Below the pieces are notes generated by a model. That model had not been told where the DNA came from and ran no database searches. It saw only the letters and a list, made by a program, of their open reading frames with translations. A program made the position numbers and the translations under genes. A stretch of 64,000 nt of DNA from positions 67,828 to 131,827 of the forward strand of contig SOIM01000058.1 of the NCBI GenBank assembly GCA_004377185.1, written 5' to 3'. Positions 1 through 64,000 of this stretch are shown piece by piece; within the stretch, counting starts at the first letter, position 1; the number at the start of each line of letters is the position of its first letter. The DNA comes from Methanomassiliicoccales archaeon (GTDB taxonomy: Archaea; Thermoplasmatota; Thermoplasmata; RBG-16-68-12; SOIM01).

Positions 1-1862
1 ACCATTTCGTTGGCACACACACCGCACCCGTTGCAGAGGGCAGGGTCTATCTCGATCACATCCTCCTCCATGCGGAAAGCAGGGCAACCGAACAGGTTCA
101 TGCACAGCTGGCATTGGGTACAAATATCTTGGTCAATCTGATACTTGGCTATCTTCTTCCCTTTCTTCCTCTTCTTTCTAACGTCAAGCAATATGCACGG
201 ATGCCTTGCGACTACCACGGACACGCCTTTCGTCTTCACAGCTTTCTCCAGGGCTTTCACGAGGGCGTCTAGGTCAAGAGCGTCCACGACTGCAACGGTG
301 TCAACTCCGCAGGCCTTCGCCACATCTTCTATCAAGATCTTCCTGGTGTCCTCTCCCATCGCTGTCATTCCCACCCCGGGGTGGGTTTGGAACCCGGTCA
401 TTGCAGTGGTGGCATTGTCCAATACCAGAACATTGATGTCCGCCTTGTTGTAGACCGCGTTGAGCAGAGGGGGAATCCCTGAATGGAAGAATGTGGAATC
501 GCCGATTGTGCACACGATGCGATTATCTATGACCTTTGAAAGACCGGTTGAAATTCCAATACTGGATCCCATGCAGAAGTTGGTGTCAACGGCATTTAGA
601 GGGCTCTGGTAACCAAGTGTATAACAACCGATGTCCGAGGGTTTAACGATGCCTCCCTTCTTCTTCAACTTCAGGTTCTTTTCAACGACATTGATCGCAA
701 AGAAAGCGGTTCTATGACCGCAACCCGGACAAAGCACTGGCGGTCTTGGAGGAATGAGAGCCTGGGCCTCCTTCCAGATTCTGTTTGCCTTCCCAAAATA
801 TGATGGAGTCTTCCGACCCAGGAACTTGCTGAGACCAACGGCAACCTCTCTGGGACCCATCTCACCTGCCTTTGGAAGGATGTCCTTTCCGTGAATTTCG
901 GTATCCAAGGACAGCTCATGCGCGATGCTCCTCAGACATGTCTCCACAAATGCCTCCACTTCCTCCACTACAATTACTTTCTCATTGGCTGAAAGGAACC
1001 GCTTAATCTTCTTTCTGGGAAGCGGGTAAGGTGTTCCGATCCTAATCAGTCCGACCTTCTTGCCCAGACCCAAAGCCTTGAACGCCTCCCTGACCACATT
1101 ATGGGTCACGCCACAGGAGATCACACCGAATTCGCCATCACCCTTGGAAATGATCTTGTTGAAGGGGAGCTTCTCGACTTCTTTCTTTATCTTCTCCATT
1201 CTTTCTATGAGTTCAAGCCTCATTCTCCTGGCATTGGCCGGAAGGTTGACCCATCGTTCTGGAATGCGCTGGAACTGTCCCTTTCTCTTTGTCTTTGTCA
1301 CAGGGCCAAGAGTGATGTCCGCTGAAGAATGACCGATTCTTGTGGTTGATCTGAAGAGAACTGGCTGGCCCCATTTCTCAGAACATTCCAGGGCGGCCTT
1401 TGCCATCTCATGAGCGCCTTTAGGTCCAGGGGGTTCGAAAATCGGTAGGTAAGCTTCCCTGGCGAATAGACGGTTGTCCTGTTCGGTGTGAGAGCTGTGC
1501 ATTCCTACGTCATCCGCAGAGACAAGGACTATGCCGCCGACTGTACCCATGTAGGTGAATGCCTGGAAAGGTTCAGATGCAACGTTCACACCCACGCCTT
1601 TCATGGAAACCACAGAGCGCAGACCGCTCATGGCAGCGGAAATGGCGACTTCGGCAGCGACCTTCTCGTTCGTGGACCATTCGGCATATATCCCGTATTT
1701 CTCGGCAACAGAGAGAAGAGTGAACAGGATCTCAGAAGCAGGAGTACCTGGGTAAGAAGAAGCGACTTGTATTCCGCCTTCGATGAAACCTCTCGCGATG
1801 GCTTCGTTCCCAAGAAGAAGGGTTCTCTGACCCGACCGACCTGCCACGTTTGGGATTGCCAT
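1..1862 (-). CDS. iorA: Indolepyruvate:ferredoxin oxidoreductase alpha subunit (IorA-like 2-oxoacid:ferredoxin oxidoreductase); C-terminus runs off the window 5' edge
   Basis: Hand translation of the minus strand from ATG (complement of 1860-1862): MAIPNVAGRSGQRTLLLGNEAIARGFIEGGIQVASSYPGTPASEI... (IorA N-terminal TPP-enzyme signature). The frame is open to position 3 and encodes CTQCQLCMNLFGCPAF and CNGCGVCANEM 4Fe-4S motifs near the window edge. SD GGGGGTTAGGAGG upstream. Not in the ORF track because it is edge-truncated. Confidence 0.8.
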   Translation of the reverse strand, partial: MAIPNVAGRSGQRTLLLGNEAIARGFIEGGIQVASSYPGTPASEILFTLLSVAEKYGIYAEWSTNEKVAAEVAISAAMSGLRSVVSMKGVGVNVASEPFQAFTYMGTVGGIVLVSADDVGMHSSHTEQDNRLFAREAYLPIFEPPGPKGAHEMAKAALECSEKWGQPVLFRSTTRIGHSSADITLGPVTKTKRKGQFQRIPERWVNLPANARRMRLELIERMEKIKKEVEKLPFNKIISKGDGEFGVISCGVTHNVVREAFKALGLGKKVGLIRIGTPYPLPRKKIKRFLSANEKVIVVEEVEAFVETCLRSIAHELSLDTEIHGKDILPKAGEMGPREVAVGLSKFLGRKTPSYFGKANRIWKEAQALIPPRPPVLCPGCGHRTAFFAINVVEKNLKLKKKGGIVKPSDIGCYTLGYQSPLNAVDTNFCMGSSIGISTGLSKVIDNRIVCTIGDSTFFHSGIPPLLNAVYNKADINVLVLDNATTAMTGFQTHPGVGMTAMGEDTRKILIEDVAKACGVDTVAVVDALDLDALVKALEKAVKTKGVSVVVARHPCILLDVRKKRKKGKKIAKYQIDQDICTQCQLCMNLFGCPAFRMEEDVIEIDPALCNGCGVCANEM

Positions 1863-1968
1863 CTCTCCTCCTAACCCCCTTCCAGTTAGCCATTTCCTAT
1901 GACAACCAATGGAATACGAACTCTTGATTTAGACTTTTGGTAGGGTCAAAGAAAACGTCGAATAATAT

Positions 1969-2466
1969 TCAGTCAACCCAAAATCTGCGCAGACAGACCT
2001 CGTCCCCATTGGGTATTGATTTCACCGTCTTCCACTTGACGTTCGTCCCAAGCTCCTTGTTAATGTCAGCAACAAAGGTTTCCAACCACTTATCACAGCC
2101 AGCCTGATCCTGATCTAATTTGTCCAACCTCTGATGCCACTCAAACCACGGACATCCAACATGCTGTGCGAACGCCTCCTTCTCATCCTTTCCTTCAATC
2201 AACTCTGCGTCCTCACCCATGGACTGGCTGCTGAAAACAAAGTTCTCTGCAATCTGCCTAGGAAGCGACTTATCAGGATCAATATGCTTCAGATACCCCT
2301 TCGCCGTATCGTGCCCGACAATCTCCCAAAACTTGAGAACCAAATCCATTTCACTTACATCTGGACAAAGCTCTTTCGCAGCTCTCAACCACTCGAAATG
2401 GGACGCCCTTTGTATCTGGCTGAGCATGTTGAACTTCTTCTCTATCGGTATCTCCAATTCAAACAC
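1969..2466 (-). CDS. Hypothetical small Cys-containing protein (possible ATC-hydrolase-like fold); function unknown
   Basis: 165-aa ORF packed between iorA and the OYE-like gene in the same operon. Contains VGCPWFEW...AGCDKW. No confident family assignment. Confidence 0.5.
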   Translation of the reverse strand: MFELEIPIEKKFNMLSQIQRASHFEWLRAAKELCPDVSEMDLVLKFWEIVGHDTAKGYLKHIDPDKSLPRQIAENFVFSSQSMGEDAELIEGKDEKEAFAQHVGCPWFEWHQRLDKLDQDQAGCDKWLETFVADINKELGTNVKWKTVKSIPNGDEVCLRRFWVD

Positions 2467-2467
2467 C

Positions 2468-4441
2468 CTAGATCCTCATACCCGTGATGTACCCTTCCCT
2501 GAGTGCAAGTGTCATGTTCCTCGGTGCGGTTGCATCACCAATCATAATAATCTCCTCACAGAAGTCGTACAGTGAAGCAAACATCGCGTCCTCGGAGACC
2601 ATCACGGCAATCGCCACCGTGTCAGCTGGAATTGTCTTTTCTCCCTCGGGACCTATGAATCTGACACCATCGTCAGTTATCTCTTTCACCTTGGAGCTGG
2701 TGTACTGCTCCACATTCCCTTCCCTCAACCTCTTCATGTACCGCCACCGATAGGAGGCGTCTATGTCCATTCCCAGTTTCTTCATCTCCTCGATGATGGA
2801 TATCTTGTGGCCGCCTTTGTGTACAAGGAACTGGGCCGTAGAGACCCCCATGGCTGATCCTCCGACGACTACCACTCTCTCTCCGACGTCTACTCTCCCC
2901 TCGATAAGGTCATGACAGTTGACCACGTGTTTCTTGTCCGCTCCCGGAAGGTTCTCTGCCTTTGGGGAAGCACCTGTTGCCATTACTATCACGTCAGGTG
3001 TCATAGCTCCGGTGTGAGGTTTGGGGAATATCCTTGGGGTTGCCTGGGTATTGAGTTCAATCTTGACTCCGAGCTTCTTGCATTGGGCTTCGAGGTAGTT
3101 GATGGGACGCATCAGTTCGTCATCGCCGTACGGTCCCTTTGATGCTGTGAAGGCTTGTCCTCCAATGTGGTCCTCCTTCTCGTAGACGGTAACATCGTGA
3201 CCCTTTTGGGCTGCCACGACAGCGCATTGCAGACCGCCTGGTCCAGCACCAAGTATCACAACCTTTCTCTTCTGCTTTGCAGGCTTGAAACCGTAGTACC
3301 CCCATTCCCCTTCCCCCTCGTGCCCGAGGGTGGGTCTGACCATACACAGCAGAAGTTGATCCCGGAAGAGCCTTGTCAAGCAGAGATTGCACGCAGTGCA
3401 TGGAATGATATCCTCCTGCCGGTCCTCGGCAATCTTGTTCGGAAGAGCTGGATCCGCTATCATCGGCCTGCATGCTTCCCAGAAATCCAGGTTCCCAGCG
3501 GCTATCGCCTCCTCTGGGTGTTCGGGTACGAACAAACGGTACGCCATCACGACCGGAGCCTTGACATGCTTCTTGACCCGCTCAGCAATGTAGAGCCAGC
3601 TTCCCATTTCGCAATCTCTCGTAATGACCGAAACAGGTGATTCCTGCCAACCGGCAGTGACGCTGTGAAAATCAACTCCCAACTCATCTGCGATCTTTAT
3701 CGACTCCAAGCATTCCTCGGGCGTGTTCCCTCCTCGGTCGTCAATCAACTCCTCCGCGCACAGCCTTATGCCAACGGGGAAGTCATTTCCGACCTCTTTC
3801 CTAACTCCTTTCAAGATATCAATCATGAACTTCGATCGCCCGCGGATATCCCCTCCGTACTCGTCCGTCCTTGTGTTGGTGAACTTGGAAAGGAAATTGG
3901 CTATCAGATAACCCACGATACCGGAAATCTCCATCATGTCGTACCCGGCTTCCACAATCCTCCTCGCACCATCGATGTGTTCCTGTACGCACTGCTGGAT
4001 ATCATCAACTGACATCTCTCTGACTGGGTGGAACAGCGGGATCTTCTGTTCTACGGCCGATGGCCCAACACAATACTCCAAGCCGACGCCACCATACCTA
4101 CCGCAGTGCATGAGTTGAGCGCAGGACAGTGCATCGTTCTCCCGAATGACATCAGCGATCTTCTTCAGACCAGGAATGTACTTGTCATCCCAGATTCCCG
4201 CCATTCCCACGTATCCTCTGGACTCACCTTTTTCGTCCGTGTAAGCTCCTTGAGTTGTGACAATCCCTGAACCACCTTTCGCCTGGGCTTCCATGTAAGC
4301 GACTTCCTTGTCCGTTACGAATCCATCCCTGTCACAGAAATTGGTCTCGGTAGACGCGTACTTGATCCTGTTCTTGGCCTCCAGTTTCCCGATTCTTCCT
4401 GGGCTGAAAATGTGCGGGTATTTCTCCTCCCCTGGTCTCAT
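2468..4441 (-). CDS. Old Yellow Enzyme-type FMN oxidoreductase fused to an FAD/NAD(P)-binding domain; 2,4-dienoyl-CoA reductase / 2-enoate reductase family with a 4Fe-4S site
   Basis: N-terminus PHIFSPGRIGKLEAKNRI (OYE TIM barrel). Central CTACNLCLTRL...C Fe-S motif typical of FadH/enoate reductases. C-terminal GAGPGGL Rossmann motif. Start placed at M7 (ATG 4441), preceded by GGGGAGGT SD; the upstream M1 lies inside that SD. Confidence 0.85.
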   Translation of the reverse strand: MRPGEEKYPHIFSPGRIGKLEAKNRIKYASTETNFCDRDGFVTDKEVAYMEAQAKGGSGIVTTQGAYTDEKGESRGYVGMAGIWDDKYIPGLKKIADVIRENDALSCAQLMHCGRYGGVGLEYCVGPSAVEQKIPLFHPVREMSVDDIQQCVQEHIDGARRIVEAGYDMMEISGIVGYLIANFLSKFTNTRTDEYGGDIRGRSKFMIDILKGVRKEVGNDFPVGIRLCAEELIDDRGGNTPEECLESIKIADELGVDFHSVTAGWQESPVSVITRDCEMGSWLYIAERVKKHVKAPVVMAYRLFVPEHPEEAIAAGNLDFWEACRPMIADPALPNKIAEDRQEDIIPCTACNLCLTRLFRDQLLLCMVRPTLGHEGEGEWGYYGFKPAKQKRKVVILGAGPGGLQCAVVAAQKGHDVTVYEKEDHIGGQAFTASKGPYGDDELMRPINYLEAQCKKLGVKIELNTQATPRIFPKPHTGAMTPDVIVMATGASPKAENLPGADKKHVVNCHDLIEGRVDVGERVVVVGGSAMGVSTAQFLVHKGGHKISIIEEMKKLGMDIDASYRWRYMKRLREGNVEQYTSSKVKEITDDGVRFIGPEGEKTIPADTVAIAVMVSEDAMFASLYDFCEEIIMIGDATAPRNMTLALREGYITGMRI

Positions 4442-4495
4442 GTTACCTCCCCTTCTCACCTTGCTGAAAGCGAAAGTTACGGATAATATTATCCT

Positions 4496-4723
4496 TCAAT
4501 CCTCAGATTTCTTTGGCCTTGTGTAGATGACCTTGATGGTCTCTTCATAACCCGCTATGCACTCGCGACATTCCTCGTCATTCTCTGTGTCAAAGGGTTC
4601 CAGTCGGACCTCAAATCCTAACGATTCGTACATTTCAACGGACTCGCTGAGCCTCGGTTCAGTAGCGGAGAACATTCTGGTCCAACCCTCTTTTTCCAGT
4701 TCTTCCTTCTTTGATTCGCTCAT
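4496..4723 (-). CDS. Small acidic hypothetical protein with a CxxC pair
   Basis: 78-aa ORF, 75 aa from ATG 4723. It lies in the same frame as the 832-aa oxidoreductase upstream, separated only by its TGA stop. It fills the gap before the OYE-like gene. No recognisable family. Confidence 0.4.
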   Translation of the reverse strand: MSESKKEELEKEGWTRMFSATEPRLSESVEMYESLGFEVRLEPFDTENDEECRECIAGYEETIKVIYTRPKKSED

Positions 4724-4732
4724 GCCTATCAC

Positions 4733-7231
4733 TCAGAACAAGTCGTCCAGTTCATCATTCCCTGCTGGAAGCTTTCCGTGAGCTTGTAGGAACTGTTGTA
4801 TCAGCTCGCTCTCCCTCTTGGTGTACATCTTGTCCTCTTCCCAGAGGAAGAACTTGGCATTCTCCCTTGTCTGAAGTTGCTCCTTCAGGGCCTGCTGCAT
4901 GTTCATTACGCCTGAGATAAAGACAATCATCTTGCTTTCGTCCAGAAGTTGGAAAACGCCTTCAGTGTCCGGTACTTCAGCTATGTTCTCCTCGGTTAAT
5001 GGTAGCCATTTCTCAGGAGGCAGAGGATTGCATCCAAGAGTTAGTCTAAGATTGCACCTCAAGCACCGTTTCGCTTCTTCCACTGCGGACGCCTCGTCAT
5101 ATCCGCGCTCGATCTGGTCGAATCCTTTCGTCCTCTCCTCAAGCGGCAGCACCGGCATCTTCACTCGGGGTTTGTCTGCAAAACCCTCTTCCTTTCCGAG
5201 ATATGGGTCTGGATCCTCCTTCTCCAGAAGCACCTCTTCCAATTCTCCGTCCCCACCAAGGAACCTGTCCATCGACATGGCGGCTGCTCGACCAAGGGCA
5301 ATGGCTTCGATGACGGAAGCAGGTCCACTGACAACTTCTCCTCCTGCGAACACGCGGGCTATGTTAGTCTGGTGGGTCCTCTTGTTAACGGTAATCCCGG
5401 GTCCCGTTGTTACGACACCGCTACCTTCCAGGGCTGACAAATCCGTGGATTGGCCTATTGCCAGTAGTATCATATCTGTGTCGATTGAGGTCGTTTCAGA
5501 TTCGTCATATTTCGGATTGAACCTGCCGTCCTCGTCAAAGACAGATGTACAGCGTTTCAGCTCGATTCCTGTGATCTGGCCATCGCCTCCGATTATCCTC
5601 TTCGGCCCCCACGAAACGTTGATCTTCACGCCTTCCTCCATAGCTTCTTTGATCTCATGTTCGAAGGCTGGCATTTCCTCCCTGGACTCCAGGCAGGCAA
5701 GCTGGACTTCCTTCGCACCAAGGCGAATAGCGGTCAATGCAACATCGATGGCTACGTTTCCACCCCCGATCACGACCACCCTTTCCGCCACCTGGACATC
5801 CTTTCCCATTCTAACATCTTTCAGGAAATCCAATCCCCAGAGAACTCCTGGAATATCAGAACCCTCAAGCGGGATCCTCTTGCTAAGCTGTGCACCTACT
5901 CCAATGTAAATGGCGTCATATCCCTGGTTCTTCAAATCCTCGAAACTCAGGTCCCTCCCGATTGCAGTGTTGGTCTTGAACTCCACTCCGAACTCTCCGA
6001 TCGCATCGATGTCCTTCTGAAGAACCTCTTTGGGCAACCGGTATTCGGGAAAAGCGTATCTCATCATTCCCCCCAGCTCTGGAAGGGCTTCGTAAACAGT
6101 TGCGGAATGGCCCTTTCTCTGCAGGTAATAGGCCGCGGACAGGCCGGATGGTCCAGAACCTATCACAGCCACCTTTTTTCCGGTTGGTGCAGGCGTCTTG
6201 ATGAACGACTTCCAAGCACCAGTGTCCTGCTCGGCAGCGAATCTTTTCAAGGCACATATGGCGATCGGCTCGTTCACCTCGTTCCTGGTGCACTCCGTCT
6301 CGCAAGGATGGAAGCATACGTTCCCCAGTGAATAGACAATAGGGGTGACTTCCCTTACGACTGCGGCCGCTTCAGCGAACTTCCCCTGTGCTATGAGATG
6401 GTTGATCCTGGGTACGTCCGTGGCGACTGGACATTCTCCGATGCATGGAACCAGGTCCTTCTCCCTGTCCGAGATTATTCTCATGTCTGTCAACGCACCG
6501 GTGGGACAGACTTCCACACACGCGCCACAGAATTTGCAGTTGGATTCCTTCAAGGTGGGACCGATGGTGCCCACTCGGAATTCTCCATCCTGATATGTCA
6601 AAGAAAGAGCGCCCACTCCTCTCAGGTCATTGCACGCTCTTACACACCTAGTACAGCCAATACAGATATTGTAGTCCCTCTTGAATAGAGGTTCGTCTTC
6701 CACTACTGGCCTATCCTTTGGCAGGTAGCGCGGTGTGTCCTCCCTGATGCCCACATACTCCGCTACCTTCTGCAGCTCACACCTTCCAAGCTCGGGACAG
6801 CACCTCTCGTTCACAGGCACGTTCAAGGAACATGGTTCTCTACTGCAGCCTTCTCTCTCCGCGCAAAGCAAACACGCATGAGGATGGTCCTTCAGAATCG
6901 CCATCAAGTGCTCTTTCCGTTTCTCCTGGACATCGTTTGTGTTGGTGTTAACCACCATGCCTTCACTGGCGACGGTGGCACAAGACTGCTGAAGTTCATC
7001 CATTCCTTGAATCTGAACGAGACACAATCTGCATCCTTCATACTCTCCAGCCTGGCCCTCGATCTTCTCACTTCCCCAGTAGATGCATTCTCCGCCTTTC
7101 AGACCCTTGGCAGCGGGAAGATTAGGATGAGAACACAATGTTGGAATGTAGATATCCGCAGACCTGGCTGCATCCAGAATGGTCGTGTTCTCGGGAACCT
7201 CTACTGAGACATCATCAATCGTCAACTTCAC
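4733..7231 (-). CDS. Fe-S flavoprotein fusion: NuoG/HndD-like N-terminal 2Fe-2S plus 4Fe-4S domains joined to a GltD-like (glutamate synthase small-subunit type) NAD(P)H:FAD oxidoreductase
   Basis: 832 aa. N-terminal 2Fe-2S-type Cys pattern, followed by HxxxC and CxxCxxCxxxCP clusters. GltD N-terminal helical ferredoxin CIGECP...CFHPCETEC. Two GxGxxG sites (VIGSGPSGL, VIGGGNVA). GTG start with GGTGGGG SD. Confidence 0.8.
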   Translation of the reverse strand: MKLTIDDVSVEVPENTTILDAARSADIYIPTLCSHPNLPAAKGLKGGECIYWGSEKIEGQAGEYEGCRLCLVQIQGMDELQQSCATVASEGMVVNTNTNDVQEKRKEHLMAILKDHPHACLLCAEREGCSREPCSLNVPVNERCCPELGRCELQKVAEYVGIREDTPRYLPKDRPVVEDEPLFKRDYNICIGCTRCVRACNDLRGVGALSLTYQDGEFRVGTIGPTLKESNCKFCGACVEVCPTGALTDMRIISDREKDLVPCIGECPVATDVPRINHLIAQGKFAEAAAVVREVTPIVYSLGNVCFHPCETECTRNEVNEPIAICALKRFAAEQDTGAWKSFIKTPAPTGKKVAVIGSGPSGLSAAYYLQRKGHSATVYEALPELGGMMRYAFPEYRLPKEVLQKDIDAIGEFGVEFKTNTAIGRDLSFEDLKNQGYDAIYIGVGAQLSKRIPLEGSDIPGVLWGLDFLKDVRMGKDVQVAERVVVIGGGNVAIDVALTAIRLGAKEVQLACLESREEMPAFEHEIKEAMEEGVKINVSWGPKRIIGGDGQITGIELKRCTSVFDEDGRFNPKYDESETTSIDTDMILLAIGQSTDLSALEGSGVVTTGPGITVNKRTHQTNIARVFAGGEVVSGPASVIEAIALGRAAAMSMDRFLGGDGELEEVLLEKEDPDPYLGKEEGFADKPRVKMPVLPLEERTKGFDQIERGYDEASAVEEAKRCLRCNLRLTLGCNPLPPEKWLPLTEENIAEVPDTEGVFQLLDESKMIVFISGVMNMQQALKEQLQTRENAKFFLWEEDKMYTKRESELIQQFLQAHGKLPAGNDELDDLF

Positions 7232-7278
7232 AGTATCCCCACCTTTGACGGAAACCGATGTTTCCTATTCAATCAGAG

Positions 7279-7566
7279 TTACCAAGAATGGGTGATTGCA
7301 CAGGGCTCGCAGGCCTCTATGCATGGTTCTGTCTTTGACTTATCCACTGGTTTGCACGGTCCGCAGGTGTACTTGATCTTCTTCCTTTCCGCTTCTATGA
7401 CCAGGGGTACTTCTTTCTCAGAGAGTGGGTCAAACGGGTCTGCGACCAATGCAAGAATCTTCGGCGGACAGACCTCAGCACATTTGCCGCAGCTGTCGCA
7501 TTTATCGGTATCGATGGTTATGAAGTACTCTCCCGATCCGTCCTTGTACCCGTAGTTGGCAAGCAT
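7279..7566 (-). CDS. 2x[4Fe-4S] ferredoxin (candidate electron donor of the adjacent ATP-dependent reductase/dehydratase)
   Basis: Internal ATG at 7566 with GGGGTGA SD gives 95 aa with CDSCGKCAEVCP and CGPC...CIEACEPC motifs. The longer track ORF would overlap the upstream ATPase gene, so the short form is preferred. Confidence 0.75.
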   Translation of the reverse strand: MLANYGYKDGSGEYFITIDTDKCDSCGKCAEVCPPKILALVADPFDPLSEKEVPLVIEAERKKIKYTCGPCKPVDKSKTEPCIEACEPCAITHSW

Positions 7567-7571
7567 CTGTC

Positions 7572-8453
7572 TCACCCCGCTTTCTGTTGCTTTTCCCACA
7601 GGGCCTTCGCGAAGAGTGCACCACCAAGGGCCCCTGCTATCTGAGTATCGAGCTTCACGTCGAGAGCCGTGATACCAAGTTCCTTCTCGATTCTCTTCAC
7701 CACACCGATGTTCTTCGCAATACCACCAGTGATCGCGAACTCCTTCTCTACCCCAAGGCGTTCCAGAAGTGTGACCACCCTGTGAGCCATTGCGGAGCAA
7801 TAGGCTGCAAGAACCTTGTTCTTTGGCCATCCTTCTCTGAGTAATCCAGTTGCCTCGGACTTGGCGAACACAACGCATGTGCTACTAACTGGCGGGGGCT
7901 CCTTCTCGACCTTGAACGACTCCTCGCCGACCTTCTCGATGTGTATGCCCAGCAAATCGGCGAAGACCTCCATTCCCCTTCCAGTGCCAGCGGCACACTT
8001 GTCGTTCATGAGGAAAGCGGTGACCTTGCCCCGCTCGTCCGTTCTGATGGCCTTGCAATCCTGTCCGCCCATATCCAGAACGGTTCTCACCGATGGGCCG
8101 TACATGTAGTTGGCTCCACGACCGTGGCAAGCGATCTCGGTTATTGCCCTGTCCGCGAAAGGTACATTGACCCTGCCGTATCCGGTGCCCACCACGTATT
8201 GAATCTTCTCTATTTCTAGACCAGTATCCTCAAGGGCCCAGTTCATCGCGTTCTTCGCACTGTCTGGACTGCTAGAACCAGTTCGCATGTTACTGTAGGC
8301 GTAAAGTTTGCCATCGAGGATAATGACAGCCTGAGAACTGACCGAACCCACGTCCACGCCGGCTGTTATGAATTCAGCGTCATTCCAATCCATCTCTGGG
8401 TCCTTCCAGTTGTACTCCTTCCATCTCCAATATTCAGAATCTGTGGTTGCCAT
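7572..8453 (-). CDS. BadF/BadG/BcrA/BcrD-family ATPase (acyl-CoA reductase/dehydratase activating subunit), copy 2
   Basis: 293 aa. ASKHA fold ATPase with VGTGYGR, DMGGQDCKAI, DKCAAGTG and CVVFAKSE motifs (cluster-bridging Cys). GGGGGT SD. Confidence 0.85.
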   Translation of the reverse strand: MATTDSEYWRWKEYNWKDPEMDWNDAEFITAGVDVGSVSSQAVIILDGKLYAYSNMRTGSSSPDSAKNAMNWALEDTGLEIEKIQYVVGTGYGRVNVPFADRAITEIACHGRGANYMYGPSVRTVLDMGGQDCKAIRTDERGKVTAFLMNDKCAAGTGRGMEVFADLLGIHIEKVGEESFKVEKEPPPVSSTCVVFAKSEATGLLREGWPKNKVLAAYCSAMAHRVVTLLERLGVEKEFAITGGIAKNIGVVKRIEKELGITALDVKLDTQIAGALGGALFAKALWEKQQKAG

Positions 8454-8456
8454 CTT

Positions 8457-9236
8457 CTAACCCCCTTCTGCCCTCTCCCTTGCTGCAAGAGCTGCCCCGA
8501 GGGCACCTACGTAATCCGGATCCTCAGGTACGAGAAGGTCCATGTTGAGGTCTCTCTTCAGAGATTCTACGAATCCCACATTCCTCGCTAATCCTCCAAT
8601 CAAGGCCACATCTTTTTCGATGGACAGTCTTCTTGTCATGGAAGAGATTCTGCTAGCCATTGCGTCATGGATTGCTCTTGCTATGTCCTGCTTTGCAGTC
8701 TTCGCATGAACGAGTGTGACGACCTCGGACTCGGCAAAAACAGCACACTGCGCGTTCATGGGAACGGCATTTTCTGACTTGAGGGACAGAGGACCCATCT
8801 CCTCGAGAGGGATTTCCAGGGCTCTGGACATCGCTTCTGTGAAGGCTCCCGCACCAGCAGCACATTTTTCGTTCACCACGAAATCCATCACTCTTCCTCT
8901 TTCGTCACATCTAAGGGCCTTTCCTTCCTCGGCACCGACTTCGATTATCGTCCTTGAGTTGGGAAAGAGAAATGTCGCTCCTTTTGCCGCGGCTCCAACC
9001 TGTGTTATCTCGTCATTCCTAAAAGGAACCTCTTTCTTGCCCACGCCGGTAGAAGTTATGTGCTTTATCTCATCTTTCGAAATCCCACCGCTCTCCAGGG
9101 CATCGTTGAAAGTTCTCTCGGCCGATTCGGTCAGGTTGAATCCACTAAGTGAAATGCTCTTTGATTTGATTTGTCCGTCGTCCAGGACAACGACCTTCAC
9201 GTACTTGGCGCCCATATCTATTCCTGCAACATACAT
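8457..9236 (-). CDS. BadF/BadG/BcrA/BcrD-family ATPase (activating subunit), copy 1
   Basis: Start at M8 (ATG 9236) with a perfect GGAGGTG SD. Motifs YVAGIDMGAKYVK, EKCAAGAG, CAVFAESE. Distinct from copy 2, which implies a heterodimeric ATPase. Confidence 0.85.
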   Translation of the reverse strand: MYVAGIDMGAKYVKVVVLDDGQIKSKSISLSGFNLTESAERTFNDALESGGISKDEIKHITSTGVGKKEVPFRNDEITQVGAAAKGATFLFPNSRTIIEVGAEEGKALRCDERGRVMDFVVNEKCAAGAGAFTEAMSRALEIPLEEMGPLSLKSENAVPMNAQCAVFAESEVVTLVHAKTAKQDIARAIHDAMASRISSMTRRLSIEKDVALIGGLARNVGFVESLKRDLNMDLLVPEDPDYVGALGAALAARERAEGG

Positions 9237-9260
9237 TTCCTCACACCTCCTTGACAATCC

Positions 9261-10574
9261 TCAATCCACCAATTTCTTCACTTCAAGAGCCTCCATGAAA
9301 GCATCCATTTTTCCCATCGTGCCGGCCTCGTCGAATTCCCTTTCATCTCCCATGTTTCCTTCGAACACCAACACTGGGAAACCGGCCTTCTGGAGTGCCA
9401 GTCTGTTCTCTGCTATGCCCAGGCTCAGTCCCTCGCAACCTCGATTGTAGTGCAACATGACACCATTGACGTGCCATTCTCTGGCTATCCTTATCATCAT
9501 TTCGCTCTTCAACTGGGGAGAGTAGAAGTGCTGCCATTCTGGTTTTGCAAGATTCCATATCACCAGTTCTCTCAATGCATCCTCCCTGGTGTTTATCGTG
9601 ATTCCTCTCTCCATAGGAGTGGTCTTTGGTTCCCAGGTTCCGTCCTCCTTCACTTCCCATGCCCCAGCTAGACCGAAGGAGTATAGAGAACCTATCGAGA
9701 TGCATCCGAATTTCTCGAGATACCTGAACACGCTCAAGAACCCCCACGGGGGTTGGGTATCACTCATCACCCGGGCCTGCTCGTTCCCAACAGCTGCAAT
9801 TCCTCGCTTTACTCTATCCTTCATTTCTTCATACAGGGTATCGTAGAAATCCGCAAACTCTTTCTTGGCCCTGCTCAGAACAGCGAAGACGTACAGGGAA
9901 TACATTGTTTTCTCATCGAGAGGGGCTGGGATGTTCTTGTTGAGTTCGCAGATCTTCGCCCAGGAGTTAGTCGATCGGAACTCGGTTTTCACAGCTTCGA
10001 TCAACTTCTTGTCGTCATAGGTTCTTCCGGTCGTTTTCTCCAGCCAATCGATACCGTCCATGAGCTGCCCGACAATGTACTGAATTCTGTTCTCATCAAT
10101 CGCCTCGAAGGGTCCGACTGCCACGTCTACCGAATAAGCTGGAATATCACCCTCCAACTCCGAAACGACCTGGTACCACTTGGCATGACTGCAACAAATA
10201 TGATCCTGCCAAACGAAATCAGCCTTTGGAAACTCCCCACCGAAGGCGTACTTGTTAAGAATGATTGAACCCCAATAATTCCTCATGTAGGAGCACAAGT
10301 CCCTTGCGTAGCCGGCAGCCTCCGTTGCTTCCAGGCATTGAAGTGAGAATTCTCTGTTGAACGCAATTGATGCGGCGTAGGGCTCCCCTGTTAGAGGATA
10401 GACATCATCACCTAGACCGTATGGCACAGCATCGAAGGACCAAGCGCCCCCGCACCATCTAATTCCACCCTCTTCGTGAGCTTTGGCGTAATCCTCATAA
10501 TACTTCATTCTCAATCTTTTTGCTTCTTTCCAGCATTTCAAGGGCTCTGTCGGGTATTTTGTTTCCGTTGCCAT
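9261..10574 (-). CDS. 2-hydroxyacyl-CoA dehydratase / benzoyl-CoA reductase catalytic subunit (HgdB/BcrB/BadE family)
   Basis: 437 aa with HgdB/BcrB-family fold signatures. GGAGGTG SD. Tightly coupled to the neighbouring genes. Confidence 0.8.
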
Positions 10575-10586
10575 TTGTTCACCTCC

Positions 10587-11711
10587 TCAGAAAAGATCCT
10601 CCCCTTCAAGCATCTCCAGAAATGCCTCCACGCGTGTCTTGAACTGTCCAACTGCTACCGTCACATCCAGTTCCAAGAACAACGTTTGTATGCCATTCGA
10701 TTCCAGTGTCTTTTTTATGGAAGGAATGTCCAACTCATGAGGGTCGCAGAACTTCTGCTGTAGCAGTATCGCACCGCTCACATTCCAATCCTTTGCAATG
10801 TTGAGAATATGGGGAATCCTAGTCCTTACCTCCCAGTCCTTGCTCGGGCAGGGAGGTCTCTGCACGTACCTCTCAGCTATTGCCAGGAGCCTGTCCCCGT
10901 TCGGCTGGACATCATTCCAAAAATACCTGCTGCCAGTGCAGTGGTCATCAGCAACGATTGTCGAACCGCAGCCTTCCACCATATCTACGAATTTCGTGTC
11001 GTCATTCTCGCTGCCCAGAATCATCAGCCTTTGACCCGTTGATCTCTCCAGCTTTCTCCCCTGAAGTTCCTTGATCGTCTCCTCAAGAATGTCACTGTGG
11101 TCGTTCTTCTCGATCGTCTGACTTGAAACGGCCATATACATTGCTTCCAGACCTGTCATCGGCGGGTCCGCCTCTTTCCGAAGCTCGTAGGCCTCTCGCA
11201 TCAACCGCCTGTTCTTGTTCATCATCTCTATTCCGCGATCCAGGTCTTCGTCCGTAATCTCTTTTTCCGTCCAATCCTCAACTGCCTTCTTGAACCTCTC
11301 GAGTTCGCCTTTCAGATAGGGGACGGCCCGAGGACTCTGCACCTTGTTGGGCATGGGAAGGTAGTAGCTGAATGGAACGGGTATGTGCATCTCCCAGCTG
11401 GTGTAGGCTTGCCTGATGTGCAGGCACGATTGTGCGATCATTAAACCATCAAGATAGTCGTATCTCCCCTTCAATCCTTGAGCCAGACAGTCCCTGCAGA
11501 ACGGGCAGAACATACCGAAGATATGCGGTTCGGTTACGTCCTGCGGCTCATGACTGCCCAGAATGCGTACCGGCAACACGTCCGCGGCCAGGAGTATCTC
11601 CTCCGGCACATACGTGCAGAAATAGCCCATCACCTTTCCACCAGTCTTCTCCTTCCATTCCTTAGCGTACTCGTGTTTTGCATCGTACCATTCTTTGAAC
11701 ATCTCAATCAT
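10587..11711 (-). CDS. 2-hydroxyacyl-CoA dehydratase / benzoyl-CoA reductase catalytic subunit (HgdA/BcrC/BadD family)
   Basis: Start at internal ATG 11711 (M100 of the track ORF) with a GGAGAGGAGGATGAGG SD, overlapping the GNAT stop by ATGA. 375 aa, HgdA-like Cys-containing fold. Confidence 0.8.
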   Translation of the reverse strand: MIEMFKEWYDAKHEYAKEWKEKTGGKVMGYFCTYVPEEILLAADVLPVRILGSHEPQDVTEPHIFGMFCPFCRDCLAQGLKGRYDYLDGLMIAQSCLHIRQAYTSWEMHIPVPFSYYLPMPNKVQSPRAVPYLKGELERFKKAVEDWTEKEITDEDLDRGIEMMNKNRRLMREAYELRKEADPPMTGLEAMYMAVSSQTIEKNDHSDILEETIKELQGRKLERSTGQRLMILGSENDDTKFVDMVEGCGSTIVADDHCTGSRYFWNDVQPNGDRLLAIAERYVQRPPCPSKDWEVRTRIPHILNIAKDWNVSGAILLQQKFCDPHELDIPSIKKTLESNGIQTLFLELDVTVAVGQFKTRVEAFLEMLEGEDLF

Positions 11712-12148
11712 TTCCTCATCCTCCTCTCCAGGTTGATGAATTCGCTCCTTTCGAAGCCTATTGATTTGAAGAATGCAAGCAGGTCGCTCGAATCCCATCT
11801 CACGGCTGTGAAAATCCTGTTTATCCCCTTTGAGTTGAAACCTCTGAGCATGGCCTTTCCGAGCTTCTTGCCAATCCCTTGACCCATGTAGTTGGGATCG
11901 ATACCCACATCCACGAGCCAGCCGCTCTTGGTGACACCGAAATCCAGCGTCTTGGTCTCCCCTATGATGAAGCCCACTACCTTCTTGCTGAATGTTGCCA
12001 CAAAACATTGATTATCACTCTCGAGCAGACGAATGGCGATCTCGTGCTGCCAGAACTTGGGCACCTTCTTCTTGGTTATGGATTCTCTTATGGCTATGGT
12101 TGCCGGGATGTCTTTCTCCCTCATCCTTCTTATTTCTACAGTGCTCAT
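11708..12148 (-). CDS. GNAT-family N-acetyltransferase
   Basis: 146 aa, GNAT-family fold. GAGGTGGGGG SD. Confidence 0.8.
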   Translation of the reverse strand: MSTVEIRRMREKDIPATIAIRESITKKKVPKFWQHEIAIRLLESDNQCFVATFSKKVVGFIIGETKTLDFGVTKSGWLVDVGIDPNYMGQGIGKKLGKAMLRGFNSKGINRIFTAVRWDSSDLLAFFKSIGFERSEFINLERRMRK

Positions 12149-12157
12149 TCCCCCACC

Positions 12158-12301
12158 TCATTCAAGTCTTATGATCTTGACCTTCTTGCCAACCCAGTCA
12201 GGCGGGAGGTATACCCTTCCGCTGTTTCCAGCCCGTTTGACTTCCTTCTCGATCATTTCCTGTCCGAAAACCTCGAACTTGGAATCTTTTGCTCTTGCCA
12301 T
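12158..12301 (-). CDS. AbrB/MazE-like swapped-hairpin small DNA-binding protein (DUF2080-like), first gene of the operon
   Basis: 47-aa ORF, below the track cutoff: MARAKDSKFEVFGQEMIEKEVKRAGNSGRVYLPPDWVGKKVKIIRLE. Carries the GNSGRVYLP..VGKKV hallmark of AbrB/SpoVT-type barrels. An AT-rich promoter lies immediately upstream. Confidence 0.5.
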   Translation of the reverse strand: MARAKDSKFEVFGQEMIEKEVKRAGNSGRVYLPPDWVGKKVKIIRLE

Positions 12302-12420
12302 GCCTACCCCTAGATTTAGTTATAATACCGTTGCAATATCATTATAAAGTAACTACATTATAATTGTTTCCCATCAAGCAACTAGAGGAGATCAACTCGT
12401 ATTTGTACAGCATTCCATCT
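12302..12420 (-). promoter_or_regulatory. AT-rich promoter region (TATA-like boxes) of the minus-strand reductase operon
   Basis: ttataataccgttgcaatatcattataaagtaactacattataatt directly upstream of the first operon gene. The only long AT-rich stretch before a 12-kb run of coupled genes. Confidence 0.3.
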
Positions 12421-12497
12421 AGCGTATCTTCCTTAGGAAAATCGGAGATGTGAGATGAACCGTCAGTGGTTTGGGATATGCCGGGTGTTCTGGTTTC

Positions 12498-15400
12498 TCA
12501 GCCTTCCACATCTTCCAGCATTTCGGGCCCCTTGGGTTCTTCTTCTGGAGGGGGTGGTGTCTCTTCCTCCGCAGGTGCTTCGGCTGGTTCTTCCGCAGGT
12601 GCTTCGGTTGGTTCTTCCGCAGGTGCTTCGGTTGGTGCCTCTGCCGGTTCTTCCGGCGGTGGCGGGAGTTCCTCTTCGGCAGGGGGTACCTCTGCAACCT
12701 TCGGCTTTCTCCTCAGCATAAGGCCAACCACAGCAACCACCACTACGATGACGATTATCAAGACAAGTAGCCACCAGTATTCCTCCAAGAAGGACGGAGC
12801 AGCTTTCTCTGCTACTGTGATAGTGCCCTGGACCTCGTTCCAATTACCATTCTCATCGCGAGCGGAGATCTTGTAGTCGTAGTCTCCCGCCTCGTCAAAG
12901 GAGAATTCGTACCCGTACACACCTCCACCCAAGTCATCCATAGATCTGTTGGACAGAACGATTAGGGCATCTGAAACCCTGACAATCTCAATACGTACCC
13001 TGTCCACACCGCTCGCATCGTCGACAGTTGCTTCGAATGTGACAGTTTCCCCGGCCTTTGGTTTCTCTGGGTCAACCGTAACATCGATTGTGGGAGGCGT
13101 CAGCTCACGAATATCGAAGCCTCCAGAAGCTGAAGCCCAATTGTCGCTCGTATCGTTCGCCCAGATTACGAAAGTGTACTCTCCTTCGATATCGAAGTCG
13201 ACTTCATAGTAGTATTCGTCGTCGCCAATGTCATACCTCATTGAGTAGTTTCCCACCTCCTCGCCGTCCGGGTCGGTGATGTTAACCCACACTTCGTCGA
13301 CTTGAACATTGTCCTGCACTGTTGCGGAAATCCTTACGTCCTCGCCCGGGGCTTGCGGATCGGGTTCTGCTTTTTGATCCGTTATTGTCGGACTTTGGGT
13401 ATCAGGTGGCGCACGAATTATTAAATCAACACAGGCGGTAAATGATACGTTGTGGTTAGGCACTTCATCCCATCCATGGACGCATACTTGATACGTTCCA
13501 AGCGCCATACCAGAGGTATAGATTGTGACGTTCACGTCCTCAGAAGGTCCGTCGAACGCCCCATCCAACGGGAACATAGGTGTGGTTGTGAGCCAATCTC
13601 TCTCGATGGTGTAGTTCGCTCCAGCGATATTCGACCCTAGTGCCGGATTGTCGTCGATCGTAGCGTTCAGGTAGACTGTTGTACCGGGCCAGACAGTGGC
13701 GGAAATCGGGTCCTCATTCAAAAGAACGCTCAGGACGTATGGAGGTTTATCATCCACGGAAGAGATGTTCAGTATGGCACATGCACCAATCGAATTGTAG
13801 TTCGGGACATCATCCCAACCGTACACGCAAACCTCATAGTCAGCATCCGCCCAACCAGTGGTGTCGATGAAACTTGGGGTAGAGGTCACGTCTTCGGTGA
13901 AGGTATCAAACGCACCATCCGCGGCCTGCAACGGTACACTGGTGAGCCAATCGCCATCTATTGTGTAGTTTGCTCCTTGGATTGCGGTACTTCCTCGACC
14001 TCCAGTGTCGTCCACCGTTGCATTGACAAAAACTGAAGTATCAGGCATAACAGAAACTGTTGGCTGACCATTCAGTGTAACGCCTGCCACGGCAGGGTCG
14101 ATATCATCAAGAACGATTATCTGAACTGCAGGTGCCGAGTCATTATAGTTCATATCTACGTCCCAAGCGTGCACATAGTAATCGAAGACACCAACTGAAG
14201 TAGGCACAAGAATGTTGGCGGTCACATTCTCCGTGGGTTGGTCGAACGACATGTCCACTGGGAACATATCAATCCCTGGCCAAAAATCAACCAGAGGCGT
14301 TGTGTAGTTGGCCCCCCAGACTACTGAAGAACCGGTAGTGGTATCATCTATTGTGGCGTTCAGAGTGGCTGTGGCCGGAAGTGTGGACAGCAAGAAAACT
14401 GCAGACGGTCCACCATCTATCTCGATATTGCTGATTTGTGGTGCCAGATCATCCAGGACAGTGACAGATGTGCATGAACCCGTGGTGTTGTAGTTCGGAA
14501 CTATGTCCTGGCCGTACACACAGTAGATTGTTGTTCCAACTGGAGGTGTGATCACCGCGGTAACATCTTCGGTGGGCGAATCAAACATGCCATCCGCTGG
14601 ATTCATGAGAGTGCTGGTCGCCCAGTCTTGAACACCGATCGTATAGTTCGCACCACCAATGGGCAAGTTGCCCGTTCCGCTATCATCGATTGTCGCGTTC
14701 AAATATATGACTGGAGGAATATTGGAGAGGTCGTAGATTGGATTCATTTGACCATTAATCCTCACATTCAGTACCTGAGGGGCGTTCGTGTCAGGAGCAC
14801 CTTGGCCGGCAGTCAGATTGACCCACACGTAGTCAATCGTATCGAACGGATCCGGGTCCATCAGAGGGTCGACCACGAAATTCGGAGTGCCTATGCCACT
14901 TATAGAAACATTGACAACTGGGTCATAGCCCCAAAGATTGAAGCCCGCGGGCAACAGCCCATTGAGAATGTTCCTCTCCGCATCAGTATCATAGGTCGTA
15001 TTTATCTCAAGTCTGTGCGTGCTGGCAACGGGTATGGTTGTGTTGGAAGTGAAATTCGCTACCATGAGACCCGAAGGAGGATTTGGGGATACGACCGAAC
15101 CCAACAAATCAAAGATGAATGAGTCTGTGCCTGGGACCAGATCATAATGGATTCCATCCACATAGAATTGGTCAATTGTGGTCGAGAAAATCGGGGGCGC
15201 AGCGCCACCAGACATAAAAAGGAAAACATCCAATTCAGTCTGGTTGACAAAGCCGTCCCTGTTCCCGACCACCATGTCTATCATGAACCTCATCGATTGG
15301 TTGTCCACCCCCATTTCAAACCTCGTATCGGAAACAACGTTATCCCAGTCGGTCATCACCAGGGTCGTATTCATTAGGTCAGCAACTGGCAATTCAAGCG

Positions 15401-17546
15401 ACCTTGTGACCTCAGCAGAGCCAACAACAGATGTCTGGGATATGTTAGACTGCAAATCCCAACTGTCTATGAGCACAAAGAAGTCTCCGTCAAATACCGT
15501 GACCTCATAATAGCCCGTGGAGTTGGAGGTTGTCTGCATCATCCAGCCGTAGGTGCCGTTCAATACGACGATGTCAGCCATATCCACGGAAGACCCGCTG
15601 GTTGCATTATACACATATCCCCATATGGTCGCTGGCGGGAGGGACAGAAAGTCAGCAGCGAAGTAGAGACCTGTCATATGCATGTCCGAATCGAGGAAAA
15701 GAGGTCCCATCGGATCGAAAGACATCAAATTCATGAAGACGAAATATGGTCCGTCCGCTCCATGTCTGCTTATGTCTATCCCGCTGAATCTGAGAGGAAT
15801 GAATGTGGCCCCAGCACTGAGATTCGCAATCTGCTGAGCCCCGGTAATCGGCATGAAAAATGGGTCCAACAGCGTAGCAACGACCGCATACCACCCGGGA
15901 TCGTTCACAAGAATCGAAGCATTTACGACCAAGAAATCATACACACCGTCCGGAGGAGCGTCTATGTCCAGGGCGTAGTCACTGTGGGGAGGATTGAAAA
16001 GCGCTGCAGGCAAGTCGAAATCTGTTGCGAGATATAGCTGGGTCAGGAAGGAGTCCGAATCAAGTGTGAGAAACATCATATCAAGGACATCGAGGAACAC
16101 AAGATAGGGGCCATCAATTCCAGACATAGAGATGTCCGAGCCCGGGAACAGAAGATCCACCGTCTGTGAACCGATATCCAGCCAGGTTGAGTTCGTTGCT
16201 GACGTGATGAAGAACATTCCAGTTTGGTCGTACAAGTATCCCCAGACAGTATAACTGCCGGGAGCGTCCACGGTGAGGTTTGCGTTCACCACCAGGAAAT
16301 TGTAGTCCGAATCACCATCAGTGTCGAGCCCATAGTCCCAGTGCGGTGGAGAGAATGCACATGGAGGATTGGGCTCAAAATCGGTGAACAGATATGCGGC
16401 TGTGACGTGCGTGTCGCTGTCAAGCAGATTCCAGAACTCATCATAGAGATTGAGGTCTATCAGGTAGGGTCCATCCACTCCAAAATTGAAAATCTGGAAA
16501 CCGTAGAACTTCAAATCAACTGTCTGGATTCCCGTTGAAAGATAAGTCACATTCTGGGTCCAACCGAAGGCGGTGGACCCGTCCACACTGTAATTCCCTG
16601 CAGTGGTCACATCTACGCTGGCAGTGACAACGAGGAATTCATACAGAAGATTCCCGTTTGTATCCCAGCCCCAATCACTATGTGGCGGCAAGAAAGTCGC
16701 AGGTGGGAATGCGAAATCGGTTGCCAAATACGGGTTCGTGAAGTAGGTGTCGTTGTGCAAGAAATTGAACATACTGTCATACAAGTAAAGGTCAACCCTG
16801 TACGGTCCATCAATACCAGAACCGCGAATAAGATACCCCAAGAAACCGATGTCGACGGTGTGCGTGCCAACGGTCAGGAAGGTGAAATTGACCTGGAAAT
16901 CTATGAATGTCATTCCAGTAGCGTCAAGAAGCGTCGCATCGAGCTCATAGTTGCCTGAGACGTTGACGGTCACCTCCGCACCTACGACGAGAAGGTCCCA
17001 CAGCATATCCCCATTGTTATCGATGCCCTGATCCGAGTGGGGAGGGGTGAAGTAGGCGTCCGGACCTTCGAAATCGGTCGCCAAATAGGCGCTTGTGGTA
17101 TGAGTGTTAAGATCCAAAGGCATGAATAAATCGTCAAACAACACCACCTCGACTTGATAGGGGCCGTCATAGCCAGATTGACGGATTATGAACCCAGGGA
17201 ACTTCACATTTATCCATTGGGCTCCAAGACCTAGATCGGCCATTGCAAATTGGCTGTCTATCATGATCATTCCCGAGTTGTCATAGAGGTTACCTATGAG
17301 ATAGAAGATTCCAGCGCCTGTTACATCAACGCTCGCATTCACAATGAGTTCGTCATAGAGGCCGTTTGGCGGCATATCAGTATCCACGGCCTGGTCCGAG
17401 TGGGGAGGCGTAAAACTCCCGCTCGAGGCGCCCACGATGCCAGCAATCCCAGAGAACACACCGAAGACCATGAATGCCGCTATCGTCAGCACAAACATTC
17501 TTCCGGCTCGCTCACTAGAGGGTTTTGAACAGGTTGCATCTTTCAT
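12498..17546 (-). CDS. Giant cell-surface protein: signal peptide, about 7 tandem ~95-aa beta-sandwich repeats, further Ig-like/PKD-like domains, C-terminal TM helix and acidic Pro/Glu-rich tail
   Basis: Start at M10 (ATG 17546) with GGAGGAAG SD; 1682 aa from this start (the track ORF from GTG 17573 is 1691 aa). Hydrophobic signal MFVLTIAAFMVFGVF. Recurring FTPPHSD...DGPY...LYD repeats. WANDTSDNW-type domains. Tail WWLLVLIIVIVVVVAVVGL then (AEEPTEAP)n. Many N-x-S/T sequons. Confidence 0.8.
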   Translation of the reverse strand: MKDATCSKPSSERAGRMFVLTIAAFMVFGVFSGIAGIVGASSGSFTPPHSDQAVDTDMPPNGLYDELIVNASVDVTGAGIFYLIGNLYDNSGMIMIDSQFAMADLGLGAQWINVKFPGFIIRQSGYDGPYQVEVVLFDDLFMPLDLNTHTTSAYLATDFEGPDAYFTPPHSDQGIDNNGDMLWDLLVVGAEVTVNVSGNYELDATLLDATGMTFIDFQVNFTFLTVGTHTVDIGFLGYLIRGSGIDGPYRVDLYLYDSMFNFLHNDTYFTNPYLATDFAFPPATFLPPHSDWGWDTNGNLLYEFLVVTASVDVTTAGNYSVDGSTAFGWTQNVTYLSTGIQTVDLKFYGFQIFNFGVDGPYLIDLNLYDEFWNLLDSDTHVTAAYLFTDFEPNPPCAFSPPHWDYGLDTDGDSDYNFLVVNANLTVDAPGSYTVWGYLYDQTGMFFITSATNSTWLDIGSQTVDLLFPGSDISMSGIDGPYLVFLDVLDMMFLTLDSDSFLTQLYLATDFDLPAALFNPPHSDYALDIDAPPDGVYDFLVVNASILVNDPGWYAVVATLLDPFFMPITGAQQIANLSAGATFIPLRFSGIDISRHGADGPYFVFMNLMSFDPMGPLFLDSDMHMTGLYFAADFLSLPPATIWGYVYNATSGSSVDMADIVVLNGTYGWMMQTTSNSTGYYEVTVFDGDFFVLIDSWDLQSNISQTSVVGSAEVTRSLELPVADLMNTTLVMTDWDNVVSDTRFEMGVDNQSMRFMIDMVVGNRDGFVNQTELDVFLFMSGGAAPPIFSTTIDQFYVDGIHYDLVPGTDSFIFDLLGSVVSPNPPSGLMVANFTSNTTIPVASTHRLEINTTYDTDAERNILNGLLPAGFNLWGYDPVVNVSISGIGTPNFVVDPLMDPDPFDTIDYVWVNLTAGQGAPDTNAPQVLNVRINGQMNPIYDLSNIPPVIYLNATIDDSGTGNLPIGGANYTIGVQDWATSTLMNPADGMFDSPTEDVTAVITPPVGTTIYCVYGQDIVPNYNTTGSCTSVTVLDDLAPQISNIEIDGGPSAVFLLSTLPATATLNATIDDTTTGSSVVWGANYTTPLVDFWPGIDMFPVDMSFDQPTENVTANILVPTSVGVFDYYVHAWDVDMNYNDSAPAVQIIVLDDIDPAVAGVTLNGQPTVSVMPDTSVFVNATVDDTGGRGSTAIQGANYTIDGDWLTSVPLQAADGAFDTFTEDVTSTPSFIDTTGWADADYEVCVYGWDDVPNYNSIGACAILNISSVDDKPPYVLSVLLNEDPISATVWPGTTVYLNATIDDNPALGSNIAGANYTIERDWLTTTPMFPLDGAFDGPSEDVNVTIYTSGMALGTYQVCVHGWDEVPNHNVSFTACVDLIIRAPPDTQSPTITDQKAEPDPQAPGEDVRISATVQDNVQVDEVWVNITDPDGEEVGNYSMRYDIGDDEYYYEVDFDIEGEYTFVIWANDTSDNWASASGGFDIRELTPPTIDVTVDPEKPKAGETVTFEATVDDASGVDRVRIEIVRVSDALIVLSNRSMDDLGGGVYGYEFSFDEAGDYDYKISARDENGNWNEVQGTITVAEKAAPSFLEEYWWLLVLIIVIVVVVAVVGLMLRRKPKVAEVPPAEEELPPPPEEPAEAPTEAPAEEPTEAPAEEPAEAPAEEETPPPPEEEPKGPEMLEDVEG
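12571..12666. repeat. 24-bp tandem coding repeat x4 (gcaggtgcttcggttggttcttcc) encoding the (AEEPTEAP)n tail of the giant surface protein
   Basis: Four head-to-tail 24-nt units read directly from the sequence, with 1-3 substitutions each. Confidence 0.8.
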
Positions 17547-17716
17547 CCACGCTTCCTCCAAACCTTTTCCCACGTTGTCAAATGCTTTATCTATTAAAAT
17601 CTTGGCTTCTCAATTCCCATTTGAATAACTGACCATTCTCGCATATCTCGCAGCGAAATCGCTTTTCCAAAACAATAAATATCGCTGTTGGCTTACGCCC
17701 GCATGGGAGGAGTGAT

Positions 17717-18670
17717 ATGGGAAGTTTCGAACCAAAACCAGCTGAAGAATTCGACTTCAAGGACATAATCTACGAGAAGAAGGACTATGTGGCAAAGGTC
17801 ACGATAAACCGGCCCCAGGTGTACAACGCCTACAGTATTCTGGCACTGAGAGAGATGGCCGAGGCCTTCAAAGACGCTTCCTGGGACGATTCGGTCGCGG
17901 TCCTGGTTCTGACGGGAGCTGGGGACAAGGCATTCTGTACAGGGGGGGACGTCAAGGAATACGCAGACAACTATACTGTTAAACCGAGGGACTTCTGGAA
18001 ATGGATGGGCGACTACACTCTGGCACATGACATGCTGAGGAACTGTGGGATACCCACAATCGCAAGGGTGAACGGGATTGTTGCAGGGGGAGGGAACGAA
18101 TTCCACATGTCCTGCGATCTTTCCATTGCCGCAGAGCACGCGGAGATACTCCAGGTCGGGACCAAGGTTGGATCAGTAGCGGCTGGAGGAGCCACTCAGT
18201 TCCTTCCAATAATGGTTGGAGACCGAAGGGCGAGAGAGATTCTCTACCTTTGCGAGAAAATCCCGGCGAAGAAAGCGCTCGAGTGGGGACTGGTGAACGA
18301 GGTTGTTCCGTACGAAGAACTGGATGCTGCGGTTGACAGGATGTGTAAGAAGCTCATAGACAAGTTCCCGGAGTGCATGAGATACACCAAACAGCAGGTC
18401 AATTTCTGGAAGGATCTGGCCTGGCACTCGACGATAGGACATGCAAGGGATTGGCTGTCCATACATTTCGCAAGCTACGAGCCCTGGGAAGGGATGAAAT
18501 CCTTCGTGGAGAAGAGAGAGACCGGATACCGCAAGTTGAGGGACCTGGCAGCTCAAGGCAAATCATCGGAGTTCGTTTGGGGACCGTACACAAAAGAATG
18601 TGGCAAGTGTGGTGCCAAGGGCATTCCCGAGGAGTTCGGGTACTGCGGCAAGTGCGGGGAGAAACTCTGA
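17717..18670 (+). CDS. Enoyl-CoA hydratase/isomerase (crotonase) superfamily enzyme of the MenB/BadI type with a C-terminal CxxC...CxxC zinc-ribbon extension
   Basis: AFCTGGDVKEY, IARVNGIVAGGGNE and FVEKRE crotonase motifs. C-terminus ECGKCGAKGIPEEFGYCGKCGEKL. GGGAGGAGTG SD. Confidence 0.85.
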   Translation: MGSFEPKPAEEFDFKDIIYEKKDYVAKVTINRPQVYNAYSILALREMAEAFKDASWDDSVAVLVLTGAGDKAFCTGGDVKEYADNYTVKPRDFWKWMGDYTLAHDMLRNCGIPTIARVNGIVAGGGNEFHMSCDLSIAAEHAEILQVGTKVGSVAAGGATQFLPIMVGDRRAREILYLCEKIPAKKALEWGLVNEVVPYEELDAAVDRMCKKLIDKFPECMRYTKQQVNFWKDLAWHSTIGHARDWLSIHFASYEPWEGMKSFVEKRETGYRKLRDLAAQGKSSEFVWGPYTKECGKCGAKGIPEEFGYCGKCGEKL

Positions 18671-18671
18671 C

Positions 18672-19913
18672 TCATTCCTTTTTTCTCTTTCTCAGACCCA
18701 AGCGATTCGCCTTCTTGTAAACGAGGAGAATGCCCACTCCCAACAGAATGACAGCGAATACTATGAGGATGGTCAATTCGGGCAATATCTCGCCCAGCCC
18801 CCATCCTCTTATCATCACGGACCTCAAAGAACTGGCCAAATAGGTGAGGGGGATGACAGAGGATATCGGTCTGACAACCTCAGGCATGGATTCGATGGGC
18901 CACAAGATCCCTGCCAACATTATCGAAGGAACGATTACGAGTGGCACGAATTGAATCGCCTGGAACTCGTTCTTCGCCAGAGTGGAGAGCAGTATCCCAA
19001 GACCCAGTATGCCTATTGCATAAAGGACTATCAAGGCCAGGGCGAGAAGGATGCTCCCAACGAACGTGATATTGAACAGGAGGCTGGCTACTAGCAGCAG
19101 CTCAACTGACTGAAAGAGCGCAATGACGCTAAAGGTGACAGTGTAGCCAAGAACGATGTCACTTGGTTTTATCGGCGAGACGAAGAGTCTGTCAAGCGTG
19201 CCGTTCGTTCTTTCCCTCACAAACGAGACGATTGTGAGTATGACTGTAATCATGGTGACAACCAGGCCTATTATGCCAGGGGCGAAGAAATCTATGAACC
19301 GTACATTCTCCCCGTAAACGAAGTCTTTCGTGATGAAGGAAGTGAAGGATATGTTTGGGCTCCGCTCTTCAATGGTTTGGGTGAAGGCAAAGCCAACTTC
19401 GGCGATCACCTTGGCCGCAACCTGAGTATTGCTTCCGTCCACGTACAAGGTTATGTTCGAGTCCTCGACCGGGACCGCATTGAAACTGACATCAGCATCA
19501 AGGAACTCTGATACATTCCCCAGAACGCTAGCCCAGTTCAGAATACCTTGAGTGAAATGAGGAGGGAAATAGATGACAGCCCAGGCCTTTCCGTCCTTGA
19601 CTTCGTTCAACGAAACGTTCAAGTCGTCCTTATAAACAAGATTGAAGGTCTTCGGGTCGAGATTCTCGATGAAAAGATCGGACACAGTCACAGTCTGAGT
19701 GTAACTGGACCCGTCAATGTGGAAAGTCACTTCCGCACCTTGATCCGCGTTTACCAATATCGTTCGGATGTTCTCAGGTTCTCCAGCGAAGGTAAAACCA
19801 AAGAGAAGAATGAAGATGATCGGCATCATCACTATCATTCCAAGTGTCCTTTTGTCGTGACTTATCTGCCTGAAGTTGTTCCTTGCGACAGCAAGGATAG
19901 CGCGTGCACCCAC
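18672..19913 (-). CDS. ABC-2 type transporter permease with a large extracytoplasmic loop
   Basis: GTG start at 19913 overlapping the ATPase TAG stop (TAGTG). N-terminal TM, about 200-aa loop, C-terminal multi-TM bundle. Confidence 0.8.
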   Translation of the reverse strand: MGARAILAVARNNFRQISHDKRTLGMIVMMPIIFILLFGFTFAGEPENIRTILVNADQGAEVTFHIDGSSYTQTVTVSDLFIENLDPKTFNLVYKDDLNVSLNEVKDGKAWAVIYFPPHFTQGILNWASVLGNVSEFLDADVSFNAVPVEDSNITLYVDGSNTQVAAKVIAEVGFAFTQTIEERSPNISFTSFITKDFVYGENVRFIDFFAPGIIGLVVTMITVILTIVSFVRERTNGTLDRLFVSPIKPSDIVLGYTVTFSVIALFQSVELLLVASLLFNITFVGSILLALALIVLYAIGILGLGILLSTLAKNEFQAIQFVPLVIVPSIMLAGILWPIESMPEVVRPISSVIPLTYLASSLRSVMIRGWGLGEILPELTILIVFAVILLGVGILLVYKKANRLGLRKRKKE

Positions 19914-20635
19914 TAGCCTATCCTCCTGACGTAGTGAAGAAATGCGTCCTCCAATGACTGGGTGTTCGTCTTCTCCTTCAACTGATCTGGCGTTCCGACC
20001 GCCACGAGTTTGCCTTCCCTTATCATTCCCACCCGGTCGCATCTACTTGCTTCATCCATGTAGTGGGTTGTGAGCAGTACCGTCACACCGTCCTCCGTCA
20101 GATCACGGAAATACTCCCAGAACGATGTTCGAAGCTCGGGGTCCACACCGACTGTCGGTTCGTCCAGGAAAAGGAGCTCAGGTTTGTGAATCAGACTTAC
20201 AGCCAATGACAGCCTGTGCCTCATACCCCCGCTTAGATTGGAGACCATCTCTTTCCGTTTGGCCTTCATGTCTACGAAAGCTAGCAACTCTTCTTCTCTC
20301 TTCTCCATCTCCTTCTTTCCCAGCCCGTAAATCTCCCCGAAGAAGCTTATCGTCTGACTTACAGTCAGGTCTGGATAGAGAGCAACTTCCTGGGGCATGT
20401 AGCCGATTCTCGGGAAAATGCTGGGATCAGGGATCCTGCACCCGAGCACGTATGATTCGCCAGACGTTGGCCGGAGCAACCCAGAGAGAATCTTGATAGT
20501 GGTTGTCTTGCCCGAGCCATTGGGTCCTATGAAGCCGTAGATCTCCCCCTTCTGGATCTGGAGGTTCAATCTATCCACAGCTCTCAGTTCCCCGAACTTC
20601 TTGACCAGGTCTTTGGTGACTACCACTTGCTTCAT
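19913..20635 (-). CDS. ABC transporter ATP-binding protein
   Basis: Walker A GPNGSGKTT, signature LSGGMRHRL, Walker B LLFLDEP. Confidence 0.9.
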   Translation of the reverse strand: MKQVVVTKDLVKKFGELRAVDRLNLQIQKGEIYGFIGPNGSGKTTTIKILSGLLRPTSGESYVLGCRIPDPSIFPRIGYMPQEVALYPDLTVSQTISFFGEIYGLGKKEMEKREEELLAFVDMKAKRKEMVSNLSGGMRHRLSLAVSLIHKPELLFLDEPTVGVDPELRTSFWEYFRDLTEDGVTVLLTTHYMDEASRCDRVGMIREGKLVAVGTPDQLKEKTNTQSLEDAFLHYVRRIG

Positions 20636-20667
20636 TTCAATCCTCTGCTATCCTAAAGGAAGTCCAA

Positions 20668-21792
20668 CTAATCAGCAGACGGAAAGGATGATATCAATCT
20701 TTGCGCTTTCTCAAGGACCTTCTTCGTCTCCGAAATAACGACTGGATCCTCGGTTTGAAAGATGGTGGGATCATCGAAGAGTTCCTCTCCGGGGTCCTCT
20801 CTTGCAAGGTCCCTGAACAGGTTCTTCCAATTCTCCGAAAGGTATATGGGTGGATTGGCCTCGATCATCCTGCAGAACAGTATGGTCCATATTCTTGAGA
20901 CGGCCTTTGAGGAGTAGCCTCCTCCGCCCAGGCATACCCACTTGCCATCACACACCTCATGGGCGACCTCGTGAAATGTCTTTGCAGCTTCGTCATATGA
21001 TTTCGTGGTCAGATTGATGTGGCTGAGAGGGTCGTCATAATGCATGTCCACCCCGAACTGAGTGATCAGGATCTCGGGTTTGTATTTCCTGGCCAACTCT
21101 GGGAACGTTCCCCCAAAGATTCTCAAGAAGGTCTCGTCATGGCTATTCGGCCAGACGGGGAGATTGAACGTGTAACCTTTCCCCTTGTCCTCGCCTATCT
21201 CATCCACTGAACCGGTACCAGGATATAGGAACTTCCCGCTCTCGTGTATCGAGAAGTTGAGGACGCCAGGGTCGTCACAGAGAGCTACTTGTACGCCGTC
21301 CGCGTGGTGTGCATCAATGTCAGCATACATGATTCTCTTCAACGAGTACTCCTTCTGAAGGTGCCTGACCGCGATGACCACATCATTATAGATGCAGAAG
21401 CCGGAAGCCCTTCTTCTCAAAGCGTGATGGAAACCTCCGCCCGGGGAGAACACATGTTGGGCCTCGCCATTCAGGACCATGTCGCAGGCCTTGAGGGTAG
21501 CACCAGTGTGCAGAGCCGATGCCTCATGCATTCCTTCGAAGACGGGGTTGTCCCCCAGCCCAAAACCAAAGCGAAAGGAATCGAAATGATGTATACCAGA
21601 TCCAAGGTCCTTGACAACGCTCACATAGTCCTCATCGTGCGCGAGAAGCAACACCTCGTCATCCACGATATTGGGATTCACCAGCTTTACGTTCGAGCGA
21701 TCGAGCAGACCGATGTCCTTGATCAATTCAAAGGCAAGCTTCATTCTAACTTGGCTGAGAGGATGAAAATCGCCAAAATCATATTTCAACAA
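20668..21792 (-). CDS. Histone deacetylase/acetoin-utilisation AcuC-family amidohydrolase
   Basis: HDAC-fold motifs GGGFHHA, DIDAHHADG, GGGGY. The track start is TTG. The conserved N-terminus appears to extend upstream (DYAIIYSDG) to an in-frame TGA with no canonical start in between. Confidence 0.8.
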   Translation of the reverse strand: MLKYDFGDFHPLSQVRMKLAFELIKDIGLLDRSNVKLVNPNIVDDEVLLLAHDEDYVSVVKDLGSGIHHFDSFRFGFGLGDNPVFEGMHEASALHTGATLKACDMVLNGEAQHVFSPGGGFHHALRRRASGFCIYNDVVIAVRHLQKEYSLKRIMYADIDAHHADGVQVALCDDPGVLNFSIHESGKFLYPGTGSVDEIGEDKGKGYTFNLPVWPNSHDETFLRIFGGTFPELARKYKPEILITQFGVDMHYDDPLSHINLTTKSYDEAAKTFHEVAHEVCDGKWVCLGGGGYSSKAVSRIWTILFCRMIEANPPIYLSENWKNLFRDLAREDPGEELFDDPTIFQTEDPVVISETKKVLEKAQRLISSFPSAD

Positions 21793-21854
21793 ACCGTCAG
21801 AGTAGATGATAGCGTAGTCTGCCAGTCCTCACACCTCTCGGGTTCTGCTGGGTA

Positions 21855-22286
21855 CTACAAACGGATTGCGTATATAACTCTGTCACCCTCCAATTCTTTC
21901 AAAACGACGCTCACGTCCTGACCTACGCTGATGTCCTCTTCCTTCGCCTCGTCCAGCCATCCGAGAAGTCTTCCTCCGCCCTCCAGTTCAACCATGCAAA
22001 TCGTGTAGGGCACAACATCCTCGAAACCGGTTGGCCCGACATGTATTGTGGTGTATGTGACGATCTTACCCTTGGACTCCATGTCCATCCATTCCACGTC
22101 ACTGGACATGCACTGATCACAATCGGCCCTGGGAGGAAAATGAAGCGCACCACAGCTCTTGCACTTGGTCCCTGCCAACTTCCCCTTCTCCAAATAATCC
22201 AGGTATTCCTTCGTTTTTGTTGCGGTAACAAAGCTAACCTTACCCAACTCCAGTGTCATCTCATCACCTCGAATATATGTTGACAA
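21855..22286 (-). CDS. DUF35 Zn-ribbon/OB-fold protein (thiolase partner)
   Basis: CKSCGALHFPPRADCDQC rubredoxin-like knuckle plus OB fold. Directly downstream of, and overlapping, the thiolase gene as in archaeal thiolase-DUF35 pairs. Start could be M1 or M10. Confidence 0.75.
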   Translation of the reverse strand: MSTYIRGDEMTLELGKVSFVTATKTKEYLDYLEKGKLAGTKCKSCGALHFPPRADCDQCMSSDVEWMDMESKGKIVTYTTIHVGPTGFEDVVPYTICMVELEGGGRLLGWLDEAKEEDISVGQDVSVVLKELEGDRVIYAIRL

Positions 22287-23421
22287 AGCAATATTGGCCG
22301 ATCCCTCCGACGTTGTGAGTCAGAACCAATTCAGCCCCGTCCACTTGCCTCTTTCCAGCCTCCCCTCGGAGCTGCTTCACAGCTTCCACTGTCATGGAAG
22401 CACCCGTCGCGCCCACCGGATGACCTTTTGCCTTCAATCCTCCATCCACATTAACTGGCATCTTTCCGTCCCTGTAGGTTTGGCCCTCATCAATGAGCTT
22501 GGATCCTTCTCCCTTCTTCGCGAGCCCGATGTCCTCGTATGCGATTATCTCTGCAATGGTGAAGCAATCATGAACCTCAGCCAGATGCAAGTCCTTTGGT
22601 TCAACCTTGGCCTGTTCGTACGCTTGCTTGGATGCTTCCACTGCACTGGGAATCGAATTCAACTCCTTTCTCCTCAGGACGGACATTGAAGCTGAAGCCG
22701 CACCCATCCCTTTCAGCCAGATCGGAGTATCGCTGATGCTCTTTGCCTTGCTTTCCTCGGCAACAATCACACAAGCGGCCCCGTCCGCGTTCCCACAGCA
22801 GTCGTACAGCTTGAGCGGTGAAGCCACCGGTCTTGACCCAAGTGCTTTCTCCAGCGTTATCTCCTTCTGGAACATTGCGTTCGGGTTGTGCAATCCATGA
22901 GCATGGTTCTTGACCGCCACCTTTGCCATCTGTTCTTCCGTGGTTCCGAAATCGTGCATGTGCCTCCTGGCGTACATCGCGTAGTAGCCCGGGAAAGTGG
23001 TCCCAAAAACGGATTCCCACTGGACGTCTCCCACTCTTCCCATAAGCGCCAGGATCTCGGGTGTCGTCAGTTCCGTCATCTTTTGGGCGCCGACAACAGC
23101 CATGATATCATAGATTCCAGCCTTGATGTATGCAACCGCATTGTGCAGGGCGGCGCTGCTTGAAGCGCAAGCGGCTTCTGTCAGATATGTCATCTGAGGA
23201 TTCATTCCCAGATACTCCGCCACCACACCCGGCAACGACCTCTGCTTGTGGTACTCCGGAGATGATCCTATCACAGTGGCTCCAATATCTTCCTTCGACA
23301 GACCCGAATCGTCAAGTGCTTCCTTGAAAGGTTCGAAAGCGAGCTCTTGGACGGTCGCGTCATCTCTCCTGCCAAACTTGCCATGACCTATTCCTACTAT
23401 TCCAACCTTCACATCAATCAC
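22264..23421 (-). CDS. Thiolase-domain protein (acetyl-CoA C-acyltransferase, archaeal SCP-x type)
   Basis: 385 aa with thiolase active-site context (AACASSSAAL, CCGNADGAA, HNVGGIG). GTG start abutting the SDR stop. Confidence 0.9.
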   Translation of the reverse strand: MIDVKVGIVGIGHGKFGRRDDATVQELAFEPFKEALDDSGLSKEDIGATVIGSSPEYHKQRSLPGVVAEYLGMNPQMTYLTEAACASSSAALHNAVAYIKAGIYDIMAVVGAQKMTELTTPEILALMGRVGDVQWESVFGTTFPGYYAMYARRHMHDFGTTEEQMAKVAVKNHAHGLHNPNAMFQKEITLEKALGSRPVASPLKLYDCCGNADGAACVIVAEESKAKSISDTPIWLKGMGAASASMSVLRRKELNSIPSAVEASKQAYEQAKVEPKDLHLAEVHDCFTIAEIIAYEDIGLAKKGEGSKLIDEGQTYRDGKMPVNVDGGLKAKGHPVGATGASMTVEAVKQLRGEAGKRQVDGAELVLTHNVGGIGQYCFVNIYSR

Positions 23422-24165
23422 CTAAATGTATTGACCACCATCAACCTTGATAACTTCGCCAGTGATGTGCTTCGCCTTTTCGGTGCAGAGGAAAACAACC
23501 GCGTTCGCCACATCCTTTGGCTCTCCTAATCTTCCGAACACGGTCTCCTCTTTCGCTATGTTCAAGAACTTCTCAGGGATCTGCAACATCATATCTGTCG
23601 CAATCATACCGGGTGCAACTGCATTCACGTTCACACTGGACCTGCCCAGTTCCTTCGCCAAGCTCTTGGTTAGGGCTATTATGCCTCCCTTGGAAGCAGA
23701 ATAGTTCGTCTGACCGAACTTCCCCCTCAGACCATTGATGGACGTGATGTTCACGATCTTTCCGTGTCCCTGCTCCTTGAATATTGGAGCGGCAGCTCTG
23801 ACGTAGTTGAAATAGCCCTTGAGGTTGACCTCGATTACGCGGTCCCACTGCTCCTCGGTCATCTTCCATATGACTCCGTCCCAATTGATGCCGGCGTTGC
23901 AGACGAGGATATCCAGTCCTCCGAATTCTTTGACAACCTGGTCCACCATCTTTTGGGCGTCATCGAAAGAAGAAACATCGGCCTGTACGACCAGACCTTT
24001 CCTGCCCAGTTTCTCGACCTCGGCAATGACTTCCCTTGCCTCGGTGTCATGCTTTCTGAAGTTCAACGCTACGTTCGCACCCGCTTCCGCGAGAGCGACT
24101 GCCATCGCGGCCCCTAGTCCCACACTTCCTCCTGTGACGATCGCATTCCTGTTTTCGAGTTCCAT
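23422..24165 (-). CDS. Short-chain dehydrogenase/reductase (3-hydroxyacyl-CoA or 3-oxoacyl reductase type)
   Basis: TGGSVGLG Rossmann motif, NAG, YSASK catalytic tetrad. 247 aa. Confidence 0.9.
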   Translation of the reverse strand: MELENRNAIVTGGSVGLGAAMAVALAEAGANVALNFRKHDTEAREVIAEVEKLGRKGLVVQADVSSFDDAQKMVDQVVKEFGGLDILVCNAGINWDGVIWKMTEEQWDRVIEVNLKGYFNYVRAAAPIFKEQGHGKIVNITSINGLRGKFGQTNYSASKGGIIALTKSLAKELGRSSVNVNAVAPGMIATDMMLQIPEKFLNIAKEETVFGRLGEPKDVANAVVFLCTEKAKHITGEVIKVDGGQYI

Positions 24166-24251
24166 TCCTACCCCCTCGACCTAAGAAATTCTTTATAGAC
24201 AATCACTGATAATGCGCTACCTTTATTAAAGATTTTGAGGAGCGGGAAGAA

Positions 24252-25148
24252 GTGGCTCGAAAAGAAAAGGTTATGGAAGCTGGTGATGCGGTCAGTAAGT
24301 TCGTCAAGGACGGATGTTTGCTCGCGGTCGGAGGGATGCACATGCACAACAACGCAATGGCAGTGATAAGGGAGATAGTCAGGCAGAAGAAGAGTATCGG
24401 AAGTCTGACGACCAGTCCCTCGGCCTGTACGAACGCTGACATGCTTATTGGTGCCGGCTTGGTCGGAGAGATATACTGTTCGTACGTGGGATTCGAACAT
24501 CTGGGTTTAGCTCCCAACTTCCGGAAGTCTGCTCAAAGTGGTGATTTGAAAGTGAGAGAGTGTGATGAGGCCTTTTCGGTCTATTCGCTGAGAGGAGGAG
24601 CAAGTTCCCTTCCCTTCCACCCGCTCCCCAAGGGGCTGGAAGCGACCTCAGTGCCGAAACTCAATCCAGATGACTACAAGTTCACAAAGGACCCGTTCAC
24701 GGGCGAGGACGTGATGTGTGTCAGGTCACTGCAACCCGATGTTGCCGTCATTCACTGTCAGAAGGCGGACGCGTACGGGAACGCGATATTCGAGGGGAGC
24801 AAGTTCACCGATTTTGACATGATCAAAGCAAGTGACAAGGTGATAATCCAGGTAGAGGAGGTGGTTCCGACCGAATACATACTGGAAAAGACGCACAAGG
24901 TCAACGTGCCAGGCTTGCTGGTCGATGCGGTCATAAACGTTCCGTTCGGCTGTCACCCCACCGCCTCCCACAGATATTACACCTATGACGAGGACCATTT
25001 GAAGGAGTACCTGAAAGCATGCAAGGAGGACTTCTCGGCCTATCTTGACAAATATGTCTACGGACCGAAGACGAACGAGGATTACCTGGAGGTGATTGGG
25101 GGAAGGGAGAAGGCCACCAAGCTCATGGAGCGTGATATCCCATGGTAG
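24252..25148 (+). CDS. CoA-transferase subunit A (glutaconate CoA-transferase GctA-like, family I)
   Basis: GTG start with GAGGAGCGGG SD (the ATG at 24273 is an alternative). GctA-like fold. Coupled to subunit B. Confidence 0.85.
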   Translation: MARKEKVMEAGDAVSKFVKDGCLLAVGGMHMHNNAMAVIREIVRQKKSIGSLTTSPSACTNADMLIGAGLVGEIYCSYVGFEHLGLAPNFRKSAQSGDLKVRECDEAFSVYSLRGGASSLPFHPLPKGLEATSVPKLNPDDYKFTKDPFTGEDVMCVRSLQPDVAVIHCQKADAYGNAIFEGSKFTDFDMIKASDKVIIQVEEVVPTEYILEKTHKVNVPGLLVDAVINVPFGCHPTASHRYYTYDEDHLKEYLKACKEDFSAYLDKYVYGPKTNEDYLEVIGGREKATKLMERDIPW

Positions 25149-25888
25149 AAATCACGGTCGCAGAGAGAATGGTTGCCGCAATGTCGCATCATCTCAAAGA
25201 CGGGGAAGTGGTCATCATGGGAGCTTTCAGTGCGTTGCCGATGCTCGCAAGTAGGTTGGCGCAGCTCACGCACGCACCAAACGTGTCATTCATTTGCGGT
25301 GGAAGCGGTGCCGTCAATCCCACGCTCGAACCTCTGCCAGAGTCCTCTTGTGACGACAGGCTTCTGAGAGCTGAGTGCATTTATGCGCTACCGGATGTGA
25401 TTGATCTGGAAGCAAGACCTGAGATCGATGTCTTCTTTGCCGGTGGCCTTCAGATAGATGCAAAGGGAAATTGCAATCTTGTTGGGATCGGAAAGCCAGG
25501 AGAGATAAAGTTCAGAGGACCTGGTTCAGTTGGCCTTCCATTCTTGTCCCGCGCGGGCAGGTACATAATCTACACAATGGCACACAATGTAAGGAATTTC
25601 GTTCCTGAAGTGGACTTCATAAGCGGACCTGGGTTCGTGGATAATGAACTGCTCAGCGATGGCCCCTCATTGGTGATCACTCCTCTCTGCGTGATGGACT
25701 TTGAGGACAAGAAAATGAGACTGAAATCGACCCATCCAGGTGTAACGGTCGAAATGGTCAAGGAGAACACTGGTTTTGAGATAATCGTCCCAGAGGACGT
25801 GGGAGAGACGCCTGCTCCAACCGATGAGGAGTTGGAGATTATGAAACGTTTGGATCCCTCAGGAGCTGCAAGAGATTCCATCAGATGA
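25142..25888 (+). CDS. CoA-transferase subunit B (GctB-like)
   Basis: ATG overlaps the subunit A stop (ATGGTAG). GctB-like fold. Confidence 0.85.
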   Translation: MVEITVAERMVAAMSHHLKDGEVVIMGAFSALPMLASRLAQLTHAPNVSFICGGSGAVNPTLEPLPESSCDDRLLRAECIYALPDVIDLEARPEIDVFFAGGLQIDAKGNCNLVGIGKPGEIKFRGPGSVGLPFLSRAGRYIIYTMAHNVRNFVPEVDFISGPGFVDNELLSDGPSLVITPLCVMDFEDKKMRLKSTHPGVTVEMVKENTGFEIIVPEDVGETPAPTDEELEIMKRLDPSGAARDSIR

Positions 25889-25893
25889 AAATA

Positions 25894-27561
25894 TCACTTC
25901 TGTCTTGGAACCCGGTAATATTCCTCCTCGGGAGGCTTCTTCCTGAGAACGAGATATAGAACCAGGGCGGTAAGGACCGCACCCACAATTGCCACAATTA
26001 TCAAAGCCAGAGTGACACCGGGGACACCTGGAAGTCCATCAGGGGGAGGATGAGTTCTCGCCACAGTCACCGGGCCACCACTGATTGCTGTGTGTGAACT
26101 GAAGTCATCGGAGATGACTGCTTTGATGTAATAGCTTCCTTCGTTAACCAAAGAGACGTTCCAGATGTAGTAGTCGCTGACGTCATCCTCACTGACCGTG
26201 ACCAATTCCGTAAGAAGGGAAGGCGAGCCGGCTGGATAGTAGTACAGTTGGATTGTCGCATCACTGTCCGGGTCAAAGTCCACCCATTCGATCCGGAACT
26301 CATGTTCCACTGTGTCATTGTCTCCATCTGGCTCCGCAACGAATATGGATGGTGGCACATCTGAGATCAGAACGGTGAAAATGTTGCTACCAGGAACCAC
26401 TGCCGCGATATTGGTGAATCCCTCTTTCCCAAACTCAAGGTCTGCAAGAACGAAGGACTCCGCCCAACCATCAATCGGTATCTCAATTCTATCGTAGGTT
26501 GAAGTTGCGTTGTTGTAGTACAGTATGGTCAATAATTGAGGTTCACCCCAGCTACTGCAGAGTATGTCCTTGAACCCGTCCAGATCCGCGTCCCCCACGA
26601 CGAGAGAGACCGAGTTGGTGTTGTTGATGGGATTGGATGTCTGGAAAGGAAAATTCCCCGTGCCGTCATTCTCAAGGACCCATACATCGCCGTCATCTTT
26701 GCAGAGCACCACGATATCTAGAGAAGAGTTTCCGGTGACATTCTCAAGATACACATCCCACGGCGATCTGCCAACGTTATAATCTCTGTGACTGGCAAAA
26801 ACGCCTGCTCCGTTGTTGAAGAGAACGGTTACGTTGTTATCGTCCCTGTTGGCTGTTACCACATCATTAAAGCCGTCACCATTCAAATCCGCCACGAAGA
26901 CGCTGTGGGGATCCGCGCCAACCGAGTAGTTGGTGGGGAGAGAGAAAGAGCCAGAACCATCGTTGAACAGAACGGAAACCGAATTGGATTCCCCTCCGTT
27001 CGCGGTTATGATGTCGATATCATTGTTGCCGTCCTCTCCCAGATCCGCAAGGAAGACGGCCGCTGGATCGTCACCCACGGGATACTGCTGGAAGGCTGAG
27101 AAGGACCCGTCCCCGTCGTTCAAGAGAACAGACACGTAGTCGAAATACTCGCTGGGGGGACCGACGGTATCTATCTCCACGCGGGAGACCGCCAGGTCAA
27201 TGTAACCGTCCCCATCGAGGTCCGCGGCGTCAATGCTCCTCGGCTCCTGGCCGACTGAATATGTCCATTTTACGTCCTCAAAGGTTCCATTGCCGTTGTT
27301 GAGTGCGACTGAGACCGAGCTAGCGTTCCTATTGACTGTTATCAGATCGAGATGTCCATTGCCGTTGAAATCGTCAGCCACAATGTCCCAAGGAGAGCGG
27401 CCCACTTCCACGTCGACTTGGGCGATGAACAAGTCACCCCTATCTGCAAACGAAGCGCTGGGAAGAAGCACAAAGCACACGCACAGGATTAGAACGAGTA
27501 AAGATGCCCTCTTTGATATCAGTGAAAGATGTTTTGCACACCTCTTGGCTGCCAATGTCAC
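25894..27561 (-). CDS. FG-GAP/VCBS-repeat beta-propeller surface protein with signal peptide, C-terminal TM anchor and short acidic tail
   Basis: Repeated DxNGDGxxD/FG-GAP-like units (ADFNGNGHLD, ADLDGDGYID, ADLNGDGFND, GDADLDGFKD). Signal LLVLILCVCFVLLPSASFA. C-terminus LALIIVAIVGAVLTALVLYLVLRKKPPEEE. Start is GTG 27561 or TTG 27555. Confidence 0.8.
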   Translation of the reverse strand: MTLAAKRCAKHLSLISKRASLLVLILCVCFVLLPSASFADRGDLFIAQVDVEVGRSPWDIVADDFNGNGHLDLITVNRNASSVSVALNNGNGTFEDVKWTYSVGQEPRSIDAADLDGDGYIDLAVSRVEIDTVGPPSEYFDYVSVLLNDGDGSFSAFQQYPVGDDPAAVFLADLGEDGNNDIDIITANGGESNSVSVLFNDGSGSFSLPTNYSVGADPHSVFVADLNGDGFNDVVTANRDDNNVTVLFNNGAGVFASHRDYNVGRSPWDVYLENVTGNSSLDIVVLCKDDGDVWVLENDGTGNFPFQTSNPINNTNSVSLVVGDADLDGFKDILCSSWGEPQLLTILYYNNATSTYDRIEIPIDGWAESFVLADLEFGKEGFTNIAAVVPGSNIFTVLISDVPPSIFVAEPDGDNDTVEHEFRIEWVDFDPDSDATIQLYYYPAGSPSLLTELVTVSEDDVSDYYIWNVSLVNEGSYYIKAVISDDFSSHTAISGGPVTVARTHPPPDGLPGVPGVTLALIIVAIVGAVLTALVLYLVLRKKPPEEEYYRVPRQK

Positions 27562-27727
27562 TCCCTCGCCAATGGATGAATATCATTGACCAAGAACGAT
27601 AAATAGTTTGCCAAGAAGCACCTCTTGACCGAAAAACCTCCTAGCCCTTATGGAATTGTCTCGCCTTGAACGCTCTGCAGAATATGAGAGCGGGACAACA
27701 AAAACCCCGTCGTATTGCGTCGATTTT

Positions 27728-27947
27728 TTGGTTATACCTATTGCCAAAGATTCTGTTTCTGACTTCAAATGCTGCTGTTTTTGGTTATACCTATTGCCAA
27801 AGATTCTCTTTCTGACTTCAAATGCTGCTGTTTTTGGTTATACCTATTGCCAAAAACTAAATCGGGGAGAGAGAAAAAATGCATGGATCCAGTACTTACA
27901 CTCACCTCTCCTGTCATCCCTTTTGTTTGGTTATACCTGTAACCAAA
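27728..27947. promoter_or_regulatory. Array of four partially palindromic 20-23-bp boxes (TTGGTTATACCTATTGCCAA x3 at exact 53-bp spacing, plus TTTGGTTATACCTGTAACCAAA) upstream of a small ORF; candidate operator array
   Basis: Boxes at 27728-27747, 27781-27800, 27834-27853 and 27926-27947. The first two intervening 30-bp segments are identical except for one base, i.e. a tandem 53-bp duplication. Box 4 has 8-bp inverted arms TTTGGTTA/TAACCAAA and sits 28 bp before the downstream start codon. Confidence 0.5.
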
Positions 27948-27974
27948 GAATAAGATAGAGGTGGAGGGAAAAAG

Positions 27975-28280
27975 GTGATTGGGAAGGAAACAATGGAGAA
28001 ACTGGGCCTCGAAGAGGCAACGATAGTCTCTTTCGACATTCCCAGCACAGACAAATCCAGGAGAAGCATCATTCAAAGATTCCTCCATGGGCGCAGCGAC
28101 ACAAGGAACCTGAACGGAAAGATGAAGACATACAGATATCCAGGCCTATTGGATGAGGGCGGATTCAGATTGGGGCAATCGGTGTTTCTCCTTCCCCCTG
28201 ATCTTGCATCTAGACTGATCCTGAAACTGAGGGAACTGAAGATAAGCCATCGTTATTGGGATGTGTTGGTCCACGGGTAG
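27975..28280 (+). CDS. Small hypothetical protein with weak Cas2/VapD-like sequence pattern; candidate DNA-binding or nuclease-fold regulator
   Basis: GTG 27975 with GGAGGG SD; 101 aa (95 from ATG 27993). ATIVSFDIPSTDKSRRSIIQRFL ... GFRLGQSVFLLPPDLASRLILKLREL resembles Cas2 beta1-alpha1 and the (G)xRvQxSVFec...L..L segment, with a roughly 20-aa insertion. No other cas genes in the window. Low-confidence recollection-based call. Confidence 0.45.
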   Translation: MIGKETMEKLGLEEATIVSFDIPSTDKSRRSIIQRFLHGRSDTRNLNGKMKTYRYPGLLDEGGFRLGQSVFLLPPDLASRLILKLRELKISHRYWDVLVHG

Positions 28281-28332
28281 TTCCCCGCATTTGGCAGGAA
28301 GAGCTTCGGTCAACACTCAAGCATTCTCAAGG

Positions 28333-29463
28333 CTACGGTATCGCTATCGATCGGATCAGTGTCGCCTCGCCTTTCTCCAAAACCTCGAACCCCTTGTTGA
28401 TCTCATCCAGCGGATATTGGTGGGTGACCAGGGGCTCCACCTTCAGTTTCCCGGTACTGACCAGCTCAATGATTTTGGGGAAATCCTGCAAGCCACATCC
28501 CAGAGAACCTTTAATCTCGATCTCGCGGAACATCATCCTCCCGGCATTGAGAGTCACATCCTTGTGCGTATAGCCCACAACGACAACGGTCCCACCCCAC
28601 CTCACGGAATTGTAAGCCTGTTGTATTGTGGTCGGGTTCCCGATGACTTCCATGGCCACATCGACGCCTCCGCCGGTGGTCTTCCTGATCTTCTTGGCCA
28701 CATCCTCTTCGGTCTTGGCGTTGATTGTCTCATACGCGCCAACCTTTTTGGCCATCTCCAACTTCTCATCGAAAATATCCACTGCGATGACGCTGGCCCC
28801 AACAACGCTTGCCATTTGAACGGTGGAAAGGCCCACTCCCCCGCAACCGAATATGGCAACAGTATCTCCCGGTCTCACCTTCCCCCTGTTCACCACAGCG
28901 TGATAAGGTGTGGAAATCGCATCCGAGATTATGCATGCCTCCTTCAAAGGAACGTTCGAGGGAAGATGAAAAATGCTGTCGGCCGGGACCGCAACATATT
29001 CCGCAAAACCCCCGTCCCTGTGATTGCCTACCATTATCTGATTCGTACAAATAGTGCCCCTGCCTTGTCTGCACCAAGCGCAGTGACCGCAGGAGAATAC
29101 CGGAGGGATAAGGACATTGTCGCCTTTCTGGAAATTCTCGACCTTGGCTCCCAACTCTTCCACTGTCCCACTTATCTCATGCCCCAGGATTATGGGAGGC
29201 TTCTTGAACGTGGGCACTCCATGGAGATAGTGGAGATCCGTTCGACACAATCCGCAAGCTGCAACCTTAACCAGAACTTCATCTTCTTCGATTTTTGGCG
29301 TTTCAACATCTTCGATTTTCAAGGGCTGACCTTTCTCGTAGAAAACGGCCGCTTTCAGCCTTCCACCCCCTTGTTTAGACGGAAAGAGAGGAGAATATTT
29401 AGAGTTATCCGATTGAAGTCTGAACCTTTGATTGGAAAATAGGATACCTTGATAAACAATCAT
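28333..29463 (-). CDS. Zinc-dependent alcohol dehydrogenase (MDR family)
   Basis: CGLCRTDLH catalytic-Zn motif, structural-Zn Cys cluster CGHCAWCRQGRGTIC, GCGGVG Rossmann motif. The conserved fold starts near KAAVFYEKG (about 29355). The only canonical start is ATG 29463, 36 aa upstream, and the true start is uncertain. Confidence 0.85.
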   Translation of the reverse strand: MIVYQGILFSNQRFRLQSDNSKYSPLFPSKQGGGRLKAAVFYEKGQPLKIEDVETPKIEEDEVLVKVAACGLCRTDLHYLHGVPTFKKPPIILGHEISGTVEELGAKVENFQKGDNVLIPPVFSCGHCAWCRQGRGTICTNQIMVGNHRDGGFAEYVAVPADSIFHLPSNVPLKEACIISDAISTPYHAVVNRGKVRPGDTVAIFGCGGVGLSTVQMASVVGASVIAVDIFDEKLEMAKKVGAYETINAKTEEDVAKKIRKTTGGGVDVAMEVIGNPTTIQQAYNSVRWGGTVVVVGYTHKDVTLNAGRMMFREIEIKGSLGCGLQDFPKIIELVSTGKLKVEPLVTHQYPLDEINKGFEVLEKGEATLIRSIAIP

Positions 29464-29478
29464 TCACTTTCATAAGTC

Positions 29479-31584
29479 ATGCGAAGCAGACTAGATCCTA
29501 TCTTCAATCCGAAGTCCATTGCTATCATCGGCGCTTCCAGAAAGAAGGGCAAGATCGGGAGGGAACTACTTCACAACCTGATCAGGTACGAGTTCCAGGG
29601 GAAGCTCTTTCCGATAAACCCACACGCTGAGGAAGTGCATTCGATTCCTGCCTATCCTTCAATCTTGGACGTCCCAGATGAGGTTGACCTCGCTGTCATT
29701 ATCGTTCCCGCTGAGCATACGATAGAGGTGATGAAAGACTGCGGGAAGAAGGGGGTTCGGGGTGCCATAGTAATCACCGCAGGCTTCAAGGAAACGGGTG
29801 AGAAAGGTGCGCGTCTTGAGAACAAACTGCATGAGGTCTGCAAGAAATATGGAATCTCGATGATCGGCCCCAACTGCATGGGTGTCATAAACACGAACGA
29901 GAACGTGAAGATGGATGCCACCTTCGCTCCTTCCCTTCCACTAACTGGAAGGATTTCATTCATGTCCCAATCCGGTGCACTGGGTGCCGCCATTCTGGAT
30001 CATGCGGATAACATAAAAGTAGGCTTCGCCAAGTTCGTGAGCCTGGGAAACAAAACGGACGTTTCGGGTAACGATCTGCTGATGGCTTGGGAGGATGACA
30101 GTGACACTGACATTATTCTGATGTACATAGAGAGCTTCGGAAACCCAAGGAACTTCGTACGGATCGCGAGGGACGTGACCCGGAAGAAACCGATAATTGC
30201 CTTGAAATCGGGGCGGACGGAGGCAGGAGCTGCCGCGGCCGCAAGCCATACTGGAGCACTCGCAGGACTGGATGTTGCCACCGACGCGCTCTTCGAGCAG
30301 TGCGGGGTCATCAGGGTCGGCTCGATAGAAGAGCTCTTCGACATCGCGATTGCATTTGCAAATCAACCGCTTCCCAAGGGTAACAGGATCGCCATTCTCA
30401 CCAATGCCGGCGGACCAGCGATAATGACTGTGGATGCTCTCGTGGGCGCAGGACTGAAACTGTCAGAGTTCAGCGACAGAACGAAGAGAAAGCTCCGAGA
30501 GAACTTGCCCGAGGAGGCCAGTATCAAGAACCCGGTTGACATGATTGCCGCGGCCGGACCCAAAGAATACGAGATGGCGATGGAGGCCATTCTGGCAGAC
30601 AGACGAGTGGACGCATTGGTAACGATCTTCGTACCACCCATCGTGACCAAGGAGATCGAGATTGCCCACGCCATCGTGAAGGCAAGCAAGAAGTACAAGA
30701 AACCAGTCTTGTCATGTTTCCTGGGAAGGACTGAAGACTCTCCTGGCTTCGTCTACCTGACTGAGAACGATATTCCTTCATATCTTTTCCCTGAGAGTGC
30801 CGTGAAGTCCCTCTCGGCAATGGTCGCCTACCGCACGTACCTGGAAAGAGAGAAGGGGAAAGTGAGAAGCTACAAGGTCGATAGGAAAACCGCCAGGAAG
30901 GTATTCCGAAAAACGGCTCGCGAGAAGAGAACGTGGTTAAGAGAATTGGAAGCCTTTGATGTCCTGAGGTCCTACGGTCTTGAGGTCGTTGAAACGGAAG
31001 TCGGAAAGAACCTGGAAGAAGTGAAGGATTTTGCAAAGAAGATTGGTTATCCAGTCGTTCTGAAGGCTTGCGGGGAAGGAATCATACACAAGACGGAGAT
31101 TGGGGCGGTCGTGCTGAATATCGAGGATGAGGAGGAACTCATCAACAGCTTCAAACAAATGATATCCAACGTGAAGAGGGAGGGGTTCGAAGTGGACTGC
31201 TTCCTTGTGCAAGAGATGGTCAAGGGCGGAAAGGAGGTCATCCTGGGAATGAAATATGACGAACACTACGGACCCATCGTCATGTTCGGTACTGGAGGCA
31301 TCTATGTGGAATACCTGAAGGACGTGGCTTTCAGGGTAGCTCCCCTGACCGATGTTGATGCAACCAGGATGGTCAGATCCATAAGGTCGTACCCGCTTCT
31401 AGAAGGTGTGAGAGGGGAGGAACCTTCAGACGTTGAGAGCCTGATCGAGAGCATCCAGAGACTGTCACAGATGGCAGTTGAGTTCGAAGAAATCGGACAG
31501 ATGGACATAAACCCAATCATGTTGTTCGAGAAAGGGAAGGGCTACAAGATTGTGGACGTGAGAATCGCCATAAGAGAGACCTGA
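29479..31584 (+). CDS. ADP-forming acyl-/acetyl-CoA synthetase (NDP-forming, fused alpha-beta)
   Basis: 701 aa. N-terminal CoA-binding IAIIGAS, phospho-His region SQSGALG/GPNCMG, C-terminal ATP-grasp. No SD, possibly leaderless with a TATA-like ttgataaa about 28 bp upstream. Confidence 0.9.
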   Translation: MRSRLDPIFNPKSIAIIGASRKKGKIGRELLHNLIRYEFQGKLFPINPHAEEVHSIPAYPSILDVPDEVDLAVIIVPAEHTIEVMKDCGKKGVRGAIVITAGFKETGEKGARLENKLHEVCKKYGISMIGPNCMGVINTNENVKMDATFAPSLPLTGRISFMSQSGALGAAILDHADNIKVGFAKFVSLGNKTDVSGNDLLMAWEDDSDTDIILMYIESFGNPRNFVRIARDVTRKKPIIALKSGRTEAGAAAAASHTGALAGLDVATDALFEQCGVIRVGSIEELFDIAIAFANQPLPKGNRIAILTNAGGPAIMTVDALVGAGLKLSEFSDRTKRKLRENLPEEASIKNPVDMIAAAGPKEYEMAMEAILADRRVDALVTIFVPPIVTKEIEIAHAIVKASKKYKKPVLSCFLGRTEDSPGFVYLTENDIPSYLFPESAVKSLSAMVAYRTYLEREKGKVRSYKVDRKTARKVFRKTAREKRTWLRELEAFDVLRSYGLEVVETEVGKNLEEVKDFAKKIGYPVVLKACGEGIIHKTEIGAVVLNIEDEEELINSFKQMISNVKREGFEVDCFLVQEMVKGGKEVILGMKYDEHYGPIVMFGTGGIYVEYLKDVAFRVAPLTDVDATRMVRSIRSYPLLEGVRGEEPSDVESLIESIQRLSQMAVEFEEIGQMDINPIMLFEKGKGYKIVDVRIAIRET

Positions 31585-31593
31585 AACAACTGC

Positions 31594-32733
31594 CTATTTC
31601 AGCAGACCCCTCGAAATCACCAGCCTCTGCATTTCATTCGTTCCTTCGAATATCTCAAAGATTTTGACATCGCGCATGAACCTTTCTACGGCGAAATCCT
31701 TCGTATAGCCATACCCACCGTGGATTTGCACGGCATCGATCGCGACTTTGGTGGCCATTTCCGAAGCGTACATCTTTGCCATGCTGGATTCGACTGTACA
31801 TTTCTCTCCTCTATCTTTCAGTTGTGCGGCCCGGTAGATCAACAATCTGGCAGCCTCAATCTGTGTCGCCATATCGGCAAGCTTCCACTGGATGGCTTGG
31901 AAGTTGGAAATTGGTTGACCGAACTGGACCCTGTCCTTCGAATACAGAAGGCTCTGGTCAAGGCATCCTTGAGCCAGACCCAAAGCACAGGCGCCGATGC
32001 CGATCCTTCCGCCATCAAGCGTTGCCATGGATATCTTGAATCCTTGGCCTTCCTCACCCAGTAGGTTCTCTTTCGGGATGCGACAGTCCTCAAAAATCAA
32101 TTCGGCCGTGGGAGTTCCGCGAATGCCCAGCTTTTCCTCCAACTTTCCGATCGAGAATCCTTCGGTCTCCTTCTCAACGACAAAAGTGCTCAATCCCCTC
32201 GTACCGGTCTCTTCACCAGTCCTTGCGAACACAATGATGGTATCAGCGATGCTACCGCTTGTTATGAAGAGCTTAGTACCGTTGAGGACATATTCTTCCC
32301 CTTTGAGCTCTGCCTTCATCCTCACACCGCCGACATCAGATCCAGCACCAGCTTCAGTGAGGGCAAAACATCCGTAGGTCTTCCCCGAGGCCATGGGGAC
32401 CAGGTATTTCTGCTTCTGCTCCTCAGTCCCATACTCGAGAATTGGCCAGCAGTTCAAGGAGTTGGCTCCGGACAGCAGTGCGGCAGTGGAAGCGCAAACC
32501 CTGGCAATCTCCTCGCAGGCAATGGCATAGCTCACATAGTCCGCTCCAGACCCCCCGTACTCCCGAGGGACGGTCATCCCCAAGAGACCGAGCTCCCCCA
32601 TCTTTCTGATGCTCTCCGTGGGCACCCGCTCTTCCCTATCGATCTCCTCTGCTATGGGCTTGACCTCGTTCTCCGCAAAATCCCTGACCATGGATTGAAT
32701 CATCCTCTGTTCGTCCGTGAGTTGGAAGTCCAT
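31594..32733 (-). CDS. Acyl-CoA dehydrogenase (butyryl/short-medium chain type), paralog 1
   Basis: 379 aa. ACAD motifs GCFALTEAGAGSD, catalytic Glu in YEGTNEMQRLVI, QIHGGYGY. Confidence 0.9.
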   Translation of the reverse strand: MDFQLTDEQRMIQSMVRDFAENEVKPIAEEIDREERVPTESIRKMGELGLLGMTVPREYGGSGADYVSYAIACEEIARVCASTAALLSGANSLNCWPILEYGTEEQKQKYLVPMASGKTYGCFALTEAGAGSDVGGVRMKAELKGEEYVLNGTKLFITSGSIADTIIVFARTGEETGTRGLSTFVVEKETEGFSIGKLEEKLGIRGTPTAELIFEDCRIPKENLLGEEGQGFKISMATLDGGRIGIGACALGLAQGCLDQSLLYSKDRVQFGQPISNFQAIQWKLADMATQIEAARLLIYRAAQLKDRGEKCTVESSMAKMYASEMATKVAIDAVQIHGGYGYTKDFAVERFMRDVKIFEIFEGTNEMQRLVISRGLLK

Positions 32734-32795
32734 GGTCCCACCTCAGAAGCAAAGTTGTGAAGATATAAATAGTTGAGCCATCATGCATAAAAACA

Positions 32796-33065
32796 ATGGA
32801 AATCACCCTCAAATTTCTGAAGCCTTTGAATGATGTTGTCGGTCAGAACGAGTTGTCGGTTGAAGTGGAAAATGGTACGGTTGAGTCCCTGTTGGCGGAC
32901 CTGTTGAACGATCATCCGAAATTGGCAGAGGAGATACTTGACGAGAAGGGTGAGTTGGACTACAGGGTGAATGTGATACTCAACGACAAACCCCTGAACG
33001 ATCTGGACGTGAACCTGAACGATGGGGACCTTTTGACATTGTTCATACCAATAAGTGGTGGGTAG
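32796..33065 (+). CDS. MoaD/ThiS-family ubiquitin-like small protein (C-terminal GG) adjacent to AOR
   Basis: 89 aa ending ...LFIPISGG. Beta-grasp-like length. Sits immediately 5' of the AOR gene. Confidence 0.7.
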   Translation: MEITLKFLKPLNDVVGQNELSVEVENGTVESLLADLLNDHPKLAEEILDEKGELDYRVNVILNDKPLNDLDVNLNDGDLLTLFIPISGG

Positions 33066-33105
33066 ACCCCCGAGCTCTCGACGGTCAGAGGAGAGGAATC
33101 CAATC

Positions 33106-34944
33106 ATGCAGGAAAGGAAGCTTGCAGTTGTCGATCTTTCAAGAGGGAAGGTGACGACAAGAACCATTCCAAAATCCTGGCGAAAAGGTTTTCTCGGTGG
33201 GAGGGGCATCAATTCCTATTTGCTCTATAATCTGATAGAAAAGGGTACGGACCCATTCTCCCCAAGGAATGCTCTTGTGCTTGGCGTTGGTCTTCTGGGG
33301 GGCACGCTGGCGCCATCATCATGCAGATTCAACGCATCCGCCCTTTCTCCCGAGACGGGCCTGCTTGGTGATTCGAACTGCGGAGGGTTCTTTGGACCCG
33401 AACTCAGGTATGCTGGCTTTGATCATCTCATTTTGAGAGGGAGGGCGAAGAGACCCTCGTACGTGAACATACAGGATGGAGAGATCGAAATCCGGGACGG
33501 GAGAGAGTACTGGGGGATGGATACATACGATGTGCAGAAGGCGTTGAGGAAAGACCTCGGAGATGTCGAATCGCTTGTCTGCGGTGTTGCTGGAGAGAAC
33601 AAGGTTCGGTTCGCATGCCTGCGCAATGGTGTGAAGAACGCGGCTGGAAGATGTGGCTTGGGAGCGGTGATGGGGTCAAAGAACGTCAAGGCCGTGGTGG
33701 CATCCGGGACGGACGGAATAAAGGTCGAACATCCGCAGGAGATGTTGGAACTGGTACAGGACATCAAGAACTACCTCATGGACTCCAAGATAACCCCCAT
33801 CCTGGGCAGTATGGGAACCCCACTTCTTTACGAGGTGAGCAATGCCATAGGTGCCATAAGAACCAAGAACAGCCAGCTGAACGCCTGGTCCGATTCCCTG
33901 AATGCGGAGGAATTGGAGAAATACGTCGAGAAGATGATTTCATGCTCCTCATGCTTCATGCACTGCAGGCACAGGAACACGTTCAATGGAGAAGGTCCCG
34001 AATACACGGCGGTCGGATTACTTGGCGCAAACTTGGGGTTGGAGGACTACCCTGACGTCATCAAGCTGAACAACACTTGCAACGAACTGGGATTGGACAT
34101 ATCATCTTCAGGATCAATACTCAGTTGGGCCTTCGAGCTGTACGAAAGAGGGATAATCGACAAGAAGTTGACCGGGCAGGAGTTGAGGTTCGGTGATTCT
34201 GAGCTTGCAGATGAACTGCTTCACAAGATCGCTGGGAGAGAAGGTTTCGGAGACGTATTGGCTGAGAGCAGTAGGGCGGTGAAGAAATTCGGACCCGAGT
34301 CCAAGGACTATCTCATTGCCGTCAAGGGCCTTCCACAGAGCGATCCGCACGACGTGAGATATATCAAGGCGTTCGCGCTGGGAATAGCGACCGCCAGCAG
34401 AGGAGCTGACCACCTCAGAAGCAGGCCCACCCTGGAGATATTCTTCAGATTGCCATTGGAGGTGAAAGAGAAGATATACGGAAAAGGAATCACCGCTGAC
34501 CCAACCTCGTACGAAGGTAAAGAAAGAGCGGTCTGTTTCTCGGACAACATCTTCGCAACCATAGATTCTGTAGGTATCTGCAAGTTCATCTGTCACGGTT
34601 TCAACAGCCCCCATTTCCTGGGTTATGAGCATTTCTCAAAGCTTTTGCATGCGGTAACAGGGATGCGATACCGAGAGAAGGAACTGGAGAACATCGGCAA
34701 GAGGATAATCGATACCGAGAGGATGTTCAACTTCAAGCACGGAATGACAGCGAAGGACGATACCCTCCCGAAAAGATATTTCGATGACCCAATGACAATG
34801 AAGGTCTCGAAGGGACACAAAATCGACAGAAAGAGCTTCCAGAAGATGAAGAAACGGTACTACAAGCTCAGGAATTGGGACGAGAAGGGGAGGGTGAAGA
34901 AGCAACGGGTCAAAGAAATCGAATCCTACGGGGGGCTGCAGTGA
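33106..34944 (+). CDS. aor: Tungsten-type aldehyde:ferredoxin oxidoreductase (AOR family)
   Basis: Start ATG 33106 with GGAGAGGAA SD. 612 aa with AOR N-terminal domain (LAVVDLSRGKV...GGRG) and pterin/4Fe-4S-binding region (CSSCFMHCRHR). Confidence 0.9.
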   Translation: MQERKLAVVDLSRGKVTTRTIPKSWRKGFLGGRGINSYLLYNLIEKGTDPFSPRNALVLGVGLLGGTLAPSSCRFNASALSPETGLLGDSNCGGFFGPELRYAGFDHLILRGRAKRPSYVNIQDGEIEIRDGREYWGMDTYDVQKALRKDLGDVESLVCGVAGENKVRFACLRNGVKNAAGRCGLGAVMGSKNVKAVVASGTDGIKVEHPQEMLELVQDIKNYLMDSKITPILGSMGTPLLYEVSNAIGAIRTKNSQLNAWSDSLNAEELEKYVEKMISCSSCFMHCRHRNTFNGEGPEYTAVGLLGANLGLEDYPDVIKLNNTCNELGLDISSSGSILSWAFELYERGIIDKKLTGQELRFGDSELADELLHKIAGREGFGDVLAESSRAVKKFGPESKDYLIAVKGLPQSDPHDVRYIKAFALGIATASRGADHLRSRPTLEIFFRLPLEVKEKIYGKGITADPTSYEGKERAVCFSDNIFATIDSVGICKFICHGFNSPHFLGYEHFSKLLHAVTGMRYREKELENIGKRIIDTERMFNFKHGMTAKDDTLPKRYFDDPMTMKVSKGHKIDRKSFQKMKKRYYKLRNWDEKGRVKKQRVKEIESYGGLQ

Positions 34945-35393
34945 AGTATCTGTTCTACTATCCAGATAAGTGCACTGGCTGCAAGCAATGTGCCATGGCG
35001 TGTTCCCTGAACAAGTTCGGCGAGTGCAACCCCAAGAAGTCGGCAATAAGCATAGTGAGAGATGAGTTCGAGAGATACGAGTATGCCATAGTCTGCATGC
35101 AGTGTGAGGACGCTCCGTGCATAGAGGTCTGTCATCAGGGTGCGTACTATCTTGAGGACAACATCATAAAGAGGAATGACGACCAGTGCATTCACTGCCG
35201 GCTCTGTGCCGCGGTCTGTCCCCATTCAGCCATAACCACGATAGGCAAGGAGATCGTGAAGTGTGACTTGTGTGATGGCGACCCGGAATGCGTGAAGTAT
35301 TGCTCCACGGAAGCCCTTGTCTATCAAGAAGAGACCAAAGAACAGTCGGAAAGAAGGCGACAACTGGCGAAGAAAATACTCTCAACTTCTTAG
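34941..35393 (+). CDS. Poly-ferredoxin-like 4Fe-4S protein (AOR electron-transfer partner)
   Basis: GTG start overlapping the AOR stop (GTGA). Four CxxCxxCxxxC(P)-type motifs (CTGCKQCAMAC, CMQCEDAPC, CIHCRLCAAVCP, CDLCDGDPEC). Confidence 0.75.
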   Translation: MKYLFYYPDKCTGCKQCAMACSLNKFGECNPKKSAISIVRDEFERYEYAIVCMQCEDAPCIEVCHQGAYYLEDNIIKRNDDQCIHCRLCAAVCPHSAITTIGKEIVKCDLCDGDPECVKYCSTEALVYQEETKEQSERRRQLAKKILSTS

Positions 35394-36599
35394 TGCTGGA
35401 TCAACATATCTGTCGTCAAGCAGATGGTGCCTTATCTCCTCCACATCGATTCCCTTTTTGACCAAACTGAGAAGATGGCCCGAGTTCCGTATCGCGCCAA
35501 TCATCTGAACCCCGGCAATCCTTCCATCCTTTATCAACATCTTCTTGACGGACCTGTTTGTCTTGACCTTCTCCACCTCAGGACCCTTCAACTCGAAAGA
35601 GGCCATGCCAATCGATAGGACCGGAGTGCCGTACACATCCAGTATGTTGATCGATTGCAGACCCTCGTATTGCCTCTCCACTCCCGCGATGTTGTGGCCT
35701 GCAATCTTCCCCTGGTCGACCGCATTCGGCCAGATGGCGTTCACCATCCTGCTTCCACGGACCTTGTCCTCAGCCTCCACAATGTCTCCCGCGGCGTAGA
35801 TGTCTTTCACGGACGTTCTGAGGTGGTCGTCCACCAAGATGCCGAAGTTGGTCTTGATTCCACTGCCCTTGAGGAATTCGGTGTTAGGCCTCACTCCTAT
35901 GCCCAGAACAACCATATCGCAAGAGGTTCGCCTCTTTCCTGACACGACTCCTTTCACCTTGCCGTTTCCAACTATCTCAGATACCTGCTTACCCAGTTTG
36001 AATCGAATGCCTTCCTTCTCGAGTATTCTCTGGACTTCAAGGGACATATCCTTGTCCAACATCTTCGGAAGAACGGAATCCAACATCTCGAAGACAACTA
36101 CTTCCAATCCCAATCTCTGGAGCGCAATAGCGCATTCAATCCCGATGAAACCAGCCCCAAGAACGACTGTCTCCTTGGTTCCTTTCTTAATCCATCTCAG
36201 TATATCTTCTGCGTCCGCCAGGTTCCCCAGGCCGAATACCCCTTCCAGGTCAATCCCGGGAATGGGTGGTCTGAGAGGTTGTGAACCCGCGGCAACCAGA
36301 AGTCTATCATACTTGACCTTGCGTCCATTCACCAAAACCGCCTTCTCTTTTGGTGCGATCTTGGAGACTGGCTTCCCGAGCAATGGCTTGACCTTGTTTC
36401 TCTCGTAGAAATCACTACCCACGCGGAATATGTTCTTCTTCTTGATCTCCCCGCCTATGAGATAGGGCAGCGAACAGGGGGAGTAAGGCATATGTTCTTC
36501 CTTGGAAATTGCAGTGATCTTGCACTTCTTGTCCAGCTCGCGTATCGTCTGAATCGCAGAAACGCCAGCGCCTCCAGTTCCGATGACCACCACATGCAT
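35382..36599 (-). CDS. FAD-dependent pyridine nucleotide-disulfide oxidoreductase (NADH oxidase / ferredoxin:NAD(P)+ reductase / CoA-disulfide reductase family)
   Basis: Start at MHVVVIGTGGAG (ATG 36599). Second Rossmann motif VVLGAGFIGIE. Active-site Cys region SPCSLPY. 406 aa. Convergent with, and overlapping, the ferredoxin gene tail. Confidence 0.8.
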   Translation of the reverse strand: MHVVVIGTGGAGVSAIQTIRELDKKCKITAISKEEHMPYSPCSLPYLIGGEIKKKNIFRVGSDFYERNKVKPLLGKPVSKIAPKEKAVLVNGRKVKYDRLLVAAGSQPLRPPIPGIDLEGVFGLGNLADAEDILRWIKKGTKETVVLGAGFIGIECAIALQRLGLEVVVFEMLDSVLPKMLDKDMSLEVQRILEKEGIRFKLGKQVSEIVGNGKVKGVVSGKRRTSCDMVVLGIGVRPNTEFLKGSGIKTNFGILVDDHLRTSVKDIYAAGDIVEAEDKVRGSRMVNAIWPNAVDQGKIAGHNIAGVERQYEGLQSINILDVYGTPVLSIGMASFELKGPEVEKVKTNRSVKKMLIKDGRIAGVQMIGAIRNSGHLLSLVKKGIDVEEIRHHLLDDRYVDPALRS

Positions 36600-36641
36600 C
36601 AATCGAAGCCCCTGTCCCATTGCAGATAGCACAAAACGATA

Positions 36642-38471
36642 TTAAAATGTTCCAGGCCTATAAATGAAGGTGAAGTAGTAGTAGAGAATGAGATAGACTC
36701 CAACGATCACCAGTATGAGACCGCTGACCTTCTTTATCGTGTCGGTATGAGCGCTCAGTTTCTGCACGGACTCCTGACCGAAGGCGGACAGCATGAAGGT
36801 TATCGCTACCATCAGGAGAAGAATGGTAATAGAGAATATCAGGATTAGCAATATGCCATCCAGCAGAGTTCCTGACACGATCCCTTCCAAAAGCAATCCG
36901 ACATAGAGCGGCGCAGTGCACGCGGAGGCCGCTGCCCCGTAACCAATCCCGTAACTGAACAACTTGGCGTAGTAACCTTTCTCGCTTTCAGCGTCCGGGT
37001 CTTTCTCACCAAAAAGCTTCACTCTGAGTTTCTGGAAAGGACGAATGAGAGCATGGTACTGAAGATTCGTGAACATGAGAGCCCCGAGAATGATGAGAAT
37101 TATCGCCACAATCGGGCTGAGGTAAACAGCATATCTTTCCACACCAGCTGTCTTTCCAAGAACGATTGCTATTATCCCGATTATCAGAAACACGAGGATT
37201 ATTCCAAAACCAGATACGAATCCACTTCCGAGAACTTTCTTCATCGATTTCTTCTTCTCTTCAGCTTCCGTGGTGAGATAGTAACTGATGTAACCAGGAA
37301 GCATCGGGAAGGAGCAGGGTGAGAAATAGGTGGCGAACCCAATGAAAACTGCGGTTGCGAGGATACCCACTAAATGCAAGGAAATAACCTGGGCGGTACC
37401 CTCAATGGCGGCACCAATCTCGCTTCTGAGCTCTTCAACACTAACACCGCTGGTGGAAATCTCATAGGTGGGATATCTGTCCTTGTTTATGACAACCAAC
37501 TTGGGAAGATCCTCAACCGAGAAGACATCAAATGTAAGACTGGCCGTGTCTCTAGCAATCGTCCAAGTCACTCCCTGAGCATCCCTGAACTCGCGAAGGG
37601 CCAAATCAGTGTCCGTACCCACGGCAATGGAAATGACTTCGATCTCGTTCTCATCAAAGACAGCGACGGCGTCCTCCAGCTTTTCCCTTAATTCCTCGCA
37701 AGGCCTGCAACTGGTTGCCATGAAGTCCAGAATGATGACCTCATCTGGGTAATCTGAGAGATTCCAAGGATTTCCATCTATGTCAACGAGTGAGAAGTCT
37801 TCCACTTTGTTGACCTTGCCAGAAAGCCCGCTCAAGCTGATCGCACCATAGAGAATTGCTATTGTCAGAAAGAGGACGATTCCGACAACCAGGACCTTGT
37901 TCGATCCTGTGGTGATTTTCTTCCTTTTTCTGTAAATGAGAATTCCAGCTAGCGAGACCATCAGAACTCCCAAAATCACCTCCGCAGCAATCACTTCGAT
38001 CGGAATCTCAATGGCGACCTCGATAGGCGGCAGTGCACCAGTGTAGTTGTAGTAGTAGTAATCATGATCTCCGTCTCCAGGAGCGTAGCCAATGGTCTGG
38101 TTTGCATAAATGACCCTGATCTTATACCCTATCATAGTGCCGCCGTCAAAGGGCCTGGTTATGTTGTAACGGAACGTCTGGTTTCCCAGGTCCTCCATAA
38201 TCTCGAAGTAGCATGTGCCGACAGTCATTGTTTCGGGGTCGACCGTGCAATACTGGGTCTCAACAACATTTACCTCGGTGATATTCTCAATCTCAGCATG
38301 CACAGATACAGACTGACCTGCAAAGGGTTCTTCAGGCGTGTGATAAACGTTCAATATGTTGCCATCAAGGGCCGAGGCGTTCGGAGAGGTGAACAAAAAC
38401 GCAAATAGCAGAACCAGAAGTGAGAGGAGGGCTGTCAGACCTCTCTTTGTGTTAGATACTCTGAACACCAA
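36642..38471 (-). CDS. DsbD-family thiol:disulfide interchange protein: extracytoplasmic Ig-like domain, TlpA/ResA-like thioredoxin domain (CRPC), CcdA-type membrane domain
   Basis: Signal peptide, HTP...ANQT Ig-like domain, TM, DFMATSCRPCEE thioredoxin motif, FSPCSFPMLPGY and ASACTAPL CcdA motifs. Confidence 0.8.
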   Translation of the reverse strand: MVFRVSNTKRGLTALLSLLVLLFAFLFTSPNASALDGNILNVYHTPEEPFAGQSVSVHAEIENITEVNVVETQYCTVDPETMTVGTCYFEIMEDLGNQTFRYNITRPFDGGTMIGYKIRVIYANQTIGYAPGDGDHDYYYYNYTGALPPIEVAIEIPIEVIAAEVILGVLMVSLAGILIYRKRKKITTGSNKVLVVGIVLFLTIAILYGAISLSGLSGKVNKVEDFSLVDIDGNPWNLSDYPDEVIILDFMATSCRPCEELREKLEDAVAVFDENEIEVISIAVGTDTDLALREFRDAQGVTWTIARDTASLTFDVFSVEDLPKLVVINKDRYPTYEISTSGVSVEELRSEIGAAIEGTAQVISLHLVGILATAVFIGFATYFSPCSFPMLPGYISYYLTTEAEEKKKSMKKVLGSGFVSGFGIILVFLIIGIIAIVLGKTAGVERYAVYLSPIVAIILIILGALMFTNLQYHALIRPFQKLRVKLFGEKDPDAESEKGYYAKLFSYGIGYGAAASACTAPLYVGLLLEGIVSGTLLDGILLILIFSITILLLMVAITFMLSAFGQESVQKLSAHTDTIKKVSGLILVIVGVYLILYYYFTFIYRPGTF

Positions 38472-38532
38472 TCGTATTCACCTGTGGATTAGAAAGATAC
38501 TGACCAAATGGTATAAAGATTTTGTAAACCCC

Positions 38533-39042
38533 ATGGAAAAGTCTATTGAGAGATTCGGCATTCCCTGTCGTATGAGCGAAGAGGACCTCATCTCCAAGAT
38601 ACTCAGAACTCGGTACGGGAGGATTGATCTGAAGGCTTCAGACCACGGACTTTTCGAACTGGCTCTGAACGGCAGACTCAAAAAAGGGGTAGGCACCAAC
38701 AGGATGCTCGACAAACTCCAGATGGACTTGGAGAGGTATTTCAAAGGAAAGCCTGTGGATTTCTCAGAGATCCAGCTGGACATGTTAGGATACACTCCGT
38801 TCGAAAGAGATGTACTGGCTGCCACAAAACGAATACCTTACGGCAAAACGAAGAGCTACAAGGACATAGCCGAAGAGATCGGACGTCCTCAAGCCTTCCG
38901 AGCGGTGGGCAATGCTCTGGGAAAGAACAGGACAGCGATAATCGTACCGTGCCATCGTGTCGTTTCAGAGGGGGGCTTGGGAGGATTCGGTGCAGGCACT
39001 GAATGGAAGAAGAGACTTCTCAGGCTGGAAGGTATCCTCTAG
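38533..39042 (+). CDS. ogt: Methylated-DNA--protein-cysteine methyltransferase (Ogt/MGMT)
   Basis: Start ATG 38533. C-terminal IVPCHRVV active site and helix-turn-helix. 169 aa. Confidence 0.85.
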   Translation: MEKSIERFGIPCRMSEEDLISKILRTRYGRIDLKASDHGLFELALNGRLKKGVGTNRMLDKLQMDLERYFKGKPVDFSEIQLDMLGYTPFERDVLAATKRIPYGKTKSYKDIAEEIGRPQAFRAVGNALGKNRTAIIVPCHRVVSEGGLGGFGAGTEWKKRLLRLEGIL

Positions 39043-39069
39043 TTCAGAAATTGAACGGAAGTGATTGTT

Positions 39070-40221
39070 ATGAAGGCAAAGCAAGGGCTTTCCACCAAAT
39101 GTGTCCATGCGGGCAAGACTGTTTGTGGAAGAGTGGCGCCAGTGGCCAGTCCGATTTTCCAGACCTCTACGTACTATTACCCGAAGGAGGAATCGGCGGG
39201 TTACATCTACACGAGAATCGAGAACCCTACGCAGGAGGTAGTGGAAGAGAAGATAGCAGCTCTGGAAGGAGGTAGGGAGGGTCTGGTCTTCTCGTCCGGG
39301 ATGGCCGCAATAACCACGACCGTTCTCTCAACTGTGGGGGAAGGAGGGCATTTGATTGCATTTGAGGACCTGTACGGAAACACTTACACTTTCTTCAAAT
39401 CGGGGCTTGAGAAGTATGGCATTGACGTTACACTGATCAAAGCAAAAGACGCAACTGGAATAGGGAGGTTCATCAGGAAGAACACGAAAGCGGTCTTTCT
39501 TGAATCCCCTACGAACCCTTTGATGAGGATTGTTGATATCCCCAAGGTTGCCAAGGTCGCACACAAGAAATCAGTTAAGGTAATCGTTGACAACACCTTC
39601 GCGACCCCGATAAACCAAAGACCTCTGGAGCTGGGAGCGGACATAGTCGTACACAGCGGTTCGAAATACCTGAACGGGCACAGCGATGTCATATCGGGAC
39701 TGATGGCTGGCAATAGAGAGAATGTGCAGGAGATAAAGGAGTTAAGAACCACCCTTGGAGGATGCCTGGACCCACATGCTTCCTACCTCTTGCAGAGGGG
39801 AATGATGACTTTGTCCATCAGAATGGCCAAACACAACGATAACGGTCAGAGGGTTGCTGAGTTTCTCGAAAACCACAAGAAGATAGATCGGGTGCACTAC
39901 CCAGGCTTGTCGTCACATCCTGATCATGAACTGGCGAAGAGCATGATGCACGGGTTCGGAGGTATGCTAAGCTTCGAAGTGAAGGGGAGAAGAAAGGAAG
40001 CCAACAGGTTCCTGAAGGAGCTCAAGCTCTTGCTGGCGGCACCCAGCTTGGGCGGGGTCGAGACTCTGATAAGTGTCCCTGCCGAGACCTCACATTCCTA
40101 TCTTTCTCGAAAAGAGAGACTGGGGCAGGGAATAAAAGACAATCTGGTTCGAATGTCAGTTGGTATAGAAGATTTTCAGGACATCAAGAGAGACTTGAAC
40201 CAAGCCTTGTCCAAGATCTGA
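39070..40221 (+). CDS. PLP-dependent Cys/Met metabolism enzyme (cystathionine gamma-synthase/lyase or methionine gamma-lyase family)
   Basis: ATG 39070 with GGAAGTGA SD. SGSKYLNGHSD Lys-PLP motif. 383 aa. Confidence 0.85.
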   Translation: MKAKQGLSTKCVHAGKTVCGRVAPVASPIFQTSTYYYPKEESAGYIYTRIENPTQEVVEEKIAALEGGREGLVFSSGMAAITTTVLSTVGEGGHLIAFEDLYGNTYTFFKSGLEKYGIDVTLIKAKDATGIGRFIRKNTKAVFLESPTNPLMRIVDIPKVAKVAHKKSVKVIVDNTFATPINQRPLELGADIVVHSGSKYLNGHSDVISGLMAGNRENVQEIKELRTTLGGCLDPHASYLLQRGMMTLSIRMAKHNDNGQRVAEFLENHKKIDRVHYPGLSSHPDHELAKSMMHGFGGMLSFEVKGRRKEANRFLKELKLLLAAPSLGGVETLISVPAETSHSYLSRKERLGQGIKDNLVRMSVGIEDFQDIKRDLNQALSKI

Positions 40222-40225
40222 TTCT

Positions 40226-41398
40226 TCACTCGTCAAAGAACCCTTCTGGCGTCATCGGCGACATCTTCCTCAAGTTGGTAACGATTTCTGGCAGAACTTC
40301 CAAGACGTAGTCAATATCCCCTTCCTGAGTGCCCCTCCCCAGGTTGAACTGAAGAGAGCCGTGGGCTTCCTCCGCCTTTACACCCATTGCAAGCAGTACG
40401 TGCGAGGGTTGCAGAGAGTCCGATACGCATGCCGAGCCAGTGGCGACCTGGATTCCCATGGAGTCAAGGTTCAAAACAATAGATTCGCCTTCTATGTAGT
40501 TGAAACGGATGTTCGCGCTAGTAGGTAACCTCTTTGTCGGATGGCCGTTCAAGTAGGATTCTTTCACGGAGCTTGTTAAATCTCCAATCAGCTTGTCTCG
40601 CAAGGCAGAGACTCTTGTTGCTTCCGATTCCATCATTTCAAGGGCAATCTCGGCAGCCTTTCCAAAGCCCATGATGGCAGGGACGTTCTCCGTTCCAGGC
40701 CTTTTTCCTCCTTCCTGCCTCCCTCCGTGGAACAAGGGTTTGAACCTCTTCTTAGTCACGCACAATGCCGAAGCACCTTTGGGTCCGTACAGTTCTTGTG
40801 AGGCAACGGAAACCATGTCCAGATTGTCCTTCTTCATATCGATTGGTATCTTGCCCGCAGCTGCAATTGCGTCCGAATGAAATGTTATCCCTTTCTCCTT
40901 GGCAATCTCCCCAATCTCTCTGATGGGCTGGATCGTGCCGACCTCGTTGTTAGCATACATAATCGTGATCAGAATCGTCTCGTCCCTGATGCTCTTCCTG
41001 AGTTCCTCAACCTGGACTATCCCGTCGTTGTCTACTGGAACCTGGGTTGTCTCAAAACCTTCCTTTTCCAGAGACTTGAGGGTCCTAAGGACTGAATCAT
41101 GCTCGAATGCAGAGGTGATGATGTGATTGCCTTTCTCTTTGAATTGGTGCGCTGTTCCTATTATCGCCAGGTTGTTGGATTCGGTCCCGCAGGAAGTGAA
41201 GATAACATCGTCCTGTTTTGAATTCACCAGCTCTGCTATGCTTTCTCTTGCTTCCTCGATAGCTGCCTTTGCTTCGAAACCCAAGGAATATACGCTTGAA
41301 GGATTTCCGAACTTCTCGCCAAAATAGGGCATCATGAATTCCAAAACCTTCGGATCTACCGGCGTTGCGGCCCCGTAGTCCATATACACTTTTCTCAA
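40226..41398 (-). CDS. Cysteine desulfurase (NifS/IscS class)
   Basis: TTG start with GGGAGAGGT SD. SASQELYGPKG Lys-PLP region and SGSACVS active-site Cys loop. 390 aa. Confidence 0.9.
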   Translation of the reverse strand: MRKVYMDYGAATPVDPKVLEFMMPYFGEKFGNPSSVYSLGFEAKAAIEEARESIAELVNSKQDDVIFTSCGTESNNLAIIGTAHQFKEKGNHIITSAFEHDSVLRTLKSLEKEGFETTQVPVDNDGIVQVEELRKSIRDETILITIMYANNEVGTIQPIREIGEIAKEKGITFHSDAIAAAGKIPIDMKKDNLDMVSVASQELYGPKGASALCVTKKRFKPLFHGGRQEGGKRPGTENVPAIMGFGKAAEIALEMMESEATRVSALRDKLIGDLTSSVKESYLNGHPTKRLPTSANIRFNYIEGESIVLNLDSMGIQVATGSACVSDSLQPSHVLLAMGVKAEEAHGSLQFNLGRGTQEGDIDYVLEVLPEIVTNLRKMSPMTPEGFFDE

Positions 41399-41455
41399 GG
41401 CAAACCTCTCCCAACAATATCATGAGAACTTGGCATAAATTCTTTTGCATATTCT

Positions 41456-42439
41456 CTAGACAGGAAAAGGCTTTGTCACCATTCTCGCGATATGAAAACC
41501 AGATTTTGCGATTTCTATGACGGGCCTAGGATGCTTTTTCCTCAAGAATTTCCGATATCTCTTAATTATCTCAGAGGCTTTGGTTTGATTGTTGTTCAGA
41601 AAGGCCTGGTAGGAATCGAGTGCGATGTCACGCGCGGTCTCGTACTCCTCGGCCTCAAATCTCACGTCCTTCAAAAGCAACATCGCATCCAGCATCATCC
41701 ACAGGTCTTCCGCCATCCCTAGGAAGATAATGCCAAGGGCGGCCTGGTGGTCATCTGGAGTTTCAATGATGAACCGAGACCCTGCTTCACATGCCTCTTC
41801 CACACTGGTCTCAGCCCTTTCAGCCAAAGCATCGATGTCAGAAAAATCCTTCCTGACCAGCTTACCGTCCAATTCCTTGATGACACCAACGTAATCGCCC
41901 AGCTTCTCAAAGGCCTTCAAGAAGAGGTCCTTGGTCTCGACCTTCTCGATATAGTCGAAGACCTCACCGCCCTTTATCTCGGACGTGGATTTTGGAATGT
42001 CAACAAATGGCGGTGAAGCGAGTATCGGACAGATTTTCTTTGAGCATTCCGCACACGCACCAGAGGTGCAGTAGATAAGGGGTCTTCCACAGCTGCAGGG
42101 AATGGTTCCCCAGAGCGTTCTGCCGATGATGTCCAGCGTTTTCCTAGCGTCCTCTTCGTCTTTTGCCCTCCTGATTATTATCTTTCCGCCCTTGAACACA
42201 TGGATCCTCTTACCTTCCCACTCAGCGAGAGCGTATCCCATCTCCTCGGAACATCTCAGACTGTCGAAGAGACCTACTCGGCGAAGAGAACTGCACATCT
42301 GCTTGGTATCGAAGAAGTCCTCGCCCGGCCTACCGAATGGTGAGCCCAAATAGAGCTTGGCTTCGATAGTCACGTATCCCTCCTCGGTGCAGGGGTGAAT
42401 CTGGAATATAATCTTGGATTTGTCAACCTCTTCATTCAT
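41456..42439 (-). CDS. Cys-rich hypothetical protein (C-x-C-x7-C-x4-C-x2-C-x5-C cluster), function unknown
   Basis: Start ATG 42439 overlapping the upstream stop (ATGA). Motif IPCSCGRPLIYCTSGACAECSKKICP. No family recognised. Confidence 0.5.
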   Translation of the reverse strand: MNEEVDKSKIIFQIHPCTEEGYVTIEAKLYLGSPFGRPGEDFFDTKQMCSSLRRVGLFDSLRCSEEMGYALAEWEGKRIHVFKGGKIIIRRAKDEEDARKTLDIIGRTLWGTIPCSCGRPLIYCTSGACAECSKKICPILASPPFVDIPKSTSEIKGGEVFDYIEKVETKDLFLKAFEKLGDYVGVIKELDGKLVRKDFSDIDALAERAETSVEEACEAGSRFIIETPDDHQAALGIIFLGMAEDLWMMLDAMLLLKDVRFEAEEYETARDIALDSYQAFLNNNQTKASEIIKRYRKFLRKKHPRPVIEIAKSGFHIARMVTKPFPV

Positions 42440-43266
42440 CCTTTCTGGCTCCCAACCATTTCTCTGAGCATTTCCCCATGCACAGAACACAATCGCCCAC
42501 TAACTATTTGAGCGTTGATAACTTCCTCTTGCCAGTGAGCGTTGAACAGGATACAATTCCTGTCCTTGCAGAAGGGCTCCCCAGTCGCATGATAGAAAAG
42601 TGACTGAAGCACGTAGCCTTTCAACGCTTGCGTGATATTCTCATCGCCATGGTCAATGAATCTGCCTTTGATAGATTCCTTCAACTCCTCGACGGGCGGC
42701 TCGGCACCCACAGCAGCGTATTTCTGTTTGATCACATAGAACTCCTTTGGCTTTGCAGGTGCTTCCACCAATCCACTGGTGGAGATGAGAGAAGGATATC
42801 CGCACATTATCACACGTGCATGGTACCTGGCATCACCCTTCTCATACGTGCAGAATATTCTGTTTGTGAAAACCACATGGGCGAAGTCTGTGCGTAGTTC
42901 TTTCTCAGGAAGCAACTCTCTGAATGCCTGCTGCAGTCGGAATCCGTCATAGAGCATCCCCATGATCCTTCTGTGCGGTTCCCTGAGCATTCTCTTCTCG
43001 AACTGGACCTCTCCGTAAAGCGGTTCCGCCTCTTCCTTCAGACCTTCCATCCCCCTCACCTTGGTCGCTGCCAGTTTCTCTGCTAGCTTGTCCAGATCAC
43101 GGGAATGAAAAGAAAGGAAATCTTTCCTCATCCTGACATCAAGGTCGGGTATCTTCTCCTTCAGAAAATCCTCAATCTCTCCAATCCTGAGACTGGGAGT
43201 TGAGGGTTCGTCATAAAGATACACAACGGACGGTAAAGTCCGATCAGCCTTTCTTGAGGAGCTCAT
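42436..43266 (-). CDS. Hypothetical protein with C-terminal Cys/His cluster (FCKDRNC...H...C..H)
   Basis: 276-aa ORF translationally coupled between the Thi4 and Cys-rich genes. No recognisable catalytic motif. Confidence 0.5.
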
Positions 43267-44029
43267 AAGCGATTCCCGCTCCCTTTCTTCCCGAAAGAAG
43301 CATGGAACCGAATGTGGGACCCATTCTGGGAAGTCCGTAGGTGGCGGAAACAGCCATTCCTATTGCGACCAGTCCAGGATGCACTTCACCGGTGTGTTCC
43401 ACGACCAGGTCCTCAGACTTCTCCACCCACATCCCTCCTTCGCCTACTTTCTTGATCAGTCCTCTCTGCTCCAGTTTGGAAACAACGTGAGCTTCGTGAC
43501 CAGTTCCGTCTATTACCACCTTGCATTCGAAAGCAACTGGGTCCACACAGGTGATCTCTCTCGGAAGAGCGGCAACCGGAGTCCAATTGACCACAACGCC
43601 AGCCACCCTGTTGTCCTCTCTCATAACAACATCATCGAACCTGGTCATGTTCAGTATCTTCACGCCAGCATCACAAGCAGATGCTATTAACTTAGAACAA
43701 GCGTGCGGACCAGGGGTAACATAGAGATCTTTGCTGTGCTCTTCGAACGGAATCCCTAACTCCTTCAGAATCTCATGACCGGGGGCCCGAACGGTAATGG
43801 TGTTCATCAGATACCCACCAATCCAAAATCCGCCACCGAGGTAGTTGTTCCTCTCGACAATTAAGACCCTGACATCCTTCGAGGCAAGCTCTCGTCCCGC
43901 CATCAGACCGCTGGGTCCTCCTCCGACAATGATGACCTCGGTCTCCGCGAACTCCCTTATATCTCTAGCGAAACCATCAATTATTGCCTTGGTGACTTGA
44001 CTTTCAGTAGCTTTCTTGAACACGGGCAT
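43244..44029 (-). CDS. thi4: Thiazole synthase Thi4 (sulfide-dependent archaeal type) / ribose-1,5-bisphosphate isomerase family
   Basis: Start at MPVFKK (ATG 44029, GAGGTTGGGG SD). Dinucleotide motif [11 protein letters not shown], and [18 protein letters not shown]. 261 aa. Confidence 0.85.
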
Positions 44030-44104
44030 ATGAACCCCAACCTCAGGTATCCTACTCAAAGAGAAGTTGCGTATAAAGGTATTGTGGTTTCCCAGAGCCA
44101 AAGA

Positions 44105-44827
44105 CTACGATTCGGTCGACTTCAGTGCCCCTCGCTTGGTGGCGACCTCCCCTACAATCCTTCCGTCCTCAATCTTGAGGGTTCTGTGAGCTATGGATGA
44201 AATCCTTTGATCGTGAGTGACGATGATTACCGTCTTCCTGTACTTGGTGTTCAGGCTGTGGAACAGATCGAGCATTTGCTTTCCAGTGTCGGTGTCCAGC
44301 TCTCCTGTCGGTTCATCTGCAAGCACAAGAGGAGGATCATTCGCCAATGCGACCGCAATCGCTATCCTCTGCTGTTCCCCACCGCTCAGCTCGTCCGGTT
44401 TATGGATTGCCCTATCGTGCATGTGCACCAAATCTAGCAACTCGTTCGTTCTGGATTTCCTCTCCTTAGAGGTTTTGCCTGCAAGTCTCATCGGAAGCTG
44501 GACGTTCTCCTTGGCCGTGAGTGTGGGTACAAGATTGAAGAACTGGAACACGAAACCGACCCTTTCCCTTCTGTACTTCACCATCTCCGGATCAGAATAA
44601 TGAACGATGTTCGCCCCATCCACAACTATGGAGCCGGCAGTCGGCCTATCCAAGCCGCCTATGAGGTTCAAAAGAGTCGTCTTACCACATCCCGAGGGCC
44701 CTTGTATGGCGACAACTTCCTTATCCTGGATTTCCAGATCCAATCCCCTTAGGGCGATGACTTCGGACTTTCCCGTTCTGTAGACCCTTATGAGGTCCTG
44801 CGTAACAATCTTAGGGATTTTAACCAC
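44105..44827 (-). CDS. ABC transporter ATP-binding protein (MacB/LolD-like)
   Basis: GPSGCGKTT Walker A, LSGGEQQRIAIA signature, LVLADEPTG Walker B. Confidence 0.9.
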   Translation of the reverse strand: MVKIPKIVTQDLIRVYRTGKSEVIALRGLDLEIQDKEVVAIQGPSGCGKTTLLNLIGGLDRPTAGSIVVDGANIVHYSDPEMVKYRRERVGFVFQFFNLVPTLTAKENVQLPMRLAGKTSKERKSRTNELLDLVHMHDRAIHKPDELSGGEQQRIAIAVALANDPPLVLADEPTGELDTDTGKQMLDLFHSLNTKYRKTVIIVTHDQRISSIAHRTLKIEDGRIVGEVATKRGALKSTES

Positions 44828-47603
44828 CTCGTTTTCTTAATGCTTGAGCCAATTTCATTCTTCTAATCCTCAACGTAGCAAGTAATGAAGCAACAATCAG
44901 AATGACGATGGTCAAGAGAATCAGGATCAATGTCTGGAAGGAAACCACCAACGGCATATCAAGAACTCCTTGCCCTAGGCCCACTATTCCGAAGGACAAG
45001 AGTTCGTTGAAAACAAAGGCGGTCACCAAACCAGTGACGATCCCTATCACACAGCCGATGATGATTATCGTTACAGCCTCCCCCAAAAGAAGGCGGGCGA
45101 CCTGCCTAGAACTCGCACCTCTGGACATTATACTAGCGAACTCCCCTTCCCTCTCGGTGGCAGCCACGTACATGATGAGGCCCAAACCTACCCCGATGAT
45201 CAGCAATGCGAAGGCGAACTCCACAAGCAAGAAGTTGAATAGAGCTCCGGTGAATGGTTCACTCTTGGCCTTTTCCAGCTCTTCCTCGTAAACGAGGATA
45301 TCGGTGATTTCGACAGGATAGGAAACTCTTATGCTTTCTCCGACAGCTACCGGGTCCTGGCCAGACTCAACATTCAAAATGAACTTCCATGTTTGATTTC
45401 CGAAAGTGGTCTCATTCAAAGTGACGAAGTCTACATACATCTCGCCCTCGGTGAAGATTCCGATGTCTGGGCCCATGAAACCCGGCAGAGTTTTGACGAT
45501 CCCTACGACAGTGAATTGATAGTCGACTTCCTCTGATTGCCAGGTTCCATTCTCATCAGTGTAGGAATTGTGAACTTCTACGGGGAAAACATCATTCACT
45601 CTCAAGTACTGAGATTCTGCGAGTTTTTCAGTTACAATCACATTTCCAAGAGTGCTCAGCATGGAGATTGTGGATGCGGGTTCTCCTTCCTTGAAGTAGT
45701 AAGGATCTGGTTGAACGACCTCCCAGTAAGCAGACGAATTGATTGCCCATACGTTCGTATGGATATTTTCATATCCAGAGATTGCACTAAGCTTTGCGGT
45801 TTCAGTTAACTTGTCTACTCCCCCGATATCTTGTATCTCGGTTCCAAATGACCTGTTTACTGTCAAGGCAACAAGGGCGATATCACCACCTATCTGTGCC
45901 TCCAGACTCCTCTCTATGTAAGCGGCCTGAGTCTCTCCCATTGAAGAAACGACTATACCGAACGCCAGTCCCATTGCAATAAGAACACAAACGCTAGAAG
46001 CCCTCTTGGGATTCCGAACTATGTTCTTGTTCACAATCGCATAGAGGTCTTTGGTAAAGAACTTCGTAGCTCGGGAAGTCCAGTCGTAGATTTTGGTGGA
46101 GAATCTCGTCAATAAGCTTGTAACACCAATAATCAAGAAGAAAGGCGAAAGCGGTGTAAGAACCATCAAGAGGGGCGCGATCAGACAGAGTGCGAATGTG
46201 AGAGGAGTACCCGCCCCAGTGAAGTGCTTCATAAGGAGCAAGGTCGCATAGGTGAAAATAGCCAGTGCGATGAAGATTACGTCCCTTAGGGGTTTGTATC
46301 GAAGGGCGGCCTCTTCTTCCGAATACTTGTGCAATGCCTCGGTCACGGGAATAGTTGAGGCCCTTTTGGCAGGTCTATAAGCGGAAAAGAGCAGAAGCGC
46401 AATGGCCAGAACTATTGCCAGAACAATGGTGAATTCGGTTATAGTCATCTCTAGTAGAGAGGGAGCTACTCCGTAAGGGGACGCCATCGAGAAAAGGTTG
46501 CTCGCAAGAGCTCCAAAGATGAGTCCTAATATTCCGGCAATCACGCCCAGAATGAGGGCCTCAATGATTAGAAGCCCAAAGACCTGACGACGGTTTGCAC
46601 CTCTGGCCTTGAGCACACCAATCTCTCTCCGTCTCTCGCTCAAACCGAGCTCTGCACCGATTATGCCAAGGTATACGCCGAGGATTATTGCAGGCAGAGC
46701 CAAAGCAAGGAAAATCGCTCGGTACATCATGATCCAGATGCTGAAGAACCCAACGATGAAGCCAAGCATGCTATCTTCGAAAGATATTTCATAGGGGACA
46801 CCAGCATTGTTCAAATCCCTTTTCATTCTCCCCAGAAGTTCGTTCGTTTTCGCTGGATCGCCGGCTTTGACGACCGCATCTTTGTTTATCCAAACGTAGT
46901 AGCTTGAGTACAAACCATATCCAAAGTAATCCTGCAAGTCAAAAGCGGAGATAATAAGCTCGACATCCTCCAAATTGACAAAGATCGTATCAAAAAACCA
47001 GAACATCGGACCAAACATGGGGAATTCGTCTTCTCCCGGTTTTTCGACCTGGACAACCTTGGCAACCGAGAAATTGAGAAAATAGTATTCCGGCTCTGGA
47101 GCCATGTAGTTTGTGTACCGCAGAGTCACTTGATCTCCTGGTGATACTTCAGCCTCAACGGCCATATCCTCAGTGAGCACAATATGGCCTCTGGGAACAG
47201 AAGGGTCGGACACGAAACCGAACTTGTTGGCCACCCGACTGAAGGTGGAGCTAATTGCTTGCAGGGTTGCGAAGGTAACGTTTTGGGAACCATTGTATCC
47301 CCACTCACATATCTCAACCATGCCGAGGTCAACGATTGGCTCCACCATTTCTACGTTCGTGACATTAGCCAGGTCCCGAGTTGCATTGGTGAACTCTCGA
47401 TTGGTACTAGATCTGCCTACGAAGTCATAGCTCACAGTGTCCATCATCTGTTTGAACACAGAACCTGTGGTAGTATCGATAGCCACATTTTCTCCAGCCA
47501 CAAGGGTAACGGCCAGAAGGACGCCAATTATTGCAGCGAACGTTCTCCTCTTGTTTCGAAAGATACTTTGTATTGCATACTTGGAAAAGGACAGAAATGA
47601 CAA
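44820..47603 (-). CDS. Large FtsX/MacB-like ABC permease (927 aa, two FtsX 4-TM modules with big extracytoplasmic domains)
   Basis: TTG start. N-terminal FtsX-type hairpin (IFRNKRRTFAAIIGVLLAVTLV), repeated FtsX-like TM bundles. Overlaps the ATPase start. Confidence 0.8.
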   Translation of the reverse strand: MSFLSFSKYAIQSIFRNKRRTFAAIIGVLLAVTLVAGENVAIDTTTGSVFKQMMDTVSYDFVGRSSTNREFTNATRDLANVTNVEMVEPIVDLGMVEICEWGYNGSQNVTFATLQAISSTFSRVANKFGFVSDPSVPRGHIVLTEDMAVEAEVSPGDQVTLRYTNYMAPEPEYYFLNFSVAKVVQVEKPGEDEFPMFGPMFWFFDTIFVNLEDVELIISAFDLQDYFGYGLYSSYYVWINKDAVVKAGDPAKTNELLGRMKRDLNNAGVPYEISFEDSMLGFIVGFFSIWIMMYRAIFLALALPAIILGVYLGIIGAELGLSERRREIGVLKARGANRRQVFGLLIIEALILGVIAGILGLIFGALASNLFSMASPYGVAPSLLEMTITEFTIVLAIVLAIALLLFSAYRPAKRASTIPVTEALHKYSEEEAALRYKPLRDVIFIALAIFTYATLLLMKHFTGAGTPLTFALCLIAPLLMVLTPLSPFFLIIGVTSLLTRFSTKIYDWTSRATKFFTKDLYAIVNKNIVRNPKRASSVCVLIAMGLAFGIVVSSMGETQAAYIERSLEAQIGGDIALVALTVNRSFGTEIQDIGGVDKLTETAKLSAISGYENIHTNVWAINSSAYWEVVQPDPYYFKEGEPASTISMLSTLGNVIVTEKLAESQYLRVNDVFPVEVHNSYTDENGTWQSEEVDYQFTVVGIVKTLPGFMGPDIGIFTEGEMYVDFVTLNETTFGNQTWKFILNVESGQDPVAVGESIRVSYPVEITDILVYEEELEKAKSEPFTGALFNFLLVEFAFALLIIGVGLGLIMYVAATEREGEFASIMSRGASSRQVARLLLGEAVTIIIIGCVIGIVTGLVTAFVFNELLSFGIVGLGQGVLDMPLVVSFQTLILILLTIVILIVASLLATLRIRRMKLAQALRKRGG

Positions 47604-47797
47604 CTACCATTCCTCACATGGTTCCATCTTAGACATGGATTTGTTCGAGTGATTCAGCACACAATCCTCCTTCCAGACCCCTATGGGCAAGGGAGAAATA
47701 TAGTTTTGGCTCAACCTCCTTTGGAGAAGCTTCACAAGAGACATTGGCAGTATGTCGAAACCCTGTGTCGGTTCCACTTCATTTCCCCGCTGGAGAT

Positions 47798-47816
47798 GGG
47801 AATATTTAATATTCCC
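47798..47816. promoter_or_regulatory. Near-perfect 19-bp palindrome GGGAATATTTAATATTCCC about 45 bp upstream of acyl-CoA dehydrogenase paralog 2; candidate operator overlapping a TATA-like core
   Basis: Read directly from the sequence. The only mismatch is at the central base. Located in the divergent intergenic region 47604-47857. Confidence 0.3.
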
Positions 47817-47857
47817 AACATGTTCATGACATGCGCCGGTAAGGAGGAAGGGGTAAC

Positions 47858-48997
47858 ATGGATTTCAAGTTGACAGAAGAGCAAGAGATGATAAAGAAGA
47901 TGGTCCGAGATTTTGCTGAGAAGGAGATCGCCCCACTCGCCAGGGAGAACGACGAGAAAGGCGCCTATCCACCGGAAATCGTCAAGAAACTCGGCGAACT
48001 CGGGATTATGGGGATGACCATACCCACGGAATATGGGGGAGCTGGCGCAGACCACATCAGCTACACGATCGCGATAGAAGAACTGTCACGAGTGGACGGT
48101 TCCTTTGGGACGGTTGTATCCGTCAACAATTCCCTTGTGTGCGATCCGATTCTGAAGTACGGAACGGAGGAGCAGAAACAGAAGTTTCTAATCCCGACCG
48201 CAAAACATGGCATTGGAGCCTTTTCCTTGAGCGAACCGGGTGCTGGTTCGGACGCGGGAGCGCAGAAGACCACAGCCGTTCTGAAAGGAGATGAATATGT
48301 CATCAATGGGACCAAGAACTTCGTCTCCAATGGAAAAGTGGCGGATGTGACATTACTGTTCGCGATGACTGACAAATCGAAAGGAGCCAAGGGGATAAGT
48401 GTGTTTCTGATACCCGATGGTACTCCTGGATTCACAAAGGGCAAGAAAGAGGACAAACTGGGAATAAGGGCGTGTGACACAATCGAGATTTCATTCGAGG
48501 ATTGCAGGATCCCTAAAGAGTATCTGCTCGGAGAAGAGGGTCAGGGACTGAAGATCGCCTTGGGAACACTGGACGGAGGAAGGATTGGGATAGCAGCTCA
48601 GGCGGTGGGAATAGCTCAGGGGGCCTTGGACGAGTCGCTCAGATATTCGCAAGAGAGGGAGCAGTTCGGCCAGCCGATATTCAGTTTTCAGGCAATCCAG
48701 TGGAAGTTAGCAGACATCGCGACCGAGACGAGCGCCGCACGCCTTCTCGTTCACAAAGCAGCATTTGCAAAGGAACAGGGCAAGAGATTCTCCTTGGAGG
48801 CCGCAATGGCAAAGCTCTTCGCCTCCGAGGTCGCAGTGAAGGCCACGCGCGAAGCAATCCAGATTTTTGGCGGATATGGGTACATGAAGGAATATCCAGT
48901 CGAGCGGTTCTATAGAGATGCCAAGGTCACCGAGATCTATGAGGGTACGAGCGAAGTGCAGAGAATCGTGATTGCGAGAGCGCTGCTGAAGGATTAG
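47858..48997 (+). CDS. Acyl-CoA dehydrogenase, paralog 2
   Basis: 379 aa, colinear with and similar to paralog 1 (MDFKLTEEQEMIKKMVRDFAEKE... vs MDFQLTDEQRMIQSMVRDFAENE...). AGGAGGAAGGGG SD. Confidence 0.9.
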   Translation: MDFKLTEEQEMIKKMVRDFAEKEIAPLARENDEKGAYPPEIVKKLGELGIMGMTIPTEYGGAGADHISYTIAIEELSRVDGSFGTVVSVNNSLVCDPILKYGTEEQKQKFLIPTAKHGIGAFSLSEPGAGSDAGAQKTTAVLKGDEYVINGTKNFVSNGKVADVTLLFAMTDKSKGAKGISVFLIPDGTPGFTKGKKEDKLGIRACDTIEISFEDCRIPKEYLLGEEGQGLKIALGTLDGGRIGIAAQAVGIAQGALDESLRYSQEREQFGQPIFSFQAIQWKLADIATETSAARLLVHKAAFAKEQGKRFSLEAAMAKLFASEVAVKATREAIQIFGGYGYMKEYPVERFYRDAKVTEIYEGTSEVQRIVIARALLKD

Positions 48998-49025
48998 AAC
49001 TGCGTTGGCATGATGAGGTGCTGGC

Positions 49026-49451
49026 CTAGAGCCTACTGATCACCGTTCCTGACCACATGAAAACCGACAGGAGATTGAACGAGACGAGGTAGACCCATCC
49101 ACACATTTCGATGAGAAGGAGTCCCTCCTCCTGCTCTTTGGACAAGGAACTGGTCTTGACCGAATAGTAGACCAGGAAGAGCATGACGGTACCTATGAAG
49201 GCTATCAGGACCTTGAGGCTGAGCCAGATTACCCAACCATGGTCAAGACTCAAGATCGTAGAAACGAAGATGTTCCTCTCAATGACCCCCAGATGACAGA
49301 TTCCTAGATAGGTCAGGAAGCTGTCCCAGACCAAGAAAGATAGGACAAAAATGGTCACAAAGAGGTTCCTGTCCTTGATCCAATCTCTGAGTATACGGCC
49401 TGCAGTGTGCTTATTTGACACATTCTCGGTACTGGCCTTCCGCTCTTTCAC
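49026..49451 (-). CDS. Hypothetical integral membrane protein (4 predicted TM helices)
   Basis: 141 aa, hydrophobic segments FVTIFVLSFLVW, LIAFIGTVMLFLVYY, VYLVSFNLLSVFMW. Confidence 0.5.
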   Translation of the reverse strand: MKERKASTENVSNKHTAGRILRDWIKDRNLFVTIFVLSFLVWDSFLTYLGICHLGVIERNIFVSTILSLDHGWVIWLSLKVLIAFIGTVMLFLVYYSVKTSSLSKEQEEGLLLIEMCGWVYLVSFNLLSVFMWSGTVISRL

Positions 49452-49576
49452 AAACTCCCCCTCGTTCCAGTGAGTTCAGCGTCCCTCAATATGACTCATT
49501 GCGGGATTTCGGTCTCATGTAATATATTGGACGGACAGGGGTTAATGTTTTCGATTGAAGGATGCTGATTCCTGCA

Positions 49577-51322
49577 TCAAAAATGAATGAATCCCTGGCG
49601 AGAGTTCCCATCCACATATACGTCCAAACCACGAGAGATCTCTATCACTTTGACCCATTTCGCGTCAACCTTGCTCTCCCTCTCCTCCAAGAGTGTCTCG
49701 TTCAGGTAATCCCCCTTCTCAAGGAAAAGAGGGATGTAGAGCATATTGCTGGCCTCCATGTCTGCGAAGAAGTGGGTTCCGTAGGACAGCTCGGGAGAGA
49801 ACCTTTCGTACGAGAGCTCCACCACAACTGCTGCATTGGACATCTCGCTGTAGTTCACAGGTACCCCGAGCTCAGGGTTGGTGGTTGCCCATCTGCCGGG
49901 ACCAATGAGTATGTATTCCATCCCTTCGAACATCTCGTTGATCTTCCCAACCTCTCTGGCAATGTCATATCCCTTGGAGAAATCGTACTTGCGATGCTGG
50001 ACCCAAACGATGTTCCGAATTCCTCTGATGATACCATTCCCAAGAACGCGACTGCTTCTGAGGAGGACGTTCGATTCGGGTACGTCGGTAGGGATGGAAA
50101 CTTTCCGGTGTTCTGGCAGCCTGCCGAGAGGCCTCACTTGAACTAAGTAGAAGTAGCCCTTCTCAGTGAGGGATGTGCCACTCTCATCGGTCCTGTAGTC
50201 GAACACGAACTCTATGTCTATCGGCCTTCCAATCACCCTTTCCAGATTCCGCATTAGGGACCCTACGAGAGGGACGAAGGGGATGTACCGATTGGATGAG
50301 AGTATGGGCTTGAAGGTGAGGATTATCCTTTCGTCGGGCGCGAAATTCTTGGGTGTCTCAACAAAATAGCTGTCGTCCTTGAGGGTCTGACCCAACATGT
50401 ACAATTTGCTATTGCATTCTTGGATGTCGCTCAGTCTCTTGAAAAGGAACAGCTCACTCTCATAGTCCAAGGCGTCGATGGCATCCTGAGAGGAGGCCAC
50501 AATATCATCAACGGCCATACCTTCCGGCCTGAGTTCAGGAAGAGAAGGCGAGAAAACGGTGGCTTGGAATCTTCCTACCGCTCTTGTCCCCAGCCCCGCG
50601 ACGATTCTGCACAGGCCGTCATTCACCCCGATTCTCTCGGACCAAGGATAGTAGTTCCTGGAGAATGCTACACCAGCAAGAAGAGGATAGTACAGGTCGT
50701 CATCATGCAGTGAGCCCACAACGTCCTGGATCAATATGGCCATCTTCTCTTCCTGCCACGGCGCGTCCATCCTCTCCGCGTATTTCCTGGCGTTGGGCCC
50801 ATAAGTGCTCGCATAGACGATCCTGATTGCCATCTCAAGCTCTGCGATCCTCTTCGTCAAGGGTCCCTTGTTTGTGATGAACACGGACTGATAGATCCCC
50901 GCGAACGAGTGTTCGGGACGGTCTTCCAATATGGATGATGACCTAACGACCAAGGGTCGGTCCTCCTCTTCGAGGAACCTCACCAGCGAATCGTGGGCAC
51001 CGGGCGGGAACTCCCCAGTGAGGAATCTGACATTCATATCCTCATCGGTCAACTTCTTCTTGTACAGAAGTTCCACAACATCCCCAAGTCTGTTCAGTTG
51101 AATGAACTGGTCGAACACGTCTGTAGCAACGATCGTGGATCTTGGTATCCTCAGCATCTCAGGGAAATCGCACAGTTTCTCTTGGCCCGCCTCCATCAGG
51201 TAGCTCACAAAAATCAGGCCCTTGGCCTTACCTCCGACCGATCCTTCTCCAATGATCTCAATCCCGGATGGGAGATACTCTCTATCGACTTGGAATTGCG
51301 AAAGGGGACCTGGGGATGGCAT
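49577..51322 (-). CDS. PEP-utilising-enzyme N-terminal (PPDK_N/ATP-grasp-like nucleotide-binding) domain protein with a C-terminal region of unknown function; no His swivel domain seen
   Basis: IGEGSVGGKAKGL resembles the GGKxxxL motif at the start of PEP synthase/PPDK nucleotide-binding domains. 581 aa. Remaining 250 aa unassigned. Confidence 0.65.
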   Translation of the reverse strand: MPSPGPLSQFQVDREYLPSGIEIIGEGSVGGKAKGLIFVSYLMEAGQEKLCDFPEMLRIPRSTIVATDVFDQFIQLNRLGDVVELLYKKKLTDEDMNVRFLTGEFPPGAHDSLVRFLEEEDRPLVVRSSSILEDRPEHSFAGIYQSVFITNKGPLTKRIAELEMAIRIVYASTYGPNARKYAERMDAPWQEEKMAILIQDVVGSLHDDDLYYPLLAGVAFSRNYYPWSERIGVNDGLCRIVAGLGTRAVGRFQATVFSPSLPELRPEGMAVDDIVASSQDAIDALDYESELFLFKRLSDIQECNSKLYMLGQTLKDDSYFVETPKNFAPDERIILTFKPILSSNRYIPFVPLVGSLMRNLERVIGRPIDIEFVFDYRTDESGTSLTEKGYFYLVQVRPLGRLPEHRKVSIPTDVPESNVLLRSSRVLGNGIIRGIRNIVWVQHRKYDFSKGYDIAREVGKINEMFEGMEYILIGPGRWATTNPELGVPVNYSEMSNAAVVVELSYERFSPELSYGTHFFADMEASNMLYIPLFLEKGDYLNETLLEERESKVDAKWVKVIEISRGLDVYVDGNSRQGFIHF

Positions 51323-51397
51323 TTGACGTGATATTCCCTATCGGTATAAATCATCTACTTCACCGTTCTCAAAACCCTCCGAGTCCTCCTTCGGAAC

Positions 51398-52432
51398 CTA
51401 TTTCCATCTCGTGAGTATCTCTTCTCTTCTGAAGACTTTCGTGCTGAGAAAGACCACGGCCACATCAATGACCAGGAATATGACGCAATAGATGCCCATC
51501 ATCCAAGCGCTTGTGAAGGCAGGGCCAGCAAAGGTGAGAAACACGAACACAAGGACCGGAAGAACGATCAAACCCCCGATCTGCTGAGAAGCTCGCACGT
51601 CCGTAACCTTTGAGGAAACCATCACGTTCAGGGAGATGCTCAAAATACAGAAAAGTGGGGCCAGTGCCAGGAATCCGATAATCCAAAGAGCGTTGGGAAG
51701 CGGATAGTGTCCCAGAAGTGGGAATGCAAGGGTATTCACCAAAACGGTAGATATCACATAGGAAACCCAGGTGGCAGCCATAGTGACCACGAAGATCGAC
51801 AGCATCTTACCCGTCAAGAGCTCCAGATCAGTGGTGGGAGTGGCGAGAAGGGGTTCCAGGCTCCGGTTGTTCTTCTCTCCGACAAAGCTGTAGGACGCTA
51901 CGAAGGTGGGAATGACAGCTGGAATGATCATATAGAAGAAGAGAAGGAAGTTCAACATGGTGAGCGTTATCTCTTTCCTCTCAGAGCTCTCCTCGGTCAC
52001 AATTGAGCTGTCCTTCACAACAGTTCCTTCCCTTGACTTCAGATTGTAGATATTGGAGTTGGTGATGATGGAATACTCAAGTGAGACGTTATCCAGTATC
52101 GAATTGCTGACCACCACGAACCTGAGCGTTGAGTTTCTAACGAGGGACGCCTCGATGACAGAACTGAATATTTCCATATTCTGGAAGGACGCATTGATGT
52201 AGTTACCACGGTAGACAGTGTGATTATCAAGATTCCAGTTTGTCGTCAGTTTAATGTCGAGGGGCGGGCCGCTGTCCTCTTCTGCGAAGAACTGTATTGG
52301 GAGGAAATAGCTGATAGGGACGATAACACCCATTATGGTGGGCATCAATAGGATTGTGAAGATGATGTACTTGTTCGTCTTGAACTCCGCCATGTCCTTC
52401 TTCGCAACGATCCAAGACTTCCCTATTCTCAC
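51398..52432 (-). CDS. ABC-2 type permease with an inserted repetitive beta-solenoid-like extracytoplasmic segment
   Basis: GTG start. N-terminal TM, about 120-aa Asn/Ser/Ile-rich repetitive segment (NSTLRFVVVSNSILDNVSLEYSIITNSNIYN), 5 C-terminal TM helices. Confidence 0.75.
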   Translation of the reverse strand: MRIGKSWIVAKKDMAEFKTNKYIIFTILLMPTIMGVIVPISYFLPIQFFAEEDSGPPLDIKLTTNWNLDNHTVYRGNYINASFQNMEIFSSVIEASLVRNSTLRFVVVSNSILDNVSLEYSIITNSNIYNLKSREGTVVKDSSIVTEESSERKEITLTMLNFLLFFYMIIPAVIPTFVASYSFVGEKNNRSLEPLLATPTTDLELLTGKMLSIFVVTMAATWVSYVISTVLVNTLAFPLLGHYPLPNALWIIGFLALAPLFCILSISLNVMVSSKVTDVRASQQIGGLIVLPVLVFVFLTFAGPAFTSAWMMGIYCVIFLVIDVAVVFLSTKVFRREEILTRWK

Positions 52433-52434
52433 GG

Positions 52435-53352
52435 CTAACCTCCAATGAGTTCCAGATAGACCTCTTCAAGTGTGTGCTTGAGCTCGGACATGAACTGTAT
52501 TTCCCCTCCGCTCCGGATTATCACTTCAGCCACTTCCGAGTTCTCATCTTCAGGCTTGGCAAGATCTATCAACAGACTATTATCCTCAGTCCTGACGTTC
52601 TTTGCAAAAGGGAGTGCCTTGACCGCGGCAACAACGTTTGGTGAGAGCTTTTTCAGTTGTACTACCGTCGTTCTTCCCCAGAACCTCTCCTTCAGTTCCT
52701 TGGGAGAGCCTATCGCAATGAGTTTGGTATTGATGACACCGACCCTATCACAGAGCCTCTCGGCTTCAACGAGATTGTGAGTGTTGAGGAATATGGTCCT
52801 GCCCTCCTGCTTCAGCTCGGAGAGGAAATCCCTGACCGTCTTGGCGGCCCGAGGGTCCAACCCTGCAGTCGGTTCGTCCAGGAAGAGTATCTCGGGATCA
52901 TGGACCAGAGCCCTGGAGATTGCGATCTTCTGTTTCATCCCCTTGGAGAATGTGTTGACTGGCTCATCGCGCCTCTTCCACATGCCGAGCATCTCCAACA
53001 GTTCCTTGATCCTTTCCCTTCTTTTCACTGCCGGGACGTCATACAACTGAGCGAAGAAATCCAAGTTCTTGTAGGAGCTCAACCGTTCATAGAGGCCAGG
53101 AGCTTCCGGAAGCAGGCCCACAATCCGCCTTATGTTGAGTGCGTCCGGCTCTTTCCCTATCTCATTCCCTTTGACGAAAGCAGTTCCGTAAGTGGGTTTG
53201 ATCAAACAGCACAGCATCCTCGTTGTCGTGGTCTTGCCAGCGCCATTGGGTCCGATGAATCCAAAGACCTCGCCTTCGTCAACCTCAAGGGTCAGGCCTT
53301 CGACGGCTACCACTTCACCGAAGGTTCTCGTCAGGTTCTCCATCCTTATCAT
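52435..53352 (-). CDS. ABC transporter ATP-binding protein
   Basis: GPNGAGKTTT, FSKGMKQKIAISRAL, ILFLDEPTAGLD. Confidence 0.9.
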   Translation of the reverse strand: MIRMENLTRTFGEVVAVEGLTLEVDEGEVFGFIGPNGAGKTTTTRMLCCLIKPTYGTAFVKGNEIGKEPDALNIRRIVGLLPEAPGLYERLSSYKNLDFFAQLYDVPAVKRRERIKELLEMLGMWKRRDEPVNTFSKGMKQKIAISRALVHDPEILFLDEPTAGLDPRAAKTVRDFLSELKQEGRTIFLNTHNLVEAERLCDRVGVINTKLIAIGSPKELKERFWGRTTVVQLKKLSPNVVAAVKALPFAKNVRTEDNSLLIDLAKPEDENSEVAEVIIRSGGEIQFMSELKHTLEEVYLELIGG

Positions 53353-53466
53353 TCGATTTCCTCACCCTGCACCCGATTCCGGTTCCAATTCCAGTCAAGG
53401 TTGCCAAGAGCCATGGCTATTCGGTCATAAGGAAAACAAGAATTTGATGGTTTCGAAACAGCGGAG

Positions 53467-54810
53467 TTATTCAGCGCTGGCGGATTCTTCCTTTCCGCCA
53501 CCTGATTTCTTTGCCAACGATTCCTTGAGCCGGGCGACTTCTCCTTCCAGCCTGCTTATCTTCACCTCTCTGTCGAACAACGTGTCTTCGAAATGCTCGA
53601 AATCCCTCAACTTCTTCTCGAGTTCTCTCTTGGAGGCGGTGAGAGCTGCCGTCTTTTCGTGGACCTTCTGCTCGAGGATATCCCTGGCCTTCTTCAGTAG
53701 AGATACGAATCTGGCTCTTTCGGAAATGTCCCGGACAATGCCTTGAATGAGCTCCTTGTCATCTGCCTCGAAAATCCTCGAACTTATTTCCACCGGAACA
53801 ATCGTGCCATCTTTCCTAATCATCTCGGAATCGAAACGTACCGAGCGTTCGATCTTTATCCTCTCGAAAGCCTCGTGCGAGTCAGGAACGGAATTCTCTG
53901 TGTGAATATCAGGAATGGAAATCTCAAGGAGTTCTTCCTTGGTGTAGCCCAGAAGCTCCTCCACCCTGCTGTTGACTTCAAGTATCTTGCCTTCCAGGGT
54001 GTGTATGAACACGGCATCGTTGGATTGCTCGAAGAGGTTCTTGTACTTCGTTTCCGACATTCGCAACTCGCCTGTCCGTTCCTTGACTTCCTCTTCCAGA
54101 CTTGTAGCCGTGTGCTCAAGTGCGGTGGCCCTTTCCTCAGCTCTGTCTTCGATTCGATGGCTAATTGACCTTTCGTGACCGATATCCGCCACAAGGCTGG
54201 CAATGGACTGGAGCAGCTTGGCCCACGCCAAAAGCTGATCCCGGGGGTAGAACCTTAGCTCCAGTGCCGCTTTGGCAAGCTCCTCTTCGTCCACCCCTAT
54301 CTCACGTGCAAAACCCTTGACATCCTCCACATCTGGACTCTTGGACCTCACCTGTCCGCCCAATATGCACCCCATCACCTTGTCCTGAATCACGATTGGG
54401 GCAGCGAAGAAGGCGGTCTCACAGGCGAAGCACTCGTGGATTACAGGATCACTGCTTTTCAAGGCCTCGTCCACAGCTTCCATGTCCGCTTTGAGACATT
54501 TCTCGTGAACAGCTCCGTCAACAAGCGTGCAGAAACGGGTCCATGGGCTGTTCGGTACTATGGAATGGAACTCATTGTCGAAAATCCCAACGACCATTCC
54601 AGTGGCCTCTACGAAACTGTCCTGAAGCCCCTTCAAGAGGTCCTTGTCGACCAGATCGGAGAGAATCAACTCATCCGTTTCCTGTCTGATTTTTTCTGCC
54701 AATTGATGGAAACTGTGGGTGGGTTCGCCTTCCTCTCCGTTCAAGACATCCTCCTCCTGTTGAGCTTGTCGTTCCGAACCCAAAAGAATTCGGGAAATCT
54801 GCCTGGCCAA
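53467..54810 (-). CDS. Sensor protein with PocR-like ligand-binding domain, PAS domain and C-terminal coiled coil; no recognisable output domain
   Basis: LQDSFVEATGMVVGIFDNEF...CLKAD...ECFACETAFFAAPI (PocR-like). PAS: NDAVFIHTLEGKILEVNSRVEELLGYTKEELL...IVRDISER. Heptad-rich tail. Confidence 0.7.
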   Translation of the reverse strand: MARQISRILLGSERQAQQEEDVLNGEEGEPTHSFHQLAEKIRQETDELILSDLVDKDLLKGLQDSFVEATGMVVGIFDNEFHSIVPNSPWTRFCTLVDGAVHEKCLKADMEAVDEALKSSDPVIHECFACETAFFAAPIVIQDKVMGCILGGQVRSKSPDVEDVKGFAREIGVDEEELAKAALELRFYPRDQLLAWAKLLQSIASLVADIGHERSISHRIEDRAEERATALEHTATSLEEEVKERTGELRMSETKYKNLFEQSNDAVFIHTLEGKILEVNSRVEELLGYTKEELLEISIPDIHTENSVPDSHEAFERIKIERSVRFDSEMIRKDGTIVPVEISSRIFEADDKELIQGIVRDISERARFVSLLKKARDILEQKVHEKTAALTASKRELEKKLRDFEHFEDTLFDREVKISRLEGEVARLKESLAKKSGGGKEESASAE

Positions 54811-55166
54811 CCAACAGTGTTATAGGTTTTGCATAATCTCGAAGGTATTTAATGGTAGCGAAAGAAATGCTGTTGCTCCTTTCGACTAGAGACATTTTCG
54901 TTGCGCAAGATTGCCGTTTCTTGGGGAAAATCGCTCCACGGTGACAATCACCATTTGCTCTTCCTGGAACGCCCGAACGCTTGTCTGAGACTGGGTCGCT
55001 TACTTGAGAGAAACAACAGGAGTGAACATGAATCAAGGTTTCCCTCTGGACTCTCATGTCCCTCTGGAGAATACCCACTCCCGTCTTGTTTTCCCGATTC
55101 TCCTGACGGGTAATGGTGGGAGGAAGATGCCCGTTTGCCAACTGGCTGAGGACAGGATGTTTTCTC

Positions 55167-56387
55167 TTATTGCTCTCTTGGTTCTTCTTCCTCTTTCGAC
55201 TCTTCCTCTGGCAACTCTTCCTCTGGCAACTCTTCCTCTGGCAACTCTTCCTCTGGAAGTCTACCTCTCCCTCGTGCGGCTGCCGCAACAGCTGCGATGA
55301 TGATTACTATTATGATTATGGCAATGATTATCCAGAGCCAGGGGAGCTCTTCGGTCGGTTCTCCGTCAGCAGCAGACACTGTGATCTCATGAGGTGAGGT
55401 TGTGGGATTCGTTGCGGGATGAGTTGCGGTATTAGTACCATCCGTTGCAGAGATGTAGTACTCGACACCATCCGTGGTCACATCATCTGACGGGATGGTT
55501 CTAGTGTAAGTGTCATCTGTTCTGGTCATCGTGACAGCCGTGAAGTCAGCGTCACCTGTCTTTCGGTAGTACAGAGTTGCACTTTCCATGCCCAAACCAT
55601 CGTCTGTGATCGTGGCAGTAATGGTGATTGACTGTTCAGCTGTCGCGGTTGTCACAGCCGTGTGAGTTATCGTTGGAGCATCTGTATCTTCAGAAATCGC
55701 AATCGTGGAGTTAACAGTCCGATTGTCATTGTCGTTTGTATCATTTGCCCAGATAAAGTAAGTTACATCACCAGCAGAAGATTGCGCAGGGATGGTATAG
55801 TTGTAATTGCCTGCGACCAAGACCATCGACTCATTAGCGGTGATGCCGGCCACATCTGTGTAGGTCAAATTCACTTCATTGACTGCTACGTTGTCTGACA
55901 CTTGAGCAGAAATTGTCATTTCTCGACCTACCCAAGCAGCAACTACAGGCGTATGAGTTATCTCAGGAGATTCTGTATCTTCTGAGATTACGATCTCAAA
56001 GTCAATGGTTCTGTTCCAATTGTCGCTTGTATCTGTATCATTTGCCGAAATATTGTAGAAGACACTGCCAGCAGAAGATTGTGCAGGGATTATAAAGCTA
56101 TAGTTGTCGTCCCAGTTAGCCATCGTCACATTGTCCCATGCACCGCTGACTTCTGTGTAGTTCAACCACACTTCATACACGTCATCAACATCCGTCACTT
56201 TGGCAGTAATGTTGATGTCGATACCTACTGTTCCGTCAGTTACTGGGGTATGATCTATCTCGGGACCAAAGGCATCCGCCATCACCGTTGGCATATTCAC
56301 AAGCAAGGCACCAAAGATCATAGCTGTAACAGCAATGATTGATGCCCATCGCACACTATGAGCCGAGAATTGTCGTTTGGCTTTCAT
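55167..56387 (-). CDS. Cell-surface protein with three ~95-aa HTP/ANDT-signature Ig-like repeats, C-terminal TM anchor and (EELPE)n acidic tail
   Basis: Start ATG 56387 (GGAGG SD) giving signal MKAKRQFSAHSVRWASIIAVTAMIFGALLV. Repeats each contain HTPV...NY(N/S)(Y/F)(T/I)IPAQSSAG.V.Y.I.AND(T). Tail WLWIIIAIIIIVIIIAAVAAAARGRGRLPEEELPEEELPEEELPEEE. Confidence 0.75.
   Translation of the reverse strand: MKAKRQFSAHSVRWASIIAVTAMIFGALLVNMPTVMADAFGPEIDHTPVTDGTVGIDINITAKVTDVDDVYEVWLNYTEVSGAWDNVTMANWDDNYSFIIPAQSSAGSVFYNISANDTDTSDNWNRTIDFEIVISEDTESPEITHTPVVAAWVGREMTISAQVSDNVAVNEVNLTYTDVAGITANESMVLVAGNYNYTIPAQSSAGDVTYFIWANDTNDNDNRTVNSTIAISEDTDAPTITHTAVTTATAEQSITITATITDDGLGMESATLYYRKTGDADFTAVTMTRTDDTYTRTIPSDDVTTDGVEYYISATDGTNTATHPATNPTTSPHEITVSAADGEPTEELPWLWIIIAIIIIVIIIAAVAAAARGRGRLPEEELPEEELPEEELPEEESKEEEEPREQ
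55201..55260. repeat. 15-bp tandem coding repeat x4 (actcttcctctggca) encoding the (LPEEE)n tail
   Basis: Four perfect or near-perfect 15-nt units read from the sequence. Confidence 0.8.
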
Positions 56388-56523
56388 ACGTTTTCCTCCA
56401 AACCTATTGACATTTCCGCCGTTGCATTCTTGCAGTCCTATTAATGTCTTTCGGTCAAGCGTTTGCATTCAAGATATAACACAGTTGTACTGGATATAAT
56501 GCTGTTATAATATATTGGAAATG

Positions 56524-57045
56524 TCAAAAGTGCCAGGATTTGTTCCACTTATATTCATCCGCTCCTTCGAAAGTCAGTTCGTTCTCGCGTTTGGAAAGGT
56601 TCCTGCAGCTTCTTGGCACGAGCAATCTCTCGCCGTTCAATTCCAGAATTACAAACAAATTATCCCTGACTATTGGCATCATCCGCGTAGATCTCTCAGG
56701 TTCCACAAACACTCTGATGTCCTTGTGGCGGGGGCGGATTGCGATAAGGCCCACTCCTTCCTTCCGAAACCAGTATCTGTTCCGGTAGGCTTGGGAAGCA
56801 TGTCCGAATGGCATTGCCACGAAACAGTAATCCGCACCGAGCTGATACGCCACTGCTTGTCTCAAGGCTTCCCTCCAGTTCCTTATCTTTATCTCCACCG
56901 CCACGACCTCGTCCCCCTTCACCGCGACCAGGTCCACCCATCGGGTAATCATTCTGACCTCTGCGTAGGCCCGGTAGCCATGGCCTCGGAAGAAGGTTTT
57001 CAGACCCGCCTTCAAATCTTCCTCGATGACATTGCAGCTTCCCAT
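56524..57045 (-). CDS. PD-(D/E)xK nuclease-fold protein (Hjc/restriction-endonuclease-like core) with an unknown C-terminal half
   Basis: VDLVAVKGDEVVAVEIKIRNW matches the D...(D/E)xK core preceded by an E-containing helix (EEDLKAGL). 173 aa. Confidence 0.5.
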   Translation of the reverse strand: MGSCNVIEEDLKAGLKTFFRGHGYRAYAEVRMITRWVDLVAVKGDEVVAVEIKIRNWREALRQAVAYQLGADYCFVAMPFGHASQAYRNRYWFRKEGVGLIAIRPRHKDIRVFVEPERSTRMMPIVRDNLFVILELNGERLLVPRSCRNLSKRENELTFEGADEYKWNKSWHF

Positions 57046-57211
57046 CTTCCTTCGACGGGCTACTGGGCTTGTGTAATAAGAACCTCGACGGGAGAGATGG
57101 GTGAATGTATTCCCGATGTCAGCTGCGTTATCGAGTTCGTCTTGAGAATGGCCAGATAGACCAAAAAGACTTAAGTACGCACCATTGACTACCGCTTTAC
57201 AAAGGGGTAAG

Positions 57212-60160
57212 ATGGAATCGAGAAGAGTTAACAGCTCAATCCTCTTTGCAATCGTCCTTGTGTTGATAGTTCAGGTTGGGGCAAGCAGTTTGGAACCAAG
57301 TGAAGAGAACCCAATTGAGAGGACTGCCATTGTTCTCACCAGAACCTTGACGTTTGATATTGAACTTTCGGAGCTTGAACTGTTGAAGATGGGCAACTAT
57401 GACTACATTACTTCGGAAGGTTTGCGACGCTTCACGCGCCCTGGGGAGCCACTACTTCCAATGAAAACGATCGTCACTGAGTTCGACAAGAATGCGGATA
57501 TCCTTGATGTTGCCCTGGCGTACGAAGAGCGTGTTCCAATAGAGGGGACGTTCGACATAGCGCCCACACCAAAGCCTGTGACCTGGGACAGTTGGGGAAT
57601 CGGTGAGCCCGAGAAGAATCCTGAAGTCTACGCGCTTGATGACTATTTCCCTGGAGAGGTTTTTTCATACAGGATCGGAGAAGACAATTACAAGAAGTAT
57701 CTCTACGTCCACATCTACCCGGTCCAATACATCCCTAGCAGGGGGAGAATCGAAATAATCACCGATATCGCTCTGGACATCACCTACCAGAATTCTTCGG
57801 ATATGGAACCGCTGGCAGATGACCTGAGTGCAGAATGTTTAATCATCACCCCTCAAAGCCTCTATCCAGAAGCGAAACAGCTTGCCGATTTCCATGAGGC
57901 CTCTCTCGGCGTGCCAACTTCGGTTGTGAACACCACATGGATCGAAGTTAACTACCTTGAGGCTCCGGACCCGCCCTACATTGGGTATTCGGACAGTGGA
58001 CTAAACGGTTGGAATCAGATCGTTGGGTACGACTACAGCCTGGCCAAGAAGACGGTGAACTACCTGGATGACACGAGTGCGCATCCGAATCTCGAGTATG
58101 TGCTCCTGTATGGAAACGCCCAGATGGTTCCTCCGAGTTTCTACTGGTACGATTCCTGGGTGGGAGGATTTATGCCCTATCAGGGTTGGATACCTACGGA
58201 CTTCTTCTACAGCTCCCCCGACTATGACCTCACGCCTGACTATGCGGTTGGCAGACTGCCTGTGGACGGAAGCACGAGAGCCCAAACCCTGAATCAGAAG
58301 ATCGTGAACTGGTATGCGAATCTCTTGCCCAGTTGGTTCAACAAAGCCGTGGTTGCGGGTGGAACGCCCTTCAACACTCCATTCTACGTGGGGGAACTCA
58401 TAACCCAAGATGCTGTCAACAAGGGATACTTTGACGGGTTCGACATAACGAAGATGTTCCTTTCGGACTGGAAGTTCGACCGCGTGAATGTGCTGAACGC
58501 GCTGTCGGGCGGATATGGAGTCATGTATGAAATCGGTCACGGGTTGGGTGACGTGATGATTGTGAACGACAGCGGCATGCCCGGGGAGATGATCACTACC
58601 ACGGACATCATGAGCCTGTCCCCGAATAGTAACGTACCAGTTGTTGTTTCCATCGCCTGCATCAACGGTGCTTTTGACAATACCATCATGGCAAACAAAC
58701 CGTTCACGTCATCAAATTCCATAGGAGAAAGCCTGCTCTTCTCCCCTGCTGGAGCTATAGCCTACGTCGGTAGTTCCAGGGTGAGCACAGGTATGTCTAT
58801 CGGGATTCTTGAGGAGGGAGAAGTGAAGATAACTGGCGAGACTACCATGGTCAGCTTGCTCACGAGTTTCTGGAGAGCGCGCTACGAGGGTGCTGGAACC
58901 CTGGGATCCACGTCCATGGATGCTATGACCTACTTCTCTTCTGGCGAAGATATGGGCAGTATTGAGAACAAGAGGGCCCTTTTCGAATACGTTCTCCTGG
59001 GCAACCCTGTCCTCCCGTTCACGCATCCACAACAGGACAAATACAGCGTGCCCAGAACAGAAATCCTGGATGTGAGGGGTTACGAATACCGCGGTAATCC
59101 CATGTTGATTGAGGGTCAGGTCCCTGTCGTTGGGTTGAACAGACCGAATGCGGTGGATGTGGTCGCGGATTCCCCGAGCGTAAATTTCAAGATTGTCGAT
59201 TCGGAGGCCGTCGTAACACTGGAATACGGTTCGAACACAACAACGAACAACCAGACACGGTATGACTTCACACCCTCAAGGACTTCCTTGCTTTTGCTGA
59301 GGGCGGAGGGAGAGGACGGCAAGGAAGGCTGGCAGTACATGGTCTCGAAGTTCGTACCCAACTTTCCCAAAGCCCCGGTCCTGAGGCTTGCAAGACTGAG
59401 CGGACCGAATGATGAAGATGTTCTGATAGACTGGTACAAGTCTACTGATGAGGGCGATCCGCGCGGCACACTGAACTACGAAGTGTACCGGTCTTTGAAC
59501 TCATTATCCGGTCCATATAGCAAGATCGCAGACGTCCCAGCTACTGGACAATCAAACTACAACTACATAGATGCAGGTCGAGGAGATGGCGATACAGACA
59601 ATTTCTACTATGTGCAATCGGTGAACTTCACAGCACAGAGCGCAAGGAGCTACTACGCAGCGAAGAAAGCAGGGTTGTTCTCAGCAGGCTGGTGGTTGAT
59701 ATCGCTACCACTCGTACAGTATGACAAGACCACAAGTGCCGTCTTCAGGACACTGGACTTCGAAACGGTTGTGACTTATGTGGCGTCCGACCCCATTGAT
59801 CCGTGGAAGAGGTATGACTCCTTCAAACCCTACGCGGACCTGGATTATGTGGATCACACAATGGGCCTTTGGGTCAATGTCTCCTCGTCCGACTATCTAA
59901 CGATAGCTGGATTGGTGCCGAAAAGCACTCCGATCGTTTTGCGTCCGGGGTGGAATCTGGTTGGTTATCCCACTTTTGATGGGAGAAATGTGACTACCGA
60001 GTTCGCAGGGATTAGCTATGACAGAATCGAATTCTACGAGCCCACATCGCCCCCCTATTTGCTGCATTGCTTGTTACCGACCGAGGATATGTTTTCAGGC
60101 GGCGGATACTGGATCAAGGTGAGCTCTCAGCAAGTCTGGACGGTATACAACCCAGCTTAG
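57212..60160 (+). CDS. Secreted gingipain-like cysteine peptidase (family C25, clan CD) with Fn3-like and C-terminal sorting/anchor-like domains
   Basis: ATG 57212 with signal peptide ILFAIVLVLIVQVGASS. YVLLYGNAQMVPPSFYW, PDYAVGRLPVDG, catalytic dyad context EIGHGLGD and VVVSIACINGAF. 982 aa from ATG 57212 (991-aa track ORF). Confidence 0.8.
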   Translation: MESRRVNSSILFAIVLVLIVQVGASSLEPSEENPIERTAIVLTRTLTFDIELSELELLKMGNYDYITSEGLRRFTRPGEPLLPMKTIVTEFDKNADILDVALAYEERVPIEGTFDIAPTPKPVTWDSWGIGEPEKNPEVYALDDYFPGEVFSYRIGEDNYKKYLYVHIYPVQYIPSRGRIEIITDIALDITYQNSSDMEPLADDLSAECLIITPQSLYPEAKQLADFHEASLGVPTSVVNTTWIEVNYLEAPDPPYIGYSDSGLNGWNQIVGYDYSLAKKTVNYLDDTSAHPNLEYVLLYGNAQMVPPSFYWYDSWVGGFMPYQGWIPTDFFYSSPDYDLTPDYAVGRLPVDGSTRAQTLNQKIVNWYANLLPSWFNKAVVAGGTPFNTPFYVGELITQDAVNKGYFDGFDITKMFLSDWKFDRVNVLNALSGGYGVMYEIGHGLGDVMIVNDSGMPGEMITTTDIMSLSPNSNVPVVVSIACINGAFDNTIMANKPFTSSNSIGESLLFSPAGAIAYVGSSRVSTGMSIGILEEGEVKITGETTMVSLLTSFWRARYEGAGTLGSTSMDAMTYFSSGEDMGSIENKRALFEYVLLGNPVLPFTHPQQDKYSVPRTEILDVRGYEYRGNPMLIEGQVPVVGLNRPNAVDVVADSPSVNFKIVDSEAVVTLEYGSNTTTNNQTRYDFTPSRTSLLLLRAEGEDGKEGWQYMVSKFVPNFPKAPVLRLARLSGPNDEDVLIDWYKSTDEGDPRGTLNYEVYRSLNSLSGPYSKIADVPATGQSNYNYIDAGRGDGDTDNFYYVQSVNFTAQSARSYYAAKKAGLFSAGWWLISLPLVQYDKTTSAVFRTLDFETVVTYVASDPIDPWKRYDSFKPYADLDYVDHTMGLWVNVSSSDYLTIAGLVPKSTPIVLRPGWNLVGYPTFDGRNVTTEFAGISYDRIEFYEPTSPPYLLHCLLPTEDMFSGGGYWIKVSSQQVWTVYNPA

Positions 60161-62322
60161 TTCGTCAGAACCCAATCGTAGTCTTCTGACACGTGAATCC
60201 AATAACCTTCGCCAGCGGTCATCAGGTCGCCTTCACCCAACCTTGTCAGATACCAAGGAGAATCCATCGGTTCGAAACTCTCGATCGTCTGGTAGTGCAC
60301 CGCCAGAGTGTCAGAGACTGTTCTGTCGATGAAAGATGGATAGCCCACGAAGTTCCATCCAGTTACAAGATGTATTGTGGTTTCGTGGGGGACCAACCCG
60401 GCAACGGTGAAATGGCTCTCGGAGATGACCTCCACCCACAGCGCCATCGTATCGTCGACATACTCAAGATCCGAGTATGGTTTCCTGGTATCGAAAGTCC
60501 TCCAGTTGTGCCTCTTACCAGCCATCGCATCATAGTAGATGATTCTCACGTAGGAAACGGTCTGGAAGACTGTAGTGACATGATTATCTGACACCTGCAA
60601 AGGCATCGACATTAGCACCATTCCAGAGTCCATATGTTTGGCGAACTTGGATGCCTGCTGCTCTGCCAACGTCTCTTGAGCCGCGTCATCCACCGCACCT
60701 ACACAGTAGAAGTATGTGTTCGGGTCTCCATGACCCGCGGCAGTATCAACCCAGCTGTCCGAACTAGGAGAAACGGTCGCGAAGAGGGTGTATCCCAGGC
60801 AATCTGGATCATATACTGTTCCTCTGTAGATGTTGTACGCATCCACGTCATTGTCCCCAGCCCCATCATCACCTGACAGCTCCCAGCTCAGCTCGACATC
60901 CTCATTCATCGGACCGGAAAGAACTGCATCGATCAGACGAGGTGGAGCAGGATAACCATCAATGATTTCCGCATAAGTGGTGTCGTTGTCACTCGCTCCG
61001 TCATTGTCAGTGACTTTGAGTGTCACATCATATATTCCGGCGGCCAAGTACGTATGAGACACAGTCACTCCATATGCCTTTCCCGAACCATCCCCGAAGT
61101 CCCACTCATACTCAACTATGCTCCCATCGGGGTCGTACGAGCCTTTGCCGTCGAAATCTATCGTCCAACCCTTCTTACCGAAGTAAGGACCACCGGCATC
61201 TGCCACAGGAGGTTCGTTATATTCCCCGCATCCTCCAATCGGATGCATGAACGGGTACTGATCAATGCTGTTATTGTCCACGTAGTATGGCGTGTCCCCT
61301 ATGCCATCACCATCCGAATCAGTTCCGTTATAGTCGTCCCAGTAGTTGCCTTCAGAACCGTCGTCGAAGTAGTTAGCCCAGTTGTCGGCTGCGTTGTCGA
61401 AATTGGATATGAAATCGTTGTGATGAACGTTGATGTTATAGGAGTTGTAGAGATTCAGACCCACACCATTTTCGGATAGTACGTTGCACCCCACTGTGTC
61501 GTACATTGCGCCCTGCAGAGAGATACCCGAGCCGGTACCGCCCGGATTCTGCAGTCCATTTCCAAATATTGTGTTGTTCCAGTAGGTGCTATAGGAGACC
61601 TTTGTCCCCCAGTCGCTTCCGTAGGAAACACCGACAAACATATTGTTGAAGATTCTGGAATTCTGTATCCACACATTGGAGTAGTTGCCAATGATGCCTT
61701 TGTTGTTGTATGAAATTTCACTGTCATCAATAATGCTACCCGAAGAGGTGCCAAGGTCTAATCCAACGTCATTGGACATAATCTGACTGCGATAAAGATA
61801 GACTTGAGCATCATAGTCCAGAGCCATACCGCAGTCCCTGTTATTCTGGAATACACTGTTTTCGATGCTGATATTTCGCCTATAGGCTGTGAGTGTCACT
61901 CCACACAAAGCGTTGGACACCATGGTGTGCTTCATACTGCCAAATCCCGTCCTCTCTATGACTATTCCCTTCCAATAATGTCCAGTTGGGTCCGGGGGTT
62001 GACCGTTGGAGAAAACCACCATTCCATACTCTGACCCTTTCGTCAAAAGAAAACCACTTACGTTGAAGTAGTACGAGCCGTTGAACAGCACGCTCACTCC
62101 AGCTTCGATAGTAAGAGTGGCGTTGAAGTCAACGAAGGTATCTCCTACGATCCAATAGGGGCTGCCATTCGCCGTCCAGGTAGTGTCCGTAGTAATATGT
62201 CCACTCACTTCCGTCCCGGCCACAACGTTCTGGTTCAAATGCAGAACCATTCCGAACATCGAAGCGAGTACGGTAAGAACAGCGATGCTCACAATCTCTA
62301 TCTTTCTATCTGCCCTGCCCAT
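60157..62322 (-). CDS. Secreted right-handed parallel beta-helix (pectate-lyase/NosD-like) repeat protein with PKD-like, Fn3-like and the same C-terminal domain as the C25 peptidase
   Basis: Signal/TM IEIVSIAVLTVLASMFGMVL. Repeated beta-helix rungs (NNRDCGMALDY..., SNDVGLDLG..., YNNKGIIGN..., NNMFVGVSYG..., NGVGLNLYNSYNINVHHNDF). PKD-like WDFGDGS. C-terminal 150 aa alignable to the peptidase C-terminus. Confidence 0.75.
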   Translation of the reverse strand: MGRADRKIEIVSIAVLTVLASMFGMVLHLNQNVVAGTEVSGHITTDTTWTANGSPYWIVGDTFVDFNATLTIEAGVSVLFNGSYYFNVSGFLLTKGSEYGMVVFSNGQPPDPTGHYWKGIVIERTGFGSMKHTMVSNALCGVTLTAYRRNISIENSVFQNNRDCGMALDYDAQVYLYRSQIMSNDVGLDLGTSSGSIIDDSEISYNNKGIIGNYSNVWIQNSRIFNNMFVGVSYGSDWGTKVSYSTYWNNTIFGNGLQNPGGTGSGISLQGAMYDTVGCNVLSENGVGLNLYNSYNINVHHNDFISNFDNAADNWANYFDDGSEGNYWDDYNGTDSDGDGIGDTPYYVDNNSIDQYPFMHPIGGCGEYNEPPVADAGGPYFGKKGWTIDFDGKGSYDPDGSIVEYEWDFGDGSGKAYGVTVSHTYLAAGIYDVTLKVTDNDGASDNDTTYAEIIDGYPAPPRLIDAVLSGPMNEDVELSWELSGDDGAGDNDVDAYNIYRGTVYDPDCLGYTLFATVSPSSDSWVDTAAGHGDPNTYFYCVGAVDDAAQETLAEQQASKFAKHMDSGMVLMSMPLQVSDNHVTTVFQTVSYVRIIYYDAMAGKRHNWRTFDTRKPYSDLEYVDDTMALWVEVISESHFTVAGLVPHETTIHLVTGWNFVGYPSFIDRTVSDTLAVHYQTIESFEPMDSPWYLTRLGEGDLMTAGEGYWIHVSEDYDWVLTN

Positions 62323-62475
62323 TTGACCTCCTCCAGAGTCACTAATTCTATCGAATTAGCCCTACTTAAAAACATTGGTACAACACTCCATATTTCGCGG
62401 GAATGGCCTCTCGGAGAACAATCCTGGTATTGGGGAAAGAAAAAGTATCATATCTGCCATCCCGATTGCGATACC

Positions 62476-63204
62476 ATGACCGAAGTCCTTTACATGGAGG
62501 AGTGGAGAGGGGACGAGAGCTTACAGAATCCCAACTACATCCAGGAGTTCGATGCGAACATCACCAAGAGAGGAGAGACGTTTGTCGTTCTGGATAAAAC
62601 AGCCTTCTATGCGCTGGGAGGAGGGCAACCATCAGATACTGGCACGCTGAAATGGGAAGGCGGAGAATCCAGAGTGCAAGAGGTGCTCAAGAAAGGGGAG
62701 ATAAGGCATTTTGTCGACACAATGCCCGAAACTGAACAGGTTCAAGGTGTTCTGGATTGGGACAAGAGATACGCGCACATGAAGATGCATACCGCCCAAC
62801 ACGTCCTATCCAGCGTGGTCTTCAAAATGTTCAATGCTAGGACCGCGGGCAATCAGGTACATGCAGACCATTCGCGAGTTGATTTCCAACCCATCACGTT
62901 CACGGACGAGGACCTGGCAAGAGTGGAAGAGGGCTGCAATGAGATAATCAGAAGAGCCGTACCTGTACACGTATACGAGGAAGGAAGGGCAGTCCTCGGG
63001 GAGAAAATGGCAGATCAGCGGTACATTCTCAACATGATCCCCAAAAGCATCTCGAGATTAAGGGTTGTAGACATCTTGGACGTGGACATCTGCCCCTGTG
63101 CTGGCACACACGTCAAGAACACATCAGAACTGGGGAAAGTCCACATACTGGAGAGGAGAAGTAAGGGAAAAGACATTGACAGGATAGTCTACGAGCTGCT
63201 CTGA
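62476..63204 (+). CDS. alaX: AlaX-type tRNA editing protein (alanyl-tRNA synthetase editing-domain homologue)
   Basis: Start at MTEVLYMEEW (ATG 62476). GGGQPSDTG, zinc site HMKMHTAQH ... CPCAGTH. 242 aa. Confidence 0.8.
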   Translation: MTEVLYMEEWRGDESLQNPNYIQEFDANITKRGETFVVLDKTAFYALGGGQPSDTGTLKWEGGESRVQEVLKKGEIRHFVDTMPETEQVQGVLDWDKRYAHMKMHTAQHVLSSVVFKMFNARTAGNQVHADHSRVDFQPITFTDEDLARVEEGCNEIIRRAVPVHVYEEGRAVLGEKMADQRYILNMIPKSISRLRVVDILDVDICPCAGTHVKNTSELGKVHILERRSKGKDIDRIVYELL

Positions 63205-64000
63205 CCAGCCTCTTGTTGCATTTCCTTCAGCTGTCTTATCATCTCGGGAAGGACCTCTAACATGTTTCCTACTATTCCGTAGTCCGCAATCTCGAATATT
63301 GATGATGAAGGGTCCGAATTGATGGCAACTATCTTCTCAGATCTTTCCATCCCTGCCAAGTGCTGGACCGCGCCCGAGATCCCGATTGCAAAATAGAGCC
63401 TGGGCCTGACCGTCTTGCCGGTCTGACCAATCTGCCTCTCCCTTGGGAACCAACCAATATCAACGACCTTTCTGGATGCCCCAACCACTCCGTGAAGCAG
63501 CTCCGCCAGTTCCTCCAACAATGCGAAGTTCTCCTTCTTCTTCAAACCGTATCCGCCAGAAAGTATAATCTCAGCCCTTGACAGAATTTCGGCCTCGCTC
63601 TCGTATTCCACCACAGACAAGCATTTGGTGTCCACGTCTTTCTCCGTCAGTTGCACCATCTCTCTGACGATTTCGCCCTTTCGATTCACATCCTTCTCAG
63701 GAGCGGGGAATACATTGGGTCTGGCAGAAGCCATCTGAGGTTTGGTCTTCTTGCAGAGTATATGGGCCAAGCTCTTTCCCCCAAAGGCGGGTCTGATCAT
63801 TTCTATGTACCCGTCCTCGGTCACATCAAAGGCGGTACAATCAGCAGCCAGACCGGTGTGGATATATGCGTGCAGTCGGCCGGCAACCTCCCTTCCGTTC
63901 ATCGTGGCACCGAAGAGAAGCGCTTCAGGTTTCCTCCTGTCAACAAGTTCTGCAAGTGCTGTTGCGTAAGGTCGCGGAGCGTAGTCCCTCAGAAGTTCAT
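63189..64000 (-). CDS. etfA: Electron transfer flavoprotein alpha subunit (EtfA), N-terminus beyond the window 3' edge
   Basis: FAD-binding C-terminal domain motifs (RPRLYFAIGISGAVQHLAGM, IVAINSDP). The frame remains open to position 64000 (…KPEALLFGATMNGREVAGRL…). Confidence 0.8.
   Translation of the reverse strand, partial: ELLRDYAPRPYATALAELVDRRKPEALLFGATMNGREVAGRLHAYIHTGLAADCTAFDVTEDGYIEMIRPAFGGKSLAHILCKKTKPQMASARPNVFPAPEKDVNRKGEIVREMVQLTEKDVDTKCLSVVEYESEAEILSRAEIILSGGYGLKKKENFALLEELAELLHGVVGASRKVVDIGWFPRERQIGQTGKTVRPRLYFAIGISGAVQHLAGMERSEKIVAINSDPSSSIFEIADYGIVGNMLEVLPEMIRQLKEMQQEAGQSSS

Follow-up and report, generated by a model that had tools for sequence, protein, structure and literature searches.

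The first 7231 nt of the window (the whole 64,000-nt stretch analysed, contig SOIM01000058.1, positions 67,828-131,827, forward strand) are the distal half of a Bzd-type benzoyl-CoA reductase gene string in a Thermoplasmata archaeon. Encoded there on the minus strand are an 832-aa NuoG-N/GltD fusion, a 75-aa ORF, a three-domain OYE flavoenzyme, a 165-aa protein (p165) and IorA, and the five genes that a sequence-only reading had placed after a ferredoxin gene in the same orientation were all recovered in that place. Together with the upstream genes they form a same-strand string of ~12.3 kb (DUF2080, GNAT, bzdN, bzdO, bzdP, bzdQ, bzdM, bzdV-like, p78, OYE, p165, iorA(B...); Table 1). Three modules that differ in ancestry make up the string: an archaeal-type reductase, a bacterial-type OYE/p165 pair and an IorAB module. 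This explanation as a whole (Bzd-type benzoyl-CoA reductase (BCR), OYE/V4R pair of the 2-naphthoyl-CoA reductase (NCR) lineage and IorAB module) is considered probable.

Gene content, family membership and conserved order were observed directly. Intergenic gaps are 0-54 nt across the string, except for 106 nt ahead of iorA, and three other Thermoplasmata genomes retain the full gene order (77-93% identity). Upstream of the DUF2080 ORF, at a distance of 24-47 nt, are TATA-like boxes; a sigma-70 scan of the string gave chance-level results, the sigma-70 model not being applicable to archaea. The string is probably co-transcribed. Its modules are nevertheless separable, because two relatives (L002 and L005) have an additional gene, DUF7253, separating p165 from iorA, and in L005 the OYE gene is 5'-truncated with no reductase module upstream.

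Table 1. Features of the gene string and other features located in the window
Feature	Position	Strand	Basis
IorA, indolepyruvate (arylpyruvate):ferredoxin oxidoreductase alpha	1-1862	-	TIGR03336, 730 bits (cut-off 651)
p165, V4R/Bet3/H-NOX-fold, 165 aa	1969-2466	-	conserved OYE partner
Three-domain OYE, 663 aa from GTG	2468-4459	-	Oxidored_FMN E=9e-59; Pyr_redox_2 E=1.5e-29
p78, acidic, 75 aa from ATG, 78 aa from GTG at 4732	4496-4723	-	no Pfam match
BzdV-like Fe-S flavoprotein, 832 aa	4733-7231	-	Pfam and NCBIfam
BzdM-type ferredoxin, 95 aa, C-terminus ...AITHSW	7279-7566	-	Fer4, Fer4_6
BzdQ-type ATPase subunit	7572-8453	-	TIGR03192, 446.8 bits (cut-off 380.2)
BzdP-type ATPase subunit	8457-9257	-	BcrAD_BadFG E=9e-46; TIGR00241, 217 bits (cut-off 125)
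BzdO-type reductase subunit	9261-10574	-	TIGR03191, 675.8 bits (cut-off 448.6)
BzdN-type reductase subunit, C-terminus ...EGEDLF	10587-11714	-	TIGR03190, 507.9 bits (cut-off 453.8)
GNAT acetyltransferase, 146 aa	11708-12148	-	Acetyltransf_1 E=8e-11
DUF2080 ORF, 47 aa, string head	12158-12301	-	PF09853, 30.2 bits (cut-off 21.5)
TATA-like boxes	12325-12348		
Ring-type crotonase	17717-18670		
Acyl-CoA dehydrogenase	31594-32733		
Acyl-CoA dehydrogenase	47858-48997		
EtfA fragment	63189-63998		

Bzd assignments were made using the curated equivalog cut-offs of NCBIfam, which were exceeded for bzdN, bzdO and bzdQ; for the BzdP-type subunit, no BzdP-specific model matched in Pfam or NCBIfam. On these scores the upstream genes are assigned to a Bzd-type class I benzoyl-CoA reductase. 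The sequence-only reading had offered a benzoyl-CoA-type route and a fld-like dehydratase route, and the passing of the Bzd cut-offs by the upstream genes decides for the former. Such scores would also be compatible with a related aryl-CoA substrate, as tetrahydronaphthoyl-CoA reductase is likewise annotated as bzd-type. No Dch, Had or Oah equivalog was found within the window. The module recurs without the OYE in Asgard archaea (DUF2080-GNAT-BzdNOPQ-BzdM-BzdV-like-p78), its order being kept at 53-76% identity in Heimdall- and Promethearchaeota loci. A small DUF2080 gene also stands at the module head in Asgard loci L082 and L083, and the GNAT gene is kept ahead of bzdN (Thermoplasmata loci, 69%; Asgard loci, 37-39%).

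The BzdM-type ferredoxin retains its position and size, at 53-79% identity, in Thermoplasmata, Phycisphaerae, Bacteroidetes and Asgard loci, and a BzdV-like gene follows bzdM in every locus compared. Pfam domains in the BzdV-like protein are Fer2_4, NADH-G_4Fe-4S_3, Fer4_Nqo3/Fer4_7, Fer4_20, Pyr_redox_2 and a C-terminal DUF7508. Its N-terminus is NuoG/HoxU-like (2Fe-2S, His-ligated 4Fe-4S and two 4Fe-4S clusters), followed by a GltD/NfnA-like module (two 4Fe-4S clusters plus FAD/NAD(P)H), DUF7508 and an acidic tail (...DELDDLF). PDB matches were 9bov (410 bits), 9n5u NfnA (394 bits) and 8oh5_C (380 bits), the GltD part matching, at ~400 bits, the NfnA/StnC subunits, which oxidise NADPH (PMC11829005, PMC12018979, PMC10482914). 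Thousands of full-length homologues were found, one of them labelled 'BzdV protein'. The GltD/NfnA-like domain would exchange electrons with NADPH, and the NuoG-like cluster chain would pass them to ferredoxin. Electron flow from NADPH to ferredoxin is uphill, which counts against this proposed role. With 567 cluster representatives at E<=1e-3, p78 is a real protein family, previously undescribed (motif GW..F..EPRLSE.VE.Y..LGFEV.LEP...CxxC...IYTR), and travels with BzdV.

The OYE consists of an FMN TIM barrel, a 4Fe-4S linker, and FAD and second Rossmann domains; by comparison with homologues, its true start is likely the ATG at 4441 (657 aa). The Fe-S motif, earlier read as CxxCxxxC, is C354-x2-C357-x2-C360-x11-C372. 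Its best solved match is NCR (6qkg; E=1e-157, 530 bits, 43% identity, 636 positions), as against 253 bits for FadH, which by sequence places it in the lineage of 2-naphthoyl-CoA reductase, a class III aryl-CoA reductase. The FadH-like identity proposed earlier was not borne out, and an FldZ-like one was not demonstrable, NCR being the closest solved relative. Invariant in the family are Y83, the proton-donor Y184, C234, Q272, the four Cys and the thioester-enolate contacts Y307, T268 and G270. NCR-specific residues, however, are changed (H284->Q, N247->C, R155->L, Y156->F), and NCR H123 sits in an insertion missing here, so naphthoyl-CoA is an unlikely substrate. The enzyme would reduce a ring or double bond in a putative CoA thioester; candidates are cyclohexa-1,5-diene-1-carbonyl-CoA and a substituted benzoyl-CoA.

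The neighbouring p165 had been described as a small Cys protein. The gene and its invariant Cys were found, but the protein has a V4R/Bet3-like fold with a His/Cys set (H102, C105, H111 and C124 invariant, C158 almost so) and is not ferredoxin-like. Among species-representative genomes, 425 loci related to the OYE were found, and the OYE/p165 pair is of bacterial type, recurring in many anaerobic bacteria. In 38 of 76 bacterial loci, the gene directly 3' of the OYE encodes a small 2x[4Fe-4S] ferredoxin; this private gene is missing where the OYE lies inside a bzd operon (the window, L002-L004 and L061). Only Thermoplasmata, one Phycisphaerae genome (BzdNOPQ-Fdx-BzdV-OYE-p165 again, flanked by housekeeping genes) and one Bacteroidetes genome (BCR-Fdx-BzdV convergent to OYE) have the pair within or beside a Bzd operon. 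Just 2 of 49 long bacterial loci have the OYE adjoining a reductase, and most have it in iaa-like operons.

IorA, whose last ~15 codons lie past the window edge, is a true IOR alpha subunit, as had been proposed. The search suggested for IorB beyond the contig edge succeeded on a 99.6%-identical contig (L001), where the genes downstream of iorA encode IorB, an aminotransferase, a Fer4_11 protein and AOR. Because these genes come after it, IorAB more plausibly heads a module for oxidising aromatic amino acids than acts as the dedicated ferredoxin regenerator suggested earlier; the gene inserted ahead of iorA in the two relatives also tells against that role. The acyl-CoA dehydrogenases and Etf mentioned for the rest of the window were located as two dehydrogenases and one EtfA fragment.

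Electron flow through the modules is proposed as follows. Module 1 is an ATP-dependent class I (Bzd-type) benzoyl-CoA reductase with its own ferredoxin and BzdV-like flavoprotein. The OYE most likely accepts single electrons from ferredoxin, here BzdM, because the usual private ferredoxin gene is missing, and would reduce a ring or conjugated C=C by hydride transfer from FMN and protonation by Tyr184. Its acceptor may be an acyl-CoA thioester closely tied to benzoyl-CoA metabolism, with p165 as a putative V4R-fold, small-ligand-binding partner. Module 3 (IorAB, aminotransferase, Fer4_11, AOR) would convert aromatic amino acids to arylacetyl-CoA and reduced ferredoxin.

It is possible, though doubtful, that the OYE acts, like the DCO of Thauera, as a cyclohexa-1,5-diene-1-carbonyl-CoA oxidoreductase. 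Working oxidatively, it would restore the aromatic ring of the reductase product, with O2 or another acceptor taking up the electrons, and so shield the oxygen-sensitive reductase; working reductively, it would supply a BadK/BadH/BadI-like lower pathway with cyclohex-1-ene-1-carbonyl-CoA made from the dienoyl-CoA. DCO (Thiele et al. 2008) reportedly equals the OYE in size and FMN/FAD/[4Fe-4S] architecture, the OYE gene is found in bzd operons of three unrelated lineages, and a 61%-identical homologue (P0176) bears the unverified submitter label 'putative 1,5-dienoyl-CoA oxidase'. For the sole ring-type crotonase in the window, BadI is the best-scoring model, although its 204 bits fall short of the 468-bit cut-off. 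However, most family members lie in iaa-like operons with no reductase near, the conserved private ferredoxin and V4R partner are features not reported for DCO, and oxygen protection is a weak rationale in sediment anaerobes. Those iaa-like settings raise the unlikely alternative that the pair works with ferredoxin to reduce a substituted benzoyl-CoA from an indoleacetate/tryptophan route (for example 2-aminobenzoyl-CoA to benzoyl-CoA by reductive deamination), bridging IorAB, which would make indoleacetyl-CoA, and the benzoyl-CoA reductase in this archaeon. Genes taken as iaa-type by likeness to the Aromatoleum iaa operon (XDH-family Mo enzyme subunits, hydantoinase A/B, B12 mutase, family III CoA-transferase) flank the OYE in 26 of 49 long bacterial loci, at least two classes in 17 loci. 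Of the 76 bacterial loci, 19 have TrpB-like, aminotransferase and IorAB genes as OYE neighbours; phenol-binding sensor domains share the V4R fold seen in p165; and the GGG motif, an IaaF signature according to PMC8360864, is present in six adjacent acyl-CoA dehydrogenases. Yet no XDH, hydantoinase or mutase gene was found in the window or the next 10 kb, and gene neighbourhood does not pin down the reaction step.

That a bicyclic aryl-CoA is reduced in two stages, as happens when naphthalene is degraded anaerobically, is improbable. On this reading the first ring would be reduced independently of ATP by the OYE (compare NCR/DHNCR), and the second by the Bzd-type enzyme (compare tetrahydronaphthoyl-CoA reductase) with ferredoxin and the BzdV-like protein. 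NCR is indeed the OYE's nearest solved relative and the thn operon likewise holds the reductase, ferredoxin and BzdV-like trio, but catalytic and proton-channel residues specific to NCR are lost, the window has no UbiD-type carboxylase or naphthoate-CoA ligase, and the OYE family occurs widely in lineages and settings that have no link to polycyclic aromatics. Hardly credible is the Clostridium sporogenes fld-like pathway (arylpyruvate oxidoreductase, phenyllactyl-CoA dehydratase plus activator, FldZ-like enoate reductase) of the sequence-only reading. Although IorAB and an aminotransferase are present, the dehydratases likewise belong to the HGD-D and BcrAD Pfam families, and the OYE belongs to the broad 2-enoate-reductase superfamily, the genes pass bzd equivalog cut-offs and fall far under those for HadB (152 bits vs 750) and HadC (198 vs 700). 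Two distinct ATPase genes replace the single activator gene, no FldA-type CoA-transferase or phenyllactate dehydrogenase gene is adjacent, and the BzdM/BzdV pair is confined to clusters encoding aryl-CoA reductases.

The earlier suggestion that ferredoxin and an NAD(P)H-linked fusion supply electrons agrees with the published bzd and thn clusters, where the BzdM/BzdV pair occupies matching positions; BzdV is termed 'putative' in PMC5658619. Calling the locus unusually complete for an archaeon was an overstatement, since benzoyl-CoA reductase clusters are already known from Asgard archaea, which share the reductase-ferredoxin-BzdV module (PMC8163825), and from Thermoplasmatota, for which class I reductase genes were reported earlier (PMC9239135).

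Gene calls were made from an ORF listing and translation, and families were assigned by using Pfam and NCBIfam. These bore out the five-gene description that the sequence-only reading had given for positions 1-7231 and placed the five genes in a longer string (see table), which reads on the same strand throughout with gaps of 3-47 nt between the upstream genes. The string is a composite of three modules: a Bzd-type reductase module (DUF2080-GNAT-BzdNOPQ-BzdM-BzdV-like-p78, where p78 is a small acidic ORF), a pair formed by a three-domain flavoenzyme (hereafter OYE) and its 165-aa V4R-fold partner (p165), and an IorAB-aminotransferase-Fer4_11-AOR module. Family identity and conserved gene order were, like this composite make-up, read directly from the comparisons.

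Genes of the string, with position in the window, strand and family evidence
Feature	Position	Strand	Description
IorA	1862 to window edge, running off	-	TIGR03336, 730.1 bits (cut-off 650.9)
p165, 165 aa	1969-2466	-	weak PF14196 match; no significant family
OYE, 663 aa	2468-4459	-	Oxidored_FMN + Pyr_redox_2
p78 small ORF	4496-4732	-	75 aa if the ATG at 4723 is used; no significant family match
BzdV-like protein, 832 aa	4733-7231	-	NuoG/HoxU-type N-terminus (Fer2_4, NADH-G_4Fe-4S_3, Fer4_Nqo3) + GltD-type part (Fer4_20, Pyr_redox_2) + C-terminal DUF7508
BzdM-type ferredoxin, 95 aa	7279-7566	-	Fer4 motifs; 5 nt after bzdQ
BcrAD-type ATPases, two	7572-8453, 8457-9257	-	Pfam BcrAD_BadFG
HGD-D proteins, two	9261-10574, 10587-11714	-	Pfam HGD-D
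GNAT acetyltransferase	11708-12148	-	upstream of bzdN
DUF2080 ORF, 47 aa	12158-12301	-	heads the string with GNAT; smaller than the size limit of the ORF list

TATA-like boxes lie 24-47 nt upstream of the DUF2080 ORF; a sigma-70 promoter and terminator scan of 1-12600, using a model that is not applicable to archaea, returned counts at shuffle level. Homologues of OYE begin at Met7 of the 663-aa ORF, so its true start is probably 4441. The spacer between p78 and OYE (4460-4495) contains a perfect 7-bp palindrome (GGATAAT/ATTATCC), which might form a hairpin or bind a regulator. Between the operon and the remaining window lies a gene (12498-17573, - strand) for a repeat-rich surface protein of 1691 aa that has a transmembrane helix at its C-terminus and a tail rich in Pro, Glu and Ala; both GC and AT skew switch sign inside this gene.

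Two HGD-D-type subunits and two different BcrAD-type ATPase subunits are encoded together in the order N-O-P-Q (Pfam). NCBIfam equivalog cut-offs were passed by BzdN (507.9; cut-off 453.8), BzdO (675.8; 448.6) and BzdQ (446.8; 380.2), and no NCBIfam model specific to BzdP gave a match. Models for 2-hydroxyisocaproyl-CoA dehydratase fell far short of theirs (HadB 152 bits against 750, HadC 198 against 700). The sequence-only reading had offered two routes, a benzoyl-CoA-type one and one like the Clostridium sporogenes fld pathway, with a dehydratase and its activator. The bzd cut-offs passed, the low Had scores and the presence of two different ATPase genes in place of a single activator favor the former: to judge from these matches, the four-subunit enzyme belongs to the class I aryl-CoA reductases of Bzd type and not to the fld-type dehydratases. 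The tetrahydronaphthoyl-CoA reductase of the thn operon is annotated as bzd-type too, and a ferredoxin and a BzdV-like protein are encoded next to it (PMC6849830).

Two Asgard contigs carry DUF2080-GNAT-HGD-D-HGD-D-BcrAD-BcrAD-Fdx (95 aa)-BzdV-small ORF as in the window, with identities of 53-76% for the reductase and ferredoxin and 56-57% for BzdV. The small ORF is in both loci a p78 homologue (44-46%), and no OYE gene follows it in either. The BzdM-type ferredoxin has the same position and size in seven other loci. Thermoplasmatota are reported to carry genes for class I reductases (PMC9239135), and the archaeal reductase-BzdM-BzdV module is already in the literature as a gene prediction. 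Extra single HGD-D/BcrAD genes near the Asgard bzd module (L082 12543-14601; L083 15086-15880 and 17421-18653; L084 4093-6438) look like separate dehydratase- or double-cubane-type systems. Weak GNAT homologues also occur beside OYE in Syntrophaceae-type loci (L009, L011, L013, L015 and L071).

Trios of reductase, BzdM and BzdV have been described from Azoarcus, in which the ferredoxin is BzdM and BzdV a putative NADPH:ferredoxin oxidoreductase (PMC5658619), as well as from deep-sea Chloroflexi (PMC5736913) and Hermodarchaeota (PMC8163825). By architecture and position (a GltD-type FAD/NAD(P)H module and Fe-S clusters, encoded after bzdM) the 832-aa fusion fits a putative BzdV. Thousands of full-length homologues at 56-60% identity were found in Asgard archaea, Bathyarchaeia and Chloroflexi, and one 56%-identical homologue carries the NCBI name 'BzdV protein'. 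Against solved structures, the GltD part (residues 260-730) came closest to NfnA/StnC, the subunits that oxidise NADPH in bifurcating transhydrogenases of Bfu type, at 380-410 bits; NfnI reached only 234 bits.

The p78 family is sizeable and undescribed (567 representatives at E ≤ 1e-3); Trp, Tyr and Cys positions are invariant in it, a CxxC motif is present, and its predicted alpha/beta fold gave no significant structural neighbour. One homologue near an OYE-p165 pair in Bacteroidota (L018 12833-13003, - strand) has an in-frame stop and may be a pseudogene or reflect a sequencing error. The C-termini of BzdN (10587-10604) and the BzdV-like protein (4733-4756) are both acidic and end in ...[DE][DE]DLF-COOH. 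DLF tails recur in L002-L004, L061, L069, L082 and L083 (Thermoplasmata, Asgard, Phycisphaerae and Bacteroidetes). In the p78 family many proteins finish with DDLW, EDLF or DELF, and the BzdM-type ferredoxin invariably has ...A[IL][ST]HSW at its C-terminus. The shared tails may be a docking motif.

The best solved match of OYE was 2-naphthoyl-CoA reductase (NCR, PDB 6QKG), over the full length (E=1e-157, 530 bits, 43% identity), compared with 253 bits for FadH. Alignment to 6qkg resolved an FMN TIM barrel, a [4Fe-4S] linker whose four Cys are invariant, an FAD domain and a second Rossmann domain. In the family alignment the Fe-S motif reads CxxCxxC-x11-C, correcting the CxxCxxxC noted earlier. 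On score and motif we rejected the FadH-like (2,4-dienoyl-CoA reductase) and FldZ-like (2-enoate reductase) assignments that the sequence-only reading had offered, and the NCBIfam models tried for OYE, the best of them mycofactocin OYE2, BaiCD and bilirubin reductase, all scored far below their cut-offs.

NCR residues (PMC6502838) were mapped onto the alignment, and invariance was judged over 28 family members. The proton donor Y184 (NCR Tyr197) and the enolate contacts Y307 (Y320), T268 (T280) and G270 (G282) are invariant, as is Y83 (Y82). The NCR-specific residues for Tyr activation and the proton channel are replaced (H284 by Q272, N247 by C234, R155 by L, Y156 by F), H123 falls in an insertion that OYE lacks, and the position of W459 holds E/L beside an alignment gap. 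Given the conserved proton donor and enolate contacts and the lost NCR-specific residues, OYE is an NCR-lineage enzyme that probably acts on a CoA thioester; by the same residues it does not count strictly as a naphthoyl-CoA reductase.

Among species-representative genomes the OYE family comprises 425 loci, at 54-63% identity across phyla and with an invariant active site. A scan of these genomes with the OYE alignment found the closest relatives (84% identity) in Thermoplasmata / 'Methanomassiliicoccales' metagenome-assembled genomes. The other relatives, at 54-63% identity, are all bacterial (Syntrophomonadaceae, Syntrophaceae, Syntrophorhabdus, Thermodesulfobacteriota, Bacteroidota/Ignavibacteria, Planctomycetota, Aminicenantes and Latescibacterota), so the archaeal gene looks as if it was acquired from bacteria.

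The p165 gene lies directly downstream of OYE in 33 of 81 loci, across phyla, and its family has invariant His102, Cys105, His111 and Cys124. Its structure was predicted very confidently (pLDDT 95.5), and after this prediction a reading of p165 as an Fe-S 'Cys protein' was rejected; p165 is best seen as an accessory protein that binds a small ligand and probably contains a metal.

In order to examine the bacterial neighbourhoods of OYE, all ORFs of the loci were clustered (76 bacterial loci, 49 of them ≥12 kb). A small 2x[4Fe-4S] ferredoxin gene comes right after OYE in half of them (38/76), which argues for ferredoxin as the OYE donor. At least one of four iaa-type gene classes (XDH-type Mo enzyme subunits, hydantoinase A/B, B12-dependent mutase and family III CoA-transferase) was present in 26/49 loci; two or more classes occur together in 17 of these, and all four in six. 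Frequent companions are a FadB-type fusion, thiolase, acyl-CoA dehydrogenase, a TrpB-like protein, aminotransferase and IorAB. Six OYE-adjacent acyl-CoA dehydrogenases (L028, L035, L038, L053, L064 and L076) carry GGG where the catalytic YEG motif would stand. GGG is a signature of the benzylmalonyl-CoA dehydrogenase IaaF, whose relatives all lie in iaa operons (PMC8360864). The iaa-type neighbours and GGG dehydrogenases indicate that the usual home of OYE is, by gene content, an iaa-like (anaerobic indoleacetate-type) operon. Pathways of this type end in 2-aminobenzoyl-CoA or benzoyl-CoA. No XDH-type Mo enzyme, hydantoinase A/B, B12 mutase, family III CoA-transferase or IaaF-type dehydrogenase was found in the window or L001, a near-identical contig, and the acyl-CoA dehydrogenases of the window have FEG and YEG.

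A reductase neighbours OYE in only two bacterial loci. In L061 (Phycisphaerae) the genes run BzdNOPQ-Fdx-BzdV-OYE-p165, in the exact window order, with housekeeping genes on both flanks; in L069 (Bacteroidetes) the reductase module and OYE-Fdx-VOC are convergent. An OYE gene that lies within a bzd operon lacks the private ferredoxin gene, which suggests that BzdM may serve OYE there.

Window proteins were used as tblastn queries against the 81 loci. The order GNAT-BzdN-O-P-Q-Fdx-BzdV-p78-OYE-p165-IorA is complete in three Thermoplasmata genomes (L002-L004) at 69-93% identity. L001 (NCBI contig JAUUVZ010000015.1) encodes the exact OYE protein and is 99.55% identical to window 1-4904. On this contig iorA stops 46 nt past the window edge. 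After it come IorB (PF01558, 203 aa, overlapping the iorA end), an aminotransferase, a Fer4_11 protein and AOR, an aldehyde:ferredoxin oxidoreductase; two CoA-transferase subunits, a ThiS-like protein and some small ORFs lie beyond. IorB, which had been expected on extension of the contig, is therefore present, adjacent to an IorA that passes its equivalog cut-off as an indolepyruvate:ferredoxin oxidoreductase subunit. A DUF7253 gene sits between p165 and iorA in L002 (12615-14384) and L005 (12353-13765). In L005 (CP070767.1, a complete chromosome) the OYE gene is 5'-truncated (residues 116-663, at 10004-11647) and no reductase module lies upstream. The insertion and the lone truncated OYE place a module boundary before iorA, and point to rearrangement at the module borders in L002 and L005. 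Because IorB, aminotransferase and AOR follow iorA, and two relatives have an extra gene ahead of it, IorA was assigned to an amino-acid module; its proposed role as the 2-oxoacid:ferredoxin oxidoreductase dedicated to regenerating ferredoxin for the reductase was set aside.

A search of the window found no dch, had, oah or badK/H/I equivalog. The only candidate ring-hydrolase-type gene near the reductase is a crotonase (17717-18670, + strand) with a crotonase fold and a C-terminal double-CxxC zinc-ribbon, whose best scores (BadI, MenB and Oah) are below every cut-off. Farther along are a beta-oxidation-like block at 20668-25888 (histone-deacetylase-family protein, DUF35/ChsH2-type OB-fold protein, thiolase, SDR and two-subunit CoA-transferase) and a second AOR (33055-34944) followed by a poly-ferredoxin (34875-35393). 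Convergent to these is a Pyr_redox_2 protein (35382-36632) whose best NCBIfam match is PadH, the phenylglyoxylate dehydrogenase epsilon subunit (282 bits; cut-off 475).

What OYE reduces can be framed in several ways. In the mechanism that we propose, and hold to be moderately likely, IorAB, with the aminotransferase and AOR, would oxidise aromatic amino acids and reduce ferredoxin, and the BzdV-like protein would connect the NADPH pool with BzdM. NADPH-to-ferredoxin flow is uphill, so the direction of BzdV catalysis is uncertain. BzdM would pass electrons to the ATP-dependent reductase and, in this operon, to OYE, which would add an FMN hydride and the Tyr184 proton to a conjugated C=C in a thioester related to benzoyl-CoA, and p165 would bind a hydrophobic or aromatic ligand for OYE. 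A bolder reading, to which we give a low probability, sees in the OYE/V4R pair a reductase of an undescribed sort that depends on ferredoxin and acts on monocyclic aryl- or dienoyl-CoA, wired to BzdM/BzdV in bzd operons. It would be either the enzyme deaminating 2-aminobenzoyl-CoA reductively to benzoyl-CoA or the missing dienoyl-CoA reductase of the cyclohex-1-ene route.

That OYE is a DCO-type dienoyl-CoA oxidoreductase is doubtful, if somewhat less so than the bolder reading, and the submitter's label on a 61%-identical homologue (P0176) speaks for it. DCO, the cyclohexa-1,5-diene-1-carbonyl-CoA oxidase of Thauera aromatica, shares the cofactor set and size of OYE and a link to benzoyl-CoA reductase; it is described as a stand-alone monomer that uses O2. 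Unlike it, the OYE family occurs in strict anaerobes with a ferredoxin and V4R partner, and the likeness is one of description. A reductase for substituted benzoyl-CoA, such as one that deaminates 2-aminobenzoyl-CoA, would suit the iaa-like home of the pair and is, like the bolder reading, improbable. Two-stage reduction of a bicyclic aryl-CoA, NCR/THNCR-like, would use the NCR lineage of OYE and is very unlikely in view of the lost NCR-specific residues; the fld pathway, against which the HadB and HadC scores stand, is scarcely credible.

Several points are new here: the recognition of the string as a composite and of the OYE-p165 pair as normally residing in iaa-like operons, the NCR lineage of OYE with its conserved V4R partner and ferredoxin, and the place of p78 and DUF2080 as conserved members of the archaeal module. 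To our knowledge, ferredoxin regeneration for ATP-dependent ring reduction has never been demonstrated biochemically, and the NfnA-like BzdV and the ...DDLF tails on BzdN and BzdV offer handles on it. We also know of no enzyme identified as deaminating 2-aminobenzoyl-CoA, the end product of iaa-type tryptophan/indoleacetate degradation. Gene context links the OYE family with benzoyl-CoA reductase as well as with operons of the indoleacetate type, and a gap in the benzoyl-CoA pathway, or in routes peripheral to it, could be closed by finding the OYE substrate. If the bolder reading of the OYE/V4R pair is right, exergonic reduction by OYE could contribute to driving the reduction of ferredoxin with NADPH by the NfnA-like BzdV. 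As far as we know, archaeal anaerobic aromatic degradation is known almost entirely from gene predictions; the operon is a compact testable set of reductase, ferredoxin, BzdV-type reductase and two conserved small proteins.

Compared with the bzd cluster of Azoarcus/Aromatoleum and the Asgard clusters (Hermodarchaeota, Lokiarchaeota), the string has the four Bzd-type subunits in common; as in the bzd cluster, a ferredoxin of ~95 aa comes right after bzdQ, followed by a GltD-type Fe-S flavoprotein, and DUF2080, GNAT and p78 are shared with the Asgard clusters. It differs in the appended OYE-p165 pair and iorAB and in lacking bzdWXY / dch-had-oah (hydratase, dehydrogenase, hydrolase) and a benzoate-CoA ligase. 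The BzdV-like protein shares with NfnA/StnC (PDB 9BOV, 9N5U and 8OH5) a GltD-like FAD/NADPH module with two [4Fe-4S] clusters; its partner domains are a NuoG/HoxU-like N-terminus and DUF7508 where Bfu-type enzymes have a molybdopterin-like domain, and the string, unlike Bfu-type systems, has no NuoE/F-type (BfuB/C) genes. With NCR and class III aryl-CoA reductases (DHNCR, AprB/AprC), OYE shares the domain set, proton-donor Tyr, enolate contacts and ferredoxin as the likely donor. It differs from NCR in lacking the H123-containing insertion and an 11-residue insertion, in its CxxCxxC motif, in that W459, the residue blocking the NADPH site of NCR, does not align with a Trp, and in its conserved V4R partner gene and iaa-like or bzd context in place of naphthalene degradation. 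E. coli FadH (PDB 1PS9) has the three-domain architecture and an acyl-CoA substrate in common with OYE, but has a CxxCxxxC motif and an NADPH site and is the weaker match. Finally, the IorAB module resembles the peptide-fermentation module of Pyrococcus/Thermococcus type in its adjacent IorB, aminotransferase and AOR, but lies directly behind a benzoyl-CoA reductase operon.

Follow-up and report, generated by a model that had tools for sequence, protein, structure and literature searches.

Genes for class I benzoyl-CoA reductases have been published in archaea, in Ferroglobus, Ca. Yaplasmales and Hermodarchaeota (PMC9239135, PMC8163825, PMC6500515), and Ferroglobus placidus represents an archaeal precedent with measured activity (PMC6500515). 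No complete BZD-type enzyme had been isolated up to the report of PMC11971306, in which roles as ligands of the cluster, in catalysis or in contacting the benzoyl/thioester group are assigned to the BzdO residues C95, C128, C380, E65, H131, W46, Y97, L302, L383, Q274 and Y298.

We analysed a 64-kb stretch of DNA (hereafter, the window) from an uncultured Thermoplasmata-lineage archaeon. Our sequence comparisons make it likely that it codes for a BZD-type class I benzoyl-CoA reductase together with its electron supply.

Organization of the gene cluster

All genes of the bzd array are on the minus strand, with five tightly coupled core genes. The array and two further genes of interest in the window are as follows.

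12302..12497, minus: AT-rich intergenic region 5' of the operon, with the boxes TTATAATG and TATTATAAC read from the sequence; presumed archaeal promoter
12158..12301, minus: DUF2080-family small protein, 47 aa (NCBIfam NF033496), first gene of the array
11708..12148, minus: GNAT acetyltransferase, 146 aa (Pfam Acetyltransf_1)
10587..11711, minus: BzdN, gamma subunit, 374 aa (TIGR03190, PDB 8s02_B)
9261..10574, minus: BzdO, beta subunit, 437 aa (TIGR03191, PDB 8s02_A)
8457..9236, minus: BzdP-like ATPase, delta subunit, 259 aa (Pfam BcrAD_BadFG, TIGR00241)
7572..8453, minus: BzdQ ATPase, alpha subunit, 293 aa (TIGR03192, MbdQ 9gai_D)
7279..7566, minus: BzdM-like 2x[4Fe-4S] ferredoxin, 95 aa (Pfam Fer4, eight cysteines)
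4733..7231, minus: BzdV-like Fe-S flavoprotein, 832 aa (Pfam domains, PDB matches, synteny)
4496..4732, minus: small conserved CxxC protein, 75-78 aa (conserved in 26 loci)
2468..4459, minus: OYE/FAD/[4Fe-4S] flavoenzyme, 663 aa (match to PDB NCR 6qkg)
1969..2466, minus: protein of ~162-165 aa, co-directional, closest loci only
3..1862, minus: iorA, arylpyruvate:ferredoxin oxidoreductase alpha subunit (TIGR03336), running past the left edge of the window
17717..18670, plus: MenB/BadI/Oah-type crotonase, 317 aa, zinc ribbon at the C terminus (BadI/MenB/Oah scores)
28333..29361, minus: Had-like Zn-dependent dehydrogenase, 342 aa (best NCBIfam match TIGR03201)

The junctions are short: a 9-nt gap separates the DUF2080 and GNAT genes, the GNAT stop and bzdN start codons overlap (ATGA), and gaps of 12, 24, 3 and 5 nt follow bzdN, bzdO and the genes of ATPases P and Q, respectively. 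Each start is preceded by an SD-like GGAGG/GAGGTG motif 5-10 nt upstream. An independent gene call in a strain with ~96% identical DNA (L081) gave identical lengths for the first seven proteins (47, 146, 374, 437, 259, 293 and 95 aa). The five coupled genes of the sequence-only reading were thus recovered, with the first subunit corrected from 375 to 374 residues (ATG at 11711). That reading had the array end at the ferredoxin gene; it continues through the next four genes to iorA. A bacterial promoter scan of the 5' intergenic region yielded chance-level results, and such a scan does not apply to archaea.

Large subunits

Both large subunits belong to the HGD-D family (Pfam). They exceed the cutoffs of the NCBIfam equivalog models, BzdN with 507.9 bits (cutoff 453.8) and BzdO with 675.8 bits (cutoff 448.6), and they match the solved Aromatoleum proteins with 500 bits and 56% identity for BzdN, and with 635 bits and 62% identity for BzdO. 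The structures of MbdO and MbdN match at only 54 and 103 bits, respectively.

BzdO is the predicted active-site subunit, with a putative [4Fe-4S]-OH2 cluster and a benzoyl-CoA pocket. It keeps W46, E65, C95, Y97, C128, H131, Q274, Y298, L302, C380, E381, G382 and L383, and thus all three cysteines of the cluster as well as Glu65, His131 and the complete pocket for the benzoyl group. The eleven residues assigned in PMC11971306 are invariant in 121 homologues. Ser44, which in Aromatoleum contacts Glu65 and is located close to C3 of the ring, is replaced by Gly in all 121 close homologues, i.e. throughout the present clade; a long branch separates this clade from Aromatoleum. We counted both points against the benzoyl-CoA reductase reading. 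BzdN is predicted to carry an [8Fe-9S] double-cubane cluster, whose ligands are kept; Cys36, Cys73, Cys100, Cys263, Cys293, Cys327, Arg53, Arg267, Arg290 and His330 are invariant in 73 homologues.

ATPases and ferredoxin

Both ATPases belong to the BcrAD_BadFG family (Pfam). BzdQ scores 446.8 bits with its NCBIfam equivalog model (cutoff 380.2) and 214 bits with MbdQ. BzdP has no dedicated model; the BzdP-like ATPase reaches 217 bits with TIGR00241 (cutoff 125) and also matches Mbd subunits. The cluster motifs are NEKCAAGAG...QCAVFAESE in P and NDKCAAGTG...TCVVFAKSE in Q, and the two cysteines of each align with those of HgdC (1hux). Two different ATPases with bridging-cluster cysteines had been proposed, in agreement with these motifs and with a heterodimeric pair.

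The predicted 2x[4Fe-4S] ferredoxin next to the ATPases also stands: its cysteines 23, 26, 29, 33, 68, 71, 82 and 86, in CxxCxxCxxxCP and CxxCx10CxxxC motifs, are invariant in 66 homologues, with Pfam Fer4 detecting the first motif only. This BzdM-like protein is the presumed electron donor.

Assignment and synteny

We assign the core to the bzdNOPQ-bzdM type, since N, O and Q pass the Bzd cutoffs, the Bcr and dehydratase scores are far lower, and the BzdO and BzdN residues are kept. This bears out the earlier proposal of an archaeal class I ATP-dependent dearomatising aryl-CoA reductase with heterodimeric ATPases and a ferredoxin. The Thauera bcrCBAD layout, to which the array had been likened, was rejected, as the Bcr models give 40-152 bits against cutoffs of 313-578; the gene order is exactly that of bzdNOPQM in Azoarcus/Aromatoleum. 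The other option raised, a novel ATP-driven acyl-CoA dehydratase, is unsupported.

Among 80 loci, homologues of N, O, P, Q, the ferredoxin and V are found in 78, 80, 71, 71, 65 and 58, respectively, in the conserved order N-O-P-Q-fdx-V; 71 of them have the gene of ATPase P flanked by those of O and Q, and the BzdV-like gene follows that of the ferredoxin in 58. The nearest loci belong to Thermoplasmata/Methanomassiliicoccales MAGs. Proteins of this sort from Thermoplasmata carry the NCBI name 'benzoyl-CoA reductase, bzd-type', and archaeal genes have been published; the locus is a real, well-preserved gene cluster of an already recognised kind and no new enzyme system. New details are the DUF2080-GNAT leader pair, present in archaeal loci only, an NCR/dienoyl-CoA-oxidase-like OYE gene inside the bzd array, iorAB directly 3' of it, and Had-like and BadI/Oah-like genes near the operon.

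Flanking genes

The leader protein, described before as AbrB-like, matches the DUF2080 family model with 73.9 bits (cutoff 22) and is no recognised AbrB protein. Its gene lies directly 5' of GNAT-bzdN in 16 of the 80 loci, all archaeal (62-98% identity). The GNAT gene noted earlier at the operon head was recovered; in 28 of the 33 loci with a GNAT homologue, it directly precedes bzdN on the same strand. The DUF2080 protein is possibly a regulator.

The BzdV-like protein combines 2Fe-2S, NuoG-like 4Fe-4S, GltD/NfnB-like FAD/NAD(P)H and DUF7508 modules (Pfam), with NfnA/NfnB/GltD-like matches in the PDB. NCBI gives the name 'BzdV protein' to a full-length homologue (56% identity), and we presume that the BzdV-like protein would act as an NAD(P)H:ferredoxin oxidoreductase. 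The small CxxC protein has no match in Pfam or NCBIfam; 27 sequences all share its C55 and C58, which form the CxxC motif, as well as W17, R27 and E41. The protein encoded next to iorA likewise lacks a family match in Pfam and NCBIfam and is confined to the closest loci. IorA (730.1 bits, cutoff 650.9) is 97.6% identical to its L081 counterpart, which is followed by genes for IorB, an aminotransferase, an Fe-S protein and AOR.

Elsewhere in the window, the 317-aa crotonase scores 204, 200 and 193 bits with the BadI, MenB and Oah models, each below its cutoff. It is 70% identical to the ECH protein heading Asgard ECH-ECH-ZnADH-bzdNOPQ clusters, and in one locus (L001) the gene of its homologue directly adjoins the operon, divergently. 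It is a candidate ring-opening hydrolase. The Zn-dependent dehydrogenase scores 252.7 bits with its best match (dearomat_had), below the cutoff of 338.65, and is 54-58% identical to Zn-ADHs within the bzd clusters of an Asgard archaeon (L066) and a Peptococcaceae member (L051). At these two loci and at Asgard L068, bzd genes of the same clade are part of clusters for the full pathway, where Dch-like, Had-like and ring-hydrolase-like genes occur as well. Such clusters, the Had-like and hydrolase-like genes of the window and the iorA gene directly 3' of the array speak for the benzoyl-CoA reductase reading. We found no Dch-like hydratase or benzoate-CoA ligase gene in the 64-kb window, which, like the sub-cutoff scores of the dehydrogenase and the crotonase, speaks against it.

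Alternative substrates and enzyme types

The OYE of the array recalls the naphthoyl-CoA (thn) system, an observation that we counted against the benzoyl-CoA reading. A Bzd-like class I reductase might act on other aryl- or alicyclic-CoA esters, e.g. 5,6,7,8-tetrahydro-2-naphthoyl-CoA as ThnBCDE of N47/NaphS2, and together with the OYE serve polycyclic substrates as a combined module of classes III and I. The best solved relative of the OYE is indeed 2-naphthoyl-CoA reductase (NCR; 530 bits versus 253 for FadH, 43.5% identity), with a CxxCxxC...C motif and the NCR residues Y82, Y197 and Y320 kept, and the thn operon similarly has ECH, bzdNOPQ-like, ferredoxin and oxidoreductase genes, with OYE genes nearby (PMC12016498, PMC13365417). 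However, the proton-relay residues H284, R155, Y156 and H123 of NCR are changed, many relatives are closer than NCR (58-65% identity), including one at 61% named 'putative 1,5-dienoyl-CoA oxidase', the OYE gene adjoins bzd in only 3 of 80 loci, all sister loci, and there is one OYE here versus two in N47. Moreover, the BzdO pocket residues W46, Y97, L302 and L383 are those of the benzoyl-CoA-bound crystal structure and clade-invariant, N, O and Q exceed benzoyl-CoA-reductase equivalog cutoffs, and we saw no genes for a carboxylase or a naphthoate-CoA ligase. We therefore regard a different aryl- or alicyclic-CoA substrate as unlikely. By sequence, the OYE belongs to the NCR/1,5-dienoyl-CoA oxidase subfamily, and by analogy with the Thauera dienoyl-CoA oxidase it most likely acts on a dienoyl-CoA.

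It is highly improbable that the locus serves amino-acid fermentation by encoding a 2-hydroxyacyl-CoA dehydratase of the Hgd/Had/Fld/Lcd type and its activator ATPases. Both enzyme kinds share the HGD-D and BcrAD_BadFG families, ATPase P scores 198 bits with HadI, the 2-hydroxyisocaproyl-CoA dehydratase activator, about equal to its MbdQ score, and amino-acid catabolic genes (iorAB, aminotransferase) adjoin. Nevertheless, the HadB model gives 152 bits (cutoff 750) and the HadC model 198 bits (cutoff 700), and solved HadB and HadC match with 128 and 165 bits versus 635 and 500 for BzdO and BzdN. The double-cubane cysteines and the arginines of BzdN are not described for dehydratase beta subunits, and at the position of BzdO His131, HadB carries Ala (PMC11971306). 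Two different ATPases at one locus, along with their own ferredoxin and a BzdV-like reductase, fit an enzyme supplied with electrons stoichiometrically rather than one activated catalytically by a single electron. The ATPases are just 36% identical; thus, neither a placement of all four subunits among the dehydratases nor a recently duplicated ATPase pair, the outcomes named beforehand as adverse, was found. An ATP-dependent reductase of the double-cubane-cluster protein (DCCP) type, acting on small non-CoA substrates, appears equally remote: BzdN matches the double_cubane model NF040772 (195 bits) as well as the DCCP structures 7yyl/6eno (104 bits), but these scores fall far short both of the 350-bit cutoff and of the BzdN score, and DCCPs are homodimeric, whereas N and O here form a heterodimer in which the pocket for the CoA ester is conserved.

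Proposed mechanism

For the benzoyl-CoA reductase, we infer the electron route, ATP coupling and substrate as follows. The BzdV-like flavoprotein, and probably also the IOR encoded just 3', would reduce the 2x[4Fe-4S] ferredoxin, which would pass electrons to the [4Fe-4S] cluster bridging the BzdP/BzdQ heterodimer. ATP hydrolysis would lower the potential of that cluster, and the electron would move to the [8Fe-9S] double cubane of BzdN and on to BzdO, whose [4Fe-4S] cluster would have a water ligand. Benzoyl-CoA, held in the Trp/Tyr/Leu pocket, would undergo Birch-like reduction to cyclohexa-1,5-diene-1-carbonyl-CoA. The dienoyl-CoA would then probably enter modified beta-oxidation, with the Had-like dehydrogenase and the BadI/Oah-like crotonase as candidates in the window.

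For a sediment archaeon that presumably lives by fermentation, an enzyme using two ATP per ring would carry a high energy cost, an argument made in PMC5736913 that speaks against this proposal. If the proposal is true, this archaeon breaks the aromatic ring of benzoyl-CoA anaerobically, driven by ATP.

Organisation of the operon

The genes of the operon were taken from the ORF list of positions 5000-15000, and their junctions were read directly in the sequence. The co-directional array comprises the following genes, from its head onwards.

Genes of the array
12158-12301, minus: small leader ORF, DUF2080 family (47 aa); 9 nt to the next gene
11708-12148, minus: GNAT (146 aa); ATGA overlap with the next gene
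10587-11711, minus: large subunit 1, BzdN (374 aa); 12 nt to the next gene
9261-10574, minus: large subunit 2, BzdO (437 aa); 24 nt to the next gene
8457-9236, minus: ATPase 1, BzdP-like (259 aa); 3 nt to the next gene
7572-8453, minus: ATPase 2, BzdQ (293 aa); 5 nt to the next gene
7279-7566, minus: ferredoxin (95 aa); 47 nt to the next gene
4733-7231, minus: BzdV-like Fe-S flavoprotein (832 aa)
4496-4732, minus: small CxxC protein (75-78 aa), no family assignment
2468-4459, minus: OYE/[4Fe-4S]/FAD enzyme (663 aa)

SD motifs of the GGAGG or GAGGTG type precede each start from the leader ORF to the ferredoxin. The same set of seven genes is present in a related locus on a 155-kb ENA contig (L081, ~96% DNA identity), for which independent gene calls yielded identical lengths. 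Together, junction reading and these gene calls confirm the tight coupling of the genes described in the sequence-only reading of this DNA. The gene sizes proposed there are correct, except that the first large subunit has 374 rather than 375 residues. The array had been thought to end at the ferredoxin, whereas co-directional genes run on past it. At its head, the GNAT gene had been recognized, but the small leader that precedes it belongs to the DUF2080 family (73.9 bits for a cutoff of 22) and is not a recognised AbrB. A search for tRNA genes in the 64-kb window gave none. A promoter and terminator scan gave matches at chance level; it was a bacterial scan applied to an archaeal host and is thus uninformative.

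Identity of the reductase subunits

Both large subunits harbour the Pfam HGD-D signature, and both ATPases the BcrAD_BadFG signature. As these families are common to reductases and dehydratases, their separation rests on the NCBIfam equivalog models.

NCBIfam equivalog matches of the reductase subunits
BzdN (374 aa): TIGR03190, 507.9 bits, cutoff 453.8
BzdO (437 aa): TIGR03191, 675.8 bits, cutoff 448.6
BzdQ (293 aa): TIGR03192, 446.8 bits, cutoff 380.2

The scores of N, O and Q above the Bzd cutoffs support the earlier proposal of an ATP-dependent class I aryl-CoA reductase in an archaeon. The 259-residue ATPase P passes the generic activase domain model only, NCBIfam having no BzdP model, and its gene is flanked by those of O and Q in 71 of the best 80 related loci. 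Because P and Q are only 36% identical, they are not recent duplicates, in agreement with the two distinct ATPases of the sequence-only reading. Each of them is expected to bind a bridging [4Fe-4S] cluster via two cysteine motifs, which in both proteins align with the cluster motifs of the HgdC activator.

The Thauera-type bcrCBAD layout initially suggested for this operon is not supported. Thauera aromatica BcrCBAD-Fdx and Thauera chlorobenzoica MbdONQP resemble the window system in having two HGD-D subunits, two ATPases and a ferredoxin donor, but they are only distant from it. The Bcr models score 40-152 bits for cutoffs of 313-578 (BcrC 129 for 421, BcrB 40 for 487, BcrA 152 for 578 and BcrD 138 for 313), and the solved methylbenzoyl-CoA reductase MbdO/MbdN proteins score 54/103 bits. 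BCR and MBR types are stable heterotetramers, whereas the modules of the BZD type are predicted to associate transiently (PMC11971306).

The readings as a 2-hydroxyacyl-CoA dehydratase (Hgd/Had/Fld/Lcd) and as a double-cubane protein (DCCP) were both rejected. They fail on scores as well as on Bzd-specific residues. The NCBIfam profiles give 152 for HadB (cutoff 750) and 198 for HadC (cutoff 700), and the solved HadBC proteins score 128/165 bits. A dehydratase with a single homodimeric activator is also at odds with the two distinct ATPases, the Bzd-specific His131 and the double-cubane residues found here. The DCCP model reaches 195 for a cutoff of 350, and comparison with PDB entries leads to the same rejection. 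Judging from its sequence, the locus is an operon for a class I benzoyl-CoA reductase of the Bzd type, with the module bzdNOPQ-bzdM-bzdV. In the best-supported model, the predicted BzdNOPQ enzyme would catalyse the ATP-dependent two-electron reduction of benzoyl-CoA to cyclohexa-1,5-diene-1-carbonyl-CoA.

Active-site residues and clusters

The structure of BzdNO from Aromatoleum sp. CIB (PDB 8S02; Fuchs et al. 2025, PMC11971306) served for residue-level comparisons. The window O protein matches its BzdO with 635 bits and 62% identity, and the N protein its BzdN with 500 bits and 56% identity. In BzdO, Cys95, Cys128 and Cys380 are the ligands of a [4Fe-4S] cluster with a water molecule on its fourth iron, and Glu65 and His131 flank this water. 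The benzoyl ring is enclosed by Trp46, Tyr97, Leu302 and Leu383, and the thioester oxygen is held by Tyr97, Tyr298 and Gln274 (PMC11971306). The window protein has all these residues, and none of them varies among its 120 closest homologues in the databases.

The sole difference is at the second-shell residue Ser44, which in Aromatoleum forms a hydrogen bond with the catalytic Glu65 and lies 3.6-4 Å from C3 of the ring (PMC11971306). Gly takes its place in the window protein (position 43) as well as in each of the 120 closest homologues, indicating a clade signature rather than a lesion. Gly44 marks an environmental Bzd clade distinct from Aromatoleum.

In the window BzdN, Cys36, Cys73, Cys100, Cys263, Cys293 and Cys327 are invariant among 73 homologues and Cys76 is found in 70 of them; six of the BzdN cysteines are expected to be cluster ligands. 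Arg53, Arg267, Arg290 and His330, which belong to the cluster environment, do not vary in the same set. This conservation is consistent with the predicted [8Fe-9S] double cubane.

Electron supply

The eight cysteines of the 95-residue protein, arranged as CxxCxxCxxxCP and CxxCx10CxxxC, are invariant in 66 homologues, which fits a putative 2x[4Fe-4S] ferredoxin whose second motif carries an insertion. Its gene follows that of Q in 65 of the best 80 loci, and a BzdV-like gene follows the ferredoxin gene in 58 of them. The 832-residue protein combines 2Fe-2S, NuoG-like 4Fe-4S, GltD/NfnB-like FAD/NAD(P)H and DUF7508 modules. A full-length homologue with 56% identity, from a Heimdallarchaeota MAG, bears the NCBI name 'BzdV protein'. 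The ferredoxin of Aromatoleum is BzdM, and its putative NADPH:ferredoxin oxidoreductase is BzdV (PMC5658619); the module is accordingly designated bzdNOPQ-bzdM-bzdV.

Beyond family membership and residue conservation, we infer the steps of the mechanism from Aromatoleum and Thauera biochemistry. The ferredoxin would receive electrons from NAD(P)H through the BzdV-like protein or from arylpyruvates through an indolepyruvate (arylpyruvate):ferredoxin oxidoreductase (IOR), and would pass them to the bridging cluster of BzdPQ. ATP hydrolysis would then push an electron from BzdPQ to the double cubane of BzdN and onward to the aqua-[4Fe-4S] cluster of BzdO, from which a hydrogen atom and an electron would be delivered to C4/C3 of benzoyl-CoA in a Birch-type reduction.

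Leader genes

The gene order DUF2080-GNAT-bzdN is conserved in 16 loci, all of them archaeal (14 of the Thermoplasmata type and 2 from Promethearchaeota), whose DUF2080 proteins are 62-98% identical. Of the 33 loci with a GNAT gene, 28 have it immediately upstream of bzdN, and many bacterial loci likewise have the GNAT gene by itself before bzdN. Through this leader, the operon may be regulated by acetylation or by a small protein that binds DNA. The window operon shows no gene for a BzdR-type regulator.

The OYE enzyme and the ior genes

Downstream of the BzdV-like gene, the small CxxC protein is found in 26 loci across phyla, with invariant CxxC, Trp17, Arg27 and Glu41. The flavoenzyme encoded next (hereafter OYE663) has 2-naphthoyl-CoA reductase (NCR) as its best solved relative (530 bits, 43.5% identity; 253 bits for FadH). 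Compared with the class III NCR/DHNCR enzymes, it has the OYE TIM barrel, the [4Fe-4S] linker and the FAD domain, and the Cys motif is present. The NCR residues compared were Tyr197 as proton donor, Tyr320, and the proton path Tyr82-Tyr156-His123/Arg155 (roles from PMC6502838). OYE663 keeps Tyr82, Tyr197 and Tyr320; relative to NCR, H284 is replaced by Q, R155 by L and Y156 by F, and H123 falls in a deletion. Many homologues with 58-65% identity occur in bacterial MAGs, one of them named 'putative 1,5-dienoyl-CoA oxidase' (DCO). The Thauera 1,5-dienoyl-CoA oxidase is reported (Thiele et al. 2008, J Biol Chem 283:20713) to belong to the OYE663 subfamily and presumably shields the benzoyl-CoA reductase from oxygen. 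Among the 80 loci compared, the OYE gene is joined to bzd in three sister Thermoplasmata loci only.

These features bear on the only rival with real support, namely that the operon encodes a Thn-like tetrahydronaphthoyl-CoA reductase working with an NCR-like OYE. The ThnBCDE-ThnF system of N47 and NaphS2 comprises a Bzd-like four-subunit reductase, a ferredoxin and an oxidoreductase, with NCR-family OYE genes nearby (PMC12016498), and this pairing, together with NCR being the best solved relative of OYE663, argues for such an assignment. However, the BzdO pocket is identical here to the benzoyl-CoA pocket, there is a single OYE whose proton-relay residues are altered, it has closer relatives outside NCR, and only 3 of 80 loci carry it at bzd. 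No PAH-activation genes were seen in the window. We favour the Bzd-type benzoyl-CoA reductase, for which OYE663 is most simply read as a putative partner acting on the dienoyl-CoA. That OYE663 and bzdNOPQ form a combined module of class III (ATP-independent) and class I (ATP-dependent) aryl-CoA reduction seems very improbable to us; if true, such a module would constitute the first system in archaea for CoA esters of bicyclic or otherwise extended aromatics, comparable to the NCR/DHNCR/ThnBCDE route of sulfate-reducing bacteria. In a milder variant, the OYE would further reduce the 1,5-dienoyl-CoA, with a Rhodopseudomonas-like BadH/BadI branch and aromatic amino acids entering via IOR.

A protein of about 162-165 residues with no assigned function is encoded after the OYE gene and before iorA. 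The latter gene lies 106 nt further on (3-1862, minus; 730 bits for a cutoff of 651) and runs off the window edge. In L081 (14254-20391), iorB comes after iorA, and then genes for an aminotransferase, an Fe-S protein with four clusters and an AOR. That locus also harbours an extra 1.7 kb between the 162-aa gene and iorA (12492-14169), with a 465-aa ORF without family match; the window junction near 1945-1969 lacks this insertion. The position of iorA and the genes that follow it suggest a coupling of the reductase to ferredoxin reduction and to the catabolism of aromatic amino acids. Given the neighbouring IOR, aminotransferase and AOR, aromatic amino acids are a plausible source of benzoyl-CoA precursors; the direct link to IOR suggests that they might provide both the substrate and the low-potential electrons. 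No enzymes leading from arylacetyl-CoA to benzoyl-CoA were seen.

Possible lower-pathway genes and other genes of the window

Two further genes of the window are related to the lower pathway.

Putative lower-pathway genes
17717-18670, plus: MenB/BadI/Oah-type crotonase with a C-terminal CxxC...CxxC zinc ribbon (317 aa, ECH317)
28333-29361, minus: Had-like Zn-dehydrogenase, best match dearomat_had (252.7 bits, cutoff 338.65)

ECH317 scores below every equivalog cutoff (Oah, 192.6 for 464; BadI, 204 for 468). The crotonase at the head of the ECH-ECH-ZnADH-bzdNOPQ-fdx-V clusters of Asgard archaea shares 70% identity with it, and in the related Thermoplasmata locus L001 the homologue of ECH317 is directly beside the bzd operon, in divergent orientation. 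ECH317 is a candidate non-canonical ring-opening hydrolase. In the window, the crotonase gene is separated from the bzd operon by the gene (12498-17573, minus) of a repeat-rich protein of 1691 aa, secreted or located at the surface, which has a PAEEP-rich tail and a transmembrane helix at its C-terminus; in L001, the crotonase gene and the operon adjoin.

The Had-like Zn-dehydrogenase is 54-58% identical to Zn-ADHs found within the bzd clusters of two related loci, L066 and L051. An antisense ORF of 393 aa without family match (28261-29442, plus) overlaps the frame of its gene (28333-29463, minus). Neither a Dch-like hydratase nor an aryl-CoA ligase was found in the 64-kb window. At the equivalog level, the Dch-Had-Oah pathway is consequently absent from it, with Had-like and ECH317 proteins below the cutoffs and no Dch-like protein. 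A sub-threshold Dch/Had/Oah-like trio is nevertheless clustered with bzd in Asgard loci.

Other genes of the window related to acyl-CoA metabolism code for an SDR, a thiolase and its OB-fold partner, a two-subunit CoA transferase, an ADP-forming acyl-CoA synthetase, two acyl-CoA dehydrogenases and an ETF subunit. The window also encodes a classical AOR; its assignment as a class II benzoyl-CoA reductase (BamB) was rejected, as it scores 364 bits as a classical AOR and 199 bits as BamB. A 447-aa protein with a PocR sensory domain and PAS (53467-54810, minus), encoded in a region rich in acyl-CoA metabolism genes, is a possible small-molecule-responsive regulator.

Distribution and phylogeny

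In the best 80 genomic loci, BzdO identity with the window protein ranges from 68 to 82%. The closest loci (L001, L002, L003 and L048) belong to MAGs of the Thermoplasmata/Methanomassiliicoccales type and have flanking genes in common with the window. L001 is on a closed 2-Mb chromosome (CP070767); the apparent absence of bzdPQ from it coincides with a masked run of N that interrupts bzdP (around 11309-11695). The same Bzd clade is found in Aminicenantes, Planctomycetota, Acidobacteriota, Gemmatimonadota, Zixibacteria, Peptococcaceae and Asgard archaea.

In a rough NJ tree, unsupported by bootstraps and covering only some of the reference clades, the window belongs to one of two Thermoplasmata groups. 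The other is placed apart, as is the Asgard group, among bacterial sequences, and Aromatoleum is outside, on a long branch. The scattered placement of the Thermoplasmata and Asgard sequences in this rough tree suggests repeated horizontal transfer.

Comparison with known systems

Aromatoleum (Azoarcus) sp. CIB has the same N-O-P-Q-ferredoxin order and a BzdV-like oxidoreductase, and its cluster ligands, Glu65/His131 pair and benzoyl and thioester contacts are all kept in the window proteins. The window differs by its archaeal host, by the BzdV-like gene directly after the ferredoxin gene, by the DUF2080 and GNAT genes heading the operon, and by the appended NCR/DCO-like OYE and iorAB genes. 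Neither bzdSTU nor bzdWXYZA was found in the window array.

Among archaea, Ferroglobus placidus provides a precedent with biochemistry, with a class I reductase (Ferp_1184-1187) and a ferredoxin (Ferp_1180) (PMC6500515). Compared by description, this system is also ATP-dependent and ferredoxin-using, and it is tied to the degradation of benzoate and other aromatics (PMC6500515). Its host, a hyperthermophilic Fe(III) respirer of the Archaeoglobi, belongs to a different archaeal class. Predicted bzd/bcr clusters were also described in MAGs of Ca. Yaplasmales (Thermoplasmatota) and Hermodarchaeota (Asgard) (PMC9239135, PMC8163825), likewise uncultured sediment archaea with collocated class I subunit genes. 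The Hermodarchaeota cluster in addition holds genes for a BzdV protein, a ferredoxin, Dch and Had. The Asgard loci L066 and L068 have the N-O-P-Q-fdx-V order of the window, with BzdO 69% identical. Unlike in these archaeal MAG clusters, the Had-like and hydrolase-like genes of the window are dispersed over ~17 kb rather than contiguous, no Dch-like gene lies within the window, and an NCR/DCO-like OYE gene is inserted after the BzdV-like gene.

Significance

Class I benzoyl-CoA reductases have already been discussed in Thermoplasmatota (PMC9239135), Asgard archaea (PMC8163825) and Chloroflexi (PMC5736913). A Bzd-type operon of this sort is already recognized by automatic annotation, such Thermoplasmata proteins bearing the NCBI name 'benzoyl-CoA reductase, bzd-type, subunit O'. 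The added value of the present locus is modest and consists of the archaeal DUF2080-GNAT leader, the clade-wide Gly44, the CxxC mini-protein, the NCR/DCO-like OYE and the iorAB linkage. Nothing in it overturns current knowledge. It provides a clean and complete example of a predicted Bzd-type ring reductase in Thermoplasmata, in which the cluster ligands and pocket residues of the 2025 crystal structure are intact, and it supports the view that uncultured sediment archaea are able to dearomatise benzoyl-CoA.

Follow-up and report, generated by a model that had tools for sequence, protein, structure and literature searches.

Uncultured Thermoplasmata are abundant heterotrophs of sediments and the subsurface, and little appears to be known of how they build and anchor their cell surface. 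Features of haloarchaeal S-layer glycoproteins include a signal peptide, a C-terminal membrane helix and an ectodomain that is acidic and rich in sequons. In known sorting signals, the sequence stops within a few residues of the basic cluster. Searches of the literature for surface proteins of archaea, or of Thermoplasmata in particular, whose tails are cytoplasmic or rich in proline found nothing relevant, and the literature on DUF4785 only lists it, as a family of Legionella type II secretion substrates. DUF835 is the inactivated-KaiC (iKaiC) output domain of archaeal response regulators, the described DUF835 proteins being soluble REC-DUF835 response regulators (PMC5847659). Loops of the form Dx[DN]xDG are a Ca2+ site known in many folds (PMC3123361).

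The stretch of DNA analysed here, a window of 64 kb, carries on its minus strand the complete coding sequence of a surface protein of 1682 aa (12498..17546, stop codon included), as a single ORF in agreement with the original prediction. The product is identical to TET89297.1, listed at NCBI as a hypothetical protein of a MAG labelled 'Methanomassiliicoccales archaeon', and GGAGG is found 8-11 nt 5' of the ATG at 17546. A sigma-70 promoter and terminator scan of positions 12200-12600, downstream of the stop codon, is uninformative for an archaeon. Relatives in genome contigs were retrieved by an alignment-based search, a single-protein search having returned none, and homologues that bear a name are annotated as 'hypothetical protein' or with generic Ig-like, PKD or carboxypeptidase-regulatory domain names. 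The giant protein, which comes from an uncultured member of the Thermoplasmata, is of an ordinary kind, a surface protein built of repeats, and its basic classification is unchanged by what follows. From the sequence we infer its function: it is probably a type-I anchored, heavily N-glycosylated surface protein of the coat or adhesin type, whose tail is a linker, or a site for docking, in the cytoplasm.

The protein begins with a Sec-type signal peptide (aa 1-41; 17424..17546, minus strand), recognised from an Arg-containing positive stretch, a hydrophobic core of about 23 aa and an A-x-A-like site, VGA/SSG, that aligns with a conserved VRA/S of orthologues. Cleavage is likely to occur after IVGA; were the signal left uncleaved, both ends of the protein would be tethered to the membrane. 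Towards the other end, an anchor module conserved in orthologues (aa 1584-1616; 12699..12797, minus strand) comprises PSFLEEYWW, whose YWW forms an aromatic belt, a helix of 22 aa and RRKPK. This helix (aa 1590-1611) is the single C-terminal hydrophobic helix, and Y1590, W1591, W1592, R1613 and P1615 are invariant or nearly so in 16 orthologues. The residues preceding it read AAPSFLEEYWW in the giant protein and SF[FL]xx[YF]WW in orthologues. The ectodomain is extremely acidic, with 8 Lys and 23 Arg against 172 Asp and 45 Glu, and it holds every one of the 40 N-x-S/T sequons of the protein, against 12.7 ± 3.2 in shuffled sequences; the sequons are indeed many, as had been noted. By contrast, cytoplasmic proteins encoded in the window contain 12-15% Lys plus Arg and 0-0.3 sequons per 100 aa, and on the strength of this difference the ectodomain is placed outside the cell. 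The tail would lie inside, because RRKPK follows the helix and paralogues carry a Zn ribbon and DUF835 in its place. Signal peptide, one C-terminal helix, basic stop-transfer cluster and the types of cytoplasmic domain found in the paralogues are thus all in keeping with the predicted type-I anchoring and cytoplasmic tail.

The anchor and tail were predicted to be common to two further window proteins. One of these (55167..56387, minus strand) is, from its translation, a second type-I protein with a signal peptide, three ANDT-type Ig-like domains, PWLW, a helix, RGRGR and an (LPEEE)n tail. Its ANDT domains are homologous to those of the giant protein at aa 1381-1582 (E 3e-9, 40% identity), as had been proposed, and all its close orthologues have acidic tails. 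The proposed recurrence of the same domain at the N-terminus of a DsbD-like protein (36642-38471) is marginal: a similarity of 27% over 79 aa has a pairwise E of 7e-6, and a comparison of this N-terminus with the 55167 protein gave no detectable similarity. The other protein (25894..27561, minus strand) is an FG-GAP/VCBS type-I protein (Pfam FG-GAP_3, 4.7e-36) with a loose match to the architecture, encoded within a conserved syntenic block. Its tail is RKKPPEEEYYRVPRQK, with PPEEEYYRVPRQK after RKK; it is 13 aa long and charge-neutral, so this is not an acidic tail, contrary to the original prediction. The tails of its orthologues (16-32 aa) are Pro-rich, weakly acidic and poorly conserved.

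A profile (A5) was built from 13 anchor-plus-tail sequences with the pattern [YF]WW, helix, [KR]3-4P, acidic tail. At E ≤ 1e-3 it matches 226 representative clusters whose ectodomains are unrelated; the named ones belong to Thermoplasmata. The E-values may be optimistic for so hydrophobic and low-complexity a query. The giant protein scores 96 bits by construction, the 55167 protein matches weakly (E 8.6e-5) and the FG-GAP protein scores E 0.48. The claimed class of anchor and tail proteins consequently holds, with its 226 clusters; the grouping of all three window proteins in one tail family was rejected for the FG-GAP protein, given the E of 0.48 and the poor conservation of the FG-GAP orthologue tails. 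Among the 147 new matches listed, 94-96 show the anchor pattern, 3-4 share the repeat domains and 11 have a Zn ribbon at the C-terminal end; the ectodomains of the matches include PKD, Big_5, NosD/beta-helix, TSP3 and BNR. The anchor-plus-tail module is common to many unrelated surface proteins of the lineage, and the outer part of the giant protein differs sharply between strains.

Neither PGF, PEF nor LPXTG precedes the helix of the giant protein, in agreement with the original prediction, and it is not the case that homologues always carry PGF-CTERM: all 15 close orthologues compared end in the helix and a Pro/Glu tail of 52-69 aa. An NCBIfam sorting-domain scan of the three window proteins gave no match at E ≤ 0.1, but the scan is insensitive, because it likewise missed the PEF-like end of P0042. 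It might still be argued that YWW, helix and KRKKP together are a sorting signal which some unrecognised enzyme of the archaeosortase type cleaves, the tail being discarded. The three-part layout of short motif, helix and basic cluster is like that of exosortase/archaeosortase signals and is conserved over many unrelated ectodomains, and the distant homologues P0042 and P0118 end in a PEF-CTERM-like PIPEFSG...RRRL. Set against this, a further 17-115 residues here follow the basic cluster, with conserved motifs and sometimes with folded Zn-ribbon, SHOCT-like or DUF835 domains, and together with the negative if insensitive scan this makes a cleaved signal very unlikely.

The tail that follows (aa 1617-1682; 12501..12698, minus strand) is an acidic Pro/Glu/Ala segment, presumably cytoplasmic as judged by composition and charge. 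In accordance with its description as an acidic Glu/Pro tail, the 71 aa after the helix contain 23 Glu, 1 Asp and 20 Pro (28% Pro, 32% Glu) and have a net charge of -19, a composition that implies disorder; an example of a tail segment is EETPPPPEEEPKGPEMLEDVEG. PPPP at aa 1664-1667 (12546..12557, minus strand), set within E-E-T-PPPP-E-E-E, is conserved in 16 orthologues, with P1664, P1666 and P1667 invariant and P1665 nearly so, and a second PPPP is found at aa 1628-1631 (12654-12665, minus strand). P1658 is also invariant in orthologues down to 50% identity, the stretch between the conserved prolines varying in length, and most orthologues, including those of only about 50% identity, also end in an E-x-L-[DE]-[DE]-[VL]-E motif. 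PPPP is present in 46 of 79 homologue tails against 14.6 expected, and 1000 composition-preserving shuffles never gave more than 25, a significance that is overstated since related sequences are not independent samples. Enrichment is modest in the broader set of anchor modules (25 of 138 against 15.0 expected), and the tails of the 55167 and FG-GAP proteins lack the motif. A Pfam search of the tail found no recognisable signalling or other domain. A resemblance to WW-domain-binding protein 1 (WBP-1) was rejected as not significant (E 0.21).

The two tandem DNA repeats predicted to encode tails were both found by TRF and read directly in the sequence: a 24-bp repeat encoding (PTEAPAEE)n in the giant gene (12564..12653, minus strand; 3.0-3.8 copies, 89-95% matches) and a 15-bp repeat encoding (PEEEL)n in the gene of the 55167 protein (55186..55268, minus strand; 5.6 copies, 91% matches). 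The cross-strain comparison shows close relatives to differ by one unit in both tails. The tail DNA of L011, a same-species orthologue, is that of the window minus exactly one 24-bp unit, and P0156 is the 55167 protein but for one EELPE unit fewer. Other orthologues of the giant protein have tails of 52-69 aa with 4/8-aa indels and a degenerate 12/24-bp periodicity in the tail DNA, and the tail of P0126, which is orthologous to the 55167 protein, contains an independent repeat, (EEAPE)4. Copy number is the same in independent assemblies of the window allele. Of the suggestion that tail length is hypervariable by slippage, variation by repeat unit stands; 'hypervariable' does not, as the differences are of single units in few assemblies.

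These data bear on whether the tail has a function at all. Near-perfect 24-bp and 15-bp repeats, natural variants one unit apart and the many indels among orthologues would all be expected of a functionless low-complexity segment, made and resized by replication slippage and tolerated as a spacer, with PPPP and acidity as by-products of composition; the weak enrichment of PPPP in the wider module set and the poor conservation of the FG-GAP orthologue tails agree with such an origin. We nevertheless regard it as somewhat unlikely. The PPPP prolines are conserved and the terminal motif recurs to about 50% identity despite the variable stretch between them, PPPP in the repeat-protein family exceeds all 1000 shuffles, and acidity is kept in 126 of 139 profile matches with a C-terminal helix and an unrelated ectodomain. 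Glu is moreover nearly exclusive in the tail (23 Glu, 1 Asp), whereas Asp is preferred in the ectodomain.

The ectodomain, of about 1550 aa, consists almost wholly of Ig-like beta-sandwiches, with about 14 Ig-like domains in a chain; as modelled, tandem beta-sandwich repeats (5 + 4 + 2) would make up most of the giant protein. All of its regions are encoded on the minus strand. The N-terminal array comprises five tandem repeats of about 119 aa with the mark PPH[SW]D...DGPY (15642..17420; aa 43-163, 164-282, 283-395, 396-514 and 515-635), with a period of 113-121 aa and a pairwise identity of 40-50%. The original prediction was right that FTPPHSD...DGPY repeats are present; its count of about 7 diverged copies of ~95 aa was wrong, and a second repeat family further along the chain was missed. 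The domain-HMM check suggested for the first family identified it as DUF4785_3rd-like, since PF20943 (DUF4785_3rd) matches above its gathering threshold of 24.5 bits (45 bits, E 1.2e-11), and the modelled fold of the repeat is the same as that of the solved DUF4785 protein. The array is followed by a CarboxypepD_reg-like beta-sandwich (aa 640-720; 15387..15629), for which PF13620 is sub-threshold (E 2.5e-4, 21.8 bits, cut-off 32.3); several orthologues have this assignment among their precomputed matches. The next approximately 200 residues (aa 721-921; 14784..15386) are conserved in orthologues and carry no assignment, as no Pfam match was obtained even at E ≤ 1. The second family is an array of four 'GANYT' repeats, each about 114 aa long (13407..14783; aa 922-1034, 1035-1147, 1148-1265 and 1266-1380), likewise with no Pfam match. 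Two membrane-proximal Ig-like 'ANDT' domains (aa 1381-1582; 12801..13406) complete the chain, assigned by their similarity to the 55167 protein and by PF15418 (DUF4625), which on aa 1382-1457 passes its gathering threshold (34 bits, cut-off 27). Both the DUF4785_3rd-like and the GANYT repeats are predicted, in high-confidence models, to be generic Ig-like beta-sandwiches; a whole-protein sequence search of the PDB gave nothing at E ≤ 1.

A Dx[DN]xDG-like loop is present in every N-terminal repeat of the giant protein. Across 629 repeats, position 1 of the loop is Asp in 99%, position 3 is Asp or Asn in 93% and position 5 is Asp or Asn in 75%; Gly at position 6 occurs in 37% of them and in none (0) of the window's repeats of standard loop length. 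Ca2+ bound at these loops may stiffen the N-terminal repeats.

Repeat copy number has a large spread among homologues, from 2 to 25. Comparison with L011 further delimits a membrane-proximal module, consisting of the fourth GANYT repeat (G4) and both ANDT domains (aa 1266-1582; 12801..13751, minus strand), in which amino acid identity is 57-61% and dS is saturated; the adjoining flanks are 100% identical. Towards the same-species genome the signal peptide is identical, and anchor and tail are nearly so. The nearest relative of aa 1266-1582 is P0009, not P0002, and differs from that of the rest of the gene. Regional identity, saturated dS and incongruent nearest neighbours point to replacement of aa 1266-1582 by a distant allele. 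Unequal crossing-over was considered for the four GANYT repeats of the window against five in L011 and was rejected, as the whole of aa 1266-1582 is diverged; its low identity, saturated dS and different nearest relatives make the copy difference part of the cassette replacement.

This variability also weighs on the kind of surface structure to be expected. The signal peptide, the acidic sequon-rich ectodomain and the C-terminal membrane helix are haloarchaeal-like features that would suit a true S-layer protein, forming a two-dimensional lattice instead of a coat or adhesin rod. A lattice needs fixed contacts, and is the less expected for a protein whose domains vary widely in copy number and whose membrane-proximal module is swapped between strains. 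In addition, the anchor is shared with many other proteins of this lineage, and an S-layer role is accordingly considered improbable.

Where the giant protein has its tail, paralogues with the same ectodomain and the SF[FL]xx[YF]WW anchor have a CxxC...CxxC ribbon and DUF835 (iKaiC); they are 52-56% identical to it across 74-88% of the length. In two genomes, such a paralogue lies immediately upstream of the tail-type gene, in tandem and at the same syntenic position. Since DUF835 is listed among the output domains of archaeal two-component systems, both the domain replacement and the tandem arrangement would be understandable if the giant protein were a sensor or receptor, its ectodomain binding an external ligand or surface and its tail relaying a signal, possibly together with the DUF835 paralogue. 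Against such a role, the tail-type gene stands alone at the locus in the window, L011 and L016, and tblastn with the DUF835 region found only the shared Ig-like part in the 64-kb window. The tail has no recognisable signalling domain, and variable numbers of beta-sandwich repeats, from 2 to 25, are commoner in spacer or adhesin rods than in ligand-specific sensors. Sensing is therefore a doubtful assignment.

As a glycosylated coat or adhesin-type protein, the giant protein would extend its ectodomain outwards as a rod some 50 nm long, which could contact particles, other cells or viruses, or simply form a glycoprotein coat. The tail would act as a flexible linker, with E-x-PPPP-[ED][ED] and the terminal acidic-hydrophobic motif docking a putative cytoplasmic partner, and its length would drift via slippage of the short tandem DNA repeats. 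Recombination between alleles would diversify the outward-facing domains, with fixed ends provided by the conserved signal peptide on one side and the conserved anchor/tail on the other. A wider and more tentative proposal, to which we give a low probability, is that [YF]WW-helix-[KR]3-4P-acidic tail constitutes an uncurated, Thermoplasmata-wide anchor module, whose modular cytoplasmic part couples the glycoprotein coat to cytoplasmic machinery and whose ectodomains are cassettes that alleles exchange when viruses or contact between cells exert selective pressure. The cytoplasmic variants would then be a plain acidic linker, the PPPP motif, a Zn ribbon, a SHOCT-like helix and a Zn ribbon plus iKaiC, and the module might be seen, by analogy, as an archaeal counterpart of the tails of eukaryotic adhesion receptors.

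The anchor-plus-tail signature provides a searchable handle on the type-I surface proteome of Thermoplasmata, with 226 representative clusters, and the repeats yield two high-confidence domain models for families with little or no curation. With PPPP and its acidic surroundings as a candidate short linear motif, the use of surface proteins inside the cell becomes testable. Allele swapping is restricted to the exposed part, on which selection by viruses or by contact between cells is hence likely to act.

Among known systems, integrins and cadherins similarly combine an ectodomain of several beta-sandwich domains with one helix and a disordered tail that is short and carries a conserved proline or acidic motif; the likeness is one of analogy, without sequence relationship or a known archaeal tail partner. 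FG-GAP repeats, found in a neighbouring window protein, echo the same analogy. Bacterial RTX adhesins and 'Ca_tandemer' repeats share with the giant protein a long acidic rod, tandem beta-sandwiches, variable copy number and Dx[DN]xDG-like loops. The giant protein differs from RTX adhesins in being held in the cytoplasmic membrane by a C-terminal helix of its own, with no type I secretion signal or outer-membrane retention module; its C-terminus is instead helix plus acidic tail, and its N-terminus a Sec signal peptide. With respect to archaeal DUF835 proteins, paralogues of the giant protein fuse its type of ectodomain and anchor to Zn ribbon and DUF835, a domain that the window protein itself does not have. 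PGF-CTERM and PEF-CTERM archaeosortase substrates resemble the giant protein in being glycoproteins of the archaeal surface that begin with a signal peptide and have basic residues after a hydrophobic C-terminal helix. The giant protein has no PGF or PEF motif, and a conserved tail of 66 aa extends beyond RRKPK; with 71 aa after the helix (52-69 in orthologues), the helix does not stand at the very end of the chain, unlike that of PGF-CTERM substrates. Finally, the domain of the Legionella DUF4785 proteins (PF20943; structure 4kh9, lpg0956) is present in the archaeal protein in five tandem copies, and in up to 25 in homologues, and unlike in the Legionella proteins it is here part of an archaeal membrane-anchored protein.

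The giant protein is encoded by a minus-strand ORF (12498-17573), whose reading from the ATG at 17546 is 1682 aa long; this codon is preceded at 8-11 nt by GGAGG, with an AT-rich TATA-like element further up. The same sequence is deposited as NCBI TET89297.1 ('hypothetical protein', 'MAG: Methanomassiliicoccales archaeon'), and an independent Logan assembly carries it in exact form too. ORFs of 126 and 136 aa in other frames (12463-12876, both strands) overlap the tail-coding region and encode low-complexity Ser/Gly/Ala or Arg/Gly strings; they were rejected as genes and are regarded as repeat artefacts. Aligned with the orthologues, the N-terminus is a Sec-type signal peptide with a VRA/S end, which is presumably cleaved. 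Instead of the predicted ~7 repeats of 95 aa, five repeats of ~119 aa (R1-R5) with 40-50% pairwise identity were found, carrying PPH[SW]D at aa 47, 168, 287, 400 and 519 and DGPY at aa 127, 246, 358, 478 and 598. A second family, absent from the prediction, comprises four 'GANYT' repeats (G1-G4) of ~114 aa at aa 922-1380 (31-51% identity). The first family matches Pfam DUF4785_3rd (45 bits, cut-off 24.5) and aa 1382-1457, in the ANDT domains, match DUF4625 (34 bits, cut-off 27); a CarboxypepD_reg match at aa 640-690 is below the Pfam threshold, and a Pfam scan of the GANYT repeats and aa 721-921 gave no match.

Using alignments of repeat pairs drawn from homologues as input, AlphaFold2 modelled R2-R3 (pLDDT 97.6) and G3-G4 (pLDDT 94.7) each as two beta-sandwiches. 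As neither model matched any catalytic fold as a whole, a structural or adhesive role seems likely for the modelled parts. The protein may be rod-like. The conserved loop after PPHSD resembles the calcium motif Dx[DN]xDG (PMC3123361): of 629 repeats, 99% have D at position 1, 93% have D/N at position 3 and 75% have D/N at position 5. However, position 6 is Gly in only 37%, and this Gly is missing from the window protein's own repeats, so that Ca2+ binding can only be hypothesised.

Many N-x-S/T sequons had been predicted, and the giant protein indeed contains 40, all within aa 70-1533, versus 12.7 ± 3.2 in shuffles. Likewise, the 55167 protein, a second type-I protein (55167-56387), has 13 versus 4.3 expected, and the density in the window's cytoplasmic enzymes is 0-0.3 per 100 aa. 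Along with the charge of the ectodomain, these figures count as evidence that the giant protein is exposed at the cell surface, where it is probably glycosylated. Its ectodomain contains 172 Asp and 45 Glu yet just 8 Lys and 23 Arg, for a net charge of -186. Lys/Arg make up 2.0% of it, and the window's type-I ectodomains are extremely poor in both. A secreted gingipain-family C25 peptidase (57185-60160) is encoded in the same window; gingipains, the founders of this family, cleave after Arg or Lys, and one may speculate that the depletion shields the cell's own coat. The C25 gene is convergent with that of a NosD/beta-helix-PKD protein (60157-62322), and the two products have a common C-terminal domain of ~200 aa (59435-60157, plus strand, and 60160-60882, minus strand; 39% identity, E 8e-43) for which neither a Pfam match nor a transmembrane helix was found. 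The homologue P0029 ends similarly, and the domain may serve as an alternative surface-attachment or sorting domain.

The C-terminal end runs from PSFLEEYWW through a helix of 22 residues and RRKPK into the tail; of the 71 aa past the helix, 23 are Glu, 20 are Pro and 1 is Asp (net -19). The orthologue alignment displays a conserved SF[FL]xx[YF]WW, the helix and [KR][KR]KPKV, then a Pro/Glu stretch whose length varies by 4- or 8-aa indels, next a conserved E-x-PPPP-[ED][ED] with no change at P1664, P1666 or P1667, and in most cases a terminal E-x-L-[DE]-[DE]-[VL]-E. PPPP occurs in 46 of 79 homologue tails versus a mean of 14.6 in composition-preserving shuffles (0/1000 shuffles above 25), a figure that is not a clean probability as the sequences are related. 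The indel-prone stretch might be taken to mean that the tail is functionless; next to the invariant prolines, this is doubtful. The predicted absence of a PGF-CTERM or sortase motif holds for the orthologous group, where the helix and a Pro/Glu tail of 52-69 aa are kept in 15/15 close orthologues compared. Two distant homologues have a PEF-CTERM-like end (PIPEFSG...RRRL) and one a PGF-pre-PGF domain; sortase-type ends therefore occur in the wider family, not in the orthologous group. A cleaved sorting signal at the giant protein's C-terminus is highly improbable.

In a paralogue subgroup (P0017, P0019-P0024 and P0026), a linker leads to a CxxC...CxxC ribbon and to DUF835 in place of the tail; DUF835 is described as an inactivated-KaiC (iKaiC) domain that serves archaeal response regulators as an output domain (PMC5847659). 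Ribbon and DUF835 are both cytoplasmic domain types, and their occurrence at the tail position, together with the basic cluster past the helix, supports an N-outside, C-inside topology, in keeping with the predicted type-I anchoring with a cytoplasmic tail. In two genomes such a paralogue (1723-1804 aa; L013 10001-15172, L014 9001-14415) adjoins the tail-type gene on its upstream side as a tandem copy, with the same ectodomain and YWW anchor followed by the cytoplasmic Zn ribbon and DUF835; the tail-type gene stands alone at that position in the window, L011 and L016. An output domain in paralogues could suggest that the giant protein is itself a sensor, which we consider unlikely. A true S-layer protein, to which the acidic, sequon-rich ectodomain and the C-terminal helix might point, is very unlikely. 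The giant protein is probably, though far from certainly, a membrane-anchored coat protein or adhesin, whose tail would act as a linker or docking site.

A profile of 13 anchor-plus-tail sequences (A5), searched against 1.84 billion representative proteins, matched 226 clusters with E<=1e-3 as the cut-off. Of the new matches listed, 147 in number, 139 have a C-terminal hydrophobic helix in the last 160 residues with the profile match there too, 126 a net-acidic tail (median 52 aa), 94 [YFW]WW opening the helix and 96 a basic cluster followed by Pro; a Zn ribbon ends 11 and SHOCT-like helices several. The giant protein's two repeat families occur in only 3 and 4 of the 147, and the nine scanned with Pfam carry PKD, Big_5, NosD/beta-helix, CarboxypepD_reg, TSP3, BNR or Ig_Rha78A_N domains. 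PPPP shows only modest enrichment across the wider set (25/138 versus 15.0 expected), and all matches that bear an organism name come from Thermoplasmata. Type-I proteins of Thermoplasmata that share the anchor (P0281, P0290, P0291, P0300, P0302, P0307, P0315, P0332 and P0350) differ in the small cytoplasmic module past the acidic linker, some having a CxxCG...CxxCG zinc ribbon (Zn_ribbon_3) and some SHOCT-like helices. Among window ORFs, A5 scored the 55167 protein at E 8.6e-5 and the FG-GAP protein (25894-27561) at E 0.48; orthologues of the latter have short, barely acidic RKKP[EK]PTE-type tails. These matches show that the proposed three-protein family is real as a lineage anchoring module, spanning the giant protein and, weakly, the 55167 protein, but not the FG-GAP protein. 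The ANDT domain proposed for the N-terminus of the DsbD/CcdA-type membrane protein (36642-38471, minus strand) stood as an Ig-like domain, its ANDT likeness being marginal (27% identity, pairwise E 7e-6); read from translation alone, this unusual front end runs signal peptide, Ig-like domain, helix and thioredoxin-like domain before the DsbD transmembrane core.

Both near-perfect tandem repeats described in the tails were recovered by TRF, the 24-bp repeat of the giant protein at 12564-12653 (3.0-3.8 copies) and the 15-bp repeat of the 55167 protein at 55186-55268 (5.6 copies). The syntenic orthologous locus L011 differs from the window by 0-2% over most of the surrounding DNA, and its tail DNA, beginning at the codons for RRKPK and read as far as the stop, is identical minus exactly one 24-bp unit. 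Similarly, P0156, from another NCBI assembly, is the 55167 protein minus one EELPE unit. In L001, where the window allele was assembled independently, the copy number is unchanged; judged from array length, collapse is unlikely, since arrays of 75-90 bp are shorter than typical reads. Other giant-protein orthologues have a degenerate 12- or 24-bp periodicity in the tail DNA, and P0126, a 55167-protein orthologue, its own independent (EEAPE)4 repeat. The predicted hypervariability by slippage is thus supported as far as single-unit differences between strains.

Compared with L011, the ~2 kb preceding the gene and the DNA from mid-anchor through ~200 bp 3' of the stop are 100% identical. At the amino-acid level, identity is 100% in the signal peptide, 94% in the N-terminal repeats (dN/dS 0.39), 92.7% in the middle region, 93.3% in G1-G3, 61% in G4 and 58% in the two ANDT domains (dS saturated in both), and 97.8% in anchor plus tail. 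For aa 1266-1582 the nearest relative is P0009 (66.6%), with the L011 protein P0002 fifth (56.9%), and P0002's counterpart is closest to P0003 (71%). These regional identities and discordant relatives indicate that the membrane-proximal module was swapped in from a distant allele by recombination. A simple unequal crossover was rejected for the 4 versus 5 GANYT copies (window versus L011), a difference that belongs to the module swap. Because dN/dS is below 1 in every region compared, the mosaic reflects allele exchange, not demonstrated positive selection. A second divergence island (11773-12172; 21-27% nucleotide mismatches) covers the GNAT acetyltransferase gene (11708-12148, minus strand), the flanking DUF2080 and HGD-D genes being 95-100% identical.

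The first search with the giant protein found 281 homologues at E<=1e-5; counted per protein, copies number 2-25 for the N-terminal repeat and 2-5 for the GANYT repeat. The homologues with organism names were Thermoplasmata, Thermoplasmatota, Methanobacteriota or Methanomassiliicoccales MAGs, apart from P0107, labelled candidate division NC10 bacterium; homologous loci in species-representative genomes came from the same kind of source. Down to 46% surface-protein identity, the gene block remains syntenic: FG-GAP protein, two CoA-transferases, short-chain dehydrogenase, thiolase, ChsH2, deacetylase, ABC transporter, enoyl-CoA hydratase, surface protein, DUF2080, GNAT acetyltransferase and HGD-D/BcrAD. 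These metabolic neighbours offer no lead on function. Upstream of the FG-GAP gene, an intergenic 53-bp tandem repeat (27725-27854; 2.5 copies, 98% matches) has the near-palindrome TTTGGTTATACCTATTGCCAAA in each unit, with a fourth, variant copy TTTGGTTATACCTGTAACCAAA ~70 bp beyond the array (about 27920-27945); the arrangement resembles a group of operators before a small ORF (~27975-28265, plus strand) with no Pfam match.

A Thermoplasmata 'tail code' linking the surface coat to cytoplasmic machinery is an improbable extension. As far as found, four things are new: the anchor-plus-acidic-tail module, which extends across the lineage and takes interchangeable cytoplasmic ends, the PPPP motif conserved in tails, the iKaiC paralogue in tandem and the cassette-like allele swap. 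The giant protein, each of whose domains is a DUF or unmatched in Pfam, itself belongs to a known kind, the repeat-built, membrane-anchored archaeal surface glycoproteins.
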